The position numbers and the translations under genes are program-made. A stretch of 64,000 nt of DNA from Antedon mediterranea (lineage: Eukaryota; Animalia; Echinodermata), in NCBI RefSeq assembly GCF_964355755.1, contig NC_092678.1, positions 8,634,422 through 8,698,421 of the forward strand, given 5' to 3'. Positions 1 through 64,000 of this stretch are shown piece after piece; position 1 is the first letter of the stretch, and the number at the start of each line of letters is the position of its first letter. Under the pieces are notes generated by a model that searched no databases, was not told the origin of the DNA, and saw only the letters and a list, made by a program, of their open reading frames with translations.

Positions 1-44
1 TGAATTGAATTGAACTGAAATTCGGATACAGCCTCATAATTTTG

Positions 45-870
45 AAGACAGCCCGATTTTCTTGACAGATTTAATATATGTTTATACAATTATATTGATT
101 TGCGATGAATGGAACATTCCAATATTATTATTTGGTTTAACACAAGTACCTGTAGGTAAATGTATGAGCCCTTGGAGAATGAACCTAAAACCTTTAGTTA
201 TAGTATAAACCATTTTGGTCGCCATTTGAATCGCAAATTTCTTACTGTGAGTGTGGGTAGGCACTATTGTTAGATAAACGCACAATATACAAATGAACTT
301 TGTTACTGATAGTTGCTACTCACGTTTGTATTAATGAATAAATCCCAAAAAAAGATAAACGTCGTAGTGGTGTATCGTTAAATGTACTTTACTATTTCAA
401 TCGATTATTTGGTCATTGTTCGAAAATGTCCCTGTTTTAACAAAGTATTAAATCGCAAATATTGTACTGTATTATTGGTATATTATTTATAGGCCTATAC
501 AACATGAAAAAAAAAATCGTTAGTGAGTGGATAAAGAATATATTTAAAAAGTGTTCCTCTTGTACCCATCCATCAACCCTAATGTTACATACAAAACACA
601 AATTGGGTTTGTTTAAATAAGTCCAAATAAAAAATGTGGACTCATTTTATGACAAATTTCTCTTTCGGAATTAGGTATAATTCCCATGGTGCTAATTTGA
701 GTTGACTACATAACTCATCGTGTCTATATTTAATTGTTTCTCTAAACGACAATGTATTATAATGCGGCGGTACGTACATTTGAAATCGCCATTTTTTTAC
801 GCTGTGTATTCGAGAACCATTTGTGGGCACGACCTGGATTGTACGCGAGCGAAGTTGATATACGACCTGG
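45..870 (+). repeat. Second copy of the Helentron-like repeat
   Basis: Colinear similarity with 17545-18470 throughout. Confidence 0.7.
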
Positions 871-1237
871 ATAGGTCATGAAACGTCGCTGTTTCTAAAC
901 AAGAAAGTTCAGTGAATTAGGCCCTAGATTGATATATTTTTTTTAAAAAAAAGCAAATACAGCAAAAACAAATCTGAGATACGTAAAATTACGCGAAAAG
1001 TTTAGTAGAATAAATATATAAATTATTTTATTTGAGAGTAGCACGATAATCAAGAGAATGATATTTAACATTCTAATTGGTAAAATATCCGTCTAAATAA
1101 ATCCACAGGGCTAGAAAAACATGCGTTACTCTTTATTGTTCATTTATTTTATATACAATGCTATGAAATATTTCCATTTTCAAAATCCATCCTGTAATTT
1201 ATTTTATATAATATACAAGTAATGACTGATTGCAATG

Positions 1238-2253
1238 CAATTAAACCTCTTATGGCGGCCACTCTCGGGACCGGGAAAAGTGGCTGCTTACAAGAGGTGA
1301 CCGCTTACTGCCGATAGAGGGCCAAAATCAGGTATTGTGGCTATGCTCGTTATTTTCAGTGTTCTAAACGAAATGGGCCTCTAAATTCTCTAGCTAATCG
1401 TATTTTATTGTTTATGATCAGGTGGTTTTGTAATATTTATGATTTTCAGACAAATTTTAAAAGCTTTTATCATACGAAAATGATCAGTCCAAATCTGTGT
1501 TGTTTTCTCATCTCATCTAAAAACACAGGACTATTCTTCACAGAAATGTTTTTAAAGGTTAGGTACGGGCAAAAAAATTCTATTGATCATACATTCCAAT
1601 AATTATCGATCTATAATTTCCCCTATGTTTCATAATTTGTGTTACACCAGCTTGTTGAAAATAAGCACTTTCTTATCAGTGGGGGGATAGTTCAAATTAC
1701 ACAGTAAAACCTCTATTCTTTTGTACACAGATGTTGTAAATATAGTGTGGTAAAAAATGTTATCAGATGATTAAATATGAGTAACATAACTTGAATTTTA
1801 CATTTCTAGTATTTTTATTTAACTTCAGATTTTTTTTTCATGCTATAGCACAAATAATCTACCGATATCCACCATTTTTTTTCACCTTCTAGGAAGTCAC
1901 CAGACATGTAATTACATTATGTTAAACTATACCTAACTAATGAAAAAAAGTCTGCCTTGTTTTTATAGCAGAATTTTGTATTTGACCATTTTAAGGGAAA
2001 TTCATTTTTTTTTTCGATTTGATTTATGTACAAATTTCAAAAAAGTAAATACGATTTTTTTTTTGGATGGCTGCTAAAAAATTCATATTTTTAGTAAAAA
2101 AAAGTGTCCGTGGCCGTTTACGGGAGGAGGTTGCCGCTTACGGGAGGTATAAAGTGCACTAGTTAGATAGGAAGAACAAACGGGCTTTTGAAAGTGTGGC
2201 CATTAAGGGAGGTGGCCGTTTACGGGATGCGGCCGCTTACGAAGGTCCAACTG
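1238..2253. mobile_element. Tc1/mariner-like non-autonomous element
   Basis: Right end ...GGCCGCTTACGAAGGTCCAACTG|TA with a degenerate left counterpart; repeated GAGGTGGCCGCTTAC subterminal motifs at both ends. Confidence 0.55.
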
Positions 2254-2871
2254 TATTTCAACGTGGCGGACGAATATTAAACATTTATTATTTGTTTTAT
2301 ATAACATCTAAATAGATTTCTGTCATTGGAATTAGATTGAATAAAAACGACGTATTCCTACATTTGAATCACATTGAAACAGTAATATTTATTTGGATTT
2401 AATAATGACATCTATTACTATAGTCCAACCAACGACCAAACAGTCTACTAATTTAACAGCTAGGCTAGATACCATTACGAAACTTCGACAGGCAACTGAA
2501 ACTCATCTAAGCTAATTCTGTTTTTCCCCAACGATTCCACTTCTTTTAGAGGTGTTCCTATTAATTAATCTAAATCATACAAACGATCTAAAGCCAATTT
2601 AAATGCCCTTACTGGTCTAATCTTTCTCTCCAAATGTAGCCTACTTCCGTCGCGATCCAGTCATCACACTCCATCATCGACGAAGGTACAAAATAGGCGG
2701 CGCTGTATTTATAAAAAATATATTTTCCAAACGAATATTTCTGTTCATATACTAAAAAAGTACTATTGAACGACCTTTCAATATTGCGTACTATTGCACG
2801 CATTGCTTCTGACCCACAATCGTCCAATCAAATGACGAGAATTGATCTAGGTATTATAATGGCCTACAGTA

Positions 2872-3889
2872 TTACATTTCAAATATATTGACGAGTTCTT
2901 CTGGAGACACGTTGCCACCTGTAATCACCACAACTACCGTCTTTCCAGAAACGTCTGGGACTTTATGATGCATGAGAGCAGAGAAGGCAGCGGCACCAGA
3001 TGGTTCGACCTTTAACCCCGCTTTGTAGAGAAGTTTCACAGCAGAGATGATTTCAGAGTCGCTTACAAGAAGGATGTCGTCAACAAATTTTTTGTTATGT
3101 GCAAATGAATATTTACCTTCGGTGAGAAAAATAGAGATTAAGAGTATTAGTCTATATAATATGAATTAAGTTATAGGTCTCCAAAAGTTAAAGAAGTGAA
3201 CATTAGTAATTGCGGGTGAGGTACAAAAATATTCCATAATTTTCATTCTATAATTATATCAAACATTCATGTTAGTACAGTGACGAAAACGAAACATTTG
3301 CCTACGATTTGTCTTACCAACAAATGGAGCAGATAGCCCTGGTGCAAAAGAGTGGCTTTTGTGGTCTGTGAGAGCCTTATCATTAACTAGACTTTTAAAC
3401 ATGGTACACGCTGCAAAAAAAAAACAAACTTTAAAATAAAATGTGGAAACTGACATGAGAACGCAACGCTACATAGAAAGCCAACAATGTACAATTATTT
3501 AACCGTACAAGTTTGTTTCTTTCACATCAATAATTTATGCCGAACTGATCACTCAACTTGAACTCCTTCTCCATGATCAGATTATGATAATAAACTAAAA
3601 ATGTTTCTTTTCACAAGTTTATGGAACATAATTTCGATGTACAGCGCTTTTGATAATGGTTTCAGTCTAAGAGCGCTATTTCAAAATTGTAATGTAATAA
3701 TAATTACCACATTTCTATAGGGACTATTTCATAAATAATCATACTCAAAGGCGCTTTACATAGCACATCTTTACCCCGGTCATTTTTTTGATCAAACACG
3801 TATGGAAACATACTCCCATAATGCAGCTAGTAATCAGCGCAGGTTGTGTCTTGATCTAACCGAGTACCCATTTTATACACTTGAGTGGT

Positions 3890-3920
<31 letters not shown>

Positions 3921-6889
3921 GCAAATGTAAGTTAAGTGGATTCGAACCACGATCAGAAACAAAACGTCCAACACACTGCACCACGCCCTAACATTATGTA
4001 GAACGTACGTAGATTTCTAGACAATTTGAAGTCACACAATGCCATGACATTGTAGAATCTGCATTTATCTACAATCACTGTCGAACTGAACCAAAATATC
4101 TTAAAAAGAATCCCATGTAGAAAAGCTCCAATGTAGGTCTTACCTGTTTCAGGTTCAACACCATATACTCTGCAAGGAGTCTGGCAATGTAATTTGATTG
4201 CTGTAGCTGTTCCAGCAAGTAAACTTCCTCCTCCACAACATACTATCACGATATCTGGATTAGGAACATCTTCTAGTATCTCAAGTCCTACACTGTAATA
4301 AAAGAAGAAAACTTCTTTTTTTAAACAACGTAAAACTTATTAAAAACGGTTTTATTTAGCATGATAGTAAAACCAAGTACAAGTTTAGGTCACTGTCCCG
4401 ACCAGCGATTTCTTGACATAGTCTACAACAATTGTATGAATTCATACCTTCCATGGCCTGCTATGAGGTTAAGATCATCCAATGGATGAATGAAATACAT
4501 GCCTTCATTAGCAACTTTTTCATCTACTTTACTTTGTAATTCACTGACATCAACCTTTACAACCTTTGACCCATAACGCTGCAGAGATAGAAAAAGAAAT
4601 TATCTATTAAATACGTAAATATGTGTCTTACTTATTTGATGTGAATAACAAAAACCAAAAAAAATACAATCTAAAAAATGGATTAAAAAATAAAATGATT
4701 GGATTGAGAATCATAGGTTCTGGTGAATCCACGCGGGTCTTCATTACTTAATAAAGTAAAGCAAACAGTCTTAAGCGCTTGATTCCTTGTATTTATAACT
4801 TTACTTTATTTGAGGGAGCACATGGCATCACAAGAATCACATTATTGGTCAAAGGGAGTACGCGCAAGTACAAAGCCAACCAAACCTCAAAACGGACCAC
4901 CGAAATACGGGAATCTCTATCAAACCGGAATTGTCAGACGGGTAACAGGAACTGCTGTCACAAGTGACATAAGTTTTGTATTTAATTTGCAAGTCATTCT
5001 CATTCTTTTCCTTTTGTTTTCACTATTTGAACCTTTCTTTTGTTTTAGGAAGCTATTGTGTGAAGCTAGTGAAGCAGAGTATTTGTGTTGTAGAGAAGGA
5101 TTGTGTGGAGTTTGCTGATTGGAGGAGAGGTGTCAGAGTTAAGTTAGTGTGTGAGTTGCTGATTGGTGGAGAAGGATAAGGTGGTGGTATGTGTACAATA
5201 GAGGGAATTTTGAAGGGGATGAAAATTGAGAGGAGACAGAGAAGGAGGGCTATGTTATGTTAAGCCAGAAAGAGATAGGTGAAGATTGAAATGAGAAACT
5301 AAGACGTACAGGAGAAGAAGTAATTGAATTATGGTGATATAGAGCTGAAGCAGAAAGGAAATAAAGTGATATACATAAAGTTAATAAATTGTGAGTTGGA
5401 AATAATTATGGTGATGTAGAGCTGAAGCAGAAAGGAAATAAAGTGATATACATAAAGTTAATAAATTGTGAGTTGGAAATAATTATGGTGATATAGAGCT
5501 GAAGCAGAAAGGAAATAAAGTGATATACATAAAGTTAATAAATTGTGAGTTGGAAATAATTATGGTGATGTAGAGCTGAAGCAGAAAGGAAATAAAGTGA
5601 TATACATGAAGTTAATAAATTGAAGAAATAACTGTTAGAAATAGCAGACTTAATTGCTTTTAAAGAATTGTTGAAAGTATTGAAGACTAACTTTATTGAT
5701 ACTGATATTATTTTACGTGGAAAAGGAGAAAGAAATAATTGATCGGGGAGCGGATTGCAGTGCAGACCGACATCAAGAAACATTTTAACTTTATATTTAA
5801 TTTATCTATGTCAGGAAAGAGTTGCAGTTTGGGAAGAATTATAATTGGTTATACCAGCGGAACGGGAGCAGAGGCGTGGGAGTTGTTTAGTTGCTGAATC
5901 GTTTTAACTTTTATCTTTCTAATTTGTTTTGTGTTAGCATCGAGACAGAAGAAGACAAGAAGTAACGAAATTGTGGACCTTTATTATATGTTTAATTGGG
6001 ATGTTATTGTATTTCAAAGGGGGGTTTCGGGGATTTATTTGACAATAAGAAGATTGTTGATATTTTGTCTGGAAGGATTGGGAAATTTGGGAAAGTGCAT
6101 AAAGTGTATTGGGAATAGGGATACTGTAAAGGTCGATCATTGTTTGAGAATTGGTTGGGTTTTTTTTGGTTTTTTTTGCGGGGTTTGGATTATAAAAGAA
6201 AGAATTGTTTGTCAAAGATTATTAAATTTATTTTTACATCAATTGCGAGTTGTACCGTTGTGGCTATTTACCGTTGTTCACCGGTGGTTCACATAAATTA
6301 CATGTCCGAAAGAGCCGTAGTTGCGGCTGTGTGACAACTGCATCTAAACTAGATTGAAAGGAACAATCCCCTAACGTCTGCTTTTAGAAGAGTCAACGAA
6401 ATACTTACTCTAATCAACACAGCTCGATTATCGGGCGCTGTCTTTGGCATTATTACTGTGGACCGAATACCAAGCTTATTAGCTGCATAACTTAGTGCTT
6501 TTCCGTAATTCCCGCACGACATTGTGATTACTGGCCAATCACCCTTGACAACTGCTTCTGGTAAATGTGCCATCTGATTGGCTAATCCTCTTACTTTGAA
6601 AGAACCTGAAGTTAAAATGATTTTAGTTCAAATGATGAACGTGTTTGTTTCTGTGGTGAGTGATGTTTAGCCGTTGTTCGTAAATAAAACGAAACCAACT
6701 AACAAGCCTACCTGTCATTTGTAAATTTTCTAACTTCAAGTGTAATTGGACGTTTTCCTTCATGTTAAATATTTGCTGACATCGATGGAACATTGGAGTA
6801 CGAATACATAAAGGGCTATTTTGCACAACAGTATAAGCTGAATTTAAGTTGTGTCTTGTAATTAAATCGGCACTAGTATCCCTGATTTC
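2872..6889 (-). CDS. PLP-dependent serine/threonine dehydratase / serine racemase-family protein, paralog 1 (6 exons; start codon not found)
   Basis: Manually spliced GT-AG exons: 6712-6889, 6409-6605, 4448-4578, 4144-4292, 3318-3410, 2872-3116 (TAA at 2872-2874). The joined frame is open. Motifs: KLENLQMTGSFKVRG (PLP lysine), MSCGNYG, HPLDD..IAGHGS.GLE, CCGGGSLL, GVEP, VEPSGAA, ITGGN. Confidence 0.9.
3695..3988 (-). mobile_element. tRNA-derived SINE with L2-like tail in a paralog 1 intron
   Basis: Minus strand: A box TGGTGCAGTG, B box GGTTCGAATCC, a (CT)n tract, CACTCAAGTGTATAAAATGGGTAC core and GTAAAGCGCC...(TTA)n tail. Confidence 0.6.
5325..5620. repeat. ~78-bp tandem repeat, ~4 copies, within an intronic insertion
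   Basis: AATTATGGTGAT(A/G)TAGAGCTGAAGCAGAAAGGAAATAAAGTGATATACATAAAGTTAATAAATTG repeated. Confidence 0.9.
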
Positions 6890-7018
6890 CTATAAAACAA
6901 AACATGATGTAAATAGAGCTAAGTTCTGGTTCAGATGTGGGTTGAATGCAGGTTTTTGGTATGCCTATATGCCTACTTTTAGTATAAATTGTATACTATA
7001 ACTAGCAAAGATACCCGG

Positions 7019-7136
7019 TGGTTTTGGTGGTAGAACAAGTCTTCACGGATAAGGAATAGTATAAACCGTAGTCCAGTGTATGCACATTGCTCGTGTGTAT
7101 TTTAAAGAACCTAGTACATCTTTCGAGACGAGTAGA
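7019..7136 (+). mobile_element. Fragment of the same SINE core
   Basis: Matches ~59500-59610 in reverse complement (GGTGGTAGAAC...GGATAAGGA...TTTAAAGAACCTAGTACATCTTTCGAGACGAGTAG). Confidence 0.7.
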
Positions 7137-7833
7137 CGTGGATAAACGTAATGGCGCCGTAGTTGGCTGCCGATGACACGATGTGACATTTAGGGGATAA
7201 AAATGTTGTTGAAGAGGTGTAACATCTAAGTCCACATCGCTTTGATCTTCATGAAATAGCGATATAAAAATGTCGCATTACATTACAGTTAGTTTCATTC
7301 AAACAATATTGGATGTCAATAGGATAATTCGGGTTATTCTTCTTCATTCCAGTCCTCGTTCTCAACCTTGTTTGTTTTTAATGTACTGTAGTTTAAAGCC
7401 TTCCCAGTACAATTGTTTTCATTTTTATGTAGTAATGCGTGTGAAATAATATGCAAAATGAATGTTTATGAGTTAGATGGTGAGAATTTATGAGTTGACA
7501 TGAAAATAGAGCAATATATTTCCACCGACTGAATTATTCTTTCCATTCCACGAATACAAAACATTCAATATTTGTTTTATAACACACCTACTTTTTTTCA
7601 ATTTATCGATCGTAAATCGAACACTAGGCCGGGAAGCTAGGTCATTGAAAAGGGCTCCAACTTAAATCTGAACACGGTAGATTAGAGCGCGCACGTAAAT
7701 GTTAACTTTAACGGATGACTTCAACATTCTACTCATTTGAACAACAGCATAGTTCTCAGCGAACAGTTGCGTGAACGTGCCGGTTCAATTTGATTTGACG
7801 ACAGGATTTATATGCCAAAATTTAGAGAGCGGT

Positions 7834-10800
7834 TGGTGAATTTTGTCCAAAATGGGGAAATTTCTGTCCAGAATGGGGAAATATTGTGTCCAGAATAAGG
7901 ACAAAAGCGATTGGTGGCGCTATTATCGTGTCCAAAATGGGGAAGCTGTCCAATATAGATAAATCCGATTTGTCCAAAATGGGGAAATTTTTGTCCAGGA
8001 TGAGGAAGTGGTGGCGCTATATCGTGTCCAAAATGGGGAAATTTCTGTCCAGGATGGGGGGAAGTGCTGTCTAAAATAGAGAAATTCGATTTGTCCAAAA
8101 TGGGGAAATTTCTGTCCAGAATAGGGAAGTGGTGGCGCTATATCGTGTCCAAAATGGGGAAATTTCTGTCTAGGATGGGGAAGTGCTGTGTCGGAAATAG
8201 GGAAGCTGTCCAATATAGAGAAATCCGATTTGTCCAAAATTGGGAAATTTCTGTCCGGAATGGTGAAGTGGTGGCGCTATATCGTGTCCAAAATGGGAAA
8301 AATGTCTGTCCAGGATGGTGAAGTGCTGTCCAAAAAAGGAAAGCTGTCCAAAATAGAGAAATCCGATTTGTCCAAAATGGGGAAATTCTGTCCAGGATGG
8401 GGAAGAACTGTGTCTAAACTAGGAAAGCTGTCTAATATAGAGAAATCCGATTTGTCCAAAATGGGGAAATTTCTGTCCATGATGGGGAGGCTGTGTCCAA
8501 AATAGGGAAGCTGTACAATATAGAGAAATCAAATTTGTCGAAAATGGGGAAATTTCTGTCCCAAAAAGGGAAGTGCTGTGTACCAAAATAGAGAAACTGT
8601 CCAATATATAGAAATCCGATGTGTCCAAAGTGGGAAATGTTGTCCAAAACAGAGACACTTTCAACAGAGAAATCTAATTTTGACAAATTTCTCCAGAATA
8701 GTGCTGTGTCAAAAATAGAGAAACTACAGTATACAATATAGGCCAAAAAAATCCGATTTTCCAAATTGTATAAAGAGAAACTGTCAAATATGTAGTGAAA
8801 TTCGCGGAAATGTTAAAAATGGGGATTTTTTTGTCAATAGCGCTACATCGTGTCGAAAATCTGTCCCGCATATTAGTCCAGTATGAAATGTAGCCATATG
8901 ATAAGTTGAATTTTTGCTATATTTGGTAAAAATTGGATATGTTGTAGAATAGACATCACTGAATATAAAAAGTATTTGCTTCATTTTTTTTCATGCGCAA
9001 GGGCGGTTGACAGCCATTTCAAAATGACCGCCATTTTGGATAAAATTGTTTAAAATATTGCAAGTTTATGACATTAAATGATGTTATCGAGATAGAAATT
9101 GAATCATAAAAGTAACAATACATTTTCAAATAATATTTCACATCATTTTTTTAACTAAAAAAGCCAAAATGGCCGCCATTATGCCAGCCATTTTATCTGA
9201 AACGGCCACATATCAATAAAATATATTTTTAAAACTTTTATTTACATATATTTGAAAATGATGTAGAATAGACATCACTGAATCCATTTTATTTCATACG
9301 AAAAGGGGATTGTCAGCCATTTAAAAATGGCCGCCATTTTGGATAAAATTGTTTAAAATATTGTAAAATTATGACTTAAAAGATGTTATCGAGATAGAAA
9401 TTCAATCATAAAAGTAACAATAAATGCTAAAATAATCTTTCACATCATTTGTGTAACTTAACAAGCCACAATTGCCGCCATTATGCCCAAAATGGCTGTC
9501 ATTTTATCCAATATGGCCACCATTTTTATCTGAAATGGTTTTGGTTTTCTTTATAGATTAAATACATATATAATAGTACCAACATAACAACATAATAATA
9601 ATTAATTTGTGTTTAATAACTTTACTTATTCGTCGTCACTTTCGTCATCACTATCACTGTCTGAATCGGATGTAGACAACAATGGTCGTATGTTGTTGCA
9701 GTTATTCTTGTCTGCTTCGCTGTTACACATCTCGGTACATTGTTCTTGTACCTGAAGGCAATACTGAGAACATGTAATTATTAAACATTCACATTCAGTG
9801 ATAGTATGGAAACCTGGTAATCCGGCTGCCTTTTCTGGTCCAAGGTTATAGTATATTGAAACCAATTTCAGATAAAAATTGGCAGCCATGTTGGATAAAA
9901 TGGCGGCCATTTTGGTTGAAATGTCAGCCATTTTGGCTTGTTCTGTTACACAAATGAGGGGGAAATATTATTTATTAATTTATATTAATATTCATTTATT
10001 GTTACTTATATGACTTAATTTCTATCCCGATAACATCTTGTAGGCCTAATGCCATAAACTTACAATATTTTTAAAAAATTGTCAAAAATGGCGGCCATTT
10101 TGAAATTGCCTATGAAAAAAATGGAGTAAATACTTTTTAGATTCAGTGATGTCTATTCTACAACATATCCAATTTTTACCAAATATATGTAAATAAAAGT
10201 TTTAACAAAATATTTGTCATAAACTTACAATATTTTTCACAGTTTTGTCCAAAATGGTGGCCATTTTAAAATGACTGCCAACCCCCTTGCGTAGGAAAAA
10301 ATGGAGCAAAAAGTGTTTAAATTCAGTGATGTCTCTTCTACAACATATCCAATTTTTACCAAATATAGCAAAAAAAATGCAACTTATCATAATTATGGCT
10401 ACATTTCATACTGGACTAATATGCGGGACAGTTTTTCGAAACGATGTAGCGCTATTCTTGACAAAAACTTTCCCCGTTTTAAACATTTCCAAATTTCTTT
10501 ACATATTTGACGGTTTCTCTTTTATACACGGAAAAATTGGCCTATATTTATTGGATATTGTAGTTTTTCTTTTTGGACACAGCACTTCTCTATTCTGGAG
10601 AAATTTGTCAACATTAGATTTCTCTGTTGAAATTTTCTCTATTTTGGACAAAATTTCCCCACTTTGGACAAATCGGATTTTTATGTATTGGACAGTTTCT
10701 CTATTTTGGACAGAGCACTTTCCCATCCTGGACAGAAATTTCCCCATTTTGGACAAATCGGATTTCTCTATATTGGACCAGCTTCCCTATTTTGGACACA

Positions 10801-11121
10801 GAACTTCCACATCATGGACAGACATTTTCCCATTTTGGACAAATCGGATTTCTCTATTTTGGACAGCTTCCCCATTTTGGACAGCACTTCCCCATCCTGG
10901 ACAGAAATTTCCCCATTTTGGACACGATATAGCGCCACCACTTCCCCGTCCTGGACAGAAATTTCCTCATTTTGGACAAATCGGATTTCTCTATATTAGA
11001 CAGCTTCCCCATTTTGGACACGATTATAGCGCCACCTATCGATTTTGTCCTTATTCTGGACAAAATTTTTCCCTATTCTGGACAGAAATTTCCCCATTTT
11101 GGACAAAATTCACCACACCTA
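7834..11121. mobile_element. Non-autonomous Academ(X)-like fold-back DNA transposon A
   Basis: Long inverted arms (~7834-9560 / ~9860-11115) built of TGTCCAAAATGGGGAAAT subrepeats; the right end is CTA. The centre (9626-9850, minus) encodes AAGLPGFHTIT(G)C plus a Cys-rich CTEMC segment and an acidic tail. This resembles the XPG-like and Cys-finger C-terminus of AcademX proteins. Confidence 0.75.
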
Positions 11122-11469
11122 TTAGAAAATTTATGGCAAGATGTTATATATTAAGAATCTTAGGCTGCAACAATTGTTGAATGAGGAGACTACTGTGCCT
11201 TTGGAAAACATCCTTTACTTTTATCTTAATAAATTAGGTTCAAATTTATTGGTCTTATACTGCCCAAATGTGGTAAATGTTGTAAATGTAAATGCCACTG
11301 TTTTACAAGATCAATTCAAACCTGATCTGTTTGTATATTGAATATATTTGGGAAAATCCACAAATCAAGTTGGATTGTATTATTGTACTCCTAAAAGATA
11401 TTCCTAGAAATGGTAAACTATAATAATATCAATGAGTGTAAAATAATTTTACCATTATTATTATTATTA

Positions 11470-11900
11470 TTTTTATTTAAAAATGGTTAAAAATAGAGAA
11501 ATATGCCTAATGAAAAAAAACGAAAAAAAAAAAAACCCCAAAAAGTAGCACTTAAATAAATCAGACCTAAAGACTAATTTATCATGAATCAGCAGCAGAT
11601 AGGGTACTAAGACATGAGTACATTTGTAAAAATTAAGAGAAAATTAACGTTAACAAAAAATACACAATTACATTTAAATGAAAAAAAAATGCAAACAGGT
11701 TTGCCAAAATCATACCTCCATGTTGGTTGTAGGACCCCGTTATAGGTATCTCAATTAGCAATATATCATCGACTAACAGACCTGTCTGTATTTATCTACC
11801 CAAGGTGGTATTTATAATAAAGTACGTCATAATGTTGTGCAAATTATTTTATTACCGAGTGCTAACTTTCCATGCAAAGTAATTGAATTGAATTTTAATT
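11470..11900 (+). repeat. Dispersed repeat, direct copy at 18838-19285
   Basis: Colinear match (AAATGGTTAAAAATAGAGAAAT...GCCAAAATCATACCTCCATGTTGGTT...GTGCAAATTATTTTTATTAC). Confidence 0.75.
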
Positions 11901-12439
11901 TAGGGACTTTTATCAGATGCGACAGATAACTATCTGGCGGCCGCCACTTAAGTATCTGTCAGCTGCCACATAATGTTCTGACACTTTTGTGGATTCTCTA
12001 ATACCAAGTTAATTGAAGCCATACCAGTTTAAATTTGAAGTATACGACATATGATTTATTTAGAGTGTCAATTGCATTTTGATCAATGAACTCCGTACAA
12101 TACAAATATGATGACATATGACGGCAAATACAATGTGAACGCAATTATTGAAACTTATCCTATTTTGTATATACCCTTTTTTCTAGTAGGTTATGATTCT
12201 TTAGGATTTGGTTTGGCTTGGTGTTTGTTCTGTTGTGGCATAGCCTATGCAATTGGTGTAATATAATCATTATTAGTATTGATAAATACGGTATAATAAT
12301 AATGCGCTGCTCTCACAGCATTTATTAGGTCTAATAAAACATCGGAAATTCGTTTTTTGTAGGCCTACACTATTTAAAAAGAACGAATAAATATATAAGA
12401 ACAAAAACATTATACATAATAATAAAAATACATTATATA

Positions 12440-13015
12440 AAAATTACTTAAACAGAACCAAATTATCTAGTAACGGTGTTGTTGAAAACTGTAATTGACT
12501 TTGGGATAAATGATTTGGAATAACGGGTTGTTCGCACACGGTGGGATTGATTTCTTATTATTAAGAATTATAATTATATAGAATTATATTCTTTAAAGAG
12601 GGGATAAGAAGGTGGTGATAAGATACGCTTTACCATAGAGATCACAGTATTTTCATATGTATATTTCATATCATCTATGGTCATTGCAGTAATCCTACAC
12701 GCCCTTCTATTTATTTTATTTAATAATGCATAATCTTTTTGACTTAAACAGTTAAACCAGATTGTAGAACAAAAATGAAATAGAATTATAGTAAAGTTTA
12801 AGAATTGTGTTGTCAATATTAAATTTTCTTAGCTGACGCATCATATAAAGTCTTTGTTGACCATTTTTATAAAGTCTGAGTGTATTTTGGTTCCATTTTA
12901 ACCGATCCTCAATAGTGGTACCTAAATATTTGAATTCAGACAAAACCATAATGTTATCATTTCCAATTTTCAGATTTCCATGTAATTTATTTTTCCGGAA
13001 GTCAATTATCATTTC
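12440..13015 (-). mobile_element. LINE (L2/Rex1-Babar-like) RT C-terminal fragment
   Basis: MIIDFRK...FKYLGTTIEDRLKW..NT...QQRLYMMRQLRKF, followed by a frameshifted continuation ending RTTRYSKSFIP. Confidence 0.8.
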
Positions 13016-14059
13016 ACATGTATACGGTGTATTTTAAACCGTATGTTTTAGTACTCCGTTTCTGCTAGAAGTACTATCTTCGGTTGTCGTGTTAAAATTC
13101 ATCTTTTTTACCCAACCTGCCTTTCGATCCCCAATAATTCTTTCCCGAATTAGAATTTGTTGTCTTTGGCGATGTTGTAGCCTCTCAGCTTTTACAGTCT
13201 CACGCCGTACTCCTTTAATTGTAACTAAATTATCTTTCGAAATCTGGCTGTCCTGTTTGTTCCTTTTTAATTTTTTTCAAATCTTTGTTTCCCTATAACA
13301 GATTATTTGCAAATGTTGTGATGTTTTTCCTTACTTTCGTTGACTAGATTATTCATCCATGTGAAAAAGCTTACAGAAAATCAAAATATAGGCCTACGAT
13401 ATTTTTAATTGGCAGCAGAAAAGGGTGCCTAAAATACGGTATGAGTTTATAAATACCGTATTTTATCTAGGTGACTCCACTATTTTTGGTTTTATGATTG
13501 ATTGATTGACTGTATGGATATAGTCCCTCTTATATTTGTGTTTCCAATTTTGCTTTTACCCTGCATTAAATGTATGGAAATAGCACATACCCAGAGTAAG
13601 ATGGACAAAAAGGACATATAAAGTTAGAGATATACAAGTTTTTGCCAAAAAATGATGAATCAGATAAGACTCTTTAAAATAAAATACTTATCCAGTGTAT
13701 TGTTTCAGGGTACACACACAATTTTGTAGATATGCCCTTGGAATCGGAATTAATGCCACAGATCTTTCAGTTCAGAAATGGGGCGTTTTCCGATGAATGT
13801 AACTTGCATATTAAATACTATTCGTTTATGGTTATATCTTAAACACTAAGTAAAGTAAGATTCATATCAAAATTTTTCGATTTTGGATATGTTATTCTCC
13901 ATACAATGCCGCTTTTAATGATATAATAATAATACTAAATTTCTTTTTTACAATTTTTCCTGGTATATTTCCTACTTTTGGTTCAACTACCAGACTATTA
14001 TGTCATTTTACTCTGATATGGTGACAGCCAACTTAATTAATATAACTAGAGCGTGCGTG

Positions 14060-14450
14060 CCCACAGATGGTTTTTGAATATATAAATATGTATTGTGCAG
14101 CCCTTTGGTGTAACTATCGTATGAAGACTATTATATCTCTTAATTTATGCTACAATAATGCTCTGCGCCGCATACGTAATGTCTCTAGAAGTATAGTAGT
14201 GCCAGTGCAATGTTTATTGAACATGGTGTCCCTTCCTTCAATGAGCACATGCAAAAATCTACCTATGGTTTCATGCAACGTATGTTGAATAGTGGTAGCA
14301 TCCTTGTTGTTTGTGTATGCAAACATGCTCCATAACTCCAAAATTTATTGTAGATAAAGAAGCATTCTATATAATAAGTTTTTTTGTTTATAAGTTTATT
14401 AATATGGATGCTATTTTCGAAACAAAAAGAAAATTAATTGAATTGAATCG
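14060..14450 (+). mobile_element. LINE 3' fragment (CR1-group/RTE-X-like)
   Basis: NMYCAALWCNY......LNLCYNNALRRI motif and an (ATTGA)n tail. Confidence 0.55.
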
Positions 14451-15956
14451 ATGTACAAAACTTTAAATTGTCAAAGTGAACGCAAGGAATTTCACACACA
14501 ATACAATCACGATAGAATATTAGGTCTAGTTGAATATAATTGTGTCCATCATTTATTGGCCCAAAAGCTTAAGATGGATTACGTGAAACGTAACACATGC
14601 AAAGTCTGTTCATACATTGGGAAGGAACATCAACAAATATGTACACATTGCATTAAAGAACCTATCTACTCACCCACCAAAAATCCATATAATGTTTATA
14701 AATCCTAGGCAAAGCAAAGTGGGTACGGAAAGAAATTGGACAAAAAGTCCAATTTAACCTACTATTTATTTATAATGTAAAAAATAATTATCTAATTCAA
14801 CTTAATTAGAAAGCCTAATGGTTTGCAAGTGTTTCTTAGGGCCAGTTCATACTTAAGTTTGCTCCTACTCAACAATTTGTTCTGCATTACACATGCGTTC
14901 GTTCTTACTACGCTATTTTTTAGTTATTTATTTACCAAGGTAAGTGGGTTCCTACACACCAAAGTTAGCGGTAACTGTTGGTCATCAAACTAACTCTGGT
15001 AAATAACTATGTCTAAACGGACCCTTAGACAGTTATGTGATACAGCGATTTTAGTAAAAGCAATGTAGTAAAAAACAGTGGAAAACACCTCAATTCGGGA
15101 CAAGTCGTTCAACCAAAATTCACTTTAATCGTCAATAAATAATTATCTATCTCAACTTAATTAGTTGGCCTAATGGTTTTTAATTGCTGGTACAATTTAG
15201 TACGCATTAAAACTTTACGTCCTATAAAATCTGCGTGCTTACGTAATGCTACATACGCTCTTGCAATTGCCCAGATGGCTCTCGAATACAGGGATTTTGG
15301 CGTAAATAAATGGAAATTGTAAAAATGAAAACGAACGTATACAAACACGATGTAATTCTGTAGCCAAATATAATTTTCATGAGAATTTTAAAATTAAAAC
15401 TTTAGACTTGTGTGTTGCATAGTATCTGCCTGCCACATTCCTGTCTAGTTATTTTATAATGGAGTGGTATCTTCATAATTATAAAATTCGTATCAAACAA
15501 GGATTGTTTTCTTACAACGTCTTACAATTAAGGAATATTACAAATTGTAATATATATTAGTTGTATACATTGATTAGTATTTTCAGTGTTACTATTATAT
15601 ATTTTTGTCTGATTAAAATAAGAAATACTATACTGGCTCGGGTACTGGATTTACAATGGTACTCATTTACTGGATTTACAATGGTACTCATGGCATTAAG
15701 GGGGAGGTGTGGTAGTGTGGTAGTTAAACTAAAGTTGATAGTATAAACGGCAACTGAAAACGCTAGCTCATTATCTGTTTTAATTAATACCTATACCCCA
15801 TATCTGCAGCCACAGTTTGAAAAAAAAATGACTGTTATGAGTGTGGTGTTATTAATCCTGAGGGAATATAAAACCTAAATTCGTTTTAATTGTCAATAAC
15901 TACCGGTAATTATCTAACTCAACTTAAATAGTAAACAGGATTACATTAGGTGGTTG

Positions 15957-16330
15957 AAATAAGTACAGAAAGTATGAACCAACTTTATATACAATCGAGT
16001 AAGTTACGCGCGATTATCCGAATGTTGTCCTTAAATAAATTTATATATAGACAAGATGGTTCTCGTATACACATAGTACAGTAATTTCAGGTAAAAAATT
16101 TCAAAATGTACGTACCACAGGACTAATATAAAATAGCCTACATATCGTTTACTTGAATGAATAAATAGACACATGGGGATTTGAATGTAGTCAACTAAAA
16201 TTAGTACGCCTATATATGTATTCTAGAACCATCTTTTCTATATATAAATTTATTTAAGGACAAAATTCGGTAAATCGCGCGTAACTTACTCGATTGTATA
16301 TAAAGTTGGTTCATACTTTCGATACTTATT
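15957..16330. repeat. Inverted repeat with ~105-bp arms
   Basis: 15957-16062 vs 16225-16330 in reverse complement; a third related copy lies at 17165-17345. Confidence 0.8.
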
Positions 16331-17544
16331 GCCTGGCAATTTATACATTTCTAAATTCCATGCAGCCTTTCATTATGTAAGAGACAGATCAAATTGATCA
16401 TTAGACTACAGTACTACTTCACTCGTGAACACACTATTTTAAATAATACAGGTTTAACAACATTCAATTAGCTGTAGCTTTTTTATATGTATAGGCCTAT
16501 TGCGCCTTTACTTATCAAACTTATCAAGGCGCATTACAGATAACTAAGGCTGGCTGTGTTTATACAACACCCTAAATTTGAACACGTCTTTAATTTTTAG
16601 CGTGTTGCACGGGCCGAGGTCAACCCCCCCCCCCCCCCAAAAAAAACCTTGCAGTTAAATCGTAATACCGTGTTATACCGTAGTTCATAATCCTAAGTTA
16701 TACATATACTTGCATGCATTATGAATTAATATGAGTTTATATTAAGGATTTTAATAACGTTTAAAATTAGTTTATTCAATTATTGATTTTTTAAATCTGC
16801 TTTTGAAATTAGAACAAAAAATGTTTTAGAATTAGGATAAAACTATGCTACATTTTGCCAAATTATACCAACATTTGATTATCGTTAATGGTAAGTGCTA
16901 AATCGGTTAAAATAAGCAAAAAAAAAAAAACAATTATCTACTATTATCTACTAGATTTGGTCAACATTTTCACAGCACATACTTTTATTTAACGAGAGGT
17001 CAAAACAATACCCTGAGGTCTCATTCTTTATGTATCAGAACTAGTTTGGAGATTTTAACTTCTTTTAACTATGGTATCAGTTTGAAGCCATACATTCAAA
17101 TATATGAGAGACGTTAAAATATTGTACTTTTACAACTGTTGGTGAAACATCATCAAACCCGGTGGCTTCTATATATAAATTTACGTAAGGGCAAAATTCG
17201 GTAAATCGCGCCTTACTTCTAGAATTTTTACTCGATGGTATATAAAGTTGGTTCGTACTCTCGGTACTGATTTTAACCACCTGATGTAACCCTGTTTACT
17301 AATTAAATTAAGTTAGATAATAAGTTATTGACGGTTAAAACGAATTTAGGTTCCAAGATTTGCCCCAAATAGGGGTGTTTTCCGACCGTGGTATACACTG
17401 TATAATGGATGTCCGTCTTGAAAAATACCCGCCACAAAAATGCGAGGAGGCTTCGCATTTTCCTATCTCCTCCTACGATAATTGTTTTTAATAGCTGAAA
17501 ACCGGTTGAACAGCTAGAGTACACCATCATAATGTTGAAGACAG

Positions 17545-18490
17545 GCCGATATTCTTTAAAAAATACTATTTTGATAGATTTAATATACGATTATACAAAT
17601 CTATTGATTTGCGATGAATGGAACATCCCAATCTCTCAGTCTGCCAGAGTTTGGTTTAACACAAGTACTGTAGGTAAATTTATGAGCCCTTGGTTTAACA
17701 CATACGGTAGGTAAATATATGGGCCCTTTGAGAATAAACTTGCGAGATTGTGGATAGGCTCTACTGTTAGATATATAAACACAATATTATATACAAATAA
17801 ACTTTATACTGACAGTTCTTTCTCAACGTTTGTATTAATTAATAATTACCAAATATAAACGTCGTAGTGGTGTATCGTGACATGGTACTTTAATATTTCA
17901 ATCGATTATGACAGTGACAGTTTTAACTAAACTAAATAAAGAATGTTCTCTAATATAATTAGGAATCTCTTGCCATACACGGGGAAAATTAGTGTACAAT
18001 GAATATTTAAAATAAATAAATAAATAAATAAAATAAAAAAAGTATTAAATCGCAAATGTTTTACTGTATTTAGAGGTATATTATTTATAGGCCTATAAAA
18101 CATGAAAAAAATATTTCGTTACTGAGTGGATAAAGAATATATTTAAAATTGTTCCTCTTTGTACCTATCCGCTTTCCCATCCCTCAACCCTAATGTTACA
18201 TACAAAACACAAATTGGGTTTCTTTAAATGAGTTCAAATCAAAAACTTGGACTCATTTTGTGATAAGTTTCTCCTTCGGAAGTAATTCCCAGGGTGCTAA
18301 TTTTAGTTGACTACATAAATCATCGTGTCTATTTATTCGTTTCTGTAAACGACAATGTATAGGCCTATAGTCCTGCGGTACGTACATTTGAAATCGCCAG
18401 TTTTGTTACGCTGAAATTACTGTGTATTCGAGAACCATCTGTGGGCACGACCTAGATGGTACGCGAGCGAAGCGAGCGTACCATCTAGTT
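17545..18490 (+). repeat. Helitron/Helentron-like non-autonomous repeat
   Basis: Direct copy of ~45-870; ends in the hairpin CTAGATGGTACGC-GAGCGAAGCGA-GCGTACCATCTAG|T. Related pieces occur at ~16050-16200, 61325-61490 and 63277-63540 (minus). Confidence 0.6.
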
Positions 18491-19779
18491 GTTTGAATTA
18501 AGAGATTTAATCATTTTGTTACATAGCGAGTGAGTTGCTTTGTTTGTTTATAAGGTATTCAGAATATTTTGTCGTAGTAGACTCACATTTTCAATAACCT
18601 TTACAACCGATATTAACAAAATAATCATAATGTGATTTGCATGAAACACGATTGTTCTGTTTCTCTAAAATTATCGGAAGGAAATAACAAATTAATTTAT
18701 AAAACATTATTATGAAGGAATACATTCTACCGAAACGAATTGTGTAGGCCTACTGGCAACCAAATGTTTGATGAAGATGTATTGTACTATAAAATGGGTT
18801 TTGAATAAACATAGAAAAACGTATATAAATCTATTATTAATATTTAAAAATGGTTAAAAATAGAGAAATAGGCCTAATATAAAAAAAAAATAAAAAAAAA
18901 AATAAAAAAGTAGCACTTAAATAAACCCGGCCTAAGACTAATTGATCATGAATCAGCAGCACATAGGGTAAATGAGTAAATGACATGAGTAAATTTGTAC
19001 AAATTAAGAGAAAATTAACGTTAACCAAAAATACACAATTACAATTAAAAGAATAAAATGCAAACAGGGTTGCCAAAATCATACCTCCATGTTGGTTAGT
19101 AGGACCTCAATCCAGGTATCCCAATTAACGTATCATCGACTAACATAACCGTCTGTATTATATCCCCCCAAGCTGGTAGCCTATATAATACAGTTACGTC
19201 ATTATGGTGTGCAAATTATTTTATTACTGAGTGCTAATTTTCCATACAAACTAATTGTTGAGCACTACGGAATTGAATTCTAATTTATTTTCTAATTTTT
19301 TTCAGAGGACAATATATCACTAAAATCTGTTTACTGTCTAGCCTATTTCTACTCCATCCAAAAATCCTTACAAGCATATTCATCAATACACATTGTATTC
19401 TCTTTTAAAGATAAAAACATCTGTTTAAAAGCATTTATTTTATTTATAAATACAAATTGCTTCTAATTCATTGCATTTTTATACATTCTTCTAGAATAAT
19501 GTATTTCAATCTCAGTAACATTATATTTTATACAGTTTGGAAAACTTTCAATGTTCAACTTTCGACGTTTCGTTAATGGGCAAATATGCAACAACTTAAA
19601 ATTATATTGTGCAAGTTTTTGTTTTCTTTAAGACCAGAAACTTTCTTAACCAATATTTTCTTCTTCAAATATGGATTCTCACATATAATAATAATAATAA
19701 TAATAATAATAGCCTGTGCAATTGGTGTAATATAATCATCATCATAATTATCATCAAAAACATCCTCCTCCTCATCATC

Positions 19780-20030
19780 ATCAGTTCCTTGACATGAAAT
19801 GGCAGTGACATGACGCTTTCCATTATTTTTGAATTTTTTATTCTTTCATCATCATCAGTTCCGCCGTGCGACATGACGCTTTCCACTATTTTAACTTTTT
19901 TAACTCTTTCATTATCATCATCATCCTCATCAGTTCCGCCGTGCGACATGACGCTTTCCACTATTTTTACTTTTTTAACTCTTTCATTATCATCATCAGT
20001 TCCGCCGTGCGACATGAGGCTTTCCACCAT
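19780..20030. repeat. ~60-75-bp tandem repeat, 4 copies
   Basis: CATCATCAGTTCCGCCGTGCGACATGACGCTTTCCA recurs. Confidence 0.85.
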
Positions 20031-20269
20031 GTTATGCTATTTCACACTGTCATTACCAGTTCCACCTCTCATTTTTCACTATTTTATGCAATTCTACTAT
20101 GCGTGCTGACAACCAACTTAATCAATAAAATGTAAGAAAAGAAATACAAGTGGAAAATGACGCGCACCACAGCAATCGAACTTTAAATTGGGCGCGTTGT
20201 GAGCACGTTATGTACTAACGATATATCTGGCGTTGTACATACGTCTCATAATATATGCATGTAAAACGT

Positions 20270-20660
20270 GGGTGATTAATGTAAGAGATCAAAGGCGAAT
20301 TGAAGATTTTAAGACGTAGTGCTGGAGAAAGCTTTAAGGTATACTATGGACAGCCAGCCAGTCAGCTAGAAAAAAACCAACGAAGGTGTTAGGCACGAAA
20401 TAGGCAAAAGAATACACACTACTTACATCGGTTGTCAAACCAAAACTGCAATACTTTGCCAGACGGAATAGAAATAATCTGGAGAAAATGGTTATTTGGA
20501 GGGGAGAAGGAAGACAAAAAGTCAGATGGATAGAGGGAATATGTGATGCAGCAAAAACTCCCAATAAGCAGTTGCTACAAAGAAGCACAAGATCGGCATA
20601 ATATGGAGATATTTTATCAGAATTATTACGAGTACTCAGATATGAGTAGAGGGAGTTCAA
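20270..20660 (+). mobile_element. RTE-clade LINE C-terminal fragment, decayed
   Basis: Across frames: RIEDF...CWRKL.GILWT..KTNEGV...KLQYF...NLEKMVI...GRQKVRWIEGI, typical of the RTE RT C-terminus. Confidence 0.6.
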
Positions 20661-20665
20661 CCTAA

Positions 20666-20844
20666 AGCGTGGTTCCCACTAGCGACGCAACGCAAGGACG
20701 TAACGCAACGCAAGTGAATTGACAAATCACAAGCGATGGCTTATTCGCTTGTGATTGCTAACTGTCTATAACTGCGCTTGTCATTGGTTAAAACGCTTGC
20801 GTTGCGTTTACGTCCTTGCGTTACGTTCTAGTGGGAACCCAGCT
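20666..20844. mobile_element. Palindromic PIF/Harbinger-like MITE, copy 1
   Basis: TAA flanks; AGCGTGGTTCCCACTAG...CTAGTGGGAACCCAGCT; self-complementary along its length. Confidence 0.7.
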
Positions 20845-20922
20845 TAATGCAATAACATGTCTGGTGACTCCCTAGAAAGTAAAAATGATGGGTATAGGCC
20901 TACGGTAGATAATGTTTGCTAA

Positions 20923-21104
20923 AGCGTTGTTCCCACAAGCGACGCAACACAAGGACGTAACGCAACGCAAGTGAATTGACCAATCTCAAGCGATGGCTTA
21001 TTCGCTTGTGATTGCTAACTGTCTATAACTTCGCTGCTTGTCATTTTTTAAAACGCTTGCGTTGCGTTTACGTCCTTGCGTTACGTTCTAGTGGGAACCA
21101 AGGT
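20923..21104. mobile_element. Palindromic PIF/Harbinger-like MITE, copy 2
   Basis: Near-identical to 20666-20844, with TAA flanks. Confidence 0.7.
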
Positions 21105-21546
21105 TAAAGCACGAAAATAAAAACATCTGAAGTTGAATAAAACACCAGAAACGTAAACTTCAAGTTATATTACCTAATATTTAGTCATCTGATAACAGGT
21201 TCTACCACACCGTTTAGTTATCATAGTTTTTTTTTTAAATGCCTCTCTATTTACAACATTTGTGTACAAAAGAATAGATATTAGGGGCGTACCCAGGAGT
21301 GTTGCCCTAGTTGTTGCCCAGGCAACACCCTTAACTTCATACTAAATGTTTTTTCTGCCACTAAATTGAAATGTTGATCCTATTTCATTATATATACTGT
21401 ACTGTAATCAGGAAGGTATAAAAATAAATGTTTCTTATTACTTTTGTAATAATGATTGGGATTTCAATACTTTACTTTTCAATATTTATAAAAATACATT
21501 CACATGATAAACGAAGGGCCGCTAAATTGAACATAGAAGGTAAAAG

Positions 21547-24500
21547 ACCGGGCGCCCGGAAGATTTATTCATGTGAAAAGATACAAAAGGTTTGATGATG
21601 TAGTTAGGTGCGTATTAGGGCGAGATGCAATATTCGACATTGCTGCCGGGTCACAGCCTGTACATAGGGCCTGTGGGGATCATAACATAGGGGGGTAAAA
21701 ATGCATTTATTTATGTGAAGCGATACAAGGATAAACTTTTTTGGATATCATTCGCAGTGGGCTACTAATGATAACATCACCAATGACAGCAACTTTATCC
21801 TGTACGGGGCGCCAAACAGCAACATTTTAGGGCCACGCCCAAATGGGTTTATTCATGTGAAGCGATACAAGGTTGAATCTTTTTTTAATGGCAGCAGTAT
21901 ATATTGGGGATGTCAAAAACACCAATGACAGCAACTTTATCCTGTACATAAGCTCAGACAGCAGCCCTAAAGGTCCGCAGTTTCCCCTAGTATTCGGCTA
22001 TATACTCGGCGCGTATGTCGTCTAATGGCGTTCAGCTGAGTTAGAAATACGTGATACGGACTCGGACTGACAATAAATACACAGTAGAATGATAAAACAA
22101 TAAATAAAGAGAGCAGTTGTTTCCTGTATGTACCAAATCATCAAACATCAAACTCTTAGGAACTCGCCCAAAATAGGTTTATCCATGAAGTGTGTAATCA
22201 TTTTTGAAAAAAATGGGGTTTTTTTTCACTTTATCTGGTACACGTACAGCAGCTCAAATGCCCGAGGCTCCATTCGTGATTAACAATGTTGATAATACAA
22301 ACACATTCACGATAACGTGTGACTTTTATTTTATAATTGAAATATATCTTTATTTGGAATAATAAATAACACCAACAAAAACACTTCAGCAGATTTGTAT
22401 TTTAGGGTAACATTTTGAACAATCAATATTATATCAAAATCATTATTTCGATCAAAATAATATAATTTAAGAATATTTTTCAGATAAACTAAATAATTAC
22501 ACTCATAATGATCGACACCGGTACCGATTATTGTGCTTTATTATTATAACTCGATTTAAATATTGTTTTAATTACACACTAGACACTAGGCCTATAGTGA
22601 TATGTCTATATGAATGAAGGCAACGAAATTTAAATTTGCAACATTTTTTAACATAACATTAACATAACATAATAGTAAAGTAAATAATAGTTCGAATTCA
22701 ACATAATCACTTAGAGAATTGGTAAGGTATAGATTAGACTATCGATTGCTCACTATTAATGTATTTTTAACTCAATTTAAATAAAAAAACGTAACCGTTT
22801 TCATGTGAATTAGACTGATAAAAACCAACAAATAACTTAATCGGCCAACATTTTAAACATCGTTACTTGTCCATAATTGATCGACTATTGTATCGATTAC
22901 TGCACATTGTTTTACTGAAACAAAGTAAAATTTGTAATTGTTACTGTACTAACATTAGACAGTGATATCTGATAAAAGGCAACATTAATTAATATTAATA
23001 ATACTGAACCAAATTAAATATCGTTACTTATCCACAATGGATCGACTACTGTATTGATTATTGCACATTATTTACTAACTAACATAAGAAAGTGATATCT
23101 GATAAAACGCAACAAACTGAATCGAATTAAATATCGTTACTTATCCATAATGGATCGACTACTGTATTGATTACTGCACATTATTTTACTATAACTGCCC
23201 TAGTCAAATATAAAATTGTTACTGTACTAACATTAGACAGTGATATCTGATAAAATGCAACATACTCAGGACCAAATTAAATATCGTTACTTATCCATAA
23301 TTGATCGACTACTGTATCGATTATTGCACATTATTTTACTATAACTGCCCAAGTCAAATTTAAAATTGTTACTGTACTAACATTATACAGTGATATCTGA
23401 TAAAATGCATACTCAGGACCAAATTAAATATCGTTACTTATCCATAATGGATCGACTACTGTATCGATTATTGCACCTTATTTTACTATAACTGCCTAAG
23501 TCAAATTTAAAATTATTACTGTACTAACATTATACAGTGATATCTGATAAAAGGCAACATTAATAATACTGGACAAAATTAAATATCATTACTTATCCAC
23601 AATGGATCGACTACTGTATTGATTATTGCACTGAACCCAGGTCGAATATGTTACATGCAGTGTAACTACCGACACACTGTAAAAGCACAATTGAGCAAAG
23701 ATATCGAGGTTACTGGCTGTATGCATTAAATAACTGAATATTGTACATTCATCATATTCCATTGTTACTAGCTAAACAGAATACACGATATAATAAAACC
23801 AATAGGGTCTATTGGATTTCTTTTTACATGATTTGTGACAGCGTCATTTATAAATTTGATTATATCACACTGTAATGATACTGGATTCTTCTTGCCAACT
23901 ATCTATGGATCAAATAGTTCAGTATTTACATTTGATATATCATAAAATATTTACTTCAAAACTCTCAAATGTTTTATGTAAACGATTAAAAACTGTTAAA
24001 TCAGCCATAATGCATAATCTTTTGAGTTTATCTATTCGTCATCATCCATCATCACAGTCACTTTCTCTGTCATCACTTCAAGGTTGGTCATCATCGATTT
24101 CAGCTTCAAAATCTATTATTTCAAGTTCTTCATCATAATTTTGTTCCAATATTCCTGCATAAGTATCAAGAACTGTGTTTGATTCAGCACTTTGTTCCGA
24201 GTGTGGATCACTAGTCAACGTATCTGGTAGAGCATTTCCTTCAAACCATTTAGGTACATACCTTCCATCACCATTATCAACCCATCATACTTTAATGGGT
24301 GTAGGTTTTGTGTTGGCTGAGGAGTATGAGCGTGTCTCCACATAATAGATATACATAATTTGCAGATGCTGGGTGATTGTGATTTCACATGGTGGCAATG
24401 ACGAACAGTTGATCTTCTTGAATTTCTTCTTTCCAGTTGTCATTTTGCGAAGCGATTGGTACCTGGCCTCATTAATACTGTTCATGCTTTAAACCCATAT

Positions 24501-26445
24501 ATCTTGCATACATAGGCAGTGACTGCGGGTTTGTCCATCCTGTCACCACAAAGCGATCGCAATGCAGCAACATGTTTCTTGTCCTTCACTAAATAATATG
24601 TAAAATGGGATTGACTTGCCGTTGCGGTAAAATCCAGTATCATTACAGTGTGATATAATCATATTTATAAATGACGCTGTCACAAATCATGTAAAAAGAA
24701 ATCCAATAGCCCCTATTGGTTTTATTATATCGTGTATTCTGTTCAGCTAGTAATGCAATATGAGGAATGTACAATATTTAGTAATTTAATGCATACAGCC
24801 AGTAACCTCGATGTCTTTGCTCAATTGTGCTTTTACAGTGTGTCGGTAGTTACACTGCATGTAAAATATTCGACCTGGGTTCAGTTAGAGATAAGCAACG
24901 ATATTTAATTTGGTCCAGTGTTATTAGTGTAACAATTTTAAATTTGACTTGGGCAGTTATAGTAAAATAATGTGCAATAATTGATACAGTAGTCGATCCA
25001 TTGTGGATAAGTAACGATATTTAATTTGGTTCAGTATTATTAATATTAATTAATGTTGCCTTTTATCAGATATCACTGTCTAATGTTAGTACAGTAACAA
25101 TTAAAAGTTTGACTTTGGTTCAGTTAAAGTAAAACAATGTGCAGTAATCGATACAATAGTCAAAACAATAAGTTTTTTGTTGGTTTCACATGAAAACGGT
25201 TACTTTAAAAAAAAATTAAATTGAGTTAAAAATACAGTAATAGTGTGCAATCGATAGTCTAATCTATACCTTACAAATTCTCTAAGTGATTATGTTGAAT
25301 TCGAACTATTATTTACTTTACTATTATGTTATGTTATGTTAAAAAATGTTGCAAATTTAAATTTCGTTGCCTTCATTCATATAGACATATCACTATAGGC
25401 CTAGTGTCTAGTGTGTAATTAAAACAATATTTAAATCGAGTTATAATAATAATGTACAATAATAGGTACCGGTGTCGATCATTATGAGTGTAATTATTTA
25501 GTTTATCTGAAAAATATTCTTAAATTATATTATTTTGATCGAAATAATGATTTTGATATAAAATTGATTGTTCAAAATGTTACCCTAAAATACAAATCTG
25601 CTGTTGGTTATTTTAAGTGTTTGTTGGTGTTATTTATTATTCCAAAATAAAGATATATTTCAATTATAAAATAAAAGTCACTCGTTATCGTGAATGTGTT
25701 TGTATTATCGACATTGTTGATCACGAATGGAGCCTCGGGCATTTGAGGTGCTGTGTACCGGATAAAGTGAAAAAAAAACCAACATTTTTTTAAAAAAATG
25801 ATTCATACTTCATGGATAAACCCATTTTGGGCGAGTTCCTAAGAGTTTGATGTTTGATGATTTGGTACAGCAAACAACTGCTCTCTTTATTTATTGTTTT
25901 ATCATTCTACTGTGTATTTATTGTCAGTCCGAGTCCGTATCACGTATTTCTAACTCAGCTGAACGCCATAAGACGACATACGCGCCGAGTATATAGCCGA
26001 ATAGGGGGAAACTGCGGACCTTTAGGGCTGCTGTCTGAGCTTATGTACAGAATAAAGTTGCTGTCATTCGTGTTTTTGTCATCCCCAATATGTACTGCTG
26101 CCATTAAAAAAAGATTCAACCTTGTATCGCTTCACATGAATAAACCCATTTGGGCGTGGCCCTCAAATGTTGCTGTTTGGCGCCCCGTACAGGATAAAGT
26201 TGCTGTCATTGGTGATGTAATCATTAGTAGCCCACTGCGATTGATATCCAAAAAAGTTTATCCTTGTATCGCTTCACATGAATAAATGCATTTTTACCCC
26301 CCTATGTTATGATCCCCACAGGCCCTATGTACAGGCTGTGACCCGGCAGCAATGTCGAATATTGCATCTCACCCTAATATGCACCTAACTACATCATCAA
26401 ACCTTTTGTATCTTTTCACATGAATAAATCTTCCGGGCGCCCGGT
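21547..26445. mobile_element. Non-autonomous Academ(X)-like fold-back element B with ~2 kb inverted arms
   Basis: Arms 21547-23888 and 24632-26445 are near-identical reverse complements, with more ~130-bp subrepeats in the left arm. The spacer (minus) encodes a decayed FYRNGK..P / YVCKIYG / INEARY / SLPPC..TITQHL / YVPKWFEG.ALP segment plus an acidic tail. Confidence 0.8.
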
Positions 26446-26994
26446 TAACCATAAATGTAATAAACTTGTGTTAAGGGCGTATGTTGTAATAGTTGTGGTT
26501 TACGTTTTGCTGGTTGCGGTGGGCAAATGAATATTTTCGAATTATGTTCACAATGTACTATGGCAACTTAAAGTTGTTTAAAGGGACGAGAGTTAAAAGA
26601 TCACAATTTCTAGGGGATTCAATTATTTTAGGCATACTAGCTAAAATACCACAATTCTGAATTATCATCTTTCATTCTGTTACAGATACATTAAATGTTC
26701 TATTGATTATGTTTGATTGTACATGTTCTGGTGCATCCAGAATAGATTTTGCTTCGGCCGATTCTCATTTAAAAAAAGAATAAAAAGGTTTTGTTTGTAC
26801 AAAATAAGAACATCCTCTTTGATAATATATACGTAACAGTAACTTTATGAGTTGTCAGATAGTTCCATCAAAACGTATTCATGAAAAGACAAGACAGAGA
26901 AAATAAATGCCATATCTGTAAGCAAGGTAAGACTCAACGTTAAAGTAACAACTGTGGTCACTTGGTATTAACTTCTTGGGTATAGGTTCCAGTA

Positions 26995-27750
26995 TATGAA
27001 AAGAAAAATAATTATAAAGTATAAACAATATACATATTTGTATGGTTAAAATTTCACAAGCTACACTCGAATTTTACTGTGACTGGTTGTTGTACCTGAA
27101 CTATTAAAACACTATCTTAAAATTATTGGTGATGAGTTGTTTCCCGTTCATGAAAAGAAAAAATTATAAAATATAAACAAAATACATATTTGTATAGTTG
27201 AAATTTCACAATCTAGACTCGAATTTAACTGTTACTGGTGGTTATACCTTAAATTATTAAAGCATCATTTTGAAATTCTTGGTTATGAGTTGGTTTGCGA
27301 GTTCAAGAAAAGAAAAAGAATTTCAAAGTAAATAAAACACATTGTATATTGTAAAACGTTTAATTTAACTTTTAAAAGCTAAAATGGAATTTTCAAACAT
27401 CAACTATCAGTGGTTGTTTTTACCTAACATTTTGGAGAAGACATTAATGGTGATGAGTTGTGGTACTTCCCGAAACTGAAAGGGAAAATAGAATTACAAA
27501 TTTATATAAAAAATGATATTTGTATGTAAAACGCTTAGGCTATTTCAACTAGCATTTGTATATTTGTAAAACGTTTTCAGGTTTTTCAGGTTAATTCAAA
27601 CTCGAATTTATAAAAAATGTAATGTCTTTACCTAAAATGTTGAAAAATGTTGCTTAAACATCATCATTTCTTTTTGTTGATAAGTCGTAGTGATAGTGCT
27701 CTCGTCAAACAATGAAAATAAAGAATAATAAAAGTATTGGTAGAACTTGA
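26995..27750. repeat. Degenerate ~150-bp tandem repeat downstream of the kinase pseudogene
   Basis: GAAAAGAAAA...CATATTTGTA...CTCGAATTT...GGTGATGAGTTG recurs at ~26998, 27151, 27307 and 27478. Confidence 0.6.
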
Positions 27751-28009
27751 TGAAGGCTCAAACAATTTCGATTGCCTTGGCTAGACTAGAGTAATATAAC
27801 GGGATTAAATGTTCATACCTAAAATGTTGATATTGACTTGATTATGTCGTGTCACCATCAGAAAGTATAAGTAAAAAACACTGATTATTAAACACTTATA
27901 AACAAATAAATGATATTTTGGTTGATAGAGTTGTAGTTGATACCCCAACATGTTAGATTTATCTTCTCATTTTCTTTATAGATGTCCAAGATGTTGATTA
28001 CCCAATCTA

Positions 28010-29690
28010 AAGATGGTCGATCTTCTGCGTCGAAAGATGTACAGGCCTTTTCACAGTTCAACCATGTCGCTGTGTCTATTTAATTGCCACTTCTACAATA
28101 CGTATACCATAACCGATGGAATACACAATCGCAAGCACCGTCAATGTATTTTTCTGGTGCTACCTCTGGATGATTATCCATGTATTGAATTACTTTGTCC
28201 AACGATGAAAAGGTTAACTCTTTGTGTCCTCCTTGATATTGTACTCTGCATGCCATCCCGAAGTCTATGAGCTTCGCTCAGTAGCTGGTTCTATCGTGCT
28301 GGATCAGGATGTTTCTCGCAGCTACGTCGTTGTGGAGAATCCCGCGTTTGTGCATTTGTGAGCGCAATGACAACCTCTGATGTCATAGAGATATATTCAA
28401 GCGCGCTCAAGGACGGCTTTCCGGTTCGCAATACATCCAAGAATGTGGTACTGGAAAGGGTGAAAGTATTTCCGATAAACTCCTGCACCATAGAGCATAT
28501 ACGTCACCTTGGCGGAAGACGCCAAAGACGCGAGGAACAGAACAGAAGGCAGATCGTCTAGAAACTTCATCACACGCGCTTCTACCAGCATCCTGCCCCA
28601 TGCTTGATCAAGGTTGCTGAAACTGTTAAAAAAAAAAGCCGTCTTGACAGCGACGAGGTGATAGTGGCCTGGAAAAAGATCGAATGTCATCAGGTCAACG
28701 CGGCCAAAACTCCCCTGTCCAAGACGTACAGGATTACTAAGGTAGGAAACACTTGAACTAACTAATAACTGAGCAGGCGGCAGCATTTCAGCAAGTTTTA
28801 TTGTAGCATCTATATCGTTAAGGACGTGTTTAGGTGTTGAAGTGATAGAGTTACTTTTCGAAGAACGGGACGAACCATGGAGGCTACTGGTAGGTGACAA
28901 TGGCCATTGCGATGACCGATGATTGCACACTACAAAGACGTTTCTTTTCTGGTATCTCACCAGGTGATAACTCTGATGTTGGTTGTCTGAAAATGCGCTG
29001 GACCGGAGCGGTAGACGATGAAGATGATGACGACGACGAGCTATAAACACGTTGCTTTGTAAGAATCATTTTCCCAGGCGATAGACCTGCTGTGGTAAAT
29101 ATCTGGCCAGGAGAAAGCGCAAATTTTGAAGATGACGATGTGGATGACATTGGCCACAGAGACGAATGTGATCTTGATGACTTTGATAGAGACTTTGATG
29201 ATGACTGTCGTACTGATACGTGTATCCCTGACAGCGATGCCGACACTGTGCCCGCTGATAGAGATGGTGATGATGATAATGACGACGATGACGAACTTAA
29301 GTTGCTATCCGATGATTCGTCACTTCTGATACACAAAAGATGAAGCACTGCTGCCCAAATACTGACTTTCTTGCTTGCTGGGGTGCATCTGGTTGAGATC
29401 TACTTAATTGGAAAAAAACAATTCACATAGCCTAGTAGGCCTAAGTTAAGGCGCGCCTAGGCTATGCCTCAAGGCACTAGCTAGCGTAATTAATAGGCCT
29501 AGCCTAGTAGGCTATGCCTAGCTAGCTAGCTACCTACTAGGCCTAGGACTATTACTAACTTAATTAGACCCTACTATTGGTAAAACAAACTCTTTAAATT
29601 TTTTTTGAGAAATTCCTAGGCCTAACATTAGAAAAGCTGAAGGCTAAGCCTAAAGACTTACCCTTCTTCTTGTTGCGACTGGTTCATCAT
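28010..29690 (-). pseudogene. Frameshifted protein kinase pseudogene (intronless kinase domain, Ser-rich N-terminus)
   Basis: Motifs occur in order across frames: LGQGSFGRV, VAVK, E (alphaC), VPRVFGV, VQEFIG, MHKRGILHNDVAARNILI, (stop) AKLIDFGMA, HPEVAPE, EDRPS. There are at least 3 frameshifts plus an in-frame TGA. A possible short first exon at 29662-29690 has a gtaagt donor. Confidence 0.82.
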
Positions 29691-30466
29691 GATTTCTTCA
29701 ATTCAATTCAATTCAAAATTCTTTAATCATCCCACACGAAGCTCAATCGATTTGTTGGCCATGCTTGGTTAACAGAAATTTTCGAATTCGAAATTTTGCT
29801 TAGCAACATGTTATGACTCACACAAATTGCAAGAAAAGGTTTTTTTTTAATGGAATGTGTTCTTTAGACCCCACTGAACACATTTATCAACGTTAGGACA
29901 TTTTTCGACAACGGGAAGTAGCTTAATTTGTATAATTAAAAATGGCCGCCATTTTTAATAACGTACTCTGTATCTTGGAAACCGCTAGTCACAGATACTT
30001 AATTTTGGTGTCAAAATCGTTAGAATATATGTTTTTATATTCACTTTATTGAAAAGGTTTGTCCAAAAATGAATGGAAGTGCTATTTCTAACATTATTGA
30101 CCTTTGACCTTGAATTCTCATATCTCAGCAACCACTAATCGGAGATATACAAATTAGGGCTTAAATTGTTCAGAAACTACACATTTATATCCAGTCTAAT
30201 GGCATGTTTTTTCCAAAAAATGGCAGATTCTATCTTTAACAATTTATTCAATCTTCTATCTGCTAAAGCCAAAGTATAGTCGTTATCTCGGGACCGTTCT
30301 ATGGCCACCACCAGGTAGGCTTACTTCATCAAAGCATCTATGAATGGATGTACTGGTTGGGAGCCGAAAAACTAATAGACCATACCCAGTACCGTTTTGA
30401 TTACGATCAATCGAGAAATTACCGCACCAGCTCACGACACAATCTGCGATAACTTCATTTGATTAA

Positions 30467-31092
30467 AGCCCCATTCCCTACGTTTTTTAGATCTAATTTA
30501 AGATCACAAACTATATTTAATGTAAAAATAATACTATATGGTCCTATTGCGATAACTTTTTTCGTCTTTAAACGGTTAAAAATGTGAAAAATAAATCGAT
30601 TTTAATAATTATAGCGGCCCGCTATAAATCCCAAAATGCATTGCGCGCGGATTGATATTGTTGTTTTTCACCTGTAATTCGCCCACTTTTCGATCGATCG
30701 TGAAGCCAAATCAAATGGAAGACTCCTAACTTTTCAGCGAAAATACCGGGTTTTCCCCAATTTGTATCAACGGAGTCTGGCAAAAATATAAAGACAATTA
30801 ATGCAGCAACTATACAACGTCAGGCTAGGTATATAGCTAGCGTACGATGTTCGTACGTTACCGATGTTTACCAGCTAGGCCTACAAAACTAAGCCTAGCT
30901 AGGCTAGGCCTGAGACCGTCCACGAGAGGTCGATCGCCGCGAGCTACTTAGGTAGTGCATTGTTTCTCACTTTTTATCATAATTTACCATAAAACGTACA
31001 TTTAAGACAAGGAATGACATGGTTTAATGTTTTTAAAGTGATATATATGTATTATTTTCCAAAAAACGTCCAAAATTGCAGGGAAGGGGTCT
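30467..31092. mobile_element. Kolobok-like MITE nested in element C
   Basis: TTAA on both sides; imperfect TIRs AGCCCCATTCCCTAC / GCAGGGAAGGGGTCT. Confidence 0.65.
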
Positions 31093-32189
31093 TTAAAAAG
31101 CAAATCACACATATACACATAATCAAGCATAGTATACTCTATCTCTAACAATTTTTTCAATCTTCTATCGACTAAAGCCGAAGTATAGTCGTTATCTCGG
31201 GACCGTTCTATGGTTACCACCAGGTAGGCTTTCTTCATCAAGGCTTCTATGAATGGATGACGGATGACGAGTTGGGATCAGGAACGCTAGTAGACCATAC
31301 CCAGTACCGTTTTGATTACGATCAATCGGGAAATTACCTCACCATGTTTTTTCCAAAAAATGGCAGATTCTAACATTATTGACCTTTGACCTTGATTTAT
31401 CATATCTTAGCAACCACTAATCTGAGAGACACACAATATGGCTCAAACTGTTCAGAAACTACATATTTATATTTAGTCTAATGGCATGTTTTTGCAAAAA
31501 AAGGCCGATTCTAACATTATTGACCTTTGAACTTTGCACTACATAAAATCGCATAACTTTGAAAATATTGTACATATGAAATTATTTTTAGTGTCAAATT
31601 GTTCAGAACATACATGTTTCTATAGAGTCCAATGACACATTATGTCCAATAATGACCTATTGTATGGTTATTAACATTTGAACTATATTTGAAAAAGATT
31701 TTTAAACCCGGAATCTTCTTCATGTAGGCATTCATTAGAACATGTGATTTGGCACTACTTGTTTAGAATATGGTGGTAATTTAAAGTGCATGTAACCAGT
31801 TGATTAATTTAGTTACTGAAAATATTCACTTAAAAAAAATTATTAGACTATGTATACATACATTATAGGTTTGGATTATTAATAAATTTTAAATTAGGTC
31901 TTACATCTTACTCAGGAAAAAGTTTGTGTTGACACTATTAACAGAGCCAACAAAGATGTAGTTTTTTAAATGATATATTGTACATACTTTAGCATCACTC
32001 TTGAGGGCATTCTTTTAGGTTAAACATAGTCTTATTAAGAAGGCCTTTTCTACTACTAGACGCATTGTTGACAACTGGAATTTTAAAAGATCGATATTAA
32101 TGCAACATATTTAGTTTAGTTTATTTAATTGGCTATCAAGACTCATAATTAGACTGACCACCACTTGCAATATTTTCGCCGTATACAGT

Positions 32190-32370
32190 AACAAGGCCAA
32201 CAGCCATAAGTCGCGTGCTCTCAGAAAAAAATGAACTTTCAAAAAGTAATGTACATCAAAACAGTTCAAAAAGTACAGAAAAGCGATAAAACGAATAGTG
32301 ATACCGGACCGACAGACAGACCGACAGACCGACATAGTGAACTATTGAGTCGCGTCCACGCGACTAAAAA
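32190..32370 (+). mobile_element. DINE-1/HINE-like Helentron derivative nested in element C
   Basis: AACAAGGCC start, AGTCGCGTG subterminal motif, (GACA/GACC)n microsatellite and 3' stem-loop AGTCGCGTCCACGCGACT followed by an A-run. Confidence 0.65.
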
Positions 32371-34136
32371 CCTCAGTTTCTTATGGAATTTATTTATTTA
32401 TTTCAATAACCATATACAGTATGACTACTCTAGTGGTGTATAGTTTTTAACCTTTTATAATTTGTTTTTGTACTTTTTTTACCTGTTAGAATCGGCCATT
32501 TTTTGCAAAAACATGCCATTAAACTAAATATAAATATGGAGTTTCTGAACAGTTTGAGCCATATTGTGTGTCTCTCAGATTAGTGGTTGCTAAGATATGA
32601 TAAATCAAGGTCAATAATGTTAGACTCCGCTATTTTTTGCAAAAACATGCCATTAGACTGGATATAAATGCGTAGTTTCTGAACAATTTAAGCCCTAATT
32701 TGTATATCTCCGATTAGTGGTTGCTGAGATATGAGAATTCAAGGTCAAAGGTCAATAATGTTAGAAATAGCACTTCCATTCATTTTTAGACAAACTTTTT
32801 CAATAAAGTGAATATAAAAACATATATTCTAACGATTTTGACACCATATTTAAGTATCTGTGACTAGCGGTTTCCAAGATACAGAGTACGTTATAAAAAA
32901 TGGCGGCCATTTTTAATTATGCAAATTAGGATACTTCCCATTGTCGAAAAATGTCCTAACGTTGATAAATGTGTTCAGTAGGGTCTAAAAAACACATTTC
33001 ATCAATAAAAACTTTTCTTGCAATTTGTCTGAGAAAAGGGTCATTTTTTAGCTAAATCCCATGGACTATAACAGCAGCACGACTGGTAGAGAGAAATCTC
33101 AGATTGTTGTTGATTTTGAGCTGGTCGATGCGCTACTTATATAGATAATTTTGAGCGCGTAGTGCGTTCACATGTTCGAAATGCATCTTTTTGTTCTACG
33201 CGCGGTTCTAACGGTCGAAATGTTCTATGGTTGCCAGGATACAGTATTCGAAATTCCATCGAATTCCATTTTCAGTAGGCCTATTGCAAAAAAAAACAAA
33301 AAACAAAGCACTGTTTAATGTTTAAATTGTCAAAAAATGCTTACGGAATGGCTACCAAAATTTCCTAACATGTTTGCTGCTAAATAGTGGAATACATAAT
33401 AATTTAATATGGCAGCATTGCACCAAGAGAAAGGAGACGGCCGGATCTCAAATTCAGGAAAGTTGACCCCTTTTCTCGGTGAATCTTCTTCCGAGTCAAA
33501 ATAAAAATTGCACTCGGTCCCGCTTTCTTTAATAAAAGTAAGTAGGCCTAGTCTAGGCCTGCGGGTGTCGCAGGACTATTTTAAGGGGGTTGCCCAAGAG
33601 TTCAATGCCAAAGATATCTCACCCAAGGGCCTGTGAAAGCGAATTGTGTTTAATGACACCTCTATATGGCCGGAAATGTACTCTCGCACGTACAATTCAC
33701 GATAAATGGCAACTCTAGTTCGTCTGAAATATCGAGCTACAGTAGCAAACAAAAAACAAACTATACAACACAGTGTTGCTTAAACCACACTCCAAAGAAA
33801 AGAAAATATTTTTGAAATTTGCAGAAAGAAGAAATTGAACACTCAATTATTTCAAGGTTCGGAACGCCCGTAATTAATTAACTACGGAAATTCGGCTCAA
33901 TATTCGTAAGGAAACGAAGATAAATAGGGTACTACGGAAATACTTAAGATTAGGAAACCCGGCAAAATGCAATAATTATCATGTACACATTATCAACGAA
34001 CTATATGACGGGGCTTTCCACGAACACAGTGTGTGGCCTTTTGTACCTTTTCATAACGCACACAAGCAATCCAAACAGTCAAAAATTCATCCTGAGCATG
34101 TTCAGAAACATTATCTACAAACAATATATAATATAT

Positions 34137-37100
34137 TAGGCTAGTCAATCTAGCAAAAAAAAACAGCCCAAAGTGAAACAAATTGCAAACAGAGATTTTT
34201 CTTTTTTAAATGGTCATATATGATGAGGAGATCAAAATTTGAGCATCACACCTCTGTCACTCATCCCGATGATATGCAAATTAGCTTAAATATGCAAATT
34301 AGGGTGAAATTACAAGGTTACCATATCTCAAAAACTACTAGTCCGAGAGAGTTGGTTTTTTCACTGATCTATTCAAAATGTATATATTTATATTTACTCT
34401 AATGAAACATTTTACGAAAAAATGACCGGAAGTACAACATTTGACCTTCGACCCCATTTCTCAATGTTTGCATATACAATGTGACTAAAAAAATGTCTGT
34501 AGAGACTTTATTTTGCCCTCAAATGACCCAGACATAAGTTCCTAATGGCCAGCATAGGATCACTTTGTAATTCCCAAAATCACACCTTTGTCACACGACA
34601 CACCTCGAAAGTATGCAAATTAGTAGTACAATTTAAATAAAATATGCAAATAAGGGGAAAAAATTACAGTTGTCCTATATCTCGAAAACCACTAATGCTA
34701 GAGAGCTGATTTTTTCACAGCCGTATTCAAAATGTACATATTTCTATTTGCTCCAATGAAACATTTTACAAAAAATTGACCGGAAGTATGACATTTGACC
34801 CTCGACCCCATTTCTCAATATTGCATATATAAATGAAACTAAAATGTCTGTAGAGACTTTGTTTTGCCCTCAAATGACTCCGATACAGGTTTCTAATAGC
34901 CAACATAGGACTGTTTAGTAGATCTCAAAATCACACCTGTATCACTCACCTCCAAAGTATGCAAATTATTAGTACAAGTTACATGAAATATGCAAACTAG
35001 AGGGTGAAATTAAAGGTTCCTATATATCGAAAACCACCAAGGCTAGAGAGTTGATTTTTTCAATAACTTGTTCAGAATGTACATATTTATATTTACTCTA
35101 ATGAAACATTTTACGAAAAAATGACCGGAAATACAACAATTGACCCTCGACCCCATTTATTAATGTTTGCATACATAATGCGACTAAATTGTCTGTAGAG
35201 ACTTTGTTTTGGACTCAAATAACTCGGATACATGTTTCCTATAGTCAGCATAGGACCGCTTTGTAATTCCCAAAATCACGCCTTCGTTTTGGCATGGTTG
35301 GAATTCCCTTTTTTCGTATTAGTTTATGTACAGCGCTTAGAGGTTTACACAACATTAGGCGCTATATAAATCCAGGATATTATTATTATTATTTCTCAAT
35401 ATTTGCATATAATGCAACTAAAATGTATGTACAGACTTTGTTTTGGCCTCAAATGACTCGGATACAGGTTGTATATAGCCAGTATAAGTCAAGCACCTCG
35501 AAAGTATGCAAATTAGTAGTACAAGCTATATGAAATATGCAAATTACAGTGAATTGCCTTATGTATCTCGAAAACGCTAATGACCGAAAGAGAGAGATAT
35601 GGCAACTTTCTTGTACTACTGATTTGCATACTTTCAAGCGAAGTAACAGAGGTGTGATTTTGAGAATTACTAAACAGTCCTATGCTGGCTATAGAAAACC
35701 TGTATCTGGGTCATTATTGAAAAAAAAAATTTATCGAAAGTATGACATTTGACCCTCGAACCTATTTCTCAATATTTGCATATAATGCAACTAAAATGTA
35801 TGTACATACTTTGTTTTGGCCTCAAATGACTTGGATACAGGTTTTATATAGGCGCCAGTATAGGATCGTTTAGTAATTCCAAAAGTCAAGCAACTCGAAA
35901 GTATGCAAATTATTAGTACAAGTTATATGAAATATGCAAATTACAGCCTTATGTATCTCGAAAAACGCTAATGACCGATAGAGATATGGCAACTTTCGCC
36001 TCTTGTACTACTAATTTGCATATTTTCTAGGGAAGTAACAAAGGTGTGATTTTGAGAATTACTACAGTTCTATGCTGGCTATAGAAAACCTGTATCTGAG
36101 TCATTTGAGGCCAAAACAGTCTGATTTTAGTTGAATTATATGAAAATATTGAGAAATAGGGTCAAGGGTCAAATGTCATAATTCAATCAAGACAATTTTT
36201 GCATAAAATGTTTCATTACAGCGAATATAAATATGTACATTCTGAATCAACTCTGAATTCAAATCAACTCTCTAGCATTAATGGTTTTCGAGATATGGGA
36301 AGACTGTAATTTCACCCCTAATTTGCATATTTCATGTAACTTGTACTAATAATTTGCATACTTTCAAGGTATGTGACAAAGATGTGATTTTGGGAATTAC
36401 AAAGAGGTCCTATGCTGACAATAGGAAAACTGTATCCGAGTCATTTGAGTCCAAAAAAATTATCTACAGACATTTTAGTCGCATTATGTATGCAAACATT
36501 GATAAATAGGGTCAAGGGTCAATTGTTGTATTTCCGGTCATTTTTTCGTAAAATGTTTCATTAGAGCAACTATAAATATGTACATTCTGAACAAGTTTTT
36601 GAAAAAATCAACTCTCTACCTTAGCGGTTTTCGATACATATAGGAACCTGTAATTTCACCCTCTAATTTGCATATTTCATGTAACTTGTACTAATAGTTT
36701 GCATACTTTGAAGGTGAGTGATACAGGTGTGATTTTGAGATTTACTAAACATTCCTATGTTGGCTATTAGAAACCTGTATCCGAGTCATTTGAGGGCAAA
36801 ACAAAGTCTCTACAGACATTTTAGTTTTCATTATATATGCAATATTGAGAAATGGGGTCGAGGGTCAAATGTCATAGTTCCGGGAATTTTTTTGTAAAAT
36901 GTCTCATTACAGCAAATATAAATATATAGGCCTACATTTTAAATATTTTAGTGAAAAAATCAACACTCTAGCATTAGTGGTTTTCGAGATATGGCAACGC
37001 TGTAATTTCACTCCCTAATTTTCATATTTAATATTACTTGTACTACTAATTTGCATACTTTCGAGGTGCGTGACGAAGTTGTGATTTTAGGAATTATAAT

Positions 37101-37512
37101 ACAGTTCTATGGTGGGTATTGAAAAACAATATCCAAGTCATCGAGTCCAAAATAAAGTCTCTACAGACATTTTAATCACATATTTACGTAAATATTGAGA
37201 AATGGGGTCAAGGGTCAAAATTTGGTACTTCCGGACATTTTTATGTAAAATGTCTCATTAGAGCAAATATAAATATATATATTCTGAACCAGACTGTGCA
37301 AAAATAAACTCTCTTCGATTAGTAGTTTTTAAGATATGGTAACCCTGTAATTTCACCCTAATTTGCATATTTAAGCTAATTTGCATACCTTCGGGATGAG
37401 TGTCAGAGGTGTGATGCTCAAAAAATAATTACCTTATCATATGTAACCATTTAAAAAAAAAAAATCTCTGTTTGCAATTTGTTTCACTCAAAATGCTAGA
37501 TTGACTAGCCTA
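34137..37512. mobile_element. Complete non-autonomous Academ-like fold-back element D
   Basis: Termini TAGGCTAGTCAATCTAGCA ... TGCTAGATTGACTAGCCTA are flanked by a 3-bp TSD, TAT (34134-34136, 37513-37515). The arms are made of ~360-bp tandem subunits in opposite orientation. No coding remnant is seen. Confidence 0.85.
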
Positions 37513-37800
37513 TATGTTGACGTTAGTGGTTATTATTATGATTAAATAGGATCTAAATTTTAATTTAGTGACAGAACAATGTAGTATGAAATTACTGGGC
37601 AACTGCGGTAACAACACCACTGCGTCCGCCCCTGGATATTTTATTGTGTAATTTGAACTACCCCCTCCCCCATTTATAAGAAATTATAGATCGATAATTA
37701 TTGGAATGTATGATAGAAATGTTTTGCCCGATCCTGGCCTTTAATGTGTGTACCACCTATTTGTGAATCAACCAACCAACTGGCAAGGATTAACTTAATC

Positions 37801-37890
37801 TAAAGCTCTGTTCACACTATCAAAATGTATGCGACAAAAAAATGCGATGTTTTTTGTCACATAAAGTTTGATAGTGTAGACAGAGCTTTA
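37801..37890. mobile_element. Short hairpin MITE (Harbinger-like)
   Basis: TAAAGCTCTGTTCACACTATCAAA ... TTTGATAGTGTAGACAGAGCTTTA inverted arms. Confidence 0.6.
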
Positions 37891-38658
37891 GAGTAGGGTT
37901 AATTGAGATATTAGACATATTGTCCTCAAAAATTAAAATGAATATTTATAATTCAGGCTAAAGATTTTACAGTTTTACTTTTGTAAGCAAAAATCGAATA
38001 AACTTATAAAAATAATTAAACTTAACAATTTGACTTTTTTTGGCTTTAAATTAAATTATTTTCCTATCCATTTTTTGGGTCAAATTAATGAATAAACTAT
38101 TCAACAAAAACATTTGAACAATTTTTTTGTCAGATAAGAGAAAGAGGACAATAAATCTGTAATATAATAATAAATTCAAAATTTGTAAATATGTCCAGAA
38201 TAATACGGTACTGCATTTATTTAATGTACGAACATTTTATATAAATAATTTAAAATTATACAATTGATTATATTTAAAAATAACTGGATGATGGTAATTA
38301 TTTAGTATTGATGATGTTAACTACATTTATTGCGAATGTGTCTTAATCTAATTTAAAACTTTTTCACAACATAAGGAATATTTGTAGTATTATGTTAATA
38401 TCAATTATCATTATAGTTACTACTATTTTATTGAAAATATTAAAATTATATACAGTCTAGTCTATTCATTAATCTTTAAAAAATGCCAGCAAATTGTTAT
38501 TTGCACACATGCATATTTTTTGTACCTTCTTAGTCATTGATAGGTGATGTAATGAGCACTGGCCTACTGACATAACAGTAAGTTAATATAAAAAATCATA
38601 AGCAGCTAGGGGCTGAAATGTGAAACTTAAAGTTATATGTAGAATTAGCTATTATTAA

Positions 38659-39067
38659 AGGACAACTTGACAGCGGACTATATTTTAACAAAGTATTAGG
38701 GATGTATATATGATTTCAGAACCGTCGCTAAATTAAGGATATCGCTGCACGAGCTCGACGTCGCTGTAAATTACTGTGACGTCACAAGTGCATCGCAAAA
38801 TTTGCAAAAATGAGTTTTCTGGCAAAGACTGGCAAATCGCGAAAATTTCTAGTAAACAAATAAATTGTCAACAATATAAATGTTGATTTTTATTATTGTT
38901 TCTTTTGCTTATCTTATCAGTAGATTTTGCGATGCACCTGTTACTTCACAGCAATTTAAGGTGACAGCTGTACGGGGAGTGCGTGCGGCGATATCCTTAT
39001 TGCTGTTGTTCTGAAATCATATGTACATCCCTAATACGTTGCAAAAGGTCCTTGGTCAAGTTGTCCT
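38659..39067. mobile_element. Palindromic Kolobok-like MITE just downstream of the paralog 2 stop codon
   Basis: TTAA TSDs; TIRs AGGACAACTTGAC / GTCAAGTTGTCCT; the internal halves are also inverted. Confidence 0.7.
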
Positions 39068-39233
39068 TTAATAACAATGAAATTGAGCTATTAGTGTGCA
39101 GACATGAACTTGCAATGAAATGGAACACTTTTGCATGTTTTTTAAAAACTATTATTATGTGTGTGAAAAAACATTGCCATTCAATGTTAACAGTTTGTAT
39201 CAGTGTTGCTTTTCCAACCCATCCATCATAGAA

Positions 39234-42200
39234 TTAAATATCAAATATATTGGCGAGTTCTTCTGGAGACACATTACCACCTGTAATCACCACGACTACC
39301 GTCTTTCCAGAAACGTTTGGGACTTTGTGATGCATGAGAGCAGAGAAGGCAGCGGCACCAGATGGTTCAACCTTTAACCCCGCTTTGTATAGAAGTTTCA
39401 CAGCAGATATGATTTCAGAGTCACTAACAAGAAGGATGTCGTCAACAAATGCCTTGTTATGTGCAAAAGAATTTTTACCTTTAGTAAAAAAAACAACAAT
39501 AAAAACACAATACAGTAAAGATGATATTGTAGTCACGTACCATGACCTGAATAAACGCAAAATATATTTCAGTTTTGGCAATTTTTCTCTATAGTGATTC
39601 CAATGGAACCAGGCTTTTACATATCAGTAACAATAACATTGATTTATTAACCAACAAACGCCAATATATACTTAGATGCAAACATAGAAAATAAAGAATT
39701 TTGTACAAAATGCAAACTATGTCAATTCAAAAGCATATAAAACATTGATGCGAACGGTTCTTTTTAATTAACCCTTTCACTGGGAAATGTTAATTCCATC
39801 TCTGAGTACAGTAATTTTTTATAAAATGGAAAATTTGATTTCAATTTTTAAAAATACTAAAACAGGATTCTTTTATTGTTGTGAGAAAGAAAGATTAGGA
39901 AATTGGTAATTGAAATAATTTGTAGTCACATGACCATATATTTATTTTTTTAGCCATTATGTCTTTACTGGATAAAATTACATTAAAATAAAAAAAAAGA
40001 AATACCGTATATTTCGGTGTATAAGTCGCACCTGTGTATAAGACGCACCCCCTAACTGAGAGTAAAATATCGGTATTTTTTATATCGTCGGTGTATAAGA
40101 CGCACCTTATATTTCATCAAAACAATGTTTTTTAAAATTGTAATCAATATTATTGTAATAATATATTTTGTTATATCTGCAACGGCATCCTTTTATTTAT
40201 TTAGGTTTTTTTCTTACCTAGGCTCGGCCGCGCCAAGCCTCAACAGCCTCAACATCGAGTGCATGACCGCGTGTGTAACATGTACGTATGGGCTAGCCTC
40301 GCTCGATCATTTCGAGAGGGCGCACGTTTTCACGGACAATCGTATTCGATTAGTATCTATGTATGTATCCGAGAATTGAAGTGTGTACGCTAGGTCCATG
40401 CTATAATCACCTGGAGAATATATACTAGTCGAATACCGTACACCATGTGGCCGCCAAGAGGGCTTGCGCTGGGGGTACGGCGATCGTGCGTATAACTACT
40501 GTATAAATAAATACTAGGCCTATTCCAATCGTACTAGTCTGGGTTCCAGACGGAGTTTTGTCTTAATATTAGTAAAAAAGATAAATATTTTGGCACATAT
40601 GGCGTTTCATACGTATACTACTTGATTTTCAGACAAAAATCGCGGTCGCAATAAAAACAAATAAATAAAAAAAACAATACAGACTTGGGGCAAGTCTACA
40701 ATCGTACGTAAACGTTTACAAATTTTATCGACATAATGAACAAATCTTTTCATCATATTTAGTATAACATCATGCTAAAATGCCTTGAAAACTAGGCAGA
40801 AGCAGGTTGCCGTTACGTTAGTTAGTTACTGTAGCTAGGCCTAGGCCTAGCCTACTCAGCTCAGGCCTAGCAAACGAGGTGACGATAGCCTAGGCCTAGC
40901 TAGGCTAGGCCTATATGTACAATCTGTGTGGTGAGGCATTTATGTTCAGTGTATAAGACGCACCCTTAATTTAGAGGTCAAATTTGCGTGTCATAAGTGC
41001 GACTTATACACCGAAATATACGGTACCCAAAGTTTGAGAATAATTTTTATCTTTTTATATAAGAAAATACACAAAGAAATATTTTCCAACTTCCAACAAG
41101 TGAAAACTAAAGTAAAACAATATTAATATAAAACCGTATACTTCCCTACTTTGACAAACAGGCTTATAACAAAATGTTACTTTAGAGTAATTTACAAAAA
41201 AGACATTATTGTTTTTAATAAAAAATGAAAAGTAGTAACTTATTTTCAAATAATATATATATTTTTTACATCAATAAAATATCTCATTATAGTTTTCACT
41301 TACATTTTTTATTTTGGAAGGTCACATTGCAGCAAAGTCTTTTTCTGAATTATTTATACTTGAAAACTTTGAGAACAGGGCAGTTTTGGAGTTTAATTAG
41401 TTTCTGGATCATAATTTATCAAAATATTTAGTAACTTTAGTTAGAATAAAATAAAAATGTAGCTTTGATTTAGGTAATTTGCTGAAAATGTGTGAAAATA
41501 CAATGAAAGAATACTTTTTGTTGAGAACATCAAGATTGGTTGGTCAATGTCTGCTTAATTGCGAAGTGATTTGCTGTAAATTTGTTAGTTATTTAGCCTT
41601 TTGTCGGTTTATTTCGATCTATGGGTGTTTGTAGATAAGCCCTAATTATTATTATTATAATAAATTTAATATTTATATTATAGACAAATTTTGAGATGGT
41701 TAATTCAAGTTATATTGTATACATCAAAAGTCAAATAAAATCAAAATCTCAATTTTGGATAAAAAAATTGCCCTTCAATCAAAAAGGCCAGTAAAAGTAA
41801 TCTAAAATTAACAGCTTTAACTGTTGGTGTACAGTTGAGGAAATACTTGTAAACAATTATTTCTTCTATACACTGTAGTACCAGGTATAGTACGGATTGT
41901 ATAATTAGGGCGTTATAACGCCATGTAATACGGCGTTATAACGTCCTAATTACGGCGTTATAACGCCGTATCATTATAAAATTATTTTTTTCTTTGGCAG
42001 AAATCAGCCACCGTACATTTCAATGACATTGTCCATACCCAGTAGTAGCAGGTACATACACATTTCAATGACATTTTCCATACCCAGTAGTACCAGGCAG
42101 GTTAAAACAAGTTAACGTGGCTTACCAGCATAAGGAGGTGATAGCCCAGCTGCAATAGAGTGACTGGTGTGGTCTGTTACAGCATGCCCTTTCACTCGAC

Positions 42201-45200
42201 TTTGAAACATGGTACATGCTACAAAGAACAAATTTGTTCATCTCTATATAAATATGTATTAAGAATATCTTGTTTACTGTACTACAAATATAGCATTAAT
42301 AGTATTTGTATAATTAACCTTTTCACATCTGCAATAATGTTTACAACTTGTAACCAGTTTTGATCTCCTGATTTCATACATGCTGCTGCATACGCGAAAC
42401 CTGAGAAACCTCGGGAGGAAAGAATAGTTGCGCGCTATTTTATTACTATAATTGGTCAGTTTAATACTAGGGCAATACAGGCGCATGCAGTAAGAACTCA
42501 GAACATCTCGAAACAAAAACAGGCCTCATCAGTATGTTTTTCACAGAGTGTCGAGATTTTCCACAGAATTGTTTTTAATATTCACTCTATGCAAACCTGG
42601 TTACAAGTTGTTACATTTTGCAGATGATAGTGATACTAAACGATAAAATACTTTTATTGCAACTTTTGGGTTGAATTATACAAAAATATATAATTATACT
42701 TAAATGAAAATATATCATATCCATCAACAACAAAAATCAAATTACACAAAACATTGAAGAACAGACTAAACAGAAGTCAGGTGAAGATATGACTGTGCAG
42801 GGTACTTATGTAAAAGAGACCAACGAAAACAGATACGTCAAGCACACGTATTCGTTTTTCGTAAGACAGTAAAAATCTGTTTTGCATGGCAACGAAATAT
42901 TAAGGGCGCCGTCCAAAATATGACTGCGGTAAATTTAAGCGAAGCGCAGGTACGTGTTGCTTGGTGCTTGGCTGCCTAGGCCTAGCGTAACATTAAAGCG
43001 AGTGAGGACTTTAAAAACTGCTATTTATCTAAATTGACCTGGAATTTTAGTAAATTACTTTAGTAAATTACTTTCAATAAAAGTATAATTATAATATTAT
43101 AATCATGAATCATTCCTGATTCAAATGCAAAATAGATCAAAAACTATACTCGTTTTGTAGTTACGAATATGACTGGTGATATTCGTGAACACGAATACGC
43201 TTTACGAATATGAAATGGGGATCAGCTCAAAAGTTTCACAAATGTGTGACGTATCCGTTTTCGTTATCGTATTCGTAAGGTTGCGAAAACTCCCTAGTGT
43301 CACACAGACACAAACGAAATACATAGCATATTATCTTATTATTATTTAAGAATAGATTACATTTGTACATGAACTTATTGTAGGTCAAAGGATAGGCAAA
43401 TACTGAATGTCTTACCTGTTTTAGGTTCAACACCATATACTCTGCAAGGAGTCTGGCAATGTAATTTGATGGCTGCAGCTGTTCCAGCAAGCAACCCTCC
43501 ACCTCCACAACACACTAACACGATATCTGGATTGGGGACATCTTCAAGAACCTCAAGTCCTACACTGTAATAATTTAAAAAAATACACATATTATTAATC
43601 TTTAGATTAGTCAATTAGTCAGCCAATGTTCATTCAACAATGGATGCACATAAGATAAGATACCTTCGAGACCTTTAATATGGGGTGTCCTCTGAATAGA
43701 GGTTGGCCATAAAGTTAATAAGTTAATGCATTTCTCTGGTGGTGTCCTCTAAATAGGAATAGGCCTACTTGTATTAAGAGATTTATCCTTTTTACCTAAA
43801 AAAAAAGCGTTACTAATCATACACTCACACTTTAAATTTATGGTTTCACAGAATATTTGTGATGATAATTTTAAAGGAAATTTCTATTCAATCACATATT
43901 TGCTGTTTCAATCTTATTAAAAATTCTACTCGGAATTTGGCTGAAGTTAAAATCAGACAGTGTCGTACAGGAATGGCCGTGAAAACGTCTTGTCTGTGTC
44001 GGTGCTGTCCGAGTCTTGATATAGCATAGGGCTAGTTTAATATAAATATGTTTTAAGATAATCAATGATTTAAGATAAGATGAACTTTTTAAACAATATT
44101 TAATAACCAAGTGCCAATCTCAGTGACGTAATGTTAATGCTTGTTTTTTCTTATGGCCACTGTTCAGGTGCCCCTGTAAGCTCCGGCGGCCCTGGGTTTA
44201 TCCAGTGAGCACTCATAGCCATTACACCACTGACAAAACTCCTTGGCATTTCTAAGCCACACCAGTGTTAGGCTGTACGTGTGAACATGTAATGTAATTG
44301 AGTGTGAATGAATTTTAATCTCCATCCTACCTTCCATGGCCTGCTATGAGATGAAGATCATCAAAAGGATGGCAGAAATACATGCCTTCATTAGCAACTT
44401 TTTCATCTACTTTACTTTGTAATTCACTGACATCAACCTTTACAACCTTTGACCCATAACCCTGAAGAAATAATTAGTACTCGGGAAATAATAAAATTGC
44501 ACTACATATAATTGACTAACCATTGCCAATAATAATGTCATAGTAAAATTAGTACCAAACTACGGAACAATCATTGATTGATATGACACTGAATGTGGTT
44601 TTGCAACGTTACATTTTGGAACTTCTGAGGTAATCCCTGTTTCATATTTGTCAACTTTATATTTGTTTAAATATAAGCTTTGGTATTTGTAATACAAAAC
44701 AAATATGATTTTGGACAGCCCCTCAATATTTTGATTTCAGATTTTTGCTGACATGAAAACAAAATGTTATATGTGACATACAGTGTATATACAGTATTTG
44801 AATAAATGCGCCAGGGTGTTTAATGTTTGGAAGCATATTGAGAGTGGGGGGGGGGGGAGGGGGTGTTTATTCATCTATTAATGATAAAATACAGTGGAAA
44901 ATGGAACAATCTGCTTGGTCAATTGGTATCATGAAGTCAATGAATTCTACTACAAATAGAAATTTGTTGTAAAACAATATTGTGTAAAATATGCATGTGG
45001 AAAAAAACTATTCGATTGGGCTTTTATTCAAAATGGGCTTTTATTCGAATAAATAGGGTATTTGTTTTTGAATTCATATGGTTGCAAAATTTTCCTATTA
45101 TTAATCGGTTGACACACTACCTTGATTTACAATAAACACACTCCTTTGTTATAAAATATATTCAATATATAGTTACAAAGACCACAATTCATACAATATC

Positions 45201-46616
45201 CAAAACTTACTCTCATCAACACAGCTCGATTATCTGGCGCTGTCTTTGGCATTAGTACTGTGGCCTGTATACCAAGCTTATTGGCTGCATAACTTAGTGC
45301 TTTCCCATAATTTCCTGCAGACATAGTGATCACATGACAATCACCGTCCACAACTGCTTTTGGTAAATGTGCCATCTGATTGGCTAATCCTCTTACTTTA
45401 AATGAACCTGAAATTACAAAAGTTTTTTAAGGAGATTTTACAACACTATGAATGATCCTTAATACATTAAAGTAAATATGACTACAGTTTAACCGTCCCA
45501 ATTGTTCAATTTCTGCACAACTAATCTTTGGATCCAGAAAACTAATATTTTAACATCTGGACCCTCCAACCCCAGGAGCGCATCTAGGATTATTTTTGTG
45601 GGGGGCACACACGATCGTAGTGAGCAAATACACTGGCATATGCACTCTGTTGCGATCATCTGTAAAGGGTCTTGCACAGCTGCTCTTCTGGCTTGCTTCC
45701 GTTCCGACGCCGGCAAATCAAACGTTAATGTTTGTTTTCAAGACGCTCCATGCGGCTATGCGCCAATAGGCATGTAAATTAAACTTGTTAGTTGTTGTTA
45801 CACATGGATTAGCAACAGTTCGCACACGCAAGCGTTGTTGGATGTGTCGGTACGTTCAGATAGCGGGTATTTCAGCAGTTAAACAGACTGACTCGAAAGT
45901 ATGGGCTTGGGCTTCCATAAAGCCCCCCCCCCCACCCCCTTGGATCCGCGTCTGAAACCCACTCTTAAAAATAATTACTCAAGGACAATACCACAAACAA
46001 TTAACAGAGAGAGAATCTACCACTTAGTAGAGTTGCGGTTTCATTTATTAGTAGTGTTGGGTAATACTTGTTTATGGGTGGTTATACCTGAGATGAGTCA
46101 TGGTACAGAAGTTTATTTTATACAATGCAATATGCTTGTAGCATTCTACAATGTTATCCCGAGGCAGATTGCCAGCAAGATTTGCTGTCCCGACTAAATT
46201 GACTCCAACCAGGATTATAAATGGTGTTGAGAAACAAATAAACACTTCTAAAGAACAAAAGCAAAATAAAAGGCTATATTTTTTCAGCTGGATAAAGTAC
46301 AATATTTTGTGATGTTTTTGTATATAAATAATTTGCTACTTTGCTAAATTTGATTTCGATATTGAGGAACACTGATTATATAATGTGCACTAACATAATT
46401 TAGGCCATTTCTGTATGTGTACAGGAATTGAAATACAGTACCTGTCGTTTGTGAATTTTCTAACTTCAAGTGTAATTGAACATTTTCCTCTATGCTAAAT
46501 GCTTGCTGACATCGATGTATCATTGGAGTACGAATACATAAAGGACTATTTTGCACAACAGTATAAGCTGCCTTTAAGTCTTCTGTTGTAATAAAATCAC
46601 TACCTCTATTTTTCAT
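39234..46616 (-). CDS. PLP-dependent serine/threonine dehydratase / serine racemase-family protein, paralog 2 (6 exons, 329 aa from ATG 46616)
   Basis: Exons 46442-46619 (ATG at 46616), 45211-45407, 44331-44461, 43416-43564, 42126-42218, 39234-39478. Sizes 178/197/131/149/93/245 are identical to paralog 1. Motifs: ENSQTTGSFKVRG, MSAGNYG, HPFDD, CCGGGGLL, SIAAGL, VEPSGAA, ITGGN. Confidence 0.93.
40005..41023. mobile_element. pogo/Tigger (Tc1-mariner) type MITE in the last intron of paralog 2
   Basis: TA TSD; perfect TIR CCGTATATTTCGGTGTATAAGTCGCAC; internal GTGTATAAGACGCAC repeats. Confidence 0.85.
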
Positions 46617-47263
46617 TTTCTATATAAAAAATAAATAAAACAATATATTTTAAGATAGTTAATTTGTGTACATAATCGATCAATTTTTACTAATTTTAAT
46701 TAAACAAAATCATATTTGTCCCATCTACAACCATTGGGTTCCTTTTTATGTATTTTTATTTAAGAAGTAATATATCATACAAAATAATGTTAATACCAAA
46801 TTCTAATTAAAAAATGAGACAGAATCTGTCCAGTAATTATTTTTATTAACCTTTTTTCAAATTCCATTTTTTTTAAAAATAAAAGTAAAATTTTGATCCA
46901 GAGCCAAATGTTCACAACTAATGCCTTAGTAATATTATTACTAAGGCATTAGTTGTACTAATAAGAACCATAAACTATTCACACTGGCTATTCTTACAAT
47001 GATTAATAAGACAGCAATCATTAGCACATGCACAGTTGATCAAGATTTACGTGGGTTCATAACCCATCAATACCTAACTTATTTTTTTTCTTTTTTTGTA
47101 TCCACCATATTTTTATTGACCAATCTTGTTTCAATATTTTGCAAAAGAGGGATGCTTTTTTCAAAGTGTTGAGAGGCGGAGCCATAGGTTTGATTGCGTA
47201 TGCACTATCAATCATCGTAAGGACAGTCTGTGCTATATTTTTGACTGGTAATGCACCATAAAA

Positions 47264-47545
47264 CCCCCAGGGAGAGGTGCGTCATTTACAAATAGTAAAT
47301 GATGCAGAGGTAGGTAAAAAAACCGAAATGGTACATCAACTCAATAAACAATGGAGCGTCAAAGTCTGTCACTTTACCAAAAATGAACACTCAAGTTGCA
47401 TCATTGATCCAAATAAAAGGTTCCTTTGTAATTAAAAAATGGGTGTGCCATTGTCATGTAGAAGTAAGTGACTTTTTTGACAAAGGGGTCTGTAAAATAG
47501 TATGCATGACGCACATCTGACAAATGACACACCTCTTCCAGGGGT
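47264..47545. mobile_element. Small MITE-like inverted-repeat element between the Crypton ORF and paralog 2
   Basis: CCCCAGGGAGAGGTGCGTCATTT ... AAATGACACACCTCTTCCAGGGG. Confidence 0.5.
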
Positions 47546-47640
47546 CAAAAGTGCATCATATTCATACAATTGACAAAGCAAGGGTAGCCAAGGTGTATTT
47601 TAATTTTGTCATGAACTAAACAATATAATTGTTTGTTAAA

Positions 47641-48939
47641 TTATTTGTTTTTTTTGTGTGATTTCTTAACATTTACCGTGGAAGTCAATGTTGTGGGTAC
47701 TGTAAAAGATGTTGCATCTTGGATGCTATGCTGCGTGTCTTGTAACTTCAATTGTTCCTGTGATTCTGTTGAATTTAAATTCTCATTCATCAAGACATTA
47801 TCCTCAGACCAAGGTGTAGCATTTGTTGGTTCAGCATTTTCTAAATGTTCTTGCTTTATCTTGACTGTTATTGTCTTACTCATCTTGTTTATTGTTTTAT
47901 CACTGCAAGAACTAACATTTAAACGTTTCAGTGATGATTCAGATTTGCGAGCTGTTACACACATTTGGTCACGGTTGTTAAAACGAGCACGATCTAATAC
48001 AGTCATTGTTGTTGATCGTAAGCAGTGATTATTGTATAATCTGCTACAGCCAGCCATCTGACTAATCACCCTCATTTTTTTACCCAATGTGTTTATTCCT
48101 AAGGGAGAGTTCATGAACCACGGTCCATCAGCTGGAACAATATCTAAAGGTCTTTGCCACATACAATCAAGGGCTGGATTCAAGACGGCTTTATATTTCT
48201 GAAATGAAGATACTGGACAACTAGATGAGCCTGGTATTTCGTACATGTAGCCATTAATATTGGATTCTTCATCATCATCGATTTCTTTTAAAGGCCTAGA
48301 CTTTGTGAGCATGTCGCGGTGTGCAATGTATCGTAAGGGTCTGCCCTCACGTTCATTATCAGTTTCAATTATAAAATCATTCACTTTCATTTCACGAATT
48401 CTTCCATGTCCCCTAGTAGTAAAATAAATCATAATGTCCATGAATACTTTGTTCTGTAGGCCCAATGGTGTTGTAACATCTACAGCATCTGAAGCAACAA
48501 TTTTTGCCATATCTTTATTACTGATTGACTTAATAACAATCCCTTTCCCTGCCTTCTTCAGTTTCATCATCATTGCTCTGTATGCACCGTGGATTGCATG
48601 AAATTGATCAGTCTTGCTGATATCAATATCTCTAACCTTTTTAAAATGACGCTGAACGCCGTATTTAATTCCAAAAATGGACTTCTTTGTATAAAGGCTA
48701 CCGTCTGCTTTCTTCAGAGATATGAAAAATCGAGAAAGAAACTGATCAAGTTCATTTTCCTCTAATGATTCTACTTCTCCTAAGGATTTACCGGCGAGGG
48801 TTGCAAATTCACTCAAACGATTAATGGCAAAACATATTTGCTTTTGAGTATTTAATTTACCTTCATACGCTTCATACGTGCTGTCTAAAAAGTCGTTTAT
48901 TTCTGTTTCATCCACCAAGACAAACTCTGTCTCTGCCAT
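47641..48939 (-). CDS. Crypton-derived tyrosine-recombinase-like (DUF3504-type) protein, catalytically degenerate
   Basis: Uninterrupted 432-codon ORF from ATG 48939 in a good context (cacaaaATGG). Crypton-like motifs: LDQFLSRFF..LKKADGSLY, TPLGLQNKVFMDIMIYF..RG, LTKS, CPVSSFQKY...LNP....MWQRP, WF.NSPLGINTLGKKM..IS..AGCS..YNNHCLR. The expected TGH and terminal Tyr read TAR and L. Confidence 0.88.
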   Translation of the reverse strand: MAETEFVLVDETEINDFLDSTYEAYEGKLNTQKQICFAINRLSEFATLAGKSLGEVESLEENELDQFLSRFFISLKKADGSLYTKKSIFGIKYGVQRHFKKVRDIDISKTDQFHAIHGAYRAMMMKLKKAGKGIVIKSISNKDMAKIVASDAVDVTTPLGLQNKVFMDIMIYFTTRGHGRIREMKVNDFIIETDNEREGRPLRYIAHRDMLTKSRPLKEIDDDEESNINGYMYEIPGSSSCPVSSFQKYKAVLNPALDCMWQRPLDIVPADGPWFMNSPLGINTLGKKMRVISQMAGCSRLYNNHCLRSTTMTVLDRARFNNRDQMCVTARKSESSLKRLNVSSCSDKTINKMSKTITVKIKQEHLENAEPTNATPWSEDNVLMNENLNSTESQEQLKLQDTQHSIQDATSFTVPTTLTSTVNVKKSHKKNK

Positions 48940-49488
48940 TTTGTGGATTATTGAAGAATATAATAACAGTAATGTCAAAGGGCAAAATATAAAAGGTGTG
49001 TGGTGGCGCTATACATGTTTTTCTTAGAGCGGGGAGAGAGGGGGAAAGTTGAAATGGCAATCAGAAAATCGCGCGTGGTTACGCAACCGGACCATTTTAT
49101 GTCCAAATTAAGTTTGTTGCACAACTACGGTACATACGACGTGCGTCTTCTGGCCAAGTTACAAAATAACTGCTTTCGCCGTTTTAGAGAAAGACATTAA
49201 ACTAAGTAGTAATTGGACATAGCCAAAGAAAGTTTAGACCCACAAAAATAAAGAATGTGTATAATGTGTGAAGGCCTACTGTAATTTTTTTAATTTTGCT
49301 ATTTTATTATCAAACAATATGCATGTAGGCCTACTCAAAGGAACTTTAAAAATGTGCGTATATGAACACATGAGATGGGAAGATTAGACCCACGAGAATA
49401 AAAAATGTATTTTAGTGTAATGTTTATTGTTTATGTTGCTGACTTATTACTCGGACTGTGTTATACCTAACACACACACCCGTGACAG

Positions 49489-51870
49489 CGGATTACGGTC
49501 GAAGCGGCCGCCAACCAACCAAAGCGGCCGCTAGTTCAATAACGGTAATTTGTATGGAACGCCGTGTGCGCTTTGATTGTCGTTGTTTTGTCATTTTTGA
49601 TTGTCATTGTTTCGATCGTCAGGTTTTCTTTTCCTCGGACGTAAATAACAACTTACATTATTAATATTATGTAATATATTCTCTTTTTTGACAGATTGAA
49701 TGTGATACCTTCTTTTAAACGAAATGGCGAATCGATGATTACTTACTTTAACTGTTCTAAATGATATAGGCCTATATGTTTAATAAAGTCAATAAAAAAC
49801 ATTGTGGTGTTTTTATTGTATAATATATAATATGCCAATTATTAAGAATAATATATATATTTTTTCAATAAAATATATCAAATCAAAATATATATATTTG
49901 TTATTGTATATAAATATATTAGTAAAGTAACTACTGTAGGGCCTAAGTAGTACGTGTTCGCAAACATAATTTAATTACAATAACATGATGACATTAATCT
50001 ATTTATTTAATATCCTAAATTGTTTTATACCTTCAGATATATAAATATTGATCAATTTAAAATTAGTTTTAAATACTAAAATAAGACGCAAGTGCCTGTA
50101 CGGTACGGTAATTAATTACGTGAATTTCTGCTAATAACTCGACTGGCGGCGGGCCAGGAATAGTGCTGTAGAAGGTCGCGTTTTCGTCTTCACGTTGCTT
50201 CATTGAAAACACAAACAATGTATTACAATGGAATAACACTTAAATGTATAACACACCCTATTACTAATAATAAAAACCAAGATTCGATAGTACAGTGTAA
50301 ACGAGATATAAAAATTCGGCAATACCGTACGTAACTTATTATTGCAATACTGTATAAAGATTCGATGTAAATGAGATATAAAGATTCGGCAATACCGTAC
50401 GTAAATTATTAATGCAATACTGTAAAGATTCGATGTAAATTAATGAGATATAAATATTCGGCAATACCGTACGTAACTTATTATTGCAATACTGTATAAA
50501 GATTCGATGTAAATGAGATATAAAGATTCGGCAATACCGTACGTAAATTATTAATGCAATACTGTAAAGATTTGATGTAAATGAGATATAAATATTCGGC
50601 AATACCGTACGTAAATTATTATTGCAATACTGTATAAAGATTCGATGTAAATGAGATATAAAGATTCGGCAATACCGTACATGAATTATTAATGCAATAC
50701 TGTATAAAGATTTGATGTAAATTAGATATAAATATTCGGCAATACCGTACGTAAATTATTATTGCAATACTGTATAAAGATTTGATGTAAATGAGATATA
50801 AAGATTCGGCAATACCGTACGTAAATTATTAATGCAGTACTGTATAAAGATTCAATAGTATGTAAATGAGATATAAATATTCGGCAATACCGTACGTAAA
50901 TTATTAATGCAATACTGTATAAAGACTCGATAGTATGTAAATGAGATATAAAGATTCGGCAATACCTTAATAGTACGTAAATTATTATTGCAATACTGTA
51001 AAAAGATTCTATGAGATACAAGGATTCAGCAATACCGTACGTAAATTATTAATGCAATACTGTATAAGGATTCGATAGTAAATGAGATATAAATATTCGG
51101 CAATACCGTACGTAAATTATTATATTGCAATACTGTAAAAAGATTCGATAGTATGTAAATGAGATATAAAGATTCGGCAATACCGTACGTAAATTATTAT
51201 TGCAATACTGTATGAAGATTCGATAGTATGTAAATGAGATATAAAGATTCGGCAATACCGTACGTAAATTATTATTGCAATACTGTAAAAAGATTCGATA
51301 GTATGTAAATGAGATATAAAGATTCGGCAATACCGTACGTAAATTATTATTGCAATACTGTATGAAGATTCGATAGTATGTAAATGAGATATAAATATTC
51401 GCCAATACCGTACGTAAATTATTAATGCAATACTGTATAAAGATTCGATAGGAGAGTGCTCAAGAAACGTCGGGTCAAGAGGATAAAATAAACAAATAAA
51501 TAAATAGTACGTAATAAATGAGACATAGAGGTTCAATAGTATGTAGATTATGATGCAAACGTAAATTATTAATGATTCGATAATATATAATGTAAATATA
51601 TTTAGTTAGTTATTAATATTAAAATACAAATAAAATATACATTAATTTATCCGCAGGCAAACTTAATTATTATAGAAATATAAAGATTCGATAGTACATG
51701 ATTTGGCTTATATTTATTGGTTTGACCATACACACAGCTGTAACTCAACTCGCCATAGGCCATGGCGTTGACAACGACAATCAAAGATTAAAGCGCACAT
51801 GGCGTTCCATACAAATGACGATATTAAACTGGCGGCCGCTTTGGTTGGCGGCCGCTTCGACCATACTCCG
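49489..51870. mobile_element. TIR DNA element (~100-bp TIRs, 6-bp TSD TGACAG) carrying an internal satellite
   Basis: CGGATTACGGTCGAAGCGGCCGCCAACC... / ...GGTTGGCGGCCGCTTCGACCATACTCCG; TGACAG at 49483-49488 and 51871-51876. Confidence 0.75.
50280..51450. repeat. Tandem array of ~70-75-bp units, ~16 copies
   Basis: Unit AAAGATTCGGCAATACCGTACGTAAATTATTATTGCAATACTGTATAAAGATTCGATGTAAATGAGATAT, head to tail, no unique spacers. Confidence 0.95.
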
Positions 51871-53320
51871 TGACAGCTACTAGGCCTACTACTAGAATAG
51901 ACATTGGTTTAGAAACTAATAATTTTAACACGTAATTCTTTAGTAATAAATTATATTAAAAACACCATTAAACTAAAGGCTGATTATTTCGACAATCCAC
52001 ACAAAACGCCGCTATTCTTTTATGAAATCGCACGCGGCAACCACAGCGGAGATAGGCCTAGAATCGTACCGCACTTGTGTAATCACTTCTTGTTGCTGCT
52101 ATACGCTTTTGTGCACACGGAACTAGAACATTTTTAACTGATGAATTATTCATGTTTATTTTGTGACGTTTCATGAGAGGGGTCCCCAACTTATGTACGG
52201 AAAAAAAAATTATAGAAGAAAGAAAGAATTATATCAATTAAGAATATTTGTACTACATTTTGTACATACTTAATATTTATTATTATTGTAATTACAGTAC
52301 AGCTATTGTTATTTATCTTACGTATAATGAAATTTAATAATTCGTATTTTTAAATCCTAAAAATGTATTTAAAATTGTAATTGCATAATTGTTTTTACTC
52401 TAAATTATAATTTGCTTAATATTGTATATCATTCGAATGAAATATGGTTCACTTTAATTCTTAAAACCAAGATACGTTCCTACATAGTAAAAGTCACTTA
52501 TTGCGCATACGCGTATCAAACTGTATGTAGGCCTATCTGTATTAGACTGTATCCTTGACGTAGGCTACAAACACCATTGCTATAGTTATCGCGAACGTAC
52601 GTCATGAGTCAGGGGTCAGGGGCAAGAAGATCTTAGTAGCGAAGGGTGCTTTGTGAAAATATTTTCAACGTCAATGATGTTCAATATAATATGTGCTCAG
52701 TCTGGCGCTGATATAATTGCTTAAATAGGCCTAATATATATAACATGCACATGGCTTAAATTTTATTTCAAGTTATGTCTTATCATGTTCGGTAAGAATT
52801 TTCACAATCCAGCGTATGGTTGAATTGAAAACACCATAAAACTATTACATGGACAATTGCAGATAGGGCGTGTTATTTAATATTTTCGCCCATGAAGATA
52901 AATATAACTAAGAATAAGATTATAATAAGCTTTTATGACGTCACCGATATGTCGATTTTCCTGACAATCAATATACATGTTCTTTTTTGTATATTTCTAT
53001 CTGGAAAACCCTTTCTGGACGCTGCAAACAAAATAACTTATATACAAATCCAGGTTCCCAATACGACGCAACACAAAGAAATAGATAATTTGACCAATGA
53101 CGACTCGTGGATTTGATATACCATCTCATGACCACTGATGCGGACGTCGAAAATAGTATTTCTCGAGTAAAAAAACAACTTGGAGGCGCACGGTGGAGAA
53201 AGAAAGAGATCATGCTGGAGATCATGGAATGAAGCTAAAGCTAAAATTACAAAAACAACTGGTTGAAGAGAACATCTTGTAGCCTTATGGGACAATCGAT
53301 CTAAAAAAGGATATTGTTAA

Positions 53321-53596
53321 AGATGTATTGTCTCCCAAAAACCTGAAATAATATAAAGACTAATAAAATCAGACTTTGAAAAGGCCATTTTGCAGTTTTA
53401 GTAAAGTTAAAAATCAACAAACATAATTCTTTCACTTATGAAAAGAAAAAAAAACCGGTTAATTTTAAATTACATTTTTTTTCAGGAATCTTTTTCGATC
53501 CAGTTTTTGGTCGAAGTAATTAACTATTATGTGACATTAAAATGGTATATTTAACAAAAAAATAAAAAAATAAAAATGTAGGGGGACAACATATCT
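53321..53596. mobile_element. Kolobok-like MITE
   Basis: ttaa|AGATGTATTGTCTCCC ... GGGGACAACATATCT|ttaa. Confidence 0.6.
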
Positions 53597-54404
53597 TTAA
53601 GCAAGGTAATTTCCGTGCAGGAACTGGTGTTTCGAGACAAATATAAATCCAGTGACATGGATGGTACTCGATATCGGAACGTCTTGATCCACACGTTTAA
53701 AATTTTCTTTGTTTTCTTCATTTTTCATTCCTCTAAAATTTGGAGTAAATATTGCTAAAAGTATAACTAACCAACAGTTAACGTAGCTAATTATTTTCAA
53801 ATTGCTTACACAGTAGGATGTTTTGGTGGTCTTCTAAAAAGTGTTTAATGTTAATAAAGTATGATCATGCATTTTCAAAACTCTAAGCTCTAAACTTATC
53901 CAGTATAATGTAAGTTTTAAGTTATTGATTCTGGTTTTTTTAAGGCAATAAAATACAATTAAAGTTTACTTGTGTGTATTATCAAATACAAGTACAACTT
54001 TGTTGTGTTTATGTGCATAACGTACTATATTAGTCAGGCCAAAGTGAATGAAATTAATTTTAATACTGGCGTTATTTTTAACCTATAAATTAAAAATTAA
54101 GTCACGAATAGTTATTTTTCTATTGTACACACACGTCAATAGGTATGTATCTGTATAACTACCACCAAGGGACAGTAGCAGAATCGGCCGCACACATACA
54201 TGCACGTACATTATTTTTTTCTTCTACAAAAAGTGTCATGGCTAAAAAAGTTGAAGATGCACCCGAGTTGAGTGAACGCCATACAATTAATGCTTGGCGA
54301 AACGACAGAGGACGTGTTATTTACAATATTTCCGTCCACGAAGATAAATAATAAACTCATCCACTTATATTATTAATATTCATAAAGATCGGTGTGAGTT
54401 ATGG

Positions 54405-55200
54405 TCTTAAAAGTACGTTTGTATTGTGCTTATCATGTGCATATAAACTACCTAATATGTCAATCTTAATTATTAATTAATTTGAATTATATAGTGTTAT
54501 TAATAAACAAATCGCAACAAGATAGCGTTAGTTATAATATTGCGACCGTGTGATATAAAGCATATTCGTTGTTGACGACGTAATTGAACACTTCTGCACT
54601 TAAAAGTACGTTTGTATTGTGCTTATCATGTGCATATAAAGTACCTAATATGTCAATCTTAATTATTAATTAATTTGAATTATATATTTATTTATTTGGA
54701 ATTACACCTTTAGATCGGTGGCACACTTAGCACAAAGGTGCATCCTTCACAATATAAAATAACAATTAACAGAAAAGTAAAAAAAGGCAAAAGCAACTAT
54801 CAACCCCTATCCTACCCCCCCCCCCCCCCCCATTTACTTAATGTAGCAATGTAGATAACATAGTTATTGAGTCATGGAATTCAGTGAATCATTTCGAAAT
54901 TCCCATGCTTGTTTTAGGTATCTTTTACAAAAACTATCCAAAATATTTTCACACTCTTCATCAATTAAATTATCTGAGTATCCCAAAATATATTTAAGTT
55001 TGTCATTTTCATGAGAAGTATAAAAAGTATCAAACATATCTTTGCTGCCATTTCTATACATATCCACATATAAATTAAATAATTCCTGATTACGTATATT
55101 ATTTAAAGCTGGACAATTAAGGATGAAATGATGGATGTCTTCGTCCGAATTTGTACCGCACAATTTACATTTTTTATTATTATCAATATTCCAATTTGCA

Positions 55201-55246
<46 letters not shown>

Positions 55247-55610
55247 TTATTAATAAACAAATCGCAACAAGATAGCGTTAGTTATAATATTGCGACCGTG
55301 TGATATAAAGCATATTCGTTGTTGACGACGTAATTGAACACTTCTGCACTTAAAAGTACGTTTGTATTGTGCTTATCATGTGCATATAAAGTACCTAATA
55401 TGTCAACCTTAAATATGAATTAATTTGAATTATATAGCGTTATTAATAAACAAATCGCAACAAGATAGCGTTAGTTATAATATTGCGACCGTGTGATATA
55501 AAGCATATTCGTTGTTGACGACGTAATTGAACACTTCTACACTTAAAAGTACGTTTGTATTGTGCTTATCATGTGCATATAAAGTACCTAATATGTCAAT
55601 CTGAAATATT
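54405..55610. repeat. ~192-bp tandem repeat (about 3.5 units), interrupted by a LINE fragment and (TA)n
   Basis: CTTAAAAGTACGTTTGTATTGTGCTTATCATGTGC recurs at ~54406, 54599, 55349 and 55543. Confidence 0.9.
54688..55200 (-). mobile_element. 5'-truncated LINE 3' end with CCHC zinc knuckle
   Basis: CKLCG..SDEDIHHFILNCP motif, 3' UTR and (TAAA)n tail; inserted in a tandem-repeat unit. Confidence 0.7.
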
Positions 55611-56479
55611 AGAGAAGTGCAGTGTCCAATACAGAGAAATCCAGCATAGTATTATGGCTCAAATGTTTATCTATATAGCTTACAGTTTTTAGTGTCATCT
55701 GCGTACATAGGCCTACACCATCAGATTCTATACAATTTATATTTTTTGTGCTAAACCAGAGCAAGATAGCTTACAAACTAATCAAAATACATAAACACAA
55801 CTTATTTGGAAATTTAAGAAAAAGTAAGATTTCTAAGTTAATGTAATTCTTTTTTACCATTATTAACGTCGATTAAATTTAACATTTCAACGTAATTAAT
55901 GGAATTCATTTGCACATACGAAATTGCATTTATGTGTTTGTTATATCTAGACAATATTTAAAAAAAAATAACGTTTTTATTATCATCAAATACCATCAGT
56001 TTCAATAAACAATTGATGAACTTTTATGCTAAAACAGAACGAAGCTAATACCAATTAGCTTAAAATGTTTTTTATTGCGACTTTTTAAAATATTTATTTT
56101 AAATCACTATCATTGTATAGTCGCTCACGACGATTTTCTAGACAAAATGTTTAAAATTTGCCGACTCTTTGTTGTCTCTAGGCGAAACCAGGCCCATAAA
56201 TGTCACAATTAAACGTGAAAAAACCCCGAAATAATATTGGGCCTAACCCTCTAAAAATACTATATACATATTAAAAACAAATTAACAAGGAGTTTGCCAA
56301 AAGGCGTTGGGAAAGGTCAGGAGACAAGAAACTGCAGTTTATTGATAACATTGGAATTATACTTTTATATTTTATTGACCTTTTCCATTATGTTGCTAAT
56401 TAATTCAGGAGAATGAATATGGTGGTTTTTTATTTCAAAGTAAAATTGTACTCAATTAACTTTTCTAGTTCATTATTAA

Positions 56480-57005
56480 AGATGTATTTCCCAAAAAATA
56501 AAAATAAAAAGATTTCGAAAAAAGTGGGTCATTTTGAAGTATCATAATAGTTATTAACTTTCACCAAAACTTAGTCGAAAAAAAATCATTTAACTGAAAT
56601 ACAGACGTTTTTTGGTTTAAAAAATAACTTTGACTTCCAGTCAAAGTTTTCGATCAAAACATATCTCATAATGCAATGCGCTTATTTGGCTACTCTGTGT
56701 GCATAATCATAAAACTTCCTCGCGATCTGTGTATAAACACCTTCTCAACCGTGACGAGTTGTAAACAATCCTAATTAGCATCATGCATAATGTATAGGCC
56801 TACTCATGGTTTGAAATCTTTGTTTAGTTTCGCTCGCGACTATTTTTCAGACGAAATGTAATCAAATTAATTTAGCTGTTAATTACGTAAAATTGTTGTT
56901 TTTTGCTTGAATTTTCGACTTAAAGTGAATACCTTTAATAAAAATTAATTAAAATTTAGTATATTTTGACCTTAATTTTTTTGTTTTTCAAGGGACAATA
57001 CATCT
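56480..57005. mobile_element. Kolobok-like MITE, same family as 53321-53596
   Basis: ttaa|AGATGTATTTCCC ... GGGACAATACATCT|ttaa. Confidence 0.6.
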
Positions 57006-57769
57006 TTAAATTAAAAGGCATGTGTGACCAACCCAATTATAATAAGGTACTATCAGTACACTCATCTTGACCAACTTAATTCACGATCCTTACATACAGT
57101 ATGCAGATCAGAATATTATGTCACTCTTAGATATAATGATAAATAATTACTTTGTGATTTTGAACAAACTTTGAACATAATAAAACGTTGTAACATTAGA
57201 TGACATTTAGAGCGGAATCATGCTGTACAATATGTTGTTACCATTAGTGTTCCGAAAATCTTATTTGGTTAATATGAGCTTTGAAAACAACTAAAAACCA
57301 ACATAAGTAAAGCAATTACTATTTGTAGTTGAACGACCGATGACAACAGTGTTCCGTTTTTTTTGCAAAATTGTATCAAAATAACTTCAAAGAAAAACAA
57401 GGACACATAATAATACAAAGAAAAAAAACCCACTGCTTCACCGATAAGTGGGGTTTTGTTGTTGTTGATGTAGAGTTAATTTGTAGTACTGCAGCAACAT
57501 TTGGCCAATCCAATTTAAACGACCAAAAGTGGGTGACATTTCTGACTCAAAATATACAATGGCACTTTATGTTTTTGTTCATTGTACTCAACGAAATATC
57601 TAACTAGTGTATGTCTTCAACTTTAAAAAAAAAAAAAAAAAAGTAAAGAAACGCTACCACACATGAGAACACTTAACCAAACGGACATAGTAAACAGAAA
57701 AAACGTGTTCTCTTTTTTTAAATCAACAAGTAATGGTCCATATTCCGTCGGTAAGAAACAAGCTGTTAA

Positions 57770-58190
57770 TGACACCGCACAATTTTAACGTTCTTAATGA
57801 TCAGTCGTTCAAAGTCATTTTCGTTCTGAATTTGCTTGGGTTTTTCTTCACCTTTACACAGGGCCCATATCTTGAATCTGTTAGTCCAGGCGCGTTGAAC
57901 TCCATCATGGTGTCTCACTTCCAAAAAAGATTGAAATTTGCTTTTGTCTTCTGAAAAAAAAAAACCGGCACACCCTTCAGTTTGGATTTGGCTGATTGAA
58001 TTAAACCGAACAATTATTGACCTAGTTTTGTCAGTAATAGGACCGATTCGATGAGATACTTCAATATCGTCGGACTTGAAAGTGATACCCATTTTGTCGC
58101 GAATAACCTCCTCCACCAAATCATCAGTTGACTTTTCCGTTAAGGTTAATACGACGTGAATATTTTCTTTCTTCAGCTTATCAACATCTA
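57770..58190 (-). mobile_element. LINE ORF1-like fragment
   Basis: STDDLV.EVIRDKMGI.....DIEVSHRIG......RSIIVRF ... VQRAWT resembles the RRM/CTD of non-LTR ORF1 proteins. Confidence 0.6.
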
Positions 58191-59379
58191 ACTTCAGGGC
58201 CATGATTACACTTGCTTTTATACAGTACCACCGGTTAACTGTTTTCCATATCAGGTTACAATCACAACTGGTAATCTTGGCCAAATTTACTAATTTGCAT
58301 AAATGACGCAGGTGTTTGGTAACCTTATTAAAAGGATTTTGATTTGCATATGGCTGGAACAGCAATAATTAACCTTGCAGTGCTTTCAACGGCGACACAA
58401 TGACAATAGATGCGGTATCATGGGGGTACAATACTCACTGCTAATTTACACCGACAGAGCATTGACCATCATCTTTAAAAGTTTACATGATAAGTCCTAG
58501 ATGCTATTTACAATGATTTATGAAACAGTAGGAAAAAACAAAGATAACTTTCTCTTAGAAACTTAAAGCTTCACTTGTTTTTTTCAATAATGTGTTATTA
58601 CTATTGTTAAATCGGTGTAGTGTAACCAGTTTGTCTATTTTTAACAACAGATATCTTATACTTAGATTACTAACTATTATCATTTTATTGTGATGACATG
58701 CAAGATGATATTAATGTGAATAAAAGTGGTGGTGTATATGCCACAAAAGAGAGAAAAAAACTATTATCATGGTCACTGATTTAGGCCTACAAAAATTGTA
58801 TTTTAAGTAAACTTAGAATACGTATCCTTTACAATACGGTTACAGATTTAATAGATCTGACATCAGACTACGACAAACCAATACTTAATCAGTAGAACTA
58901 TGACGTCTTTTGTTGTTAATTCGCATCTATAACTCAAACTTTTGACAATAACTCTAATCTGTACATTTCTGTTTTTAATTTTAACCATTTTTAATCGTTT
59001 TTAAAAGTATTTTAACCTGGTCTATAGCGTTTTTGCAATTTGATGTACTGTATATCTCTTTATTGTTTTATTGCTTTAACTATGCCAAGCACAGCACCAT
59101 TTTAAAAGGACCAATAAAATGTATTGAATCTTAAATAATCACGCTATTTATATGAGAAGAAACTTCTATGTTTATTATGACACAGTATTTCAATTCATAT
59201 ATTTTAAACAAAACAATAGTTTTAAAAAAGTCCATGCTTAAACACTTGATAAGCACAACAATTATGTGAAACACGAATTACACGCAAGAAAAACAGTTTT
59301 CTTTTTTGTTTTCATTCTTTCGAACTTATAATTCATACGATTTGTGTGCATTGCTTAAAAAGGTACTTTGTTATGTTAT

Positions 59380-59700
59380 TTGTTATGTTTGTTAGTTCAT
59401 TTTTATACTGGGTGACCGCTTCAGTCACAGACTGATCTCACAGAGGGCCCAGTTGGTGATCAGTGGCTGTGATGTACTAATACACCGGGGTAACCCCCTA
59501 CTCGTCTCGAAAGATGTACTAGGTTCTTTAAAGTGCACACGAGCTAGTTGTGTACACTGTACCTACGGTTTATAGTCCTTATCCGAGAAGACTCGTTCTA
59601 CCACCAGAACCATGGAGTGAGTGAGCCTCGAACCCTTGCCGCTGTTATGGCTACGTAATTACGGTTCCACTGTCTTAACCGCTCGGCCACTCACTCACTC
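59380..59700 (-). mobile_element. tRNA-derived SINE with Deu/Nin-like conserved core
   Basis: Minus strand: A box TGGCCGAGCGG, B box GGTTCGAGGC, then GTCTTCTCGGATAAGGACTATAAACCG...TTAAAGAACC...GAGTAGGGGGTTACCCCGGTGT, resembling the Deu/Nin domain from memory. It ends in a simple-repeat tail. Confidence 0.75.
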
Positions 59701-60788
59701 ACTTACGTGTTCGGTATCTGTGTCAAACCTGATAAGTCTACGCTAAATGAGTTTTGACGTGTGGTAAAATAATAGCTTGACGTCTTTAGCAACCACCCCA
59801 TTAATGACACATGATGGTTTAACAATTAAAACAATAAAACGATAATGAATGCAAAATATAAAATCACATTGCTTGGAAAAATTACTGTCAATGTTACTAG
59901 GCTACTATCGGTTTCTGTGTCATGGATGACAGATCTACAAACAATGAAAGGAGTTTCAAATGACGTTTGTAAATAATCTACACGTCTAGAACCTCTGAAA
60001 TAGAAACTGTGTTTTTCACTTAACTTTCCAATCACGCGCGATGAAATTATATAGAAATTAACAATAAAAGATTCACATTATGTATTTTAATTAAATATGT
60101 CACGTCCATCATGTCAAATAATAGGGCACTAAAGCAAAAATCAAACAAAACAAAAACTATTAGGTTCGTTGTCTTGCTGCGTCTAGCTGGAAATACGGTA
60201 TACCAACACAACTGCAGAAAACGCTAATTAAACATAGGCCTACAGCTTATTATGTAAAACATTTAGGTAAGTTATAAATTCCTTTGTTAAATTTTGCGCA
60301 TTATTTGAATTTTTAATTATTAAATATGTTTTTTCTCATAAGACATTCGTCACGGCGAAGGGTGTAGGCATGCGCCTTGTTTTGAAACGTCATATCTTAC
60401 TGTTACTACTTTGTCAAGTAACAAATAACCATTCCACCATGACAGTGGACGATGCTATGATAACCTCATAATTCGTTACAAAGTCACTTTCATTTAAACC
60501 CATCCGACGTCTGTGGCTAAGTATTATGTTTTCTTGATCTACTTTCCATATATATCTAATTATTTGTATTGCTTATAACAGTTTTTCAATTCACAACCGA
60601 TACTAAAATAGTCACGAGTTACTTTCCAATTTAAATTTGAACCAATTATTCAGTTTCTCAATTGAGAGAGACTTGAGAACTTATGATGATCAATCATTGT
60701 AGATAACTTTATTTTCGGTAATATGTTTTTAATATCATAGCCACTGCTATTTAATATTTTTGGTCAACATTTTTCCTGAATTCTCATC

Positions 60789-61242
60789 ATGAATCTTACG
60801 TTTATGGTTACGCTTATGACGCTTGTTACATCTTTTGTGTACGGTAAGTACAGTTGACATATATATTATATATTTATAAGGACCTCAGTTTTTAACAATA
60901 ATTTATAGTTTGAAGGTTTGCAAGGAGGTAATCTTTCTAGAGGAAAAATAAAGAAATCGACTCTTAGGGTAATGTATTAAATCAAACTTTATGATTTTAC
61001 AGGTTATATTATGTTCGTGGCCAACGAGAAACCTCCGGGAATTTACATGTCCAATATAAGTTATAGCGAAAGCAACAATCTAAGTTTTTCATTAGCAATA
61101 CAGAATGTTACATTTAAATATCTCAAGGCTCTTGATTACGATACGAATACCTCAACGTTGTACTGGAGTGATGTCAACAAGGAGACTATTGAACGGTATT
61201 CATTTTTAACAGACCAACATGATGTCTTTCTTTCATCACCAA
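60789..61242 (+). CDS. 5' part (coding exons 1-2) of a secreted/membrane YWTD beta-propeller, LDL-receptor/LRP-family-like protein; further exons not found in the window
   Basis: Exon 60789-60843 encodes a signal-peptide-like MNLTFMVTLMTLVTSFVY ending G|gtaagt. Exon 61003-61242 (tttacag|, ends A|gtaagc) is in frame and contains ALDYD....LYWSDV....IER, an LDLR class B/YWTD repeat. Confidence 0.75.
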
Positions 61243-61939
61243 GTAAGCAACTATTATTACCTAAAACTATATCCCCTGCAATATCAACATCATGTATGTA
61301 GTGGATATTTTGTAAATTCTTACAACTAGATGGTTCTCGAATACATTGTCGTTTACAGAAACGAAATAGACACAATGATTTATGTAGTCAACCAAAATTA
61401 GCACCCAATTTGTGTTTGTATGTAACATTAGGGTTGAGGGATGGGGAAGAGGAACGATGTTTTAATATATTCTATCCACTCAGCAGAAGGACTTTTTATA
61501 TGTACAAAAAGATTGTAATTTTGGTTGATGGTTTTGTTGAAAAAGTTCCAAAATTTGTGAAAATTATGTCTTTTTTAAACATAGATTCTAAACTACGTGG
61601 TGAACTTTTTTTAAATTACATATTCTGGAAGTAGATGAGTTGTAGATATCGAATCATGCATCAATATGGCTAACCGGACATTGTGACGCCATCGTATGGC
61701 CACTCGAATATAAAATATAGGATTTTTGTCTCTTTCGTCATATCGCATCACATTTAATAGAGCGCATCTCCACTTATCCGTATTCCATTTTCCCCCCATT
61801 TTTTTATTGTCTAGGTCAATCAATTATCTTTCACATGATTTACCAGTTTTAAAATGTTGATGACGTCATCATGTTCAAAAGCGTCAATAACTTTGGTCAC
61901 TTATTTTCACCTATTCTGAACTGTATGTAGTACGTATAT

Positions 61940-63010
61940 TCAATTCAAATTTATTAACATTCACCTTAACATCAAGGTATGGTTAACAACAACATTTACA
62001 AAAATAAACAAAGATATTATATGTAAAAAAGCAATAATAAAAGCATTCAATGAACATGTATGTTGCAATAAAGGTCGCTCAGTATCAGGTGGAGGCCTGA
62101 ATAGTCGAGCGCCTTTCAAACGCCGAACATACATAATTCATAACTGGCTTGATGATATAGGGATCATTTGCACCTATAATAAATATAAATTTATCATTTT
62201 GTGACATAATTTTGAAGTTTAGATTAAAATCTAGATCCGAGATCAATGCCGTTCTGATGGCATCATAAATGGGGCAATATAGCATTGAAATGGATCTCAT
62301 CTTCAATATCGCCACCTTTACAAAGAGTAAACAATTTTTGTTTGCATCTGTTTTGGGAATTGTGTAGCAACCTCTCTCGATTTCAAGAGCATGCGCACTA
62401 ACTCTTAGCTTGCTAAACTGACATCTTTTATTTCTTTTATATAAAAACGTATAATTCTCTATACAGAAGGACTTTTTATAATTATGTACAAAAGGATTGT
62501 AATTTTGGTTGATGGTTTTGTATCATATTAAGCCATTGGTTATCATACCTTTTTTGTATTATCGATAAAATATTTAGGTTAAAATTAATGTTTACATTAC
62601 AAGGCCTTTGCCAGATATGTGTTGCCTCGATAGATTCCAGAATACGTCGTATTCCAGAGGACCATGTAAAGCTTTTTTGGCATGCGTACTGTGAGTCTAA
62701 TTTTCTATTCTCTAAAGGGCATCAAAAACCAGTGAATCGATCCCATTGTAACACATGTTATTTAATTTTAACCAGTATTTAATGGAAGAACATAGCAATG
62801 AAATTAGAATTTGATATGAGCCTAATTCTCCTCTAATAGCATGGTTGGATGCTTTTTTGTTTACTCCAAGCATATCTTTGCATATTTTAATATTAATCGA
62901 TTCTCCAGAATATTTATCACATTTATCGATAAAATTATTTTCATTTAAATTTCTTAATAAATAAGGAGCCCATACTTCATTTCCGTAACTCACAATAGGA
63001 TTAATTAAAC
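61940..63010 (-). mobile_element. LINE (CR1-group) ORF2 3' fragment, decayed
   Basis: PIVSYGNEVW, LGVNKKASNHAIRGELG, KLRVSAHALEIERG, CLLC..GDIEDEIHF...CPIYDAIR and a (TTGAA)n tail; lies in an intron of the YWTD gene. Confidence 0.8.
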
Positions 63011-63777
63011 TTAATCATACAGTAGTGTATACTGTATATACCTATACGTCACACAAAATAGAGAGCGCACTGACATTTTTTCAATGGCATTATCGTTTTT
63101 CTGTGTACAATATTCTAACGTATGACGTTCACGTGGCGTTTGCGCTGCGGATAACCTAACTCGTCCGTAGTGACGAGTTCAAATCTAGTTTATATTATAA
63201 CTAACAGTACCAACACTCACAATGAGAAATTTGCGATTCAAATCAAATCAAAAATGGTTAATACATATTTACAGTACTAGAGGGTGAGCTCGTTTCGCTC
63301 GCTTCCCCTCTAGGATGGTTCTCGGAATGCATGATAATGACTCGGGTAAAAAGATTTACGTTCTCCTTGTACGTTTTCTGTCGTTTACCATTATTGAAAA
63401 TGCTTGACATTCGTAAAACTAAACGTAATTTGTTTCACAGTGTCTTAGATGATTAATAACATTTTAAAGTATAGTTGTTATTGTTTGGTAGGGCCCTTAT
63501 TGGGCGGAGGTGGGGAGACGTAAATTTATATATATAGATGAGACATCATGTAAGAACGCGTCATTCACACAATCCACAATTACAATATTCAACAGTATAC
63601 CAAAAGAAGTGGGTGCTTGTCAGTTTGGTAACCATTTAAATGTACAGTAGGCCTACATACTTGCTAGACAACATTCATAAACAAAAACAATTATGTACAC
63701 AAAAAAAACAAACATGTGTCGTCCACGACCGGTCACCTTGCGGGGAATAGGGAGGAATTTATAAGCGCGACCACGCT

Positions 63778-64000
63778 AAATGACATTAAAGCTGCAAAGG
63801 ATTTACTATGTGCGTGTGTCCCCGATAAGGAAAATAATGTGCACAAACCAAGACGAAAAGGTGATATTATAGTAACTGACATGCTCAGTTACCTGGTAAA
63901 TTGTGATGCATCGTCTTTGCCTACTTTCACAGCTGCAAATCTGTCTAAAATCCCATTTGTAGATGTGGAACACATTGATGCAACTTTGCTGCTCAGAGAG
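63778..64000 (+). mobile_element. LINE ORF1 N-terminal fragment running off the window edge
   Basis: DIKAAKDLL...RRKG....DML......LPTFTAANLSKIPFVDVEHIDATLLLRE resembles CR1-group/Daphne-type ORF1. Confidence 0.55.

What the first reader, a model, noticed from the sequence alone, without database searches (positions are those of the whole stretch)
39234..48939. Predicted fusion gene: dead Crypton tyrosine-recombinase domain spliced onto a PLP serine/threonine dehydratase
Seen: the Crypton-like ORF lies on the same strand about 1 kb upstream of dehydratase paralog 2. Eleven codons before its stop it has a phase-0 donor, TCC ACG|gtaaat (GT at 47676-47675), after which the frame becomes A-rich filler (VNVKKSHKKNK*). 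The first dehydratase coding exon begins with a phase-0 acceptor, ttatttttatatag|AAA ATG (exon start 46619). Joining them gives 1263+993=2256 nt: a 751-aa open frame of recombinase-like domain, low-complexity linker and complete enzyme. The equivalent 178-bp exon in paralog 1 has no ATG, which fits an internal coding exon. Known: Crypton DUF3504 domains have been domesticated, in some cases fused to host domains (KCTD1 long isoform, ZMYM2/3/4, QRICH1, KIAA1958), but those are nuclear regulators. I know of no fusion to a metabolic enzyme. Inference: this may be a DNA-binding amino-acid-catabolic enzyme or metabolite-sensing regulator, possibly with stand-alone isoforms.
Basis: partly seen in the sequence, partly recalled or inferred. 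Interest (0 to 1): 0.88.

Follow-up and report, generated by a model that had tools for sequence, protein, structure and literature searches.

The report
Transposon exon fused to metabolic enzyme
In a feather star, a broken DNA-transposon gene is spliced onto an amino-acid-degrading enzyme gene, and relatives of the same enzyme carry other likely DNA-binding domains in sea urchins, another feather star and catfishes, so this enzyme family may be repeatedly recruited to DNA.

Summary
The predicted fusion is real at mRNA level. A spliced contig of one run joins 47677 to 46619 (GT-AG; only 29 letters on the short side). RefSeq independently models the same junction in the crinoid Antedon mediterranea, but as a 568-aa protein starting mid-domain. 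A second donor (48860) makes the stand-alone 335-aa enzyme. The upstream exon is a Crypton tyrosine recombinase, 52-56% identical to its closest relatives (four of five with intact catalytic residues), that has lost its catalytic Tyr and second His. The enzyme is intact and dehydratase-type. Selection on the fused frame is suggested but weak: no stops despite 15% change at conserved sites, whole-codon indels, 4 of 5 listed SNPs synonymous. No second species with this fusion was found. The larger surprise is that the same enzyme subfamily carries other N-terminal domains of DNA-binding type: THAP (Anneissia), ALS2CR8/CaRF (two urchin genera), a Cys/His zinc-finger-like region (three catfish families) and possibly a pogo HTH (opah). 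Verdict: a new variant of transposase capture (same layout as KCTD1 isoform b) with a metabolic enzyme as host. A chromatin role is inferred, not shown.

The parts
48861..49033 (-). First exon of the short isoform and 5' part of the long exon: 5' leader plus the first 79 nt of the Crypton CDS. 49033 is only the 5'-most base covered by an X1 contig, not a mapped start. Donor GT at 48860.
   Evidence: contig 49033-48861; joint 48861-46619, skips 2241; top-scoring donor of 121 GT sites in 49100-46620
47677..48939 (-). Crypton tyrosine-recombinase exon, 421 codons. R176, K213, H305 and R308 kept; His331 is Arg; the Tyr nucleophile position is Val (residue 342).
48846..48880 (-). About 5-codon insertion (with a short tandem duplication), absent from the 10 aligned relatives. 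It holds the in-frame ATGs (48875, 48866) of the short isoform and abuts its donor.
48390..48434 (-). Candidate internal acceptor (exon start 48412) just before Met184 (48390). Its use would give exactly a 568-aa ORF like RefSeq X1. Inferred; not seen in run X1.
   Evidence: 2 of 34 AG sites give 568 aa; this one ties for the best pyrimidine tract
47641..47676 (-). Read-through tail to the old transposon stop, now the start of the intron; the relatives' conserved tail motif is lost here.
   Evidence: a contig joins across it
46620..47676 (-). Fusion intron, 1057 nt, GT-AG, phase 0
46442..46619 (-). Enzyme exon 1 (178 nt), shared acceptor for both isoforms; own ATG at 46616
45211..45407 (-). 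Enzyme exon 2 (197 nt): PLP-lysine motif and S-A-G-N motif
44331..44461 (-). Enzyme exon 3 (131 nt)
43416..43564 (-). Enzyme exon 4 (149 nt): glycine-rich phosphate loop
42126..42218 (-). Enzyme exon 5 (93 nt)
39234..39478 (-). Enzyme exon 6 (245 nt) with stop
2872..6889 (-). Paralog 1 (XP_071960851.1): same six exons, 83% aa identity, dS about 0.26; no Crypton remnant upstream within the window

Best explanation
A Crypton transposon that has lost its catalytic tyrosine forms the first exon of a crinoid PLP Ser/Thr dehydratase gene, and two donors in that exon splice to one acceptor, giving a plain-enzyme mRNA and a fusion mRNA whose 751-aa product is likely kept by selection and would tether the enzyme to DNA or chromatin proteins. 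Shown: both junctions (48861 and 47677, each to 46619), the open 751-codon frame, loss of the Tyr and second His, and intact enzyme motifs. Inferred steps: (1) The element inserted upstream of this paralog and now supplies its first exon and probably its promoter. (2) On the short mRNA the Crypton ATG (A at -3, G at +4) opens a 30-codon uORF whose stop (46608-46606) lies beyond all three enzyme-frame ATGs, so plain enzyme needs leaky scanning, while the long mRNA uses that same ATG productively. (3) The dead recombinase keeps the DNA-contacting R176, K213, H305 and R308 and a well-predicted N-terminal helical domain, so it would grip DNA or bind partners without cutting. (4) If the enzyme dimerises like serine racemase, the fusion would show two such domains and bring Ser/Thr deamination, or just the enzyme fold as a scaffold, to chromatin.
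For: Junctions; RefSeq X1 and X2. Origin: 52-56% identity to the five closest aligned relatives, four of them with the full catalytic set; fold matches are QRICH1 (9HJT) and Cre. Dead: Tyr is the commonest residue at that column among relatives (101 of about 148 rows), Val here, with no Tyr after residue 302. Signs of selection: 9 of 59 near-invariant columns are changed (0-3 in P0001-P0004 and P0006), which under neutral decay means about 6-8% nt change and P(no stop) of 0.02-0.04; all indels in residues 20-340 are whole codons; 4 of 5 listed SNPs are synonymous, P = 0.009, or 0.03 if a sixth unlisted one is missense. No pile-up of other contigs at 90% or more identity over the exon. Recurrence: THAP, ALS2CR8 and zinc-finger-like N-termini on the same subfamily; urchin and catfish forms are conserved across genera or families, and the urchin forms carry a classical basic NLS-type motif at the junction. 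Precedents: KCTD1 isoform b (PMC3212892, passages); QRICH1's DUF3504 binds SEPHS1 (10.64898/2026.10.26.761783, passages), a selenophosphate-synthetase-family protein (recalled).
Against: One RNA-like run only, contigs only, 29 letters on the short side of each joint; no single molecule covers Met1 to the stop. RefSeq's fusion starts at Met184 and lacks the N-terminal DNA-binding half. The 15% change at conserved columns also fits relaxed amino-acid constraint, and the changes fall in all three regions (2/14, 3/32, 4/13). The open frame was the reason the locus was picked, so the no-stop P value is inflated, and indels could predate inactivation. 0 of 164 Crypton homologues carry PALP, and the only other crinoid seen has THAP instead. 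My crude scan found no NLS in the Antedon Crypton part or in the catfish N-terminus. The AlphaFold model is poor in the C-terminal catalytic region (mean pLDDT 57). The search that found the other fusions admitted only proteins of 355 aa or more, and no control family was run.
Confidence: 0.5

Rival explanations
1. Passenger model: the element matters only as promoter and first exon. The long frame stays open because that mRNA is a needed source of active enzyme (the short mRNA is throttled by its uORF), and the Crypton domain is tolerated baggage with no function.
For: Explains the absence of stops and frameshifts together with 9 of 59 conserved columns changed in all regions. The uORF overlaps every enzyme-frame ATG on the short mRNA. 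The enzyme's own Met lies just after the acceptor or junction here and in Anneissia, S. purpuratus and catfishes, a layout that lets any upstream exon fuse in frame.
Against: The synonymous bias of SNPs (4 of 5; P = 0.009-0.03) suggests selection on amino acids. Urchin and catfish N-termini are conserved at 66% and 84-89% identity, more than baggage would be, though that speaks for those genes, not this one.
Confidence: 0.33
2. Young neutral exonisation: a recently inactivated Crypton sits upstream, cryptic donors are used, and the frame is open by chance.
For: The element is still over 50% identical to intact Cryptons. It was found in one species only. At 2-4% nt decay P(no stop) is 0.12-0.35, and the nearest active parent in crinoids is unknown.
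Against: Change at near-invariant columns implies more decay than that; several whole-codon indels; SNP bias; no near-identical sister copies pile up on the exon.
Confidence: 0.13
3. Artefact: the joint is a mis-assembly or a processed copy, and the two ORFs are separate genes.
For: The short side is 29 letters; X1's RNA status is a guess; the RefSeq model's read support was not seen.
Against: The joint falls exactly on the predicted GT-AG, a second alternative GT-AG joint enters the same acceptor, DNA-like runs are unspliced, and RefSeq has both junctions.
Confidence: 0.04

Closest known systems
KCTD1 isoform b (Crypton DUF3504 exon + BTB/POZ; Kojima and Jurka 2011, PMC3212892, passages read)
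   Same: Crypton inserted upstream of a host gene, DUF3504 in a single exon, catalytic Tyr lost, long fused and short stand-alone isoforms.
   Different: The host part here is a PLP enzyme, not a BTB domain. The event is known from one species rather than all jawed vertebrates. The second catalytic Arg is kept (the paper says all six human genes lost it). The short isoform also starts inside the Crypton exon.
Zincore: QRICH1 (DUF3504) bound to SEPHS1 (PDB 9HJT; described in passages of 10.64898/2026.10.26.761783; primary paper not read)
   Same: A dead Crypton-derived domain partnered with an enzyme-family protein in gene regulation; top Foldseek match of the Antedon domain.
   Different: Non-covalent complex, unrelated enzyme fold, ancient domestication; the match is weak (E 1e-4, TM about 0.3) and no interface is claimed here.
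Host-transposase fusions by transposase capture (Cosby et al., 10.1101/2020.05.07.082677; passages and section 6 read)
   Same: The transposon domain lies on its own exon and is joined by alternative splicing; DNA-binding domains predominate.
   Different: There the recurrent host domain is KRAB and the TE usually supplies an acceptor. Here the TE supplies donors and the first exon, it is a tyrosine recombinase, and the recurrent host partner is a metabolic enzyme. The paper's full list of 55 host domains is in figures and supplements I could not see.
Animal TdcB-like / 'L-threonine ammonia-lyase-like' subfamily (zebrafish si:ch73-263o4.4)
   Same: Orthologous enzyme with all PLP motifs; nearest solved structures are S. 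pombe serine racemase and TdcB.
   Different: Most members seen are about 320-335 aa and stand alone; substrate specificity was not tested here.

Membership tests
Active CryptonA transposon | Tyrosine-recombinase / DUF3504 homology | tested here: met
   Pfam DUF3504 E 1e-4 (22.9 bits, under the 29.7 cutoff); 52-56% identity to close relatives, of which P0001 and P0003 pass the cutoff; fold matches Cre and QRICH1
Active CryptonA transposon | Intact R-H-R-Y tetrad | tested here: not met
   R176, H305, R308 kept; Tyr position is Val; H331 is Arg
Active CryptonA transposon | Short terminal direct repeats | tested here: inconclusive
   No convincing flanking pair in 46620-50500
Active CryptonA transposon | Several near-identical copies in the genome | tested here: inconclusive
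   One contig spans the exon and no others pile up at 90% or more in X2 and X4, but depth is no copy number and no genome was available
Domesticated DUF3504 genes (KCTD1, KIAA1958, QRICH1, ZMYM/WOC) | Catalytic Tyr lost, frame open, transcribed as part of a host gene | tested here: met
Domesticated DUF3504 genes (KCTD1, KIAA1958, QRICH1, ZMYM/WOC) | Conserved ortholog in related species | tested here: inconclusive
   None found, but crinoid sampling is thin and 90% clusters hide long isoforms: the Antedon fusion itself was hidden behind the short form
Domesticated DUF3504 genes (KCTD1, KIAA1958, QRICH1, ZMYM/WOC) | Nuclear regulatory role | not testable with these tools
   No localisation or binding data; crude NLS scan negative
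Host-transposase fusion by splicing capture | TE domain on a separate exon joined in frame by alternative splicing | tested here: met
Host-transposase fusion by splicing capture | Purifying selection on the TE exon | tested here: inconclusive
   SNP bias P 0.009-0.03 and frame retention P 0.02-0.04, small numbers and ascertainment
PALP fold-type II Ser/Thr dehydratase | PF00291 with PLP lysine, glycine loop and C-terminal motifs | tested here: met
   225 bits against a cutoff of 35; motifs at 482, 510, 610, 707, 736 of the fusion
Serine racemase | Ser84-equivalent second catalytic base (PMC5998037, passages) | tested here: not met
   Ala at that place, as in TdcB; Cys in paralog 1
PALP fold-type II Ser/Thr dehydratase | Measured ammonia-lyase activity and substrate | not testable with these tools
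   No assay; NCBIfam best hits are all below their cutoffs

The most novel reading that the evidence does not exclude
One animal Ser/Thr dehydratase subfamily is a recurrent target of DNA-binding-domain capture, as KRAB is in tetrapods: at least four independent lineages (Crypton in Antedon, THAP in Anneissia, ALS2CR8/CaRF in urchins, zinc-finger-like in catfishes, perhaps pogo HTH in opah) were selected to tether this enzyme to chromatin, as a local source or sink of serine, threonine, 2-oxo acids and ammonia, or as a PLP/amino-acid-sensing transcription regulator.
Probability: 0.3. Interest if true: 0.88.

Novelty: new variant of a known kind. Interest (0 to 1): 0.68.

Why it matters
The Crypton domestications listed in the passages I read (PMC3212892) are many transcription regulators, and none is a fusion to a metabolic enzyme. 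This one joins a dead recombinase to an intact metabolic enzyme, and it is young enough (over 50% identical to intact elements) to show the steps: loss of the nucleophile, a donor just before the old stop, and an insertion carrying a second donor's ATGs that preserves the plain enzyme. If the recurrence across crinoids, urchins and catfishes holds against a control, it points to an unrecognised nuclear role for a widespread animal enzyme, testable in Lytechinus, Strongylocentrotus or channel catfish, where the fusions are conserved.

Tried and rejected
No genome is held for this window, so copy number and synteny were not tested. No listed run is on record as RNA; X1 is a guess. X1 has no cover of 47547-47676, so read-through to the old stop was not seen; this is not evidence of absence beyond the contig that joins across it. 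The idea of a closely related fusion in the databases: the near-length search gave 16 hits at 34-60% BLAST identity, none with PALP, and 0 of 164 Crypton homologues hit the enzyme. Terminal repeats of the element: none convincing. Catfish fusion fold: mean pLDDT 41.7, unusable, no fold search run; no Pfam hit for its N-terminus; Atlas C2H2-type hits of 0.90-0.92 are leads only. Transposon origin of ALS2CR8: not shown; the Atlas GCM hit (0.76) is a lead only and the paper search was uninformative. VIA-align was busy twice. Holothuria P0056 (LINE RT inside the enzyme) is rejected as a likely gene-model artefact and Aldrovandia P0063 (acidic N-terminus, no domain) is not counted. Apostichopus was dropped from the tree by a motif filter (31 of 32 rows). 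Paralog 1's first exon was not located. No complex prediction was run, since no binding is claimed. Earlier-finding look-ups were empty. Paper searches for the fusion or the enzyme subfamily returned nothing relevant: searches gave 0 papers, and none of the 25 listed of 34 holds a Crypton/DUF3504 term with a racemase/dehydratase term. The supplement of PMC12062965 (TE-host domain table) could not be read and may list such fusions.
Full report
Observation. On the minus strand an ORF from ATG 48939 has a phase-0 GT donor at 47676, and the first enzyme exon begins after a phase-0 acceptor at 46619. The six enzyme exons (46619-46442, 45407-45211, 44461-44331, 43564-43416, 42218-42126, 39478-39234) total 993 nt, all introns are GT-AG, and the joined frame is 2256 nt, 751 aa. 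Paralog 1 has the same six exon sizes, 275 of 331 identical positions and dS about 0.26. tblastn finds no other Crypton-like sequence in the window.

Transcript evidence. Five runs hold the region, none on record as RNA. X1 is guessed to be RNA and behaves so: one contig lies on exactly exon 45405-45210 with overhangs that match the neighbouring exon. In X1 a 1243-nt contig runs from 48890 to 47677 and continues at 46619 (skip 1057, GT-AG). A second contig joins 48861 to 46619 (skip 2241, GT-AG). A third covers 49033-48861 and overlaps both. Each joint has 29 letters on the short side, under the tool's 31-letter rule, and contigs give neither abundance nor single molecules. X2 and X4 (one sample) run unspliced across the donor. 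The enzyme's last exon is 100% identical to Antedon mediterranea XP_071960598.1 (335 aa), which is the product of the 48861 junction from ATG 48875. Its cluster partner XP_071960597.1 (568 aa) is residues 184-421 of the Crypton ORF joined to the enzyme at the predicted junction. The fusion junction is therefore already in an automatic annotation, named only as a threonine dehydratase; Pfam does not detect the half domain. I did not see RefSeq's read support. Why that model starts at Met184 is open. An internal acceptor at 48412 would give exactly 568 aa (2 of 34 AG sites do), but the X1 contig is unbroken there.

The upstream exon. It hits DUF3504 and QRICH1 weakly. It is 52-56% identical to its five closest aligned relatives and aligns from its first residues to its tail, so ATG 48939 is the element's own start and the supposed linker is its own C-terminal region. 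Against about 148 aligned homologues, R176, K213, H305 and R308 are kept, the R-G-R-E-N motif is altered at three places, H331 is Arg and the Tyr nucleophile column holds Val after a 2-residue insertion; there is no Tyr after residue 302. By the YR mechanism (PMC13465315 and PMC3212892, passages) it cannot cut DNA. The AlphaFold model is confident for residues about 30-130 and poor after 310; Foldseek ranks the QRICH1-SEPHS1 Zincore entry 9HJT first, then Cre (E about 1e-4).

The enzyme. PALP at 225 bits, with the PLP lysine, glycine loop and C-terminal motifs intact. The nearest solved structures are fission-yeast serine racemase and TdcB. The position of racemase Ser84, which is essential for racemisation (PMC5998037, passages), is Ala as in TdcB, so a dehydratase is the better reading; the substrate is untested.

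Isoform logic (inferred). On the short mRNA the Crypton ATG, in a strong context, reads 30 codons and stops at 46608-46606, past the enzyme-frame ATGs at 48875, 48866 and 46616. Plain enzyme then needs leaky scanning. The two upstream ATGs sit in an insertion of about five codons that the 10 aligned relatives lack, next to the donor. The element thus supplies the only first exon seen for this paralog.

Is the fused exon selected? At columns at least 90% conserved among 24 relatives the exon differs at 9 of 59. Five close relatives (P0001-P0004, P0006) differ at 0-3, but more distant or damaged ones at up to 19 of 67. Neutral decay giving that much change (about 6-8% nt) leaves 421 codons free of stops with P 0.02-0.04; at 2-4% decay P is 0.12-0.35. 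Six indel runs in residues 20-340 are whole codons. Of five listed differences in X1, four are synonymous (P = 0.009; 0.03 if the sixth, unlisted one is missense). This leans to purifying selection, but numbers are small, the open frame was the selection criterion, and change at conserved columns in every region shows relaxed constraint. No ortholog was found: 0 of 164 Crypton homologues carry the enzyme. That is weak, because clustering hid the Antedon fusion itself.

Recurrence in the family. Searches with the enzyme gave 31 hits and, limited to 355-1133 aa and the top 7996 candidates, 29 clusters. Six of those 29 have an N-terminal domain of DNA-binding type. THAP occurs in the crinoid Anneissia japonica, in both isoforms seen (E 2e-16). 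ALS2CR8/CaRF occurs in S. purpuratus, Lytechinus pictus and L. variegatus (two clusters); these form their own paralog clade (100/98), are 66% identical in the N-terminus and have a basic NLS-type motif at the junction. A 254-aa Cys/His-rich region occurs in 577-aa proteins of Ictaluridae, Pangasiidae and Bagridae (two clusters), 84-89% identical between families against 90-92% for the enzyme; in Tachysurus fulvidraco it is annotated as a separate protein that diverges at the junction, as an unspliced donor would. A weak Tc5/pogo HTH occurs in opah (E 0.012, single model). THAP and Tc5 HTH are transposase DNA-binding domains and CaRF is a DNA-binding factor (recalled); transposon origin of ALS2CR8 and of the catfish region was not shown. 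No such domain was seen in the members read for Amphiura, Apostichopus, amphioxus, Lingula, Haliotis, sharks, Danio, characiforms and Silurus (lengths; most not scanned individually). One model with a LINE RT inside the enzyme (P0056) shows that artefacts occur. In Anneissia, S. purpuratus, catfishes and Antedon the enzyme's own Met lies at the junction, which makes fusion easy and is the main alternative to selection; no control family was run.

Mechanism and rivals. Best reading (0.5): captured exon, functional long isoform that tethers the enzyme to DNA or chromatin partners. Passenger model (0.33): the frame is kept only to deliver enzyme. Neutral young exonisation (0.13). Artefact (0.04). 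By step, my estimates are: fusion mRNA about 0.95, protein made about 0.75, selected amino-acid sequence about 0.55, chromatin role about 0.35.

Comparison and novelty. It works like KCTD1 isoform b and meets the sequence criteria of a domesticated DUF3504 exon and of splicing-based transposase capture; conservation and nuclear role are untested. It is not an active Crypton and not a serine racemase by the Ser84 test. Zincore offers a non-covalent precedent for a DUF3504 domain beside an enzyme-family protein (passages of 10.64898/2026.10.26.761783; primary paper not read). I found no paper on this fusion or on the recurrence (open-licence library only); supplements of 10.1101/2020.05.07.082677 and PMC12062965, which I could not see, may list related cases. 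Verdict: real, a new variant of a known kind, interest 0.68; the recurrence is the part worth following.

Noticed in passing
P0020/P0049 (Anneissia), P0050/P0055/P0243/P0244 (urchins), P0253/P0061/P0064 (catfishes), P0065 (opah): The same dehydratase subfamily carries different N-terminal domains of DNA-binding type (THAP, ALS2CR8, zinc-finger-like, weak Tc5 HTH); urchin and catfish forms are conserved across genera or families.
   Followed up: partly
window 2872-6889 (-): Paralog 1 has Cys at the Ser84/Ala position and Ser in the glycine loop; RefSeq starts it with two residues from an upstream exon that I could not place. Good ATG-plus-donor candidates at 11721 and 19090 both lie in copies of one roughly 430-bp repeat (85% identical), so its first exon may also be repeat-derived.
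   Followed up: partly
window 28397-29399 (-): GC-rich island with two overlapping frames, one with protein-kinase-like glycine-loop and lysine motifs by eye; no Pfam hit at E 0.1. Possibly a decayed kinase or mobile-element gene.
   Followed up: partly
window 7800-8950 and 10270-11200: Two arrays of a similar short tandem unit in opposite orientation upstream of paralog 1, producing many spurious ORFs.
   Followed up: no
window 12574-13276, 54864-55277, 57766-58368, 62085-63014: Frames that look by eye like decayed non-LTR retrotransposon fragments (RT or ORF1-like); not confirmed, and 57769-58365 had no Pfam hit.
   Followed up: no
window 60981-61301 (+): Frame with a YWTD/LDL-receptor-repeat-like stretch by eye, probably an exon of a neighbouring gene.
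   Followed up: no
window 46914-46956: Perfect 21-bp inverted repeat with a 1-nt spacer inside the fusion intron.
   Followed up: no
P0019 (XP_071959798.1): A third, truncated 175-aa paralog model on a contig of the same length as the other two Antedon genes.
   Followed up: no
P0056 (Holothuria leucospilota): 908-aa model with a LINE endonuclease/RT region inside the enzyme; likely a gene-model artefact from an intronic retroelement.
   Followed up: partly
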